From positions 62,001 to 95,975 of the forward strand of contig MEDY01000068.1 in NCBI GenBank assembly GCA_001724265.1: DNA of 33,975 nt. Reading direction: 5' to 3'. The position numbers and the translations under genes are program-made. Under the pieces are notes generated by a model. The model saw only the letters and a program-made list of their open reading frames with translations, was not told the origin of the DNA and did not search any database. Every line of letters begins with the position of its first letter. The first letter of the stretch is position 1. Source of the DNA: Rhizaria sp. SCN 62-66. Its lineage: Eukaryota. Positions 1 to 33,975 of the stretch are shown here, piece after piece.

Positions 1-3000
1 AGACAGGTTGGCGGTAGGCACAAAGGACATGCGCGGCCCAGGGCGAGGCCTTGTGGGAAGCAATGCCAGAGGTGCCAAAGTCGCAGTACCACTGAAGAGA
101 AAGCGGTTGAACTCTGTCAACGCAGGCGTAATAGCACGTAGCGTTATCACTGCACCCGTCTGTGCGGCGAGCGCATCGCGGTAGCGCGAGTCCTGCTTGT
201 AATAAATGTTTGTCGCTGTAACGATGCAGAGGCTGTTCACCGCCACTGCCGTGTTGCTAAACTTGAGCACAAACTTGAATCCAAGTGCCTTTTGCATAGC
301 TCCATATGTTGCGTTCGTAAAGCCAAAAGGGAGCACATCAAACACAGGTGCTGTTTGAGTTACTACGGTCGCAGTGCCGCACTTCAGCGAGATCGTTGAC
401 GTAGATGAGAAATAAAGACGTGACTGCTCGTGCGCAACGCCTGTTAGTACAGTCATATTGGGGAAGATAGTGGAGAGCTCAGCGAACACAGTGCCCGTCT
501 TTGGGAGATATACTGCCGCTGTGGTGATAAACGTGGCCTTCATTGTAAACGCACGCCCGTATAACCCACCATGTGCAATAGGAGACAGCGAAAGAGTGAC
601 CGGCATCGGAACGGTAAAGTCAGTGCGCAGTGCCACAGCTACAATGCTCTTGGCAATTGCAGTCGTGGCCGCCGCAGTCCGGTTGTAGCAGATAGTCATG
701 GTGACAGTTGGCGGGTTGCTGAGCTTTGTTGTGTCGACGGAAACGTTGCGGCGAACCAGAACAAGGGACTTTTCAGCGGGCCAGCCCTTGTCAAATTGAA
801 TAAAAATCTCGCCAGTTGCAGTGACAACGCCGCTGGTGCCGATCTCTGTACTGGCGTAGGGCAACATTGTGCCGGGTGATGCGACGATAAGACCCAACGA
901 ATCCAGAAGATTAGCCCACGAAACTGTCATTACAAGGAAATAGTTGGGCGGGATCGGCATTGCGGGCGTGACTACAAAGCCCATGTCGAGAGGGGTGGCG
1001 GCGAGAGGACCAGGAGAGTCGCCAGCCTGTGGTGCCAGCGGGGAGACGCTCGGTAAGCCCCAGTTTGGCGAGACATACAGAACCTGCAGAAGAGCCGCTG
1101 CAACGGTGCCCACTCCGCTATCAATCGTCGGAAGCGATGCGGTTGCAGTATAAGCAGGTGATGGATGACCGAAGTACACGTTAGACTTGATTGAGTACGT
1201 ACTATTCGTAAAGCACTTGATGCCCGAGATAGTTAGGGACGAGAGCGACGTGTTCGCCAGGCGGAGCGCGAACGTGCTGGTGGGGACGTCCCATTCCCCA
1301 GGACGCAAATGTGTGTACGTCGCAAGCATCGTGTTATGCGCTGCACTGTCGGTGCTGAGCGCAGCCATATAAGGAAAGAAATGGCACTGCGGATCAAGAG
1401 TAATCTCAACCGTTGCCTCGCCAAGCATCCCAAGCGGAATGGCCGGGTACGCTGCTGTGAGAGTTGATGAAGACAGACCCGAAAATATGTGCGTAATTGT
1501 AGATCCAGAAATCGAGTATGTGGGCGTCGCTGACGTAGAAGCTGGCAATGTCGCCTCAAGCTTGTAGCGAGTAAGACCGCCAGCTGAGACGAGGTCCAAC
1601 TTGTAAGCCTCAGCTGCTGTGTTGCTAACAGGAAGAGTGAGCGTAATAGAAAGCACAGCACTGACATTCTTCAGACAATAATATTGGGAAGGACTGGCCA
1701 GGCTCAACTTCATTGAAAAAAAAGGACTCAGTGTCGTCCTGGTTAGAGTCTGGGCGCTAGTTCCACCTGCAAGCAATGGCGCCGTCAGTTCAAACGTGGC
1801 TAAGCTAAAGACAGTTGAAACAGCAGCCGTCCGCATTGAGGGTGGCAGTGTAAGTATCAAGTAGTCACCAGTGTTAATCATCACGTTGCCGCCCGCACAT
1901 AATGTTGCCGGCGCTGTAAGAGTATGCACTAAGGCGGTGGTTGTGGCAGTGGTGGCATAAGAAGGCACGCTGCCGCGAACTACGCCAAAATGTCCCGTAT
2001 ACAGCCGTTGATTCTTGTTGTTAAGTATCGCCATGAAAATCTCAGCGCGCTGCTCTGTTACTGTACCGAGTTCAGTGTTCTCTACAACAAGCGTCCATTG
2101 CGATCCTGCAAGCACACCGCACGCGGCCATAGGACAAGCAATGTCACGGAGCACGTCGGGTAGGGAGCTCTCAGTAGCAGTACAAACCAAGTTGCAACGA
2201 TTCGAGAAGGAGTCTTCGAGTGAGGCCTGCACAGTCATAGTGGGCGGAGTGGTTGCAATGAAGCGCACCGTGGCTGTTGAGCCCTGGAGCTTCACTTGCA
2301 GTGTCTGCGTTGTTGAGACGGCCGGCGTCCAGTAGGGTACGCTAATCACTGCCCGCAGCTGACCGTAGCTCTTACCAGCAAGGAGGACGTGACTAATACT
2401 TGTTGTTACAATGGGGTACGGCCCAGAAGCAAGAGCCGGAATGACCGCCATTGCGCGCAATGACGTGCCTGAGAGTAGTCGCAGCTCAATTTCTTGCTCA
2501 GCAACAAGGCGGGTGCAAGAGACTGTAACGCGCAGAGTAAATGCAGTAGTGCCAGCTGCGAGACAAGAGGATAAATCAACACTGGCCCCAGCAGTTGCAG
2601 GTGTGCACGGTGAACTCTGAGGTGCCGGCAGCAAACGAAGGGCACTATCAAGAGTGACATCTGCGGGCATGTCATGCGGCAATGCCTCGCGGGTGGTAAG
2701 AGCAAGTTCCGAACTGGCTGCGACGTCGGTGACCAAAGACCACGCCACATCGCAGGCCACTGTGTAACGGGCCGGGCCGACGGAGTGAGAGCACGAACTT
2801 GCTATAACGCGATGAGGTGAGTCTGTGAGCGTAATTTGCTTTGTCGCGTATGCAAAGGAAGCCGACACTGAAGTGGCAACAGAGCCGTAACCAACGTTCA
2901 TAAGCTTATGTAAGCCTTCCGTCATAGCAGCAGATGTAGTGCGACTTCCATCAAGCTCCACAACAACCGCAAGGCGATCAGTGGGGAGCAAAACGGTTAC

Positions 3001-6000
3001 ATGTCTCAGAAGCAACGTTACGCTAGTATTCACCATCGCCGCAACGTAGGGAAGTGTAATAATGCCTGCAACGCCCACGCTGGCAAACGCACTCGCAGTG
3101 CCTGTGCCCACGGTCACACTGTATTCTGCCAAGCTGTAGCTAATTGGATTGCGCGGCAGTGTGATGACCAGGTTCATGCTGAAGTAGCTCATAGTAACCT
3201 GCGTCGACAGGAACACAATGCTCATGGTCCGCTCATTGGTTCCCGATACTGCGATCGAAGCGCTGGTAATAATCAGCGGAGGCGCCGGCAGCTGTTGCGG
3301 CTGGAGCGCGTCGGGTAAGACAGCGATAGGTGCCTGCGTGTCAAAATACCTTGACGAGTCATCAGTAAGCGTGCTAACGGTGAGCAGCTGCAATGGATTG
3401 GAGGGCCCAGTGGCAAACGTGCGCTTGATTGGGAAGCGGTAGATGCAGGGGGCATTGCTTGTACACGGATTGGCCACAGGCCCAGCTTGATACGCATTTT
3501 CAAGAACAACAGTTGCCACATAGGTTGATGTCGGTTCAATGCGGATGGACCCAGCGACTCCTGTGCTGTACTTGCCAGCGAAATCGTAGGCGTAGTCACC
3601 GTCCACGTGGAGAACAAGCTCGACCGCAGTCACCGTCGGGGAGAAAAACCAGTCAAAGAACGAGACTTGAAGATGCAACGGCGCCGCAGGGTGCAAGTCT
3701 GTTGCCAGGGTCCGATCCACGGCAACTTGCAGCGGCGGGGGCGCATTGACCGTGTGAAGCGGGGCGCCTGTGGCCGATGTAGACCCGTACTCAAGCTTGA
3801 CAGTGACACAGCTCGCTGAAAAGTGTCCAGGGCTGTCAAACGTGGCGCCCTCCGCAGGGTCAAGCTGTAAGTGTGAGAAAGTAAACGCAAAAGGCTGCTT
3901 AGGATAGAAAGGGCCGCCACTGCATGTGACCGTGAGCATTGATGCAGTGACGCTTTTGAGTGTACAAGCCCATGTCCTTGCGAGGAACTCAGCGTTCACA
4001 AAGCTCGATTTGGTCGACGCGGGGCACGTTTTAGTGTTCGCACTCAGGAAGATAATAACGTCGACTGTCGCTGCGGTAATGACGTCAGTAAGAACAGTGT
4101 GGACATCAAGACTTGCGCGATGCAGGGTTGCAGTGGAGTCACGCGTTAGCGTGACACCGTACATAAACACAGTTGGCAACGGTATAGTCCCAATTTCAAC
4201 ATCATGAATCGGAGCCAATGCAGACGCTGGATCTGCAACGCTTGTCAGGGTAAAGCAGCTCTTTGGAACGAGCTCGGTGTTCCTAAAGGAGCTTTCATCG
4301 GCATGCTCCAGGAAGTATGCTGAAGAGATGCGGAAGCCAATGTACTTGGGCTGAGGTGCTGGCATACAAGAAGCTGGCACTGAGAGTGTCGCAAAGCCGC
4401 TGCTATAGCGATCAGTGCACGTGTCCGCATCTTGATTGAGAAGATTTACAGGTTGATCGCTAGTATAGATACCGCAGTTTGTGCCAAGGGCGAGTAAGTA
4501 CTCTTCGACTGGCGAGCGCAACGGGAATAGAAAGATGTGCATGTCCGCAGTCAAGTCCGTTGCAGCCCAGGAGTGTGACGCAAGTGCAATATGGTACGCA
4601 AAGGGCGGCACGCTTGGGTCCAGTGGGTTTGTCAGCGGCAGGCTGTGGAACGCATGCGCAACCTCCGACACGAATCCACCAAAGGTGTACGTGGCACCAA
4701 GGGTGAACGTGAAATCAGTGTTCATGAATGAACTCAGCTCATAAGGAACGCGGAACTTGGCCGTGAACGAAGTGAAGCGGAGTGCGGCCACGGTGCAGTC
4801 GGATATCTTACCGGCGACATTGCTTGCGCACGTCTCTGAAGTAACTGGCGCACCGACAAACTGCGTTGACAGAGCGTATGTATAGCTCGTCGTGAGAGAA
4901 GAAACAGCGCGGAAGAAAAAGATCTTGGCAAGGTACGTCTGGTCAGTCATAGCCAGCACAACCGGTGGCTCAGTGGCGTTCATAACCGATGCAGATACGA
5001 CGTTGGTGAGTTGGTGTGACACAACAACTGAGGCTGGGGAGCTCTCGATGGTATCATCATTGACCACAGTATTCTGCTGTGGGATAACGACAGCAGCGGC
5101 CTTCACACCGGTCATACCAGTGGACGTGGGGTATGTCTTAAAATAGTTGTGATAGTCTCCATGGGTTGTGCGCACAGGACCAAAGCGAATAACACGCGGA
5201 ACAAAACGGAGATTCGAAATAGCAGTGACAGCGTCACAGCTTGTGAATCGCAAAAGTGTTACGCTTGTAGCCGTAATGGTGCATGTTAGGGCCGTGTGGG
5301 ACGTTGTCGATGGCTTGATTGCGATTCCTGAGCTGAAAACAAGCGCCGGTGCAATATCAGCCTGCGCAGTAAAGTTGATCGTCCAATTAGCGGAAAACGC
5401 TTTGTGAGCGTAAATGACAACCTCCCAAGTGACCTCCACAGGCGCCGTTGCGTGCGTGGGGTCGGCCGGATTCACAGTCGAGACAAGGTTTGCAGCCACT
5501 GGGTACCACACAAAGTCTAAGTCGCGCGAGATGGCTTGGTTCAGGGCAACCGTGGACGTTCCAGCCTTGGCGACTGTGGCTGTGGTGCTGGTGACGTTAA
5601 AACATGTCACACTGTTGAATGGGTAGTAGTTCGCCGCAGTCACGTCGAACTGCACGGAGACCGAGCTGTACGTGTTAGAACGCTGTCCTGCGGTGAAATC
5701 AAGTGTGCCCGCGGCATCGTACACCGTGAGGCCCGAACACGCAGCAGTAAGAACAGATGTGTCAAAGCTGAACGTAACGTTGGTGGTCGGAGTTGAAGGA
5801 TAAACGTAGAGTAAGAGCGACAGCTTCAGATAGCGCACGGCGGCAGTCGTCGGGCCTGGGACCAAAACGCGGTCTGTTGAAACCCAATGAAAGTAGAATC
5901 CAGGCGTCGCCGCGATGCGCAAGGCAATGTCGGCCGCCAGAGCGGCCCCCACCGTGGGGTTAGACGGCGAGCGGAGAACGACAGCGGTGCGCATCAATAT

Positions 6001-9000
6001 ATACGGTTCGTTCGCGGTGACGCGCGAGGCGGTATTTGCGTAAGCCACAGTCATGCTCGCGACAATGCACGTGAGTGTTGTCGACACGCCCTGCGTGATT
6101 GTCTTGGCTGAAGTGAACGATATCTGCGTTGCAGTGCGGTTGCCATACAACACACAGTCGCCTGAGAGCGTCGCAGCGCTGAACACCAACGAGTCTGCCA
6201 CGGAGACAAACGACAACACGTCGGTCGTCAGCAAAGTCTCTGCAGAGATTATGGTGAACTTGCCGGAGACTGTCGTAACAACTTGGAGCGGGTTTGATGC
6301 CGGGGTGATGGCAAATGCAGTCGCAGTATAGGTGACGTTGATGTAAGGAATATAGCCAAGTGGAACGCCATGTAAAGCAGAGACAGTCGTTGGCGCGGCT
6401 GTGGTAAGACTAAAGCACGTGTTACTAAGCGAACTATTCGCATAAAAAGGTGAGTACGCAACGTCAGTGAAAGAGTAGCCTGTGGAAATCTTATAAGCCA
6501 AGTACTTGGGCTGCGGAGTCGGCATGCAGCTTGATGCCACTGAGACTGCTGTCATGGGAGTTGGAGCGCACAATGCGGCGAGATTCTGGTATGTCACGGC
6601 TTTGCCCAAGCCCTGGTACACACCACAGTCGCTGCGCACATCGAGCGTGCTCAGGTCAACAAACGACGTGAGCGGGAAAATATACAGTTGCAGAGTTGCG
6701 GTTAGATCGGTCCCAACCCACGCGAGATCGGTGAGCACAACGTGAAACGCATACGGGGCAGGAGCGCTATATGCGTAGTCAAGTAAGTCAGTGGTTAAAG
6801 CGTTCACAGTTGCACTGTTTGCGCCGCCGACTGAGTAGGTGTAAATCATATTAAAATTAAAGTCGGTCTTTGCGTACGACGACTTCTCGTAGTCAACGAC
6901 AAAGGTGGAGCTAAAGGAGACTGGCATTTTCACAGTGCCCGTCGCCTGACACGTGACGTTTCCGGCAGCCAGCGTGGGGCATGTGCCGGTCGTCGTGGGT
7001 AAATCCACATGCGCCATTGATGCACTGTACGAGTAGACAATCGTAGACGCTGTGATGGCTTTAAAGAAGAAAATCTTAAAGAGGTAGTTTTGACGTGTAA
7101 TCGCCGTGACAATGGGCGTTGTCGTCGCCGGGCTAACAACATTAGCGGAGACAACATCTTTAGTCCACAGCATTGGTACGACGTTTGGCAGCGAGTTTGC
7201 AATAAAAATACTCCCGTCTGTCACAGCCGAGTTCTGCTGCACAATGCCCGTTTTAATGCTGTGTGATGCGAGCACAGAAGCCGCTGGTGTATACGACTGA
7301 AACACGGTCATGTACGCAGCGTACGTTGCCCGCGTTGCGCCAAAACGCAAAATGCGAGGAGAAAACTTACCACTACCATTGCCAGCGTCACTGATCGTGT
7401 CGCAGCCAGAGAGCTGCAGCTGCATCGCGCTGACTGGCGCAATCGCACACAAAAGGGGCGAGTACTTCGTGGTGAGGGGCGTCTTTAGCACAAGCCCGGT
7501 GGCAAACACGAGCGTTGCCGCCATGGCCGACTGTGTCGCAAGGACAAATGCCCAATTTGACAGCGGCATGTGGGCGTAGATGACGACCTCCCAGTCAATG
7601 TCAACAGGCGCAGTGGCATGGGATGCGTCACGCGGGTTGACAGTGCTGGCGAGCTGCGCGGCCACTGGGTAGATTGCAAAATCAAAGGGCAGTGTTGTTG
7701 AAACATACGAAATAGGAATGTTCCCGGCGCGGGTGATAACACTGGTGTTTGAGCTGACGGAGAAACACGTCGCAGTGTCAATCGGATAATACACAAATGC
7801 ATCTGCGTCGAAGTTAAAGTAGATGCTAGCACTTGACACGGTCACGCGGTATGATGTTGTCAAAGCCGTGTTAAAACTCCCAGTGCCACCGGTGAGTGCA
7901 AGTCCAGGACATGCGGTTGCATTCAAAGTGATCGTATAGTTAAACGTTGCAGGAGCTGGATTGGACATGTACAGATACAAGCTTGCTTGGATCTGCAGCT
8001 TGCGCGCGGCCAGAGTGGTGGCGCGCACGAGAGAGCGACCGACGGCGCCGATATGCCAGAAGAACGGCGTTACACCTGATGGTCGCGCAACAATATCGGT
8101 ACTTGCGGGAACACCCACGGCCGGGTTCTCCGGTGTGCGCAGCAACAACGCGTTTGGTAACAAGGTGTACGGGTCTGTTGCCGTCACGCGAGCAGCGTCG
8201 TTGCTGTGCAAAATCAAGATGTTTGTAAGCACACACGTGGTGGTTGTGATTGCGTCAACAGTGGAAAAACTTGTTACTGTGAAACTGACCGCGGACTTGG
8301 TTGCTGCACTGCTAGCCGCACATTCACCAGCGACTGTTACACTGGCAAAGTCGAAACATGATGCAAAGCCGGAAACCAAATAGAACACGGCACTCGGCGC
8401 AAACACGTCGCTGCGCGTAATCGTAATTGTTGCGGCCACAGAAGTCATCGTTTGGGTGAAATCCGCGGCATAAGGCGCGATAGAAAGCGCATTTGCTGTG
8501 TAAGTAAAGGAAACAGCGGGAGGGTCACCAAACGGAACGTTGTTGGCAGAATCATAGTCGGTAGCCTCGCTGGTGAATGAGAAGCAGCTGCTGGGCAAGG
8601 TCTGCGTTGCATGGTACGGGTTCGTGCTGACTGAGGACAACGTGTACGCGCTTGCAAGGCGGAATGCAAAGGAAGTGGGCACATGCGGCGCGCAAGTCGA
8701 GTCAAGCGTAAACGTATCAAAGCTGCTGCTGTACGCTGTACAGGTAGACGGCCTATTGAAGAACGTCAACGGCGACCCATTGGTCCAGGTACCGCAGTTG
8801 GTGTCCAGGATCATATAGTGCGCGGCAATGGGCAGTTTGTGCGGGAAGAAGACAAGCAGCACGTCAGATGTAAAGCTGCTGCCGGTCCACGTCTTGGGAT
8901 TGCCAAGCACAACTGCGAAGCTAAACGGCGGCGCAGTGGGACTGAGCGGGCTATCGAGGGTTTGCGATGTTGCGCCCGATAGCGAAACACTTCCTTCCGT

Positions 9001-11004
9001 TGCTGTAGAAGTGTACGTATAGGTGAGCGTAAAGCTCCAGTCCGACGCCGCAAATGACTGCACCTCATAAGGAACCTGAAAGGCCACCAGCACAGACAGG
9101 AGCATCCGCGACGCCGCCGTCGGGGCGCACGTGAAGGTGCCGGCCAAAAGCACAGAGCACGTGGCGCTGGTTGAGGACGGAGTACCCGTGTGCGCAGCCG
9201 CTTTGCTGAACGCATAGATTGTCGTGACTGTAGACACGCGTTTGAAAAAGTACATCTTGAGGTAATAACCCTGCTCTGTCTCGGCGACCGCTGTTGGCGA
9301 GACTGAGTCGGGGCCAAACACCGTCGCCGTTGTGACAGTCTTGGTCCAGAGCACAGGCACGACCAATGGCAGCGAAGAGCCGTCGACAACAAAATTGTCC
9401 GTGATGTCGATGTTCTGCTGTTGCACGGACGGCAGTGTGTCGCCGTAAAGCATCAGCATCGCGACCTAGGAGTAGGTCGAGAAGAGCGCTTGATACATCG
9501 TGTACGTCATGCGTGATGCGCCAAAGCGGATAGCGCGCGGGGCAAACATACCAGATGCCACGGCATCCACCACGCCACACGACAAGAACAATAGCATGGT
9601 AGCGTTCGCGACCATGGGCGTGCAGGTGACGGAGGCATAGCCCGCTGTCTGCGTCGAGAGCACCGTGACCGGGCCGGAGCTGAAGTCAATGCGCGTGGTC
9701 AGCGGGGACAGCAGTGTGACGGAAAAGTTCCACCCGGCGGTCTGCGGAGAGTGGAGGTGCAGCGCGAGCTCAAAACCAACGTCGACGAGCGTGTTTCCCA
9801 GTGCTGCCTCGCTTGCGGCCGCCGCGGGGTCCGCGACCGCAGCTGCGACGGGGTAAAACGCGAAGTCAAAGGGTCGCGTAAAGGCCGTCAGCGCAACCGT
9901 GGCGGTGCCGGCGCGCGCAATAGAGCCCGTGGTGCTGGTCACGGTGAGACACGCGCCGACGGGAAACGGGTAGTACGCGGCGTTGGCGACGTTGAAAAGG
10001 ACCCGGAGCGGCGTGGACGCCTTGGTGACGCGGTACGGGGACGTGACCGATAGTGAGCGGGCGGGGGTTTCCACTGTCAGCCCCACACACGACAGCTGAG
10101 CAGTTACGGTCTGCTGAATCGCGGTGTTTGTGGGGAGAACTGCGTACACGTAGACGTCGAACGACACGCGCAGCTGCCGTGTTGCCTCGAGCGCGCCGCG
10201 GGTCACCACGCGGTCAACGGGCACGAAGTTGAACCAATACTGGGTAGCGTTGGCGGACCGCAGCGTAATGTTTCCGCTTGCAGTGACGCCCGCGTCGCCG
10301 CTGGGGAGCTGCACCTGGACCGCATCGGCCTTAAGCACGTACGGATCGCTTGTGTCCGCGCGGCCTGCGGCGTTGTCGAAGGGCACGGTGATGCCAGTGA
10401 CGACGCACGCAAGCAGCTCCTGCGCGCCGGCAGAGTACGCGCGCACTGTGCGGATTTGCAGCTGGCCGGCCGAGCGGGCGTAGAGCGTGCAGTCCTGGCC
10501 GGCGGCGATCGCAGCCTTGGTGAATGTGACTGACGTGAGCAAGGTCGATATTGTGATGATGCCCTCCGCAGGCACGTCGTCGCCGATCATGAGGTTGAAG
10601 CTTCCTGCAGCGGTCGAAACCGGCGCTTCAGGGCTTGAGGCTGATGCAGAGAGCACAAGTGAGGCCGGGGTGTAAGACCATGACGTGTTTGAGAGGACTG
10701 CATTCACTTTCATTACAATAGACGCGGTGGAGGATGGATGTAGCGAGGTGTCGCCTGAGACGACATCTGGAGCGGAGGTCGTTAGAGCAGACACAAAATT
10801 ATGCCCGTGTGTAGGAGTAAAAGGGCTATACGCGAGGTGCGCATTGGCAGACGGAACGGCTTCAGTGGTAGACCGCTGCAAGGAAGGAAAGCCGGGAGTC
10901 CGCGCTGCGACTGACACCAGATGAGGAGTCGTAAGGAGCGCGGGAAGCAGCGAAAAGAAGGGGATATACCACAAAATCCATATTAAGCAGCCACCACGGG
11001 ACAT
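1..11004 (-). CDS. Giant secreted/cell-surface Thr/Ala/Ser/Val-rich repeat protein (at least 3668 codons, 3' end outside window), with one in-frame TAG at codon 513
   Basis: The listed ORF 9466..11004 stops at TAG (9466-9468). The same frame continues VAMLMLYGDTLPSVQQQN and reads open to base 1 (...MSFVPTANLS) by manual translation. No closed ORF in this frame is listed below 9466, consistent with a frame running off the edge. The N-terminus is hydrophobic, and the internal repeats align across the TAG. Confidence 0.85.
4200..10600 (-). repeat. Three tandem, diverged ~720-aa (~2.17 kb) protein repeat units; boundaries approximate
   Basis: Recurring motifs: DPYVL/DPYTL/EPYIL (~10340, ~8170, ~6005); PFDFAFYPVAA/PFDFAIYPVAA/DLDFVWYPVAA; RAIRFG/RILRFG/RVIRFG (FG at 9520, 7339, 5179; spacings 2181 and 2160 nt); YYLKMYFF/YLFKIFFF/YLAKIFFF; SCFSFTS/TCFSLTT/SCFTLTS. 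Confidence 0.85.
10903..11004 (-). other. Putative N-terminal signal peptide or signal anchor of the giant protein
   Basis: MSRGGCLIWILWYIPFFSLLPALLTTPHLVSVAA has a basic residue, a hydrophobic core and a small-residue (VAA) end. Judged by eye only. Confidence 0.55.
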
Positions 11005-12830
11005 AGAAGTCGGGTTCGATTAATGTCAGACACTTTTGGAACTAAAGGACGCCCTTTAAGCGAGAAAATTCGTGTAGAAGAGTAAGGGGACGCTGCGTGG
11101 TTCTGTGCGGTAACGTCGAGTGAAGCGAGGATGAAGATAGAGGAATAAGAACAGGGCACACGGAAAATAAAAAGAACAATCCAAATAGACCTAATCCGTG
11201 TGAGTCTAGTATTTGCATTTAATAATCGCATTCTTTTGTTCAATGAAACACTGAACTTGGAGGAACTGAATGCGGCATCGCACATGGGCTGATCTCTCCG
11301 CGCTTTCAACAGGTTGTTATCAGGCTATAGGCAACACAACAAGAGTTGAGCGCCTGGAATATAACATATATTCAAACGCTAAACCACGCCATATTGCCAA
11401 ATTTGGACTGATGCAGGACTGAGTCCCATACAACGCTTCTATCTATGCTCAAGCGCGCGGTCGAGTCGAAGAGCGGCCAGTGGTATGTCGCTCCCCCACC
11501 AAGATGGCATTCAACACCCACACGAAGGATATCAAAAAATGGGAGATATAAATAGTATTCTACATGTCCATAATTACCACCGCAAAAAGTCTTGTTCTAC
11601 ACTGATCGACTAGTATCAAGATATTGAGCGAAAACATCTCGCCAAAGGAGCGACCAAAACGACCAAAATTTGGCAAGCTCAGCAGTGTACTGTTCAGTTT
11701 TTGGCCGCGTTGCGTCGTTCCTGCTCACAGTCACTTTTCCTCGCAAGGCTGATTCCGACCAAGGCACATACACACTAAGTGCTCGTCACAGGGGATATTA
11801 TTAAGCACCATGGTGGTGTGTTAAGTGCTTGTAATTATACGATTTCTATTTCTTTTCTTAAACTCATTGTTGTCACCTCTAACTCCTTCCCCCGCTGCAG
11901 CCGTGATACTTTTTTTGTAATATGAGATGAATAAGGAGTCGAAGATAACGCGAGCAGCGGATCGTAAAGCCCACATAAGTGTGCATACGCTATCCGTGAC
12001 GTTCGTGTGCGCACACCCAGAGCGCGTTGATTTAGTCTGTCTCGGCTGATGCCCCTGATTCAACTTGCTTCAGCAACTCACCGCTCCAAAGTGTGACTTG
12101 CGGATTCCGTCCTATGACAAGGATTACGTGTACGCTACCAGCAGCCAAGCAAATCCCTTCAAAATCAGCACAAGGATCAGCCGGAATCGTTGCCCTTCAG
12201 CAACAAACACTCGGTATTGGGCGCGCCTCCGTTATGGTGTGCGCGCGCCTGGGAAGCCACAATGTGAGGGTGTTACAGTAACCGAGTCAAAGAGGGACAG
12301 GACATCGTGCAACCGTGTCACAAAGCGATTATGTTATACCTACAAACACCATCTATCCTAATTCGAGACGGGAGTTTAGCATGCCTTCCTGGTCTTGCAC
12401 AGAGGAGGGTGGGAGCGAAAGATGGCAGTCCATGCGCTCGAGAGTGAACTGTCTCCAAGAAATCGGCGACTTAATAGCATGAACCACGATTTCCGAGCGT
12501 ATTATTTAAGATACAACTACTACTTTATGTTTTAATTCTAAAGATCATGCCTTTTTCAGCAATGACGTTCGGTTTCTCGAGCTTATATCTTCGCAAAATC
12601 GGCGACACCCATCTGGCCGCCACTTGCTGCTGTCAACCCGCCTCGTCGCGCCATGTCATCATCATCTCCCCAGCTCGACATGATCGTCAAACCTTTTTGC
12701 ATTTGTGTGCAATAGTCATTCCTCATTAATTGCATTTTGTCTTTCAAATTATATTCTCCCAATTCTCTCTCTTAGCCCGCACAGACCCACCCCAGCCAGC
12801 CTCACTCCGCAGCGAGACCCCCGCCTGCCG
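11005..12830. promoter_or_regulatory. Divergent intergenic region, presumed promoters and 5' UTRs of genes 1 and 2
   Basis: Lower GC, no convincing ORF, located between two head-to-head start codons. No specific element was identified. Confidence 0.4.
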
Positions 12831-15800
12831 ATGTCGCAGCACCACGGGCCCGCCACACAGCAAATCCACGACTGGTCACAAGCCGGCACTGGAGGATTAG
12901 GTTCCAGCTATTCCAGCTTTATCAGCGTTGCCAACTACGGTATCAACCCTGCAGCTACCCCCAACGCAAGCGCCGTCGCCGCTAGTGCTAGTGCTGCGCG
13001 TCAATCTGCTACGGCCGTCGGTCCAGTCTACGCTGCTGCCTCTGACTTTGCTGCGGCCCATGATGACACCCAAAGCACCAGCAGTGAGCTTTCGGTGACC
13101 GCCGATGCCTTTGACGTCGCCATTCCGTCGTCTTTCGCGTGCGACAGCGCTGATGTTGCTGATCGTGGCAACAAGAACGACAAAGACGACGCTCCCGGTG
13201 CTGCCGCCACACTCTCTGCTCCTGCTGTTAGGGCTGCTACCGGCGCAGGCTCTGCCGGTGTGGGCGACGGGCAGAGCAATGGCTTGCCTCCCCAGTCTGA
13301 GTCTAAGTCGGGCATAGCGTCCGCTGCGCCCCAGTCGCTGCTCTTTGGCTCGCTGTCCGCGAGTATAACTTCCGCTTCTGCTGCTGGCGACACCGGCTCT
13401 GTAACGGCCTCGGCGGGCACCTCTTTGCCCGCCGCCGCTGCGGCCAACGCCGCTTTGGCCACGGACGCGGACGCCTTGCTGCCGCCCACGGTCACTCGTG
13501 GCGACTCTGCCACCAGTGGCAACGGCTCTGCAGAGTACTGTCCTGCTACGCCGGCTGCTGCTGAAGCTGAGACTGAGGCTGAATCGGAGGCTGTTCAGGA
13601 AAGTCTTGCTGCTGATTTCGAGTCCTCGTTACTGGCTGCTGCTTCCGTTGCCGCTTCCCCGGCCCCCGGCTCGACCGCAGCCTCAGTGCCGCACTACAAC
13701 TCGCTGTTACCGTCGTCCGTGCCAGCCATCATCGCATCCGCCGCGGTCGCCGCCGCGACGCCCAACAGCAAGGGCGACAACGCCCTAGCGTACGCTGGAT
13801 CGATTGCTTTTGCGGTTCCCAAGTCCCACAAGAACAGCAACAATAGTCGCAACAACGCCAGAGTGACAGCGGATGACCGTCTGGCCTCGCAATCCCAGTC
13901 TCAGCAATCTCAAGTGCCCGCAACTCAGATCAACGCCGCCAGCTCGCAGCAGACTCAGTTTCCCGCCACGCAGCTCCTGCAGACGCAAGTCATCGGCAGC
14001 TACGGCGGCGGCGGCGGCGGCGACAATCAGGCCCATGACAGCCTGTACGGTGCGACACAGGTCATCTCCACCCACGATCACGGTCATGGTCACGTTTATC
14101 TGACGGGCCAGTCGGGGGGCGGCGTGAGCCTGGGCTCGACGCCGCTGCCGGCGACGCAGCTCGTGGTTCCGCAGCCGCTGCTGTCGAGCAGCTTCGACGA
14201 CGAGTACGGGGAAAGTGCGATGCTCAACAGGGGGTCGTATGAGTTTCTCCCGCTGCCGTACCCCGACAGGCGCGGCGGGGATAAGCCGAAGCGTTCGCAG
14301 AAACAGCAACAGAACCAGCATCAGCAGGAGTCTGTGAATGAGCAACAACAACATCAGCTACAGCAGGAGCAGATGCGCCACGACGATGATGTTGATGAGG
14401 ACGACGAACAAAAGCAGTGTGGTGACGACAATTGCGTTTCCAGTCACGTTGTTCGCAATACTCCGGGCAATGGTGATGACGACTTGGATGACAGGTTGGC
14501 TGTTATCACCGGTACTGCTTGTAACTCTCATTCGACGAATAATGTTCGCACTAGCGCAATTAAGGCGCCTTCAGTCGCTCTACCCGCTGTACCAAGCAAT
14601 GACGTCACTCTCCCCGCTGTGCCAAGCAACGACTCTGACATCAGCAACGTCGCAGGCGCTGACTCTGGCAAGAACAACAACAGTTTGAGCAGCGCTAAGG
14701 TGCGCGTCGTCGATGCACGCACTGCAGCTGCGATGGTTGCAGCACAGCCCGTCGTAGTGCTCAACGTCACTGCGGCTGCGGCCGCTGCGACTGCGGCCGA
14801 GGCGGGAAACCAGGACAACGACGGCGACGACGACGACGACGACGCCGGTAGCCACCGTGAACAAGGTGAGTACATGTCGTCACTGATGCAAGACGAGTCT
14901 CTCGCGCGCAACCGCGACGCGAGCAGCGCTCTGAACAGCCCCAACAGCCCGCCCCTAGCGTGTGCGACTACGCCGTCCGTGCCGCCGACGACTGCGGCCA
15001 AGGCCGCAAGCGCGGCGCGGACGGCTGTGGCGCCGGTGAACGGGAGTCGCGAGAGCACTGGCAATGCCACGACCGCTGCGACGGCGACTCCAACGGCGAG
15101 TCAGGATGACGAGTTGCTGGGTGTCAGGCGGCTTGACTTTTCCGAAGTGGAGCCCTCGCAGCAGCAGCCGATTGTCGAGAGGCGGCTTGACTTTCTGACA
15201 GGCTCCGAAATTGAATCATCGCAGCCTGGCAACACCAATAAAAGTGAAGACGCAGGCATCGGAAACGACGACCCCCATGCTGGCTGCAACGAACAAGAGC
15301 ATGAACAGAAGGACAATGGCTGCAACGCGACTGTTACTTCTGCTGCGAGTACATACAGCGTCGACACTGCGGTGACCGCCGCGACCGCGCGCAGCCACCT
15401 TCACGACCACATTATGAGCCATCTCCCTCTCAGCCACGCATCTGCTGCGTCTGACCACGCGTCGTCACCTGTGCGCTCTCGCTCGCGGCCACGGTCGCGG
15501 TCGCGATCACTTACTCGCAGCAGCGCCACGGCTGGCGCTAACGCGAACGGAAACGGTGGCACCAACAGTGCGCAGGGTGGCATGCCTGATGTCGTTGATA
15601 TGAGTGACAGTCCGACTGTGCCAAAGCGGCATAGCTTCGTCTCGGCGGTAAACCCAGCCCACGAGGACGACATGAGCACGGAGACAAGCGCGCATGCGAC
15701 GGAGGCGGACGCTATCTTCATTGATGACTCTCAACCAACGCCTAACGACGCCAAGACCAGTCGCGCTAACGAGGAGAGCAGTGGTAACACGAACGCCGCG

Positions 15801-17621
15801 ATTGCAAGCAATGCTGGCGAGAGTGTCGGAAGCGCCGACGCCAAGGGCGACTATGTGGAGGCTGAGTTGGAAGAGGACGACGACAATGGGCTCAGCTCTC
15901 AATACGACCGGGACGCCAATGCTAACGACGACCGTACAATCAAGAACTCGAATCCGCTTCCAAAACACACCTCAGCTCCGCTTGGGTTCAAGACGCAACA
16001 GCAACAGCAGGAGCTCCGTTCGAACGACGCCGTGGACATGCACGCTGAGGGCGTGGAACTATCACAACGATCAAGCATTCAGTGGTCACAGACGCAGACT
16101 AAGTCGCAGTTGCCGCTGACGAACGACTCGTACTAGGAAGAGTGCCTCAATATCTCCCTCACGCCTTCACAACACCACCCGCAACAGCAGCAGCAGCAGC
16201 AACTGAAGGTCAACAATAACAACACTCTCACTGACGCTGGCAAGACTAGGACTGCTGATGTTGTCGACGGCACTCGTAGCGGTCGTGCTAAGTCACGCAC
16301 TGACTTGAAAGTGAACGCGCTCGATCTAAGTGCCTCCTCAGGTCCCTGTACCTCTAATGCTGCCAACTCCGCAAGTGACCCCTTTGAGATCGACATCGAG
16401 TTGTTGCCGCTTGCAGCGCGTCTTGAGGCGCGCAAGAACTTTGCGAAGAAGCAAGCGCTTGCGCAACAGCAGCAGCAGACTGTTGAGGCGGCTACTTTAG
16501 TTGATCTTGCAAGTGCTGTTCTCGGTGACGACCACGATCGCAACGGCGAGGATTTGGTGGTCGACACCGCCCAAGGCTTAGTTCACAGCACCAAGAACAA
16601 TGCGCCTAAGAAGGCGGTCGAGCTGATGTCCAGTCCGAAGACGAGGGGCCGTAACCGGCTGCGCGCAGTGTCGCCGCCTGGCACTGTGTTCACCGCGGAT
16701 TTTGCCGCCTGCAGCCATGGCGGGGGCGATAGTGACGCGGACAGTGCCAACGAGAGCTTTGGCGCCTTGCTGGCGAAGGCGAATGCCAAGTCTAAAGCAA
16801 CTACGACCACTGCTACCGCTGCTGACTTTTCGGCTGTCACGGCTGCTAACGCCGCTGCCGCTGCTGCCACTGCTGCTGCCGCCTCTGCTGCTGTTGTTAG
16901 TACCCCCTTAGATGACGAGTCTGTCACTCCCGCTGACCGCCGCACCCGCGCACGGGCCCTCGCTAACGCGAATCATAGTCGTCTCACTCTCGCTGATGCC
17001 GACAGCACTGACGTGACACAGCTGCACCGAGACTCCCGCTCCCCCGCTGTGTTCATCGCTTCCCCTCCGAAAGGCCGCGCTTCTAAGGCTACTTCACCCG
17101 CGCCAAACGGGGGCAACGTGGACGCAACCCCGCCAACGCACGGCAAGAAAAAGGGCAATTATATCGCGAACGGGAACGCCCGCACCTCAACTACGAACGC
17201 CAACAGCCCGATCACCGCTACCGTGGTACCTGCTGCGCTGGCGTACTCTTCTCCGTTCCTCACTCGCAACCAACGGCGCAACCAGAACGCTAATAACGGC
17301 AACGATGCTGCTGTTGCAGGGGCAGCAGCAGCAGCGGCGGCAGCGGCAGCGGCTCCGGCGACGGCGACGGTGACTGAGACATCCAGCAATTTAACGCCCG
17401 TCTCTATCCGGGGTCAAGACACAGTCAGCAGTGCCGTCACGATCTCCAGCACGAGCCCCAGCGCAAGTTCGAGCACGCAGCACTCGAGTGGCAGTCGTAT
17501 GGCGCACTCTCAGCGGCAGCCGCCGCTGCAGTCTCAGCCTCGATCAAACAGCTCCCGGTCACGCCGCGCCCCCGGCCCGGTGCCTCTGCTCCTATCTCAA
17601 CAACAGCCTGAACAGCAACAT

Positions 17622-17654
<33 letters not shown>

Positions 17655-20600
17655 CAACAGCAAGTGTTGTCGCGACAAGCTCTCACGGTCACTGCCAGCA
17701 ATAACGTCAGCCATGCCTTAGTCCCGGCGTCCCCCGCCGCCACCGCCACCACAGTCACCGTCCACTCCGGCAGCGCCAGCCCCTCGAGCGCCTTCGTCAG
17801 CCTCGGCAACTCGGTCGCCGTCGTGAGCCACGTTGTGCTGCAGATGACGACGGACACGCGCAGTGCGCTGGAGGCCGCGCTCGTGAGCAGCGACGCGGAG
17901 GTGTTCAGGCGGATCTTTCTTGAGTCATTTCCGACGTTTTCGCCGGCGGCGACGCGGCAGCAGCTACACCAGCTGCAGTCGCCGCCGCAGTCGCCGCTGA
18001 AGCTTCAGCATCAGCCGCAACAGCTACAGAGTCTAGTTGTCGCCACAAATGCCGAAGCTGCAATTTCTAGCAAAAATACCGGTGATGCTGACGAGCTTTC
18101 TGATCATAGTGATTACGGCAACGAAACTGGTCGAGTGAGCTCTAAGTCAAACAAGTCCAAGTCCAAGTCCACTGCTTCCAACAAGAACCAGAGCCAGACC
18201 AATGCTCGAGCCCAAGCTATTGCGAGCACGAGGCAGACGGCTGCGCGCTCTCGCGTCGCCAGTGCTGTCGCCGCTGTTAATCCTACTGGTGGCGATGATG
18301 CAGACAGTGAAGAGCGCAGCGCCCGCGAGCGCGGCCGGAACAGGAAACGCGCTGCTCCTGACTCTAACGACGCAGCTTCTAGCTCCGCATCTGCCTCAGT
18401 CTTAGCTGCGGCTCGCGGCGCCAAGACCAGTCGCAGCAACGGCAATAACAGCTCTCGCAGCAGCAGTCGCATGGCTCGCAATAACATGTCCGCCAATTAT
18501 GACTTCGACGACAATGATGGTGAAGAGACTGAGACTGGGAGTATCACAGTCAAATCAGAGCTCATGATCCAGTCAGAGCGTGACTCGCACTCAGCTACGT
18601 ACAGCCGCTTAAGCGAACTCTCAGCTTACGGTCAGGTGGACACAGCTCCAACAACTCTCTTCTCGCTGACGGCGACAACACAGAACCATAACGCGCAGAG
18701 CAGCAGCAACAATCGATCCGATGACGACAGTGACGGTGAGAGTGCCTGTGGCGCGAGCGCGGTTAGCAGTAGCGACACACGCGCTTCCAAGAAGGCGCTA
18801 TCCGTGCAGACTGCGTCGGCGTCCTTTTTAACATCAGGTATCAATAACAATGACGTTGTGCGAAACGCCGGTGCCTTTCCTGCTGCTACTCTGCCTGTTA
18901 TGCTTCTGCTTGACGTCACTCGTGGTGCCAATGCGAACACCAGCGCCAGCACAAGTGTTAGCGCTGCAAGTGCCCGCGTTCAGTCGCGCTCGAAGACCAC
19001 CGCAGCTGCTGCGACCGCGGCTGCAGCGGCCGCGACTCTGACAGCGGCTGCTGCCGATGCCGTTGGGATCGACACAAGCTCCGCGCTCGTCGACACTGCA
19101 CGGCCGGTGCGTGCAGCGCAGTGCGGTCTCGGCTCGTGGCTCCGCGTTGTATCGGTAGCGGCAACCCACGTGAACTCGAACACTCCTACGAACAAGAAGA
19201 AGACATGTTCTGACAGGAGTAGTGTTAGCGGTGAGAATGTCGCAAGTCCGGTTTTTAGCCCGCTAAGCACTCTGGAGCTGCCTAATGACTACAACGTCAA
19301 CATTCGTGGCATTCCGTTCACTTATCTCGCGGCAGAGGCGACTGACGTATCTATGTTCTCGACTGCGGCACTCTCTGGCCGCGAAATGTCGCCCTCTCGG
19401 GCACGCAACAACAACACCAATAACGCAGGCAGTAGTCCTACCACCAACTCTCATCCGGGCGTAACTTCCGGCAGTATTAGTGTTCCTTCAGACTCGTTCC
19501 GCTTGAACGTGATCTTGACCGGCGCAGATGAGGCGTGCGAGGCCCGCGTTGCGGCGTTGATCCCGCGCATTCCAGGCGCGCGCATGCTCACAGTCATGCC
19601 GAGCTATAGTCAAGCCGCGTACCTCACGCCGACCGCGAGTTCCGTACATTTGCTCCACTGCAAGGATGAGAACTCGACTGGTGTGGTAGCAGGACTCCTA
19701 GAGCAGCAACCTCTGCTGCCTAGCTCATCTATCAACGGCAACAATAACGCGTCTAAGCTCACACTGCAACAGCGCCAGCAACATCAACAGCAGAAACAGC
19801 AGCGTGTATGTGGTGAGATTTTCGTTGTTGTTACAGGCAGCCCAGCGCCCGCGCGCACGCTGAAGTACCTGTTCACGCTTTCCCGCGGCGTCCCCGCAGT
19901 CAAAGAGGCCTGGCTCTCCGCTTGCGTCAAGGCCGGAGCGCTGCTGCCGCTGACAGCCTACGCAGTTGCCGCGCCGACAGTCACCGGCGCGAACGCGAGC
20001 TCTGGCTCTGGCTCCGGCTCTGGGGCGGCTCTTGCGACTGCGACGGCGGCGGCGGCCGCGGCTGCGGGCGCCAGTGGTGCGCGTGGCCTGGCGAAGCGGC
20101 TTGGCGGCCTACTTCCGCTGCCGCTGGCGAAACGGCCGTTTTTCGGGCTGCACGCGTATCTGCAGGGCGGGCGCGCACTGCGCCGGGACTGGGCCGTACT
20201 CGTGGCGGAGATGGGCGCCGACGTTGTCAACGGCGACCTGAGCAGCGCCGCCAGGGCCAACGTCAACAGCGATTATACCGCAACACACTTCCCGTGTAGT
20301 GTTCATCACGACAGTCATGCGCCCGTTGGCGGCTCGAGCTCTGCCAGTGCAAGTGCCAGTGCCAGGGCTCACGGTGCATGTGCTCGGTGCCAGTCTCGTG
20401 CGAGCGAGTGTAGCGCGCGTACTGCCGCTGCGGTTGAGCTACTTGTGCTCGCAACGCTTGCACTTGCGCGAGCACACTCTGTTGATCACACTGGCGTTGC
20501 TACTGGGCGGGGCGATGCGAATACGAAGCGTAAGTCGGTCCAATTCCAACAGCAGCACCAGCTGCACGAGGGGTTGTTTGGCCTGTCTATCGATGACATG

Positions 20601-21713
20601 GCCAGTGGTGACTACACCGGCGCGTTTCTCTCCGTTAGTGCCGCGCTTGCAGCCGGCGGCCCAGATGCATTCTTCTCTTGCCAACCTTCAAGCGCAAGCT
20701 ACGCCTCGAGCAGCAGTACCAGTGCGAGTGCGCGTTCGAGCTCACCGGGCGGCTCCCCACGCCGGATCGCTGCCGCGGCCGCTGCCGCTGCCTCTGGCGC
20801 CGCTGTCTCTGGTGCTGCTGCTCGGTCTACGCCCGCTGCGCATTGCTGGTGCTTTCTTGTAGCTGCATCGAACAAGAGCAAGGCCCGCGGTAACAAGAGC
20901 GGCAGCAAGAATACAAGCCGTGGTGTCAACAACAGCAACGATGACCACGAGTGCGCGTGTGAGTGTGGTTGCAGCGCGAGCGAGGACGCGATTGAGCTCG
21001 GTGATGATAAAGCTGTGACGGTGACTCTGCAGCTCAATCAATCCGCCCCGCTGGTGACCGTGAGTGGCGCCGACATTGACGCGCATCGCAACCAGGTACA
21101 TTTGCTGCACTATCTGTGCACTCTCGACAGCAAGCTCACGCCGGAGAGTGTTCTTGCGTCCACCATTCTGCCGCCCGTCAATGCGCAGCATTACTAGCTG
21201 CAATCACGCGCCACCCTCAGCCACACCGCAGTGCCCGTGCTAGTGTCCTCGGTGTTATCAGCTCCCGCCGCCTCCCTCGAGTCAGAGCACCAACTCCTGC
21301 GTATCGCATGCTCCCCGCGGTCCCCGTTCGCCCGCACACACCGCGTCTTTGTGCTGCTGTTGCCCGACGCGCCGGCGAACCGGCTGCAGTTGTCGCTGCT
21401 GCGCGCGGCGCGGGAGGCGCGTGTGGCGTGCTACAGTGTGTCGTACGCGGCTGACTGCGCTGCCGCGGGGAAAGCGCTCGACGGACGCGATTACCCCTGG
21501 ACGCCCCCGTTACAACGGCTGCAACAACAGCAGCAGCAGCAACTGCATCAGCAGATGATGCTCAGTCAAATTGTTGACGGTGCATTCGGTGCCAACGCAA
21601 CACAAAATCAAGGGCTGCCACAACAGCAGAGCCGTGCACGGAGGCCTGCTCCTGTCGACAAGGGCGAGAGTGCCGTTCTAACGCAAGCGAAAGGTAAGCG
21701 CAAACTTGCGTAA
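12831..21713 (+). CDS. 53BP1/Crb2/Rad9-like DNA-damage checkpoint mediator (~2960 aa, tandem BRCT), with in-frame TAG at codons 1102 and 2789
   Basis: ORFs 12705..16136, 16305..21197 and 21231..21713 share one frame and are separated only by TAG at 16134-16136 and 21195-21197. The gaps are stop-free. First ATG is at 12831 and the end is TAA at 21711-21713. The N-terminus is disordered with a TQ/SQ cluster, and BRCT signatures lie near the C-terminus. Confidence 0.75.
17623..17662 (+). repeat. CAG/CAA trinucleotide tract (poly-Gln) in gene 2
   Basis: A run of cagcagcag...caacagcaacagcaa. Similar poly-Q, poly-A and poly-N tracts occur throughout genes 2 and 3. Confidence 0.9.
19498..19965 (+). 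other. BRCT domain 1, with a Q/N-rich insertion
   Basis: LNVILTG...VVVTGSPAPARTLKYLFTLSRGVPAVKEAWLSACVKAGALLPLTAY matches the RTxKY...G(I/V)PxV...W...C...Y pattern of phosphopeptide-binding first BRCT repeats (53BP1, BRCA1, MDC1). Confidence 0.85.
20133..21500 (+). other. BRCT domain 2, split by a ~370-aa low-complexity insertion that contains the second TAG
   Basis: The N-part RPFFGLHAYLQGGRALRRDWAVLVAEMGADVV (~20133-20228) and the C-part RVFVLLL...SLLRAAREARVACYSVSYAADCAAAGKALDGRDYPW (~21340-21500) resemble the two ends of the 53BP1-type second BRCT. Confidence 0.65.
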
Positions 21714-23098
21714 CTGAAGCGTCCGCTTGCCATCCTTTTAGATTCATGCATGCCTTGTCTCGTGCGTCGCGCGATTTTACCTAGAAAAAACGGTTATACA
21801 GTATATCATACAGTGACGAGTCTTTATTTTTACCATGGGTTTAATGAAATGAAAGACTATCTTGCTTTATTGTTATCAACATTTTTGATAAGGCTTTTGT
21901 GAAGAGAATGGTAGTCTCGTGTATTAAAGCTGCAACGTGAAGCACGTTGACGTGGAGTTCGTATATTCACAAGCAAAGCAGAGCATGAGAACGAAATACG
22001 TCCTCTCTTAGCCTGATTGGTGACCCAATTACAGTGCAATATAAGAGTCACAGCCTTAAAGCGTGACTGTGGACGGGCTGCAAGGAGGGAGAGACTGAAT
22101 CCAGGAGGGGAAACACGCTTGCGCAACACAGCACAACATTTCACAACAGATCACAGCGTCATAATATTGCAAAACATCAAGTATCACAAGTAACAATAAA
22201 GAAAGCCGAAAGACCAAGGACAACGCAAACAACTCAACATTAAGCGAATGAGAGACATCGCACAAAGAACAGAGCGGGCGCAGAAAACAGAACAAATGAC
22301 AGAAAATATGAAAAAACCATTCACATATATGCACATGATAAAACCCAACGTACAAACACACCACAAATAACACATTGTCTAGTGGTTGGCTACTTATGTA
22401 AAGCGCAAGATTTCGATGTTTGTGTGAAATTGTGTGTGTGCAGGTTTTACAGAGATGATGATGCCGTGGTTGTGAGTGTGTGATACAACACAACACACAA
22501 ATTGCGAAATTTGTCGAATCCTTCGCGTAACACAACGCGACATGACAAAACGGCACATGAAAGACTAAAACAAAAAGACGAATGAAGCACTGAACAGAAC
22601 AATATGAAAGACAATCAGCCTCACAGGGGGCTGAATGAGTTCGACAAGAAATAAAATCTAAACTCGACTAGACTTAACTAGTTTGAGTATGCGTGAGGGG
22701 CTGGTCGGCCTGCCCACTCACACAGCGAAACACAGGACAATGTTCGTAAAACGCAATGGTGATAGCAGAAAATACAGTGATAGAACAAGAACGAAAAGCA
22801 CAGTAACTTGAGGATGAAATAAAAGTGAAACAGGATGCAGACAAGACATGATAGCACACAAAATAAGCAACTATGAATGTCGTAAGAAATAATAAAAATA
22901 ACACTGATTGCTAAATGCGAAAAACAAACAAACAAGTGCAAAAAAATATAACATCATAAAAAACAATAAAAAACAACATCTTCAAAGTTCGCATACCATG
23001 CAAGAGACGAATGCAGCCAGTTCAGAGGAGACGTCATATTCTGTGAAAACGAACCAACACTGCTCCTGCTGGTAACTGAATAGTGCTGGCTGACTGGC
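21714..23098. other. Convergent intergenic region (3' UTRs of genes 2 and 3)
   Basis: AT-rich, strongly A/C-skewed on the plus strand toward gene 3, and located between two TAA stops. Confidence 0.6.
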
Positions 23099-24105
23099 TT
23101 AGGGTGCGTCGGGCATGTTTTCCTTGGAGACCGTGAGCGCGTTAAGTTTAGCAGCCTCCCTGATAGCGACGGCGACCACGGTCATGGCCCGCCGCGCCCA
23201 GCTGATACGGGGCAGAATGAACTCGTATGGACTCGCTTCGACCTCCGATAGGTCGCTGTCACTGTGACCCTCTTCCTCTTCCTCTTCCTCTTCGCCCGTA
23301 TTGCCACTGCCGCTGCCGCTGCTGTTGCGGTTAGTGGCGTTTTTGGACTTCGATGCGCGGGGGATAGGGCCGCGCACCGGGGAAGGCGATGTAAGTGGGA
23401 TGGTACTTAGACTGATCATCAGCACGCTCAGCAGCGACTCGGTGGCCGAGGACGACGACTGAGGGGTATTTACACCGCCGTCAGCAACGACTCTCTGGCT
23501 CGCAGACCAGGTGAGTAGCTCGCGCGCAGCAGCAGCGAATCTGTACTTAGACACCAACAAAGAAGTACTTACACTGTCGGCTGCTCCGGAGCTGGACCCG
23601 GCTAAGGGGGTACTTACATGCGCGTTAGTGAAGCCAGAGCAGTCGCAGCCATCATCTCTAGCACGGCCATGAGACTTGCTCTTGCTCTTGCTCTTTCTCT
23701 TCTCCTTCGACGCCTCCTCCGCGTTGTCGTCGCCGTCGCTGCAATCGTCATCGTCGTCGTCACTGAGCAACGCATTGTAGCATTTGCTCACGGTCTCAAC
23801 CTGCCGCCGGCGCCGCTCGCGCCGCTGCAGCGACTGCGCACTGGCCTCAGGCGCCACAGACTCGAACGCCTCGTCGAACATAAACAGCAGCTCGCACGTG
23901 GCGACGTACAGCTCCTCCTCGTCCTTGACCTTGGACTTGCTACTCGCGCGGCCGTTGAGCTGCGAGTTGCTCGCCAGAGTGGCGATGACCTTGGCGACGT
24001 CGAGGGCGAGCGCTACGACTGCGATGCGGCCCGCGGCGGGCGGCAGCTGGCGCAGCAGGGACTCGACCACGGGGCGCAGCTTCTTGGCCAGTACTTGCAG
24101 CACGC
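23099..24105 (-). CDS. Gene 3, exon 5 (last exon, TAA stop)
   Basis: Acceptor tgtttgcag|GC gives a phase-1 join (TPG-VLQVLAKK) in the frame of ORF 23099..24121. Ends at DAP-TAA. Confidence 0.8.
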
Positions 24106-24275
24106 CTGCAAACAGCAACAAATGAACAAAAGAATGTCACACAAATTTGAACTAATAAAGTTTAACCGGATATAGATGAACATTAAATGCAAACAAAAGT
24201 ATGATGACAAAAATTCAAGTTAAAAAGAAGTGATATATGCTGTCAAACCCTTTGCTTTAGTTATAATGAGCGTAC
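24106..24275 (-). other. Spliceosomal intron 4 (170 nt)
   Basis: GTACGC...TTTGCAG, AT-rich, preserves frame. Confidence 0.8.
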
Positions 24276-27200
24276 CTGGCGTAAGGGTGCCGCGCTGCGG
24301 CGAGTCCCCGAGCATGCGCCGCAGCACATACCGTGCCGCCGTGTGCGCAATCGCGACGCGCTGCTGCGCCAAAGCGCGTGCAGCGAGGCGCAGCACTGGG
24401 ACGCAGAGCACGCGCTTGACTGCCTCAGAGCTATCGGCGGCAGAGGCAGATGTGGCGGCGGACTTAGACTTGGTGGTGTAAGCCAGACCTGAGAGCGCGA
24501 GGTACTTACCCCAGTCTAAGGGGGGGCTTCGACCCTGCGTGCTGCTCTCTGCCTTCTTGAAGTGCGCGATCACAGTCGCTTCTAAGCGTAAGAGCGCGGC
24601 GACCGCGCTGTCGAGGTTGCTCATTCGCACGCAGTAGCTCGCCAGCGTCGCCGGCACGGCCGCGGTGTGCGCGGCCACGTCGGCGAGCACGGCCGCCGGA
24701 TGACTGCGGGCCGAGTGAGTGCGGGCCGGCGTGACGGACACGCACAAGCCGCACACACACCCAGTGCCATCACTCTTACCAGCGCCAGCGCCAGCGCCAG
24801 CGCCAGTGCCAGTGCCCGGAGTGTTCAGAGTGTTCAGACTCACGCAGGGCAGCGATAGCGCGGGCACTGGCAGAGCTGGGGAGTCGCTGTGCGCACTGCA
24901 AGACGCCACCAGCGTCGCGCCGTACCGCAGCGCGAGCGACGCGGCTTGACTTAGAACACATCGGAGCAGCGGGGTGGCCGCGAGCACGCGGCCCGTCGCG
25001 GATACGCTGGGCGCGGTGGCTGGCGCGATGAGGCGGGCCGCGGCAGCGGCAGCGGCAGCGGCGGCGCCGGCAACGGCCGCGAAGTCGCCGCCACTGCTGA
25101 TGTCGCCGTGGAGGCTCTCAGCGCTTCCATCGGAGTCGTAGGTGGACGGCGGGGGTACAAGAAACGGCGACACCAGAGTGGTCAGCGCGGTTTCCAGCGC
25201 AGGCGCGGACGCCGAATACGCAGCGGCAGCGGCGGCAGGGGAAGCTTCAGCAGTGGCGTTGGCGTTGTTGGCCTTTTCGGGACTGCCGCGGTTCGAGACC
25301 CGGTGCCAGTTGTCGCTGGCAACAGCTGCAGCGACGGAATCCGCGGTTGCAGCGGCAACCGCGCGGGCAAACGCCGCGACACGGTCACGGTCGCGGGCGC
25401 TGGCGGGCGCAGGCATGGTCGCAGCCGGAGCCGCAGTCGCAGGGACGCCCATGGCATCAACATTGACAATGTTATCAGCGTCGGTGTCGGCGTCAGCGGG
25501 GGTGATTGTGGTGGTGATGTTGACATTTAGATCGGTGTAAGTGGGTCCCGTGAGTGTAAGGGGCGGCGGGCGGTTGACTGGGGAACCGATGGTCTTCTTT
25601 GCGGTCGCCGAGTGTGAGGGCTGCGGGGTACTTAGACTCGGCTCGGAGGACGGGTTGACCGTGAGCCTGGTGCAGAAGGGTGAGAGACCACTTACACCTT
25701 GAACAACACCGCTGCCGTTGGCCGTGATCTGGCCCTCTTCGAGGATCTCGAGGCTGCCCTTGACGAGACCCTCGCCTTCTCCTTCCCCTTCACTGTCGCT
25801 GATGCTGCTGTTGTTGCTATTGCCGTTGCTCTTGCTGTGGGTCGCAGCAGCAGCAGCAGCAGCAGCAGCAGCACCGTTATTGCGGCCGAGCTTATTCGGA
25901 CTGAGGCCCTCACGCTCAGAACCGTCAGCAGGATCGTCATCATCGTCGTCGTCGGTGTTATCAGCACGATTGCTGCGGTTGTTGTGAACGCGATCATCGT
26001 CTTCTTCGTCGTCGTCGTAATCGTCGCTATTGTTCTGATTCACGACAAGATCGTTCTCATCGTCGCCGTTGCTGCTGCGCACGAGATTACCGCCGCCGTT
26101 GTCGTCGTCGTTGTCGTCCGGGTTGCTGCTGGGCTGCCAGTCGAGCCCCGACGCCACCGTGTCGTACGCCGGCGGCGGCAGCGCCCACGCCAGCGCCAGG
26201 CCCTCCTCGTCCGCCTCGGCAACGACGCCGACGCCGCCCGCCCCCGTAACGCCCGCTATGGCGCTGTGAGCCCCGAGGCCGAGGCTGTGTGAGCGGCTGT
26301 GGTTGGCGGAGTGGAAAGCGGTGAAGCTGACGCCGTTGTTGTTCTGAGAGAGGAGGAGGGGGGTCGTGATGCCGTCGTTGTTTTTGCTGCCGCAGGCAAC
26401 GGGACTGTCCAAGTAATCCTGCTGCTGCTGTTGCTGTTGCTGCTGCTGAATCAGCTGTTGTTGTTGTTGTGCGTATCCGGGTAAAGGAGTCGCAGGACTG
26501 CTAGAATGCGCACTTACATTCGCACTTCCACCGTTGTTAGAGGAGACGACGGTGGAGAAGGCCGGAGGTGGCTCCAGCTTAAGCGGTGTGTTAGATGAGT
26601 CAAGCTGCTGCATCTGGAGGGGCTTCACGGGGGACGCCTTCGAGGGGGTACTTAGACCGCCGTCTAAGGGGGTCGCTCTCGCAGTCGCAGCGCCAGCAGT
26701 GGCAGTGGCAGCGCCAGCAGAGGCGGCGGTGACGCCAGAGGTGGCGGAGGAAACGGCGGCAGCGGCAGGGTTTACATCAGTCAACGCAGCGGGGCGCTTA
26801 ACCTTGCGGATGATCTTCCGCTTAACTACGCTCTTCTTGACGACGCTGCTCTCAAGCTGCTTGTTGGCGTTTGTGCTGTTATCGTTGTTATCCTCGTCTT
26901 CATCCTCCTCTGGGACGGATGCTGCGACTACGCCGGAGCCTGCCGCCGCCGCGACGACGTTGACGCTCACACTCGGCCTCGCGCTCGCGGTCGCGCTTGT
27001 ACTGGCAATATTAGCATTGCTGGCGTTGGTTGCGAGGGTTTGGCTCGACGCGACGCCCTCGATGGGCCCCTGCGCCGCCGCGGCGGCCGCCTCCTTCTCC
27101 TTATAGTCCAGCAGCGCCGCCGCGCGCGCGGCCCGGCGGGCGTGGCGCGCCGCACGGTCCTTCTCCTCTTCCTCCTTAGTCTTCGGCGCCCGGTCTCTAT

Positions 27201-28027
27201 CACGGGGATTATCAAGGGGCCCGGCGCGGCTGCTGTCTTTGTCCTTGTCTTTGCGGTCACGGTCACGGTCAAGGCCTTTATCGCGGTGGTGGCTGCGGCT
27301 TACCGAGTCACGGTGGCCTTGTCCCGGCGAATGCGACTGAGACTGTTGCGACGAAGTACGTTGCAGCTGCTGTTGTTGCTGTTGCTGGTAATGCAAGCGC
27401 TTGAGAGCTGTGTACGTAGCTTGGTCGGCGACGCAGTACTTAGACTGGGCCGAAAACAAAGGCCGCTCGCCGATGCCCAGCGTGGAAGGTACACCACCAC
27501 TAGGAGCATTGAGACTAGAACTCCCACCTGACAACGAACTACTGTTATTGCTGTTGCTGTTTGAGCCAGTCGAGCCAGGAGCGCTCGCACCTCCAGCAGC
27601 TCCAGTCCCAGTCGCAGTCGACGGAACTGCCCCGTTGCTGTTGTTGCTGAGGGGAATCGCACTGGCCACGGAGGCAGCGGCGCTCTCCAGCGCGGCCCGG
27701 AGCACCCGAGCGTTCCCGGCGTTGGCGAACACCGTCGCCGGCGGAGTCGAAAAAGAATGCACGGTCGGCGCGGGGATCGAATCTGGGTACGGCGGGGGTG
27801 CGTCTGTGTAGAGCGCGCCTGCCGGCGCCCGCAGGGCCGTGTCCGTGGCCGTGACCGCGAGGGTCTGCTCCAGTAAATCCCGCTCGGGGTCGATGGCGCC
27901 CAGTGCGGGGAAGGTGGCCACGGCGCAGCGGGAGAGGGATTTGGCGGCCGCGGTCTCCAGGGCTGTGGCGGCCTCGCGGAGGGCGGTGGCGGTTGCCACG
28001 GCGCGCGCCGCGTCGGCCGCTTGATGC
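24276..28027 (-). CDS. Gene 3, exon 4 (low-complexity region followed by a helical C-terminal region)
   Basis: Frame of ORF 24220..28053. Acceptor ctgacattcgcag|G, donor CCAG|gtacgc. Confidence 0.85.
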
Positions 28028-28282
28028 CTGCGAATGTCAGTCGCGGAAAACAATAAAAGTGAGGTTTACGAGAGTATATGCATGCGCGTTAAATAAAAGC
28101 CAGTGTCTGATATAAAATACGCATAACTATGATTAAATACTACACTTTTCTGGAGTAAAAATCACATTCTTAGATAAATATGTCTCTTAAGAAAAGCCAG
28201 CAAAGAGCGACCACGTGTTCTTTGACATAAAATTTCGGTCAAAGCTATGTTGAAGAACGTATTATTGGTCAGTAAAACGTAC
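28028..28282 (-). other. Spliceosomal intron 3 (255 nt)
   Basis: GTACGT...CTGACATTCGCAG with a branch-point-like CTGAC next to the AG. AT-rich, phase-2 join LAR-HQAAD. Confidence 0.8.
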
Positions 28283-28707
28283 CGTGCAAGAAGGTTGACA
28301 ACGGCGGCCGCATACGTGGCCTCCGCCTTGCGCGCCGTCTCGGCCGACGCCACGAGCTTCAAGTACGTGTTGTTGAGCTGTTTGAACAGCGGCAGCACGC
28401 GTTTGGGGTCCAGTCGCACGAGACTTGGGTCGAGCCAGAGGTAACCGCGCACGAGGGGCGGCGCTTGCTCCATCGCCTGCGCCGCGGCGGCCGCGGCCGA
28501 GCTGACGAACTGCGCCGGCGTCAGCGTCGGCATGACGCCACCCGCCCCCGGCTGCTGCTGCAGCTGTTGTTGGCCGAGGGATAAGGGGGAGTCTAAGTAC
28601 TGGTTGCTATTAAGGTCTAAGTGGCCGGTTAAGGGAGTGCCGGGGGAGGAGTCGTCTAAGTACTTGTTGTTCGCGTCTAAGGGGGTCGGCCATTGGAACA
28701 CACCACC
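28283..28707 (-). CDS. Gene 3, exon 3
   Basis: Frame of ORF 28162..28701. Acceptor tttttag|GGT, donor CACG|gtacgt. Confidence 0.8.
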
Positions 28708-28864
28708 CTAAAAAAAGTAGTAAGATATGTCCACCAGATGTTAGTATCAAGACATGAATTTTGCATAAATAACAAATATCACAACAATACATAGTATATA
28801 ATAGTTTTAAGTGCAATGAATAGTATTAACATCGCCAAGCGTTTAGTGTAAAAAGATCGCGTAC
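28708..28864 (-). other. Spliceosomal intron 2 (157 nt)
   Basis: GTACGC...TTTTTAG, AT-rich, phase-0 join GSK-GGVFQW. Confidence 0.8.
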
Positions 28865-29345
28865 CTTTGAGCCATTGCGCACGTGGGGCGTCGTGACGCG
28901 GCTGCCCGGTGACTCGGCGACACCAAACGCGGCCCCCATGCCACTGTTAGCCGCACTGACGGACACCGACGTCGATCGCCCGCCCTTGCCAGAGGTGCCG
29001 TCGGCGCCGCTCGCCTGCTGCTGCTGCAGTTGCTGCTGCTGGAACTGTTGCTGGACCGGATCTAAGTACAAAGTGTGTTGTTGCGCGGCCATCGTCGCCG
29101 GTGAGGGCATGATAACGGCGTCCTGACTGGCTGCCATCGCCGCTGCCGCCGAGGCAGACTCGGCTGTGACGTTTAAGTACCCCCTTAAAAGCCGTCCGGC
29201 GAGCGCAGCGGCCTGGTCGTCGCCTTTCCCGCTGTATTCGAGCTCCAGCGCAGCCTGGACTTCGCGCGGGTCGCGCACAAACACAGTGTCTAGGGACACG
29301 TCGGCCAGGGTAACAGGCGCAGTGCGCACGTTCAGACCGTACGGA
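28865..29345 (-). CDS. Gene 3, exon 2
   Basis: Frame of ORF 28826..29329. Acceptor tttttgactcag|T, donor AAG|gtacgc. Confidence 0.8.
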
Positions 29346-29541
29346 CTGAGTCAAAAAGAGGGAAGCAATAAAAAAAAAAAAGAATCGGGACATTCACGTA
29401 AGTCAAGATATAGGCACAATCAAGACGAATCTCAAAAATACAATAAAAATAGCTATATTACAACAAATAAAATACAAATAATAATTGTTATTTCAATTAA
29501 TAACTACATCAGAGAGATATGTTTGTTTTAGTGAAACCTAC
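29346..29541 (-). other. Spliceosomal intron 1 (196 nt)
   Basis: GTAGGT...GACTCAG, very AT-rich, phase-2 join EAR-PYGLNVRT. Confidence 0.8.
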
Positions 29542-30686
29542 CGAGCCTCGGAGCGACGCGAGGTGAACTTGAGCACATAGTGCTGAAACTGTGTCATCGC
29601 CTCATGCCGCGCCATGATCGCGTCCCTAAGCTCCTTAGTAACGCCCGCATTGGCTTCGGTCGCCAGGGTCGTGGCGCGGTCCAGCGTGGCCGTGACGGAC
29701 TTAAGCGACGTGGCCAGCGCAGCAGTGGAGGACGCGCGCGCGTCCAAGGCAGCTACGACGCCGTGCACGCCGGCCGCAAGCGTCGCGCCCTCACCAGCGC
29801 GGCGGGCCGTGGCCGCAGTGGCAAACAGCGCGGCCGTGGGCTCGATGGCCTTGGCGAGCGCGCGCGAGTGCGAGTCCTCGAGGCTGGAGAGCTTGGCGAA
29901 GAGCGCTGAGAGCTGAGGCAGGGTATTGCGGCTGTCGCGGGTCTTGGCGAAGACGACTGCGGGATCGGGGAAAGAGCGGCGGACGCACTCGGCGCGGAGC
30001 AGGTCGCGCCGCAAGAGGCTCTGGTAGCGGGTTTTCTCCTGCGAAGTCGCAGTGCCAGAACTAGAACTACTTGAGGAGTTTGAGGAGTTCGAGTGGTTCG
30101 CGTTGCTTGCGGAGAGGACGGAGGCTGCCTTGGCCGCGAGGCGGTCGACGCGGGCGATCGTCTCGAGAGTGCGCTCCTCGGCGAACTCAAACGCGGTGAC
30201 CGCGGCCGTCGTTGCGGGCGATAACGCAGAGCCACCAGAGCCAGAGCCGCCGCTGCCGCCAGAGCCGGAGCCGGAGCCAGAGCCGGAGCCAGAGCCAGAG
30301 CCGGAGCCGTGTCCGCCGCTGCCTTGCTGCTGCTGCTGCTGCTGCTGCTGCGAGTCGCCGCCGAAGTGCGGGGTAAGGGAACTAGAGCCAGACGTAGCGC
30401 TGCCGTTGTTGCCCGAGAGTGAACGACTACTACTGCTGCTGTTGGTGTTATTGTTTGAGTTTGAGTTTGGACCGACTGCTGGGAAACGCTGTCGCTTCGA
30501 CGAGTACTCAAGTCGCTTGGTGTCCTTGGCGACAGTGCGCACAAGACATGCGTCAAAGAAATCCGCGGAGGGAATCAGCGGCGCTGGACTCATCGCAGAC
30601 GGGGATGACGAGAGCGCGGGCGATGCTGAGGGGGCCGCCAATGCAGACGCGGCGCCAGCCGCCGTCGCGGGGGGGCCCTGAGACAT
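29542..30686 (-). CDS. Gene 3, exon 1: large low-complexity protein (spliced CDS 6810 nt, 2269 aa), putative F-BAR-like N-terminus
   Basis: ATG at 30686 (MSQGPPATAAG). The five exons sum to 6810 nt in one frame. LSALFAKLSSLEDSHSRALAKA...EGATLAAGVHGVVAALDARASSTAALATSL resembles FCH/F-BAR helices. The domain call is tentative. Confidence 0.75.
30233..30350 (-). repeat. Hexamer tract (Gly-Ser repeat) next to a CAG poly-Gln tract in gene 3 exon 1
   Basis: On the plus strand, (R)GAGCC repeats are followed by (TGC)n. They translate on the minus strand as QQQQQQQQQGSGGHGSGSGSGSGSGSGSG. Confidence 0.85.
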
Positions 30687-30715
30687 TTCGGGCAATACTG
30701 AGTGGAGAACTTGTT

Positions 30716-30812
30716 CTGCAGAGAAAATAATTGCATATTTAAAAACAAAACTGTAGTAAGAAATCCGAATATCTTGGTTGTATTGCGCAAACACGATGCA
30801 CAGATCGCGTAC
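30716..30812 (-). other. Putative 5'-UTR intron of gene 3 (97 nt)
   Basis: The donor GTACGCGATCT is identical over 11 nt to the intron 2 donor. The body is T-rich and ends ttttctctgcag. The upstream exon has an in-frame TAA, so it would be non-coding. Confidence 0.55.
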
Positions 30813-31686
30813 TTCGTCTCCAAATCTCCCGTTCTTAATTCGTTTGAGGGGGAAGGAGAGGCGCCTGTCAACTGCGCGCCTCCTGTCCCACAGTCGTCAG
30901 AGCCTCCTTTTGGCTTCGTATCATCGTCGATATCTCTATGTAATCAGGACCCATGTTAGCAAAACTAAATTTGATGATACTTCAGTAGGTTGCATGTATG
31001 GCTACGCAGTTTTAACCCAAAATGTCAACATCTTGGGACATAAAACGCTTTTCAAAACGTCTGGATCTTTGATGATTGCGAACTTGCCTAAGAGAGCGAG
31101 ACAGACAGCCCGACCGGAGACAAAAACACTACAAAAGCCTGTATAAAGTCAGGCGCACTTTGTAATAGACTTGGTATCGCGGATAATAAATCTAACCATT
31201 GTATTCAACTTCACACCACAGCCGGGTAAAGCACGACAGTTGACATGAACTGCCGGCAGTTACTCTTGCGTTGAGGCCGAGTCCTCATACAATAGTACAT
31301 TCAACACTATATAATCAATCATCATGGAGTAAGAAAGAAAAAATAACAACGCGGGCAGGCAACAATGCAACAACACAACACTAATGTCGAGTAACAATTA
31401 AATATCTCCCCTAAATCAACAACGCACCACTCGAAAAACAAAACAAGGAAAACAAGGAAAAGCGTGATAAGCTTCGTCCGTACGTGTTAACTCACATACG
31501 GACTCAAACTTCGCTGACGTGAGCTTTTTCATGTAGTGTGTGTCTTTTGTCGCTTGCTGTTTGTCGCTGTGTTTTTTTCTTCAATGATATGCACTCAACG
31601 TAAAAACAAAAACAAAAACATACTCATCTCACCTACACACACGTCCCAATCTAAAACAGACCCTCTCAACGCTGTGACGTGTGTCC

Positions 31687-32625
31687 TTACTCGGTCTTCT
31701 TACTTGCAGCAACGCCGGTACCCTTGTTACCCGTGCTCTTATAATCAGCGACATAGTCGGTCGGGTCGCGGCCCTCATCCGGGTTGGCATCAGGCTTGCC
31801 GGCAAGCTGGTTCTTGAGCTTATCGTACACAGACTTGCCGGGCTGGTAGGCCGTGGGGTGCATGAAGCTGCCGCCGAGACGGTCCCAGAGCGTGAAGTAC
31901 TGTCCATAGTTGTAGTTGAAGTAGATGTGGTGGTCGGTGTGGTGCGCAGAGCCGTTAATAAAGGGCTGGAGCAGCGCAGGCACCTTGTAATTCTCATCGT
32001 GGATCGACGTGGACCAAATATTGACGGCGACGAAGAGGAACAGGTAGAGCCAGCGGTGCATAGGGAAGAGAAAGACGTAGATGTGGTAGGGTGCGGACTG
32101 GGAGAAGCCGTCGACGGGGTGGAACGCGTGGGACGCGAAGGGCGTGCAGATGATCCAGCGGTGGTGGGGCTTATGGAAGCGGCCGTAGAAGATGGGCAGG
32201 TGGAGCCAGCGGTGGATCCAGTAGATGCACATGTCGGTGAAAAAGAGGAAAAGCGGGACGGTGAGAATGAGGAACCAGATCCCCCACGGGTGATCGTCGA
32301 TGTTGTCGTAGAGCCGGGAGTAGCCGTGGACCTCGAGCACGAACAGGCACGCCGTCGGCAGCGCCATGTAAGGGATGGACCAGAGAGCGTACTTGATCTC
32401 GAGCCATTCCTGGTTCGGGATGAAGCGTTTATGCTGCCGCAGGGACTTGTCGAAGAGGAAATAGTGCGACAGAGCACCGGGGATGAGGTAGAGCAGTGAG
32501 CCACCGAAGCAGATGATGGCGATGAAGCTCACGTACTGACGGAGCACGTTGTCCACGGGCACAGAGGCCGGGTAGACGAACGGAGTAAAAAAGTACTCGT
32601 CCGCAAGGTCCAGGATAATGTCCAT
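31687..32625 (-). CDS. SC5D: Sterol C5(6)-desaturase / lathosterol oxidase (fatty acid hydroxylase superfamily), 312 aa
   Basis: Starts MDIILDLADEYFFTPFVYP. Has His boxes HRWLH, HKPHH and HHTDHH, plus the motifs TPFASHAFHPVDG and NYGQYFTLWDRLGGS typical of SC5D/ERG3. Intronless CDS, TAA stop. Confidence 0.97.
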   Translation of the reverse strand: MDIILDLADEYFFTPFVYPASVPVDNVLRQYVSFIAIICFGGSLLYLIPGALSHYFLFDKSLRQHKRFIPNQEWLEIKYALWSIPYMALPTACLFVLEVHGYSRLYDNIDDHPWGIWFLILTVPLFLFFTDMCIYWIHRWLHLPIFYGRFHKPHHRWIICTPFASHAFHPVDGFSQSAPYHIYVFLFPMHRWLYLFLFVAVNIWSTSIHDENYKVPALLQPFINGSAHHTDHHIYFNYNYGQYFTLWDRLGGSFMHPTAYQPGKSVYDKLKNQLAGKPDANPDEGRDPTDYVADYKSTGNKGTGVAASKKTE

Positions 32626-33975
32626 CGCTAAACCTCTGTTAGGGAAGTCAGGAAGGCGGAAAGGCAAACGCAGAAAAATACGGCGGACGGACGACAAGGC
32701 GCAAGTGAGTCACAAAAAGTGATATGCAGCGACGCAAATGACATTAGTTGAAATTAAATAAGACAGAAAATAAAGCAAGGTTTAGAGAGGGTGAGTGTAT
32801 ATCAGTTATATAAATATATACGCAGGAATTGTGGAGATAAACGTGGTTTCGTTGTTTGCGGCCGGCGGTTGCGGCTCAAATGCACGTGCTTGCGGAAGCG
32901 TCGGCTTTCGTCGGTAGAAGGTATATAACCAGAGTAACAACGCAGTTAAGAGAAGAAAACCGGATGTGGGGATTCCCGGCAATGCGCTCTATCTTGCACG
33001 TAAAATTCATAGTGAGAGGGACGCAGGGGCCAGCGCGGGAGAGACGGGGAGGGTGCGGCGTCTGGACAGGCAAACGAGTCTCGAGTGAGCGGGGTGCTGA
33101 GCCCAAGCGCGCACGCGTCAGAAACAGTGACTAAGGCCCGGAATAAAATAACATCCAAGTACAGACGCTAAAAAATCATGGCAAGGCAAAAGAAATCGCG
33201 CTGGCGATCGCATTTTGCCACAGCTCAAGTTCAAAACTCTGCCCGTCGACTGTGCCTGAGAGCCGTCGCTCTTGTGCCTGGCAAGGCAGCAGCAGGACCG
33301 ATAAAATAGTCTGGCTGCTAGATTAAACCAATAGTGGTGGCAGGTTGGGGGTCGAGGCCCTCCGATCGGGCAATGTCCAAAGTCATGATTTTATCGCCAA
33401 CAGAGCTATAATCACATTTGCGACGTTTAATTTGTCATGTGTTTTATAATTGTTAATTATAGCTCTTACAAGCTCGTTCTAACTGATGATCTCACCCTCA
33501 CTGGTACTGGCCCGTTTAGAGTCACAGAGCCGTCGCATGACAGCGACCGCCCCTGCCTCTGTGGGCGTTGAAAACGCGTCCCTGAAGGTGGATTTGTGTT
33601 CGCCTCATGGATGAACTGTGCGTTTAGTCTGGGCATTGCTATCTAGCTCGGGTTGAGTTTGTATGATGGCTCGTCTCGACCACCAGCCGCTTCTCCCACT
33701 TGACGTTGGGCAACACGACTTTCGTGCCCGCTGACGCGCCGGGCAACACAGAAAAGATCGGCTACGTCAAGTGCTCCAACTTGGGCGGCTTCAACGTGAC
33801 GATTCCTACCGTGGGTCCTTTCAAGCAGCTCCTTGTGACGCGCAGTATGAGCATGTATGTGGTGTCAGCATTTTTTGTCCGCCAAGCATGCCCGCCGCCA
33901 AGGCACGTTGTGGTGGGGCAGCTCTGAAGAAGCGGCGTCCGTTGTTTTATCCGTCCGTGGAGCCCCGGCAGAACG

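Follow-up and report, generated by a model that had tools for sequence, protein, structure and literature searches.

The window analysed here, a 33,975-nucleotide stretch of contig MEDY01000068.1 from Rhizaria sp. SCN 62-66, raises the question of what UAG means to the ribosomes of this organism. Three isolated TAG codons stand in frame within two giant genes, and a first-pass annotation had proposed a sense meaning for UAG, with UAA as the terminator. The in-frame TAGs proved genuine, whereas the strict form of that proposal is contradicted by a gene of the same contig that ends in TAG. A clean genetic code change in this uncultured wastewater eukaryote is not shown by the results below; the TAGs may be read through or decoded. 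Readthrough or dual use of UAG is a viable explanation, and real premature stops are likewise viable.

Three TAG codons within two long reading frames

The internal TAGs are found in P0001 (1..11004, minus strand, 3' end outside the window), which encodes a giant Thr/Ser/Ala-rich protein, and in P0002 (12831..21713, plus strand), a low-complexity protein of 2,960 codons with its TAA at 21711-13. TAG1 (9466..9468, minus strand) lies in repeat unit A of P0001 and is residue 518 of the translation in which TAG is written as X; TAG2 (16134..16136, plus strand) and TAG3 (21195..21197, plus strand) lie in frame in P0002, the latter with 171 codons left to the TAA. On the minus strand the stop-to-stop ORFs 1..9465 and 9466..11019 meet at a single TAG, and on the plus strand ORFs 12684..16136, 16137..21197 and 21198..21713 meet at two. 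Translation with TAG as X gave 1 X in 3,673 residues for P0001 and 2 X in 3,009 for P0002, in agreement with the first-pass statement that the three TAGs are the only in-frame interruptions. The codon contexts TCC TAG GTC (TAG1), TAC TAG GAA (TAG2) and TAC TAG CTG (TAG3) were re-read identically, and neither TAA, TGA nor a frameshift was found in frame in the 6,628 codons of P0001 and P0002. TAG usage is 3 in these 6,628 codons, and in two unrelated genes all 3 of 3 interruptions are TAG.

The open frames beyond TAG1, TAG2 and TAG3 were counted as 3,155, 1,686 and 171 codons (>3100, ~1680 and ~170 in the first-pass annotation). Their GC3 is kept at 0.59–0.69, compared with 0.40–0.54 at all three codon positions of intergenic sequence, and no AT trough was seen. 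The sequence beyond each TAG is coding, or was coding until very recently.

P0001 is built of three tandem repeats of ~720 amino acids (A, 8095-10269; B, 5929-8094; C, 3760-5928). It matched no Pfam family, and a search of 1.84 billion proteins gave 11 representative homologs. Downstream of TAG1 it shares 61% identity and 74% positives with the ortholog P0125 over 1,738 amino acids with 7 gap positions, indicating protein-level constraint there during most of the divergence, and unit A past TAG1 retains the invariant residues of the family. The column of TAG1 is occupied by Ser in the ortholog P0138 and by Pro/Thr in units B and C; over paralogs and homologs, the latter read by eye, it holds P, T, A, T, G, S, V, V, T and S. 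The N-terminus of P0001 is hydrophobic, which we read as a probable signal peptide of a secreted protein. Reinitiation was considered for the ATG 3 codons past TAG1 and rejected, as the product would be without the N-terminal hydrophobic segment.

In P0002, a BRCT segment of the Mdb1/MDC1/53BP1 type lies at about 19785-19979 (phmmer against PDB: 7p0j_A (Mdb1), E = 4.7e-5; MDC1, E = 0.035), with Pfam BRCT E values of 0.001–0.0085, below the curated cut-off. Mediators of this type carry tandem BRCT repeats at the C-terminus, and on our reading there may be a candidate second BRCT domain beyond TAG3. That part gave no match to Pfam BRCT, only chance matches in PDB and no BLASTP match to the BRCT segment, and AF2 models of the part behind TAG3 made without an alignment were unusable (pLDDT 37.3 for 703 aa and 40.5 for 111 aa). 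Orthologs of the P0002 C-terminus were not found among proteins of 1,654–5,266 amino acids.

The TAGs in other samples and in RNA

Contigs from other samples kept TAG at each of the three sites, with neither CAG nor TGG in its place. TAG1 is crossed by an X4 contig (8234-9867, zero differences), TAG2 by an X2/X3 contig (14935-17305) and an X4 contig (14840-17305), and TAG3 by an X2/X3 contig (21084-22900, zero differences), which none of the X4 pieces listed crosses. Among the contigs listed, coverage is thus by X4 only at TAG1, by both at TAG2 and by X2/X3 only at TAG3, X2 and X3 being taken as one sample because their contig sets are identical. None of the 9 TAG bases has an alternative letter in these contigs. 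The X4 contigs, from a separate study of 2025, differ from the window by 8 SNPs within 3000-22900, none of them at a TAG, and the TAGs persist in contigs of 2016/17 and of 2025. The ORF fragment of 512 aa closed by TAG1 and that of 1,101 aa closed by TAG2 are each recorded from 4 contigs. The TAGs are therefore genuine and recur unchanged over samples and years, which removes the base-calling error that the first-pass annotation had left open; the nonsense alleles that it named alongside remain a rival. The comparison rests on Logan contigs, which drop minor alleles, and the between-sample SNPs outside a cluster at 10507-10645 number 10, too few for dN/dS.

That unrecognised introns contain the TAGs, or that these mark the ends of separate adjacent genes, is hardly credible. 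The organism does possess GT..AG introns, two of them, both AT-rich, in g4 on the minus strand: intron 1 at 28708..28864 (GTACGC...TACTAAC...TTTTTTTAG, GC about 0.27–0.29) and intron 2 at 28028..28282 (GTACGT...CTGAC...CAG, GC about 0.29–0.41), the latter being 255 nt and so a multiple of three. Intron 2 contains in-frame TGA and TAA, and its excision joins ...NLLAR and HQAADAAR... in frame. Not all genes of the window are intronless. The intron signals GTACGY, TACTAAC and CTGAC are fungal-like. Upstream of TAG1 a possible donor, GTATGT, occurs at a distance of 86 nt, and upstream of TAG3 another, GTACAT, at 102 nt. However, real introns have a GC content of about 0.27–0.36 and several stops, whereas GC around the TAGs is 0.52–0.67; the most conserved motif of the P0001 family is encoded within the 86-nt candidate, whose length is moreover not divisible by three, and repeat homology continues across TAG1. 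At TAG2 a polyA-RNA contig (15909-16163) runs colinearly over the site, with the TAG unchanged, and ends 27 nt past it, which for this site speaks against the suggestion that the TAGs might be spliced out; the first ATG past TAG2 comes ~165 codons on, within coding-type sequence. Neither base-calling error, introns nor separate genes explain the internal TAGs.

The same RNA contig bears on whether mRNAs are restored from TAG to TGG, possibly in one life stage, as A-to-I editing would do by turning UAG into UGG (Trp). We consider this reading improbable. Genes that are intact except for TAGs are the hallmark of the Sordariomycete system, in which the 71 edited pseudogenes of Fusarium graminearum all carry TAG and TAA alleles are not editable. 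The fungal-like intron signals also fit, as does a 7-bp hairpin that contains TAG1. On the other hand, the lone polyA-RNA contig over TAG2, the only one of the three sites for which an RNA contig was listed, reads TAG. DNA carry-over could account for this contig, and editing that is partial or confined to one stage would escape notice in contigs. Another RNA contig lies 200–450 nt beyond the TAA of P0002, and the stretch without RNA cover (4/30 bins) carries no information. Trp is absent from the TAG1 column in every ortholog or paralog compared, and outside filamentous ascomycetes the system is not known, whereas this organism may belong elsewhere. Structure z-scores were −2.64, 0.53 and −0.34 at TAG1, TAG2 and TAG3, and −1.63, 0.95 and −0.29 downstream of them, and neither a hairpin nor any other structure common to the three sites was found at or after them.

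Gene ends and a terminating TAG

Five gene ends are visible in the window: TAA at 21711, 23099, 24220 and 31687, and TAG at 29538-40 on the minus strand. The first-pass annotation, in which all visible ends were TAA, was right for 21711, 23099 and 31687 and overlooked the TAG of g5 (29538-30686). This gene ends '...cgg TAG', and AT-rich non-coding sequence follows directly. Since GC3 drops at once, from 0.76 before the TAG to about 1 in 14 codons after it, and the next in-frame stop, a TGA, comes 14 codons on, the TAG at 29538..29540 almost certainly terminates g5. The same codon thus stands in frame (3 TAGs) and terminally (1 TAG) on one contig. Internal TAG1 (TAG GTC) and the g5 terminator (TAG GTT) share a +4 G, so that passing and stopping are not separable by local context.

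This terminator makes complete reassignment as in exLh or Iotanema, with every UAG decoded and termination left to UAA (and UGA), very unlikely. Four of the five gene ends are TAA, and in-frame TAA and TGA are absent, as such a code would have it. Under it, however, g5 would need a 14-codon AT-rich tail starting exactly at the TAG, and by our own arithmetic, at 3 TAGs per 6,628 codons, <1% of genes should carry one among their last 15 codons. Usage is also far below that of the rhizarian exLh (UAG = Leu), which has 384 in-frame UAGs in 71 genes and zero UAG terminators.

The sole well-conserved gene in the window is g6 (31687..32625, minus strand, TAA end), a lathosterol oxidase of the FA_hydroxylase family, whose 312 codons contain zero in-frame TAG. 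Its sterol desaturase is animal-like. A contig search with close lathosterol oxidases returned a single locus, L001, on a 5.3 kb AT-rich contig (59% identity), which was rejected as that of an unrelated organism. No tRNA gene of any kind was found in the 34 kb window, an Rfam search gave no family, and a tandem-repeat search gave one 30-nt repeat (14574-14633). An alignment search of metagenome contigs with P0001 and P0125, in a collection without the window's own contig, gave no match, nor did one search of viral contigs and two of genome contigs for the organism or its relatives.

Premature stops, partial decoding and known systems

The internal TAGs could be true premature stops, in young pseudogenes or nonsense alleles, an account to which we give a serious though minority chance. 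P0001 would be a decaying member of a surface-protein family and P0002 a dispensable or heterozygously covered MDC1-like gene, of which the assembly displays the broken allele; heterozygosity is possible because contigs drop minor alleles. Termination of g5 by an ordinary TAG fits this account, and so does the family of P0001, in which 4 of the 13 homologs read (P0129, P0131, P0133 and P0137) have apparently frameshifted tails, showing that the family does decay in relatives. P0125, moreover, is interrupted at a place where P0135, from another ortholog strain, is not. GC-rich genes abound in CAG, GAG, TAC and TCG, each of them a single step away from TAG, and with Ser at the TAG1 column a change from TCG to TAG is possible.

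Against premature stops, the three lesions are all TAG, with zero indel, TAA or TGA in P0001 and P0002. By our arithmetic, an unconstrained 9.4 kb would stay lesion-free only to roughly 0.2% divergence if indels arise at about 0.1 per substitution and about 4% of substitutions create a stop. The TAGs are older than the split of strains now separated by 8 differences over 19.9 kb. The further lesions and lost coding signature of a pseudogene are absent, although a very young lesion is possible. Two of 6 genes would be broken within one window, and both TAGs of P0002 are preceded by the rare codon TAC (Tyr is ~1.3% of P0002 by our count). The hexamer TACTAG is not enriched (6 observed, 6.6 expected).

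The explanation that we favour, tentatively and at somewhat less than an even chance, is that UAG is decoded partially or position-dependently at translation. The translation apparatus would pass UAG within long reading frames, with near-cognate or suppressor-tRNA decoding competing with eRF1, while UAG at a true gene end would still terminate, giving the codon a dual, position-dependent or partial meaning; this would not amount to clean reassignment. We infer both the passage of ribosomes over the internal TAGs and its mechanism from sequence, and the case comprises three sites in genes that evolve fast or are of low complexity. It is weakened by the alignment of TAG1 to Ser, as a nonsense change from TCG to TAG would look identical, and by the decay of the P0001 family in relatives. 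Glutamine, which the first-pass annotation had thought plausible for UAG, finds no counterpart in the alignment, where the one ortholog spanning the TAG column has Ser and the paralogs small residues.

Relatives may share this state. For P0125 and P0135, encoded on two contigs (61 and 18.9 kb), the ORF stops at a position that is CAG in the window, and for P0138 at one that is GAG, the protein sequences before these ends being ...EVTFGP and ...GELVS; these ends would fit TAG, because it is the sole stop one step from both codons. It is conceivable, if unlikely, that the organism, perhaps with its relatives, stands in an 'ambiguous intermediate' stage in which UAG alone is both terminated and decoded. 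UAG would then be tolerated at ~1 per 2,000 codons in very long genes and still close some.

Stop-codon reassignments are usually found once complete, so that a low-frequency, two-way intermediate is mostly theory, and UAG-only changes are the rarest class among nuclear codes. If partial decoding is true, a free-living, repeatedly sampled eukaryote would be in the intermediate state and the transition directly testable. If the TAGs are young nonsense alleles, the finding is an ordinary one, and it warns that long low-complexity genes in metagenomes can mimic a code change.

Programmed UAG readthrough is signalled in tobamoviruses by UAG-CAR-YYA and in MuLV by UAG with a pseudoknot. As in these viruses, UAG passage here would extend a protein; unlike in them, the next two codons are GTC GCG, GAA GAG and CTG CAA at TAG1, TAG2 and TAG3, and there is no shared downstream structure. 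With the editing of premature stop codons in Fusarium and Neurospora, where a single step often separates the ancestral codon from TAG, the window shares genes that are intact but for isolated TAGs and have neither TAA nor TGA; it differs in that the single RNA contig shows no editing and the aligned column no Trp.

UAG-only reassignment with UAA kept is described for exLh (Leu), Iotanema spirale (Gln) and some phyllopharyngean ciliates. As in these lineages, only UAG is found in frame here and UAA is the main terminator. There, in-frame UAG is frequent at conserved Leu or Gln columns and never a terminator. Here, in contrast, it accounts for 3 of 6,628 codons, the columns concerned are variable, and one gene ends with it.

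For contingent stops in ciliates, short 3' UTRs are thought to supply the positional cue. Codons that are both sense and stop have precedent in Condylostoma and Parduczia, in the UAR codons of Blastocrithidia and in the UGA of Amoebophrya sp. ex K. veneficum, and as in these organisms a single codon stands both inside frames and at a gene end here. Their in-frame use extends to a large share of genes and affects two or three stops, whereas in the present organism UAG alone is concerned, and rarely.

TAG codons, gene ends and introns in the window

TAG is the sole interruption in two very long reading frames of the window. TAG 9466-68 (TAG1, context TCC TAG GTC) is where the minus-strand ORFs 1..9465 and 9466..11019 meet, and the plus-strand ORFs 12684..16136, 16137..21197 and 21198..21713 meet at TAG 16134-36 (TAG2, TAC TAG GAA) and TAG 21195-97 (TAG3, TAC TAG CTG). 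When TAG was translated as X, the giant minus-strand gene P0001 came out as 3,673 residues, one of them X, and the plus-strand gene P0002 as 3,009, two of them X, closing with TAA. From their ATGs (at 11004 and 12831, respectively) the genes have 3,668 and 2,960 codons, and these 6,628 codons contained three TAGs and no TAA, TGA or frame change, in agreement with the first-pass annotation, which had described three isolated TAGs as the sole interruptions and no internal TAA, TGA or frameshift. GC3 was 0.65 over 1,500 nt past TAG1, 0.64 from TAG2 to TAG3 and 0.69 past TAG3, where 171 codons remain before the terminal TAA of P0002; intergenic stretches of the window had GC of 0.40-0.54 at all three codon positions, without periodicity.

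The observation holds once a TAG terminator is entered as a correction and the existence of introns as an addition. The visible gene ends, previously all described as TAA, number five: four are TAA (21711, 23099, 24220 and 31687), but that of g5 (29538-30686, minus strand) is TAG (29538-29540). The sequence past it turns abruptly AT-rich and non-coding (TAG gtt tca cta aaa caa aca tat...), with no further in-frame stop until a TGA 14 codons later; we therefore regard the g5 TAG as a functioning terminator, which shares its contig with the three in-frame TAGs. Two spliceosomal introns lie in the minus-strand gene g4, at 28864..28708 (GTACGC...TACTAAC...TTTTTTTAG) and 28282..28028 (GTACGT...CTGAC...CAG, 255 nt), with exon 1 within ORF 28826..29350; both have GC of 0.27-0.36 and in-frame stops, and their signals appear fungal-like to us. 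The organism is thus intron-poor rather than intronless.

That the TAGs lie in introns or end separate genes is highly improbable. GC was 0.52-0.67 around all three, against the troughs of real introns, and an RNA contig is colinear at TAG2. A GTATGT..TAG intron candidate at TAG1 was rejected, since its length of 86 nt is not divisible by three and it encodes the most conserved motif of the family (...PRAIRFG..TY...). Separate genes were likewise rejected, the first ATG past TAG2 lying ~165 codons downstream, within coding-type sequence.

TAC directly precedes both P0002 TAGs (16131-16136 and 21192-21197) and stands two codons upstream of TAG1. Tyr is scarce in P0002 (~39 of 3,009 residues, about 1.3% by our count); any common preceding codon at two sites has a chance of a few per cent, judged post hoc. 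The TACTAG hexamer showed no enrichment, with 6 occurrences in the window vs 6.6 expected. Known readthrough signals were rejected, as downstream codons and structure had nothing common to the three TAGs. At 9461-9479 (minus), a 7-bp inverted repeat (CGACCTA-CTCC-TAGGTCG) contains TAG1 in its 3' arm (z = -2.64; 3 of 200 shuffles fold equally well), with nothing comparable at TAG2 or TAG3.

Occurrence of the TAGs in other samples

The stretch is present in metagenomes of bioreactor, wastewater and activated sludge from seven studies, and as a check for artefacts, contigs from four sequencing runs were aligned to 3000-22900. Runs X2 and X3 had the same contig sets and depths despite different studies and years on file, and were therefore counted once, not as independent. 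Run X4 (2025, separate study) had 8 differences from the window in 3000-22900, none of them inside any TAG. Among the pieces listed, TAG1 was spanned by an X4 contig (8234-9867), TAG2 by X2/X3 (14935-17305) and X4 (14840-17305), and TAG3 by X2/X3 alone (21084-22900). In the polyA-RNA run X5, a contig (15909-16163) was colinear across TAG2, reaching 27 nt past it, short of the 31-nt rule, and may be DNA carry-over. Proteins ending at TAG1 (P0124, 512 aa) and TAG2 (P0139, 1,101 aa) were each recorded from 4 contigs, the longest among those encoding them being 96,058 nt, and their 90% clusters contained no read-through variant. Minor alleles are invisible in contigs, so the TAG sites may be heterozygous. 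Scans of three sequence collections yielded no additional DNA from this organism. At 10507-10645, an X2/X3 contig has 18 differences from the window within 140 nt, near the contig end; in these samples it probably represents the P0001 N-terminal region of a related strain or species, or a paralog of that region.

Relatives of the interrupted proteins

P0001 has no Pfam family, and its homologs comprise only 11 representatives among 1.84 billion proteins; this family, of giant proteins rich in Thr/Ser/Ala, is known from metagenome contigs only. We read its hydrophobic N-terminus as a putative signal peptide. It contains three tandem repeats of ~720 aa each with 30-38% mutual identity (3760-10269, minus); TAG1 lies within repeat unit A, in which residues invariant among the repeats (e.g. 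QQN, FF and Cys positions) are retained past TAG1. The ortholog P0125/P0135 from a related organism aligns with 1,738 residues of the part downstream of TAG1, at 61% identity, 74% positives and 7 gap positions. The N-terminal ortholog P0138 (52% identity across 99% of the 835-aa query), which seems one repeat unit short compared with P0001, has Ser in the TAG1 column and continues past it (STNS-S-AVAVM vs STYS-X-VAMLM). In the paralogous units and other homologs the column, taken by eye for the non-paralogs, has P, T, A, T, G, S, V, V, T and S; it is variable and gives no support for Gln, which had been thought plausible for UAG. Four homologs (P0129, P0131, P0133 and P0137) have C-terminal tails that to us resemble family sequence in a shifted frame; pseudogenes with frameshifts, chimeras of assembly or some programmed process could account for them. 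P0131 was recorded on 7 contigs.

P0002 is of low complexity and in its C-terminal part resembles the BRCT repeat of Mdb1 (7p0j_A, E=4.7e-5) and, more weakly, those of MDC1 (0.035) and 53BP1 (0.22), with Pfam BRCT under the family cut-off. For the 171 codons past TAG3, a candidate second BRCT, neither Pfam and PDB sequence searches nor a comparison with the first segment gave a match beyond chance. As the segment (19785-19979, plus) is closest to Mdb1/MDC1/53BP1, P0002, with its very long stretches of low complexity, is probably a mediator in DNA damage. The gene g6 encodes a lathosterol oxidase (55-60% identity to animal enzymes, 60-76% to metagenome proteins). An AT-rich metagenome contig (L001, 1-5304), which is from a different organism, encodes an Asn-rich membrane protein with Cys repeats as well as a lathosterol oxidase that shares 59% identity with g6.

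Readings of UAG and comparison with known systems

The reading we tentatively place first is that UAG has a dual or partial meaning, internal UAGs being passed by translation and those at gene ends still terminating. Counted for it are three TAGs with nothing else broken and conserved sequence downstream, their stability across about ten years, and the TAC ahead of both P0002 TAGs. In addition, ortholog ORF ends align with CAG and GAG in the window; these ends would be TAG, the sole stop codon one step from both. The ends of P0125 and P0135, on contigs of 61 and 18.9 kb, fall on the same residue, and that of P0138 may be a contig end. Published work also provides precedents for contingent stop/sense codons.

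That the TAGs are real premature stops is somewhat more doubtful, though a substantial possibility: 4 of the 13 homologs read have the other-frame-like tails, P0125 is interrupted upstream where the near-identical strain P0135 is not, and TCG to TAG would account for TAG1. However, 2 of 6 window genes would then have been disrupted, with three TAGs and zero indels as the lesions; also against this reading, 9.4 kb of free sequence would stay clean only to roughly 0.2% divergence by our arithmetic, which assumes ~0.1 indel per substitution and ~4% of substitutions giving a stop. The earlier interpretation has partial support, in that something allows, or until very recently allowed, the P0001 and P0002 frames to continue past TAG. 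The strict variant code, with UAG as sense codon and UAA as terminator, is contradicted in this organism by the g5 end, and TAG passage and premature stops are both in play.

Restoration of the TAGs in RNA is unlikely. The TAG-only pattern resembles that of Fusarium, for which TAG to TGG editing of 71 'pseudogenes' is reported; however, the sole RNA contig, over TAG2, is unedited, and Trp is absent from the aligned column. Complete reassignment of UAG is more unlikely still. In the rhizarian exLh, 384 in-frame UAGs are reported across 71 genes, most of them in columns where Leu is conserved, with 56 UAA, 15 UGA and 0 UAG terminators, whereas the window has just 3 TAGs in 6,628 codons and one gene ending in TAG. 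Reassignment of both UAA and UAG, as described for Amoeboaphelidium, is at odds with the four TAA terminators in the window.

Follow-up and report, generated by a model that had tools for sequence, protein, structure and literature searches.

A two-armed DNA motif written into the exons of a probable rhizarian: putative docking sites of a chromatin factor acting regionally

Motif copies in gene 3 and its neighbourhood

The window (the whole stretch of DNA analysed, 33,975 nt) contains gene 3, a minus-strand gene (23099..30686) for a 2,270-aa low-complexity protein, with five exons (30686-29542, 29345-28865, 28707-28283, 28027-24276 and 24105-23099) separated by GT-AG introns. This model is the sole open GT-AG combination; there may be one more 5' exon, past a candidate intron at about 30718-30811, and no Pfam family was found in the largest exon. 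A sequence-only reading had reported seven exact copies of a 10-mer within this gene, and all seven are confirmed, five as GTACTTAGAC (23403, 23543, 25628, 26648 and 27436) and two as GTCTAAGTAC (28591 and 28654), with none in the rest of the window; the expectation for the window under its own third-order Markov model is 0.035. The ten variants listed by that reading are likewise all present (the one given as 24461 begins at 24460), and the five-exon minus-strand model reproduces the peptide readings SKY, LST, VSTPLA, PLD, YLD and LRGYLN.

On the plus strand, a two-arm site with a 10-bp spacer (ATGTAAG ... GTACTTAGAC; 23389..23412) takes in the exact copy at 23403, and two direct right-arm half-sites 22 bp apart (23543..23574; the exact copy at 23543 and GTACTTACAC at 23565) are read as SKY and VST. 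These are followed, still on the plus strand, by a near-full 20-mer with three mismatches (23600..23619; VSTPLA), by the weak half-site GGACTTAGAC (24460..24469; SKS), and by a partial right arm leading into a second near-full 20-mer at 24514, also with three mismatches (24502..24533; PPLDWGKY). A patch of four half-sites in both orientations (25535..25697; at 25535, 25554, the exact 25628, and 25688) and the minus-strand half-site ATGTAAGTGC (26510..26519; VSA) precede a plus-strand head-to-head pair (26643..26673), read as TPLDGGLSTP, in which a 15-bp right part (with the exact copy at 26648) is separated by a 4-bp gap from a 12-bp left part (26662). Beyond it, again on the plus strand, lie the exact 10-mer at 27436..27445 (SKY), four direct half-sites (28591..28686; 28591, 28615, 28654 and 28675, read as YLD, HLD, YLD and PLD) and the half-site ATCTAAGTAC (29060..29069; YLD), and finally a minus-strand near-full 20-mer with three mismatches (29171..29190; LRGYLN).

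The motif, first described from gene 3, extends beyond it, since a near-full 20-mer with four mismatches (16894..16913, minus strand; VSTPLD) and the half-site ATCTAAGTGC (16324..16333, plus strand) both lie in a neighbouring 3,009-codon ORF. Apart from these two sites that ORF is motif-poor. The earlier statement that the motif is missing from introns holds for 28 of the 29 loose arm matches between 23 and 30.8 kb, which are exonic, and fails for one weak match at 28172, which is intronic. The assembled 20-mer consensus is supported by 19 exact copies in the genome, though none is exact in the window.

Abundance and anatomy of a DNA-level motif

In the 35-Mb genome the exact 20-mer occurs 19 times (0 for the reversed control), the 10-mer 439 times (20) and the half-site RTSTAAGKRS 3,883 times (925). 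Loss of enrichment under a shuffle preserving amino acids and codon usage had been named beforehand as the outcome that would refute the motif; the enrichment survived it. Three contigs hold 257 half-sites in their long ORFs, where 100 shuffles that preserve amino acids and per-ORF codon usage gave a mean of 13.7 and a maximum of 23, an excess of about 19-fold in the contigs tested (those analysed locally make up about 0.85 Mb of the 35 Mb and were mostly picked as motif-rich). Since the codon-shuffled null is exceeded, a peptide cause is removed. Encoded peptides stand above expectation (LSTP, 49 vs 8.2; TPLD, 29 vs 3.4; EVKP, 15 vs 0.5), and the motif uses codons that are the rarest for Leu and Val (CTA 4.8%, TTA 5.0%, GTA 6.8%).

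Both strands of the long ORFs carry half-sites (147 vs 110), and five of the six strand-frame classes are occupied, the sixth being the one that yields TAA. In the frame that yields TAG there are 0 of 77 G-variant sites and 30 of 88 C-variant sites. The host, an uncultured amoeba-like protist and probably a rhizarian, probably reads TAG as Gln; a suppressor tRNA scan returned a single tRNA-Gly across 60 loci, and no cercozoan UAG code is described in the freely available papers searched.

Of the DNA- or RNA-level cause originally proposed, the DNA level is supported, and the RNA level is not, given the use of both strands and arms that do not covary. Among 36 full sites the arms are C–G paired in 18 and C–C mismatched in 15 (Fisher p=1), and, given this lack of covariation, a hairpin is unnecessary. 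The compensatory change of both arms once seen at 29171 restores pairing at one position only, and it represents no general trend. A signal in RNA or protein (a hairpin, a tiny intron, a small-RNA target or an STPLD peptide motif) could draw on the GT...AG that spans 18 nt of the full site and on the 28 of 40 near-full copies in ORFs that share one frame, [LV]S[TP][PSH]L, yet the codon-shuffle excess speaks against a peptide cause and we regard such a signal as highly improbable. No Rfam match was found, and a polyA-library contig spanning 23337-23762 continues, with 0 differences, through one near-full site and five half-sites (at low depth, and with DNA carry-over possible).

The full site, RTSTAAG-GGGGTA-CTTASAY, has a 7-6-7 layout in which inverted arms flank an asymmetric 6-bp spacer. 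With the core fixed, position 18 is G in 75, C in 60, A in 4 and T in 1 of 140 sites, and its mirror, position 3, is C in 91, G in 20, A in 2 and T in 1 of 114; the two positions behave similarly, and therefore the same transversion is accepted in either arm. The spacing TAAG-N6-CTTA is found 58 times (control, 6) and N5 16 times (control, 2), other lengths giving 3-10 against 2-7. The spacer is GGGGTA in 29 of 38 two-arm sites, a set that includes loci fetched for the exact 20-mer, and perfect palindromes account for 0 of the 38. Among the 15 perfect copies retrieved, similarity stops sharply after 20 bp, and the GC shift around sites is below 0.03. Sites cluster within less than 125 bp, with no convincing period on the nucleosome scale. 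Close direct pairs (n=78) are not local duplications, because their flanks are 30-32% identical and their halves identical in 10%. With two similar arms, a preferred spacer, an asymmetric core and sharp edges, the motif resembles a site recognised by a protein, and of the options first raised the binding site of a dimeric protein fits best, the putative binder being dimeric or pseudo-dimeric.

If breaks were repaired by inserting sequence templated on a telomere or a small RNA, partial copies in both orientations would be accounted for, and the right arm does resemble the reverse complement of a 5' splice site. However, variation is position-specific, two-fold symmetric and unlike decay, a template cannot yield near-equal C and G together with the same tolerance in the mirror arm, and each of the 19 perfect copies stands alone and internally, without common sequence past 20 bp. 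The telomere repeat was not found (four tandem TTAGGG units gave 0 matches), and none of the 19 perfect copies lies in a tandem or terminal array. The templated or telomerase-like option finds no support, and we consider it extremely unlikely.

That the sites are scars left by a mobile element, miniature copies of one, or targets of a recombinase is very improbable as well. Recombinase sites are built of inverted arms around an asymmetric core, and the layout of tyrosine-recombinase targets (inverted arms, asymmetric spacer of 6-8 bp) is shared by this motif, with its 6-bp core; in addition, many of the regions that carry sites are inserted when compared with homologues (PRMT5- and UGT-like by reading only). 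Nevertheless, the mobile-element option first raised is not supported, considering that target duplications are absent, flanks unshared and several frames used: duplications of 3-10 bp flank 0 of 46 near-full copies (2 bp in 3, against 3.6 expected), and among 480 sites no flank family was found except neighbouring motif copies and triplet repeats. Moreover, a 20-base insertion would shift the frame, yet the ORFs are open, and most sites are half-sites whose variation is symmetric and not of the decay type. The tyrosine recombinase family PF00589 gave 0 matches in an exon-by-exon search of the genome, which may be incomplete (14 of 14 control genomes gave matches). Among the 15 joints listed of four runs (97 more besides), in contigs that drop rare forms, no rearranged forms at sites appeared.

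Exon bias, regional clustering and occurrence elsewhere

Site density is 1.44 per kb in exons and 0.14 per kb in AT-rich non-coding DNA, a roughly tenfold difference; for AT-rich introns and spacers the count is 6 over 44 kb in rich regions and 0 over 40 kb in intermediate ones. Such a preference is odd for a selected site, because introns would be cost-free. Sites lie mid-exon and fall to 0.3-0.65 of expectation within 400 bp of AT-rich segments, and promoter-proximal DNA shows no enrichment. Across long low-complexity ORFs density spans a 100-fold range, from 0.03 per kb (contig C1) to 2.97 per kb (contig C61), with the densities of adjacent genes correlated (rho 0.51, p=5e-4, n=44). Contig C1 stands at background (5 vs 6 for the control in 200 kb), with 3 sites in 86 kb of equally long low-complexity exons. 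In the assembly of 714 unordered contigs, the 10-mer is missing from 35 of 60 contigs where a Poisson estimate, blind to contig size, gives 14.6. Density follows low complexity (rho 0.43) and, inversely, codon adaptation (rho -0.22); GC3 is no predictor (rho -0.15, p=0.18). There is no gene-class bias, motif-rich and motif-poor genes alike being ordinary housekeeping genes. Short conserved genes within rich contigs are mostly without sites, and in Pfam stretches sites are not significantly rarer (4 observed, 6.6 expected).

These patterns may be set against gene-level exonic regulation, in which an ordinary transcription or nucleosome-organising factor would act on the host genes as an enhancer or anti-silencer, or by blocking cryptic transcription within very long exons, with the regional pattern secondary. 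The mid-exon location, the depletion near AT-rich segments, the clustering within 125 bp and the mostly site-free short conserved genes of rich contigs would all suit it, and exonic enhancers are known from animals (PMC13216554). Nonetheless, the long low-complexity exons of contig C1 are nearly site-free, rich genes have no common function and promoter-proximal DNA is not enriched, and we think this explanation improbable.

The main rival to docking sites is recombination-driven accumulation, in which better-matching alleles of a recognised motif win gene conversion or repair with no benefit to the cell, e.g. via break suppression in cis, and purifying selection confines the copies to tolerant coding positions; bacterial uptake sequences offer a parallel. 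It predicts the site anatomy equally well, together with thousands of weak sites in low-complexity coding sequence; frame use tracks the avoidance of rare codons, as is reported of uptake sequences (PMC2817400); gene-class bias is absent, and regional variation could follow recombination. It has difficulty with unconstrained AT-rich introns and spacers that are nearly empty and with a density independent of GC3, and we judge it rather unlikely. We know of no eukaryotic case of drive creating a motif; if it were true here, a eukaryotic mechanism would be creating its own binding sites.

A second exon motif, GAAGTTAAGCCGC, is present 360 times (0 in the control) and co-varies with the 20-mer motif by gene (rho 0.51); neither it nor the genome-wide regional clustering featured in the sequence-only reading. 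The two are rarely adjacent, 1 of 91 lying within 30 bp of the first motif where 10 were expected.

Outside the genome, in scans from which records closest to it may be missing, viral contigs gave 0 matches and prokaryote genomes 1, under a rough chance estimate of about 9. In metagenomes 8 distinct loci were found, of which 4 are identical to the source genome and 3 others come from the same assembly. One metagenome locus (L050), bacterial or prophage-like and matching neither the source genome nor phage, was taken as chance. A second strain (run X4, DNA) shows about 10 differences in 20 kb, and the low-cover runs X8 and X9 are not diverged; a 3-nt gap at 26657 in two run X4 contigs probably reflects other motif pairs mapped to the locus. 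A search with the Thg1 exon returned distant, mostly fungal homologues only, and in PDB alignments the motif-bearing residues of the PRMT5-like and UGT-like proteins were unaligned.

Putative docking sites and known systems

We somewhat favour the view, from sequence evidence, that the motif copies are selected sites at which a putative regional chromatin factor docks. It would be recognised by a sequence-specific DNA-binding protein peculiar to this lineage and having two similar reading heads, either a dimer or a pseudo-symmetric monomer, and a single arm with part of the core may also serve, within patches of less than about 125 bp. Sites would arise singly, through base substitutions at places where changes to the encoded protein are tolerated, namely the long insertions of low complexity by which proteins of this organism are enlarged; translation would filter them, frames yielding TAA, TAG or AGA being avoided, and the survivors would be kept by selection. 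Most likely the factor would recruit chromatin or chromosome-structure machinery to whole domains, since it is the chromosome region, not the class of gene, that governs density, and a second factor reading GAAGTTAAGCCGC may act jointly. Its action would resemble that of nematode rex sites or bacterial parS/matS, yet inside exons.

More tentatively, and with some doubt, we suggest a chromosome-scale function (centromere-type, pairing, dosage or replication domain) set by long motifs that lie almost entirely within coding exons, that selection or recombination drive accumulates and that rewrite the proteome, low-complexity insertions being their landing space. If true, eukaryotes would have their own equivalent of the uptake sequences or matS of bacteria, one absent from the freely available papers searched, where neither the motif strings nor such a motif in protists is described. 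In animals it is debated whether factor binding shapes coding sequence, and the signal there is weak, against the excess of about 19-fold in the contigs tested here. With one motif about 3,000 copies in excess and a second present at least 360 times, this is a second code overprinted on eukaryotic exons, plainly visible in the sequence, that alters amino acids and imposes rare codons. The regional pattern points towards a hitherto unrecognised means of marking chromosome domains in Rhizaria, a supergroup for which few genomes exist. The organism is known from metagenomes only, which restricts direct tests at present, and the motif is a ready bait for finding its binding protein.

Among known systems, parS and matS are palindromic sites confined to domains and tolerated within genes, and REST/RE1 joins two half-sites over canonical and longer non-canonical spacers; the protist motif has no sequence similarity to any of them. 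Rickettsia palindromic elements are palindromic repeats in the ORFs of unrelated genes too, being in-frame insertions of about 150 bp that each encode a conserved peptide (PMC10969869). In contrast, the protist motif is 10-20 bp long, uses five frames and has no sign of unit insertion, nor of the discrete shared unit of 100-150 bp of a Rickettsia element or MITE. Exonic enhancers, coding exons bearing factor-binding information, are defined by many-factor binding maps (PMC13216554), whereas here one or two long motifs dominate, can be seen in the sequence by itself and rewrite amino acids.

Uptake sequences (USS/DUS) of Pasteurellaceae and Neisseria number hundreds to thousands of copies in ORFs, inflate peptides, follow preferred codons by frame and poorly track gene function (PMC2817400). 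Like them, the protist motif is over-represented within ORFs across several frames; unlike them, it occurs in a eukaryote not known to have an uptake system, as a two-armed 20-bp site with a tenfold exon preference and a 100-fold regional range. HIP1 of cyanobacteria is an over-represented ORF palindrome that lacks a peptide or RNA role and is proposed to act in chromosome structure, an 8-bp perfect palindrome linked to methyltransferases, with conservation shown (PMC5861425); the protist motif is longer, degenerate, core-asymmetric and patchy. The genome-wide, also intergenic spread of the uptake and HIP1 type is not seen, contig C1 being at background and non-coding DNA tenfold poorer. Finally, the dosage-compensation motifs MEX, MEX II and Motif C of C. 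elegans, which recruit a chromosome-structure complex, are several distinct motifs of 9-26 bp that reach 50-fold enrichment in part of the genome and lie in clusters, within about 50 bp of one another (PMC9477397). The protist motif is likewise clustered and strongly enriched in part of the genome, but with thousands of sites, nearly all of them coding.

Occurrence and coding context of the motif

The seven exact 10-mers that the sequence-only reading had located are all present, with no further copy anywhere in the window (0.035 expected under a Markov model), as are its ten variants, and the peptides it had read through the motif were recovered from a five-exon minus-strand model of gene 3 (window 23099..30686) with GT-AG introns. 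Its impression that introns lack the motif was nearly right: of 29 loose arm matches, 28 fall in exons, the other being a weak intronic match (28172). Contig C68, whose end forms the window, belongs to an assembly of 34.9 Mb and 714 contigs, across which the exact 10-mer occurs 439 times (20 for the control, the reversed motif), a 13-mer subset 126 times (control 0), the half-site RTSTAAGKRS 3,883 times (control 925) and the two-arm pattern in 479 rows (control 14), many of these sites being counted on both strands. The 20-mer assembled by the same reading from separate pieces is a real sequence, with 19 exact genome copies on 17 contigs (control 0). Outside the source organism, the motif was not above chance in the viral, prokaryote and metagenome collections scanned; we treat as chance an exact 20-mer, directly followed by another CTTAGAC, at a metagenome locus (L050:132-161) whose contig is bacterial or prophage-like and is not in the source assembly.

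Long ORFs hold 257 of the 275 half-sites on contigs C68 and C25 and part of C61, and several of the other 18 fall in short exons. Permuting synonymous codons within each ORF gave a mean of 13.7 and a maximum of 23 in place of these 257, so the enrichment outlasts the codon shuffle that had been proposed as its decisive check. Five of the six strand-frame classes are occupied, and the remaining one would read TAA; the rarest Leu and Val codons are those used by the motif, and frames yielding TAG or AGA are shunned. Translation therefore filters permitted site positions, as PMC2817400 describes for bacterial uptake sequences. The peptides LSTP, TPLD, STPL and VSTP are raised five- to eightfold. 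Sense-strand copies of a GTAAGT-bearing variant number 85, and may be tolerated because donors of the window's introns favour GTACG over GTAAG; in gene 3, three of four donors read GTACG (examples on the minus strand are introns 24106-24275, 28028-28282 and 28708-28864).

Four sequencing runs, as contigs, were compared with window 12700-32699. One polyA-library contig spans 23337-23762 with zero differences, over five half-sites and one near-full site; the eight listed pieces of this run are all exonic, and none of 15 listed joints (97 others exist) marks an intron or the motif. The reads thus give a weak argument against the motif being spliced out, edited or eliminated from the DNA.

Site anatomy and further motifs

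Each site consists of GGGGTA flanked by 7-bp arms, RTSTAAG and CTTASAY, with a preferred spacer of 6 bases (58 versus 6 in the control), a minor one of 5 (16 versus 2) and spacers of 10-12 likewise present in the genome listing. Variation depends on position. Transitions are expected to dominate under neutral decay; in sites with a fixed core, the counts are G75/C60/A4/T1 at position 18 and C91/G20/A2/T1 at its mirror, position 3. The compensatory arm change noted earlier at one copy is no trend, since the arms vary independently (18 C-G, 15 C-C, 2 G-G, 1 G-C; p=1) and base pairing between them is therefore not maintained. Such anatomy suggests a recognition site in double-stranded DNA that a pair of similar protein domains would contact. 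Closely spaced sites are not duplicates of one another. The suggested Rickettsia-type palindromic element, and RPE/MITE membership as set out in PMC10969869, were rejected: similarity among copies ends at 20 bp, the near-full copies examined carry no target duplications, and the sites compared form no flank families. A profile search of the assembly, which may be incomplete, found no tyrosine recombinase. What little probability our other readings leave is shared among mobile-element, templated, and RNA-level or peptide-level causes.

A second exon motif, GAAGTTAAGCCGC, came out of an unbiased search for 8-mers more frequent in 85 long ORFs than in their codon-shuffled versions. It is multi-frame, lies on both strands, encodes EVKP peptides and has 360 copies genome-wide (control 0; for example at locus L020:2227-2239). 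It co-varies with the first motif by gene (rho 0.51) and is found within 30 bp of it in one of 91 cases versus 10 expected, in part because the two cannot overlap. A third multi-frame motif in the sampled contigs, GCTCACRGTCAC (CTCACRGTCA), is weaker and partly repeat-like, occurs on motif-poor C1 too, and may partly reflect a His-Gly/His-Ser repeat effect; CACGGTCA is enriched in the window as well. The phenomenon is a small vocabulary of motifs rather than a single word.

Host, genetic code and inflated genes

Runs holding at least half of the window's words are bioreactor and wastewater metagenomes and one unlabelled run. The host is probably a rhizarian, judging from its proteins: its sterol desaturase groups with a Guttulinopsis protein (support 96/95) in a clade that also includes a Colpodella-labelled sequence, and three of five named HSP90 matches are Mataza, Leptophrys and Lapot, which are Rhizaria. 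The host's nuclear code probably assigns the rare codon TAG to Gln (in-frame counts: TAG 41, CAG 5,060, CAA 1,774). Gln makes up 14% of the neighbours of 34 internal TAGs (background 3.8%), 24-28% of those of CAG/CAA and 4-6% of those of Leu codons; several in-frame TAGs stand within Gln runs, and in a ubiquitin-like domain one occupies a Gln position. In-frame TAG codons interrupt long ORFs at window 16134-16136 and 21195-21197 and at loci L042, L028, L035 and L025. The rhizarian variant described in PMC5304391 reads UAG as Leu.

Ubiquitin at loci L023, L024 and L026 is unusually divergent, with an MSMQIF start, and several copies there are partial or rearranged. At L025 a duplicated domain of no known family is fused to a ubiquitin copy carrying one TAG; its C-terminal stretch presumably resembles a phage tail-fibre chaperone, and the locus may belong to a mobile element. 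At L042, L029, L051, L066, L071 and L082, conserved housekeeping proteins (PDS5, Thg1, Raptor, VPS13 and XPG according to Pfam, and a PRMT5-like one by reading) are inflated by low-complexity insertions of great length, each within one exon of 3-24 kb. Some 9,260 codons form one open frame (TAG as sense; window 1-11019, minus strand, extending to C68:45219) that is not low-complexity and contains one half-site; comparable frames of 10,000-11,000 codons occur on C1 and C42. The low-complexity ORF at window 12684-21713 (3,009 codons) has no Pfam match, and its C-terminal blocks appear BRCT-like by eye only.

Regional density and a possible role

In rich regions, long ORFs carry 1.44 sites per kb and AT-rich non-coding DNA 0.14, both classes being proxies rather than annotation. 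Sites are depleted within 400 bp of AT-rich segments and clustered at distances under 125 bp. Density rises with low-complexity coding sequence (rho 0.43), which alone is insufficient to account for it: low-complexity long ORFs carry 0.03 per kb on C1, 0.28 on C42, 0.92 on C48, 0.95 on C68, 1.47 on C25 and 2.97 on C61, contigs other than C1 and C68 having been picked for containing motif matches. Density is also correlated between adjacent genes, and C42 grades between poor and rich parts, making a mixed bin less likely. Rich and poor genes are similar in kind (20 rich ORFs, with PDS5, Foie-gras, RPAP1, NAD kinase, kinases and a helicase, versus 19 poor ORFs, with Raptor, VPS13, XPG, TLDc and TBC, by Pfam), and gene-level exonic regulation via the motif seems to us improbable.

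Somewhat in preference, we suggest that the motif may be a selected docking site for a putative factor working at the level of chromosome domains. Against docking count the near-absence from introns, which fits none of the models, and the absence of any clear depletion of sites within Pfam stretches (4 versus 6.6 expected). A recombination-based drive, by which copies would accumulate, we hold to be unlikely. Docking, drive and exonic regulation would all require a putative motif-reading protein, and that one exists is very probable. That long exon-borne DNA motifs specify a chromosome-scale function in this lineage is a tentative proposal.

We found no description of the motif strings or of the phenomenon in open-licence main texts. 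Among known systems, uptake sequences (PMC2817400) and HIP1 (PMC5861425) are like the present motif in their effect on ORFs, rex motifs (PMC9477397) share its regional, multi-motif layout, and exonic enhancers (PMC13216554) are the nearest eukaryotic kind.
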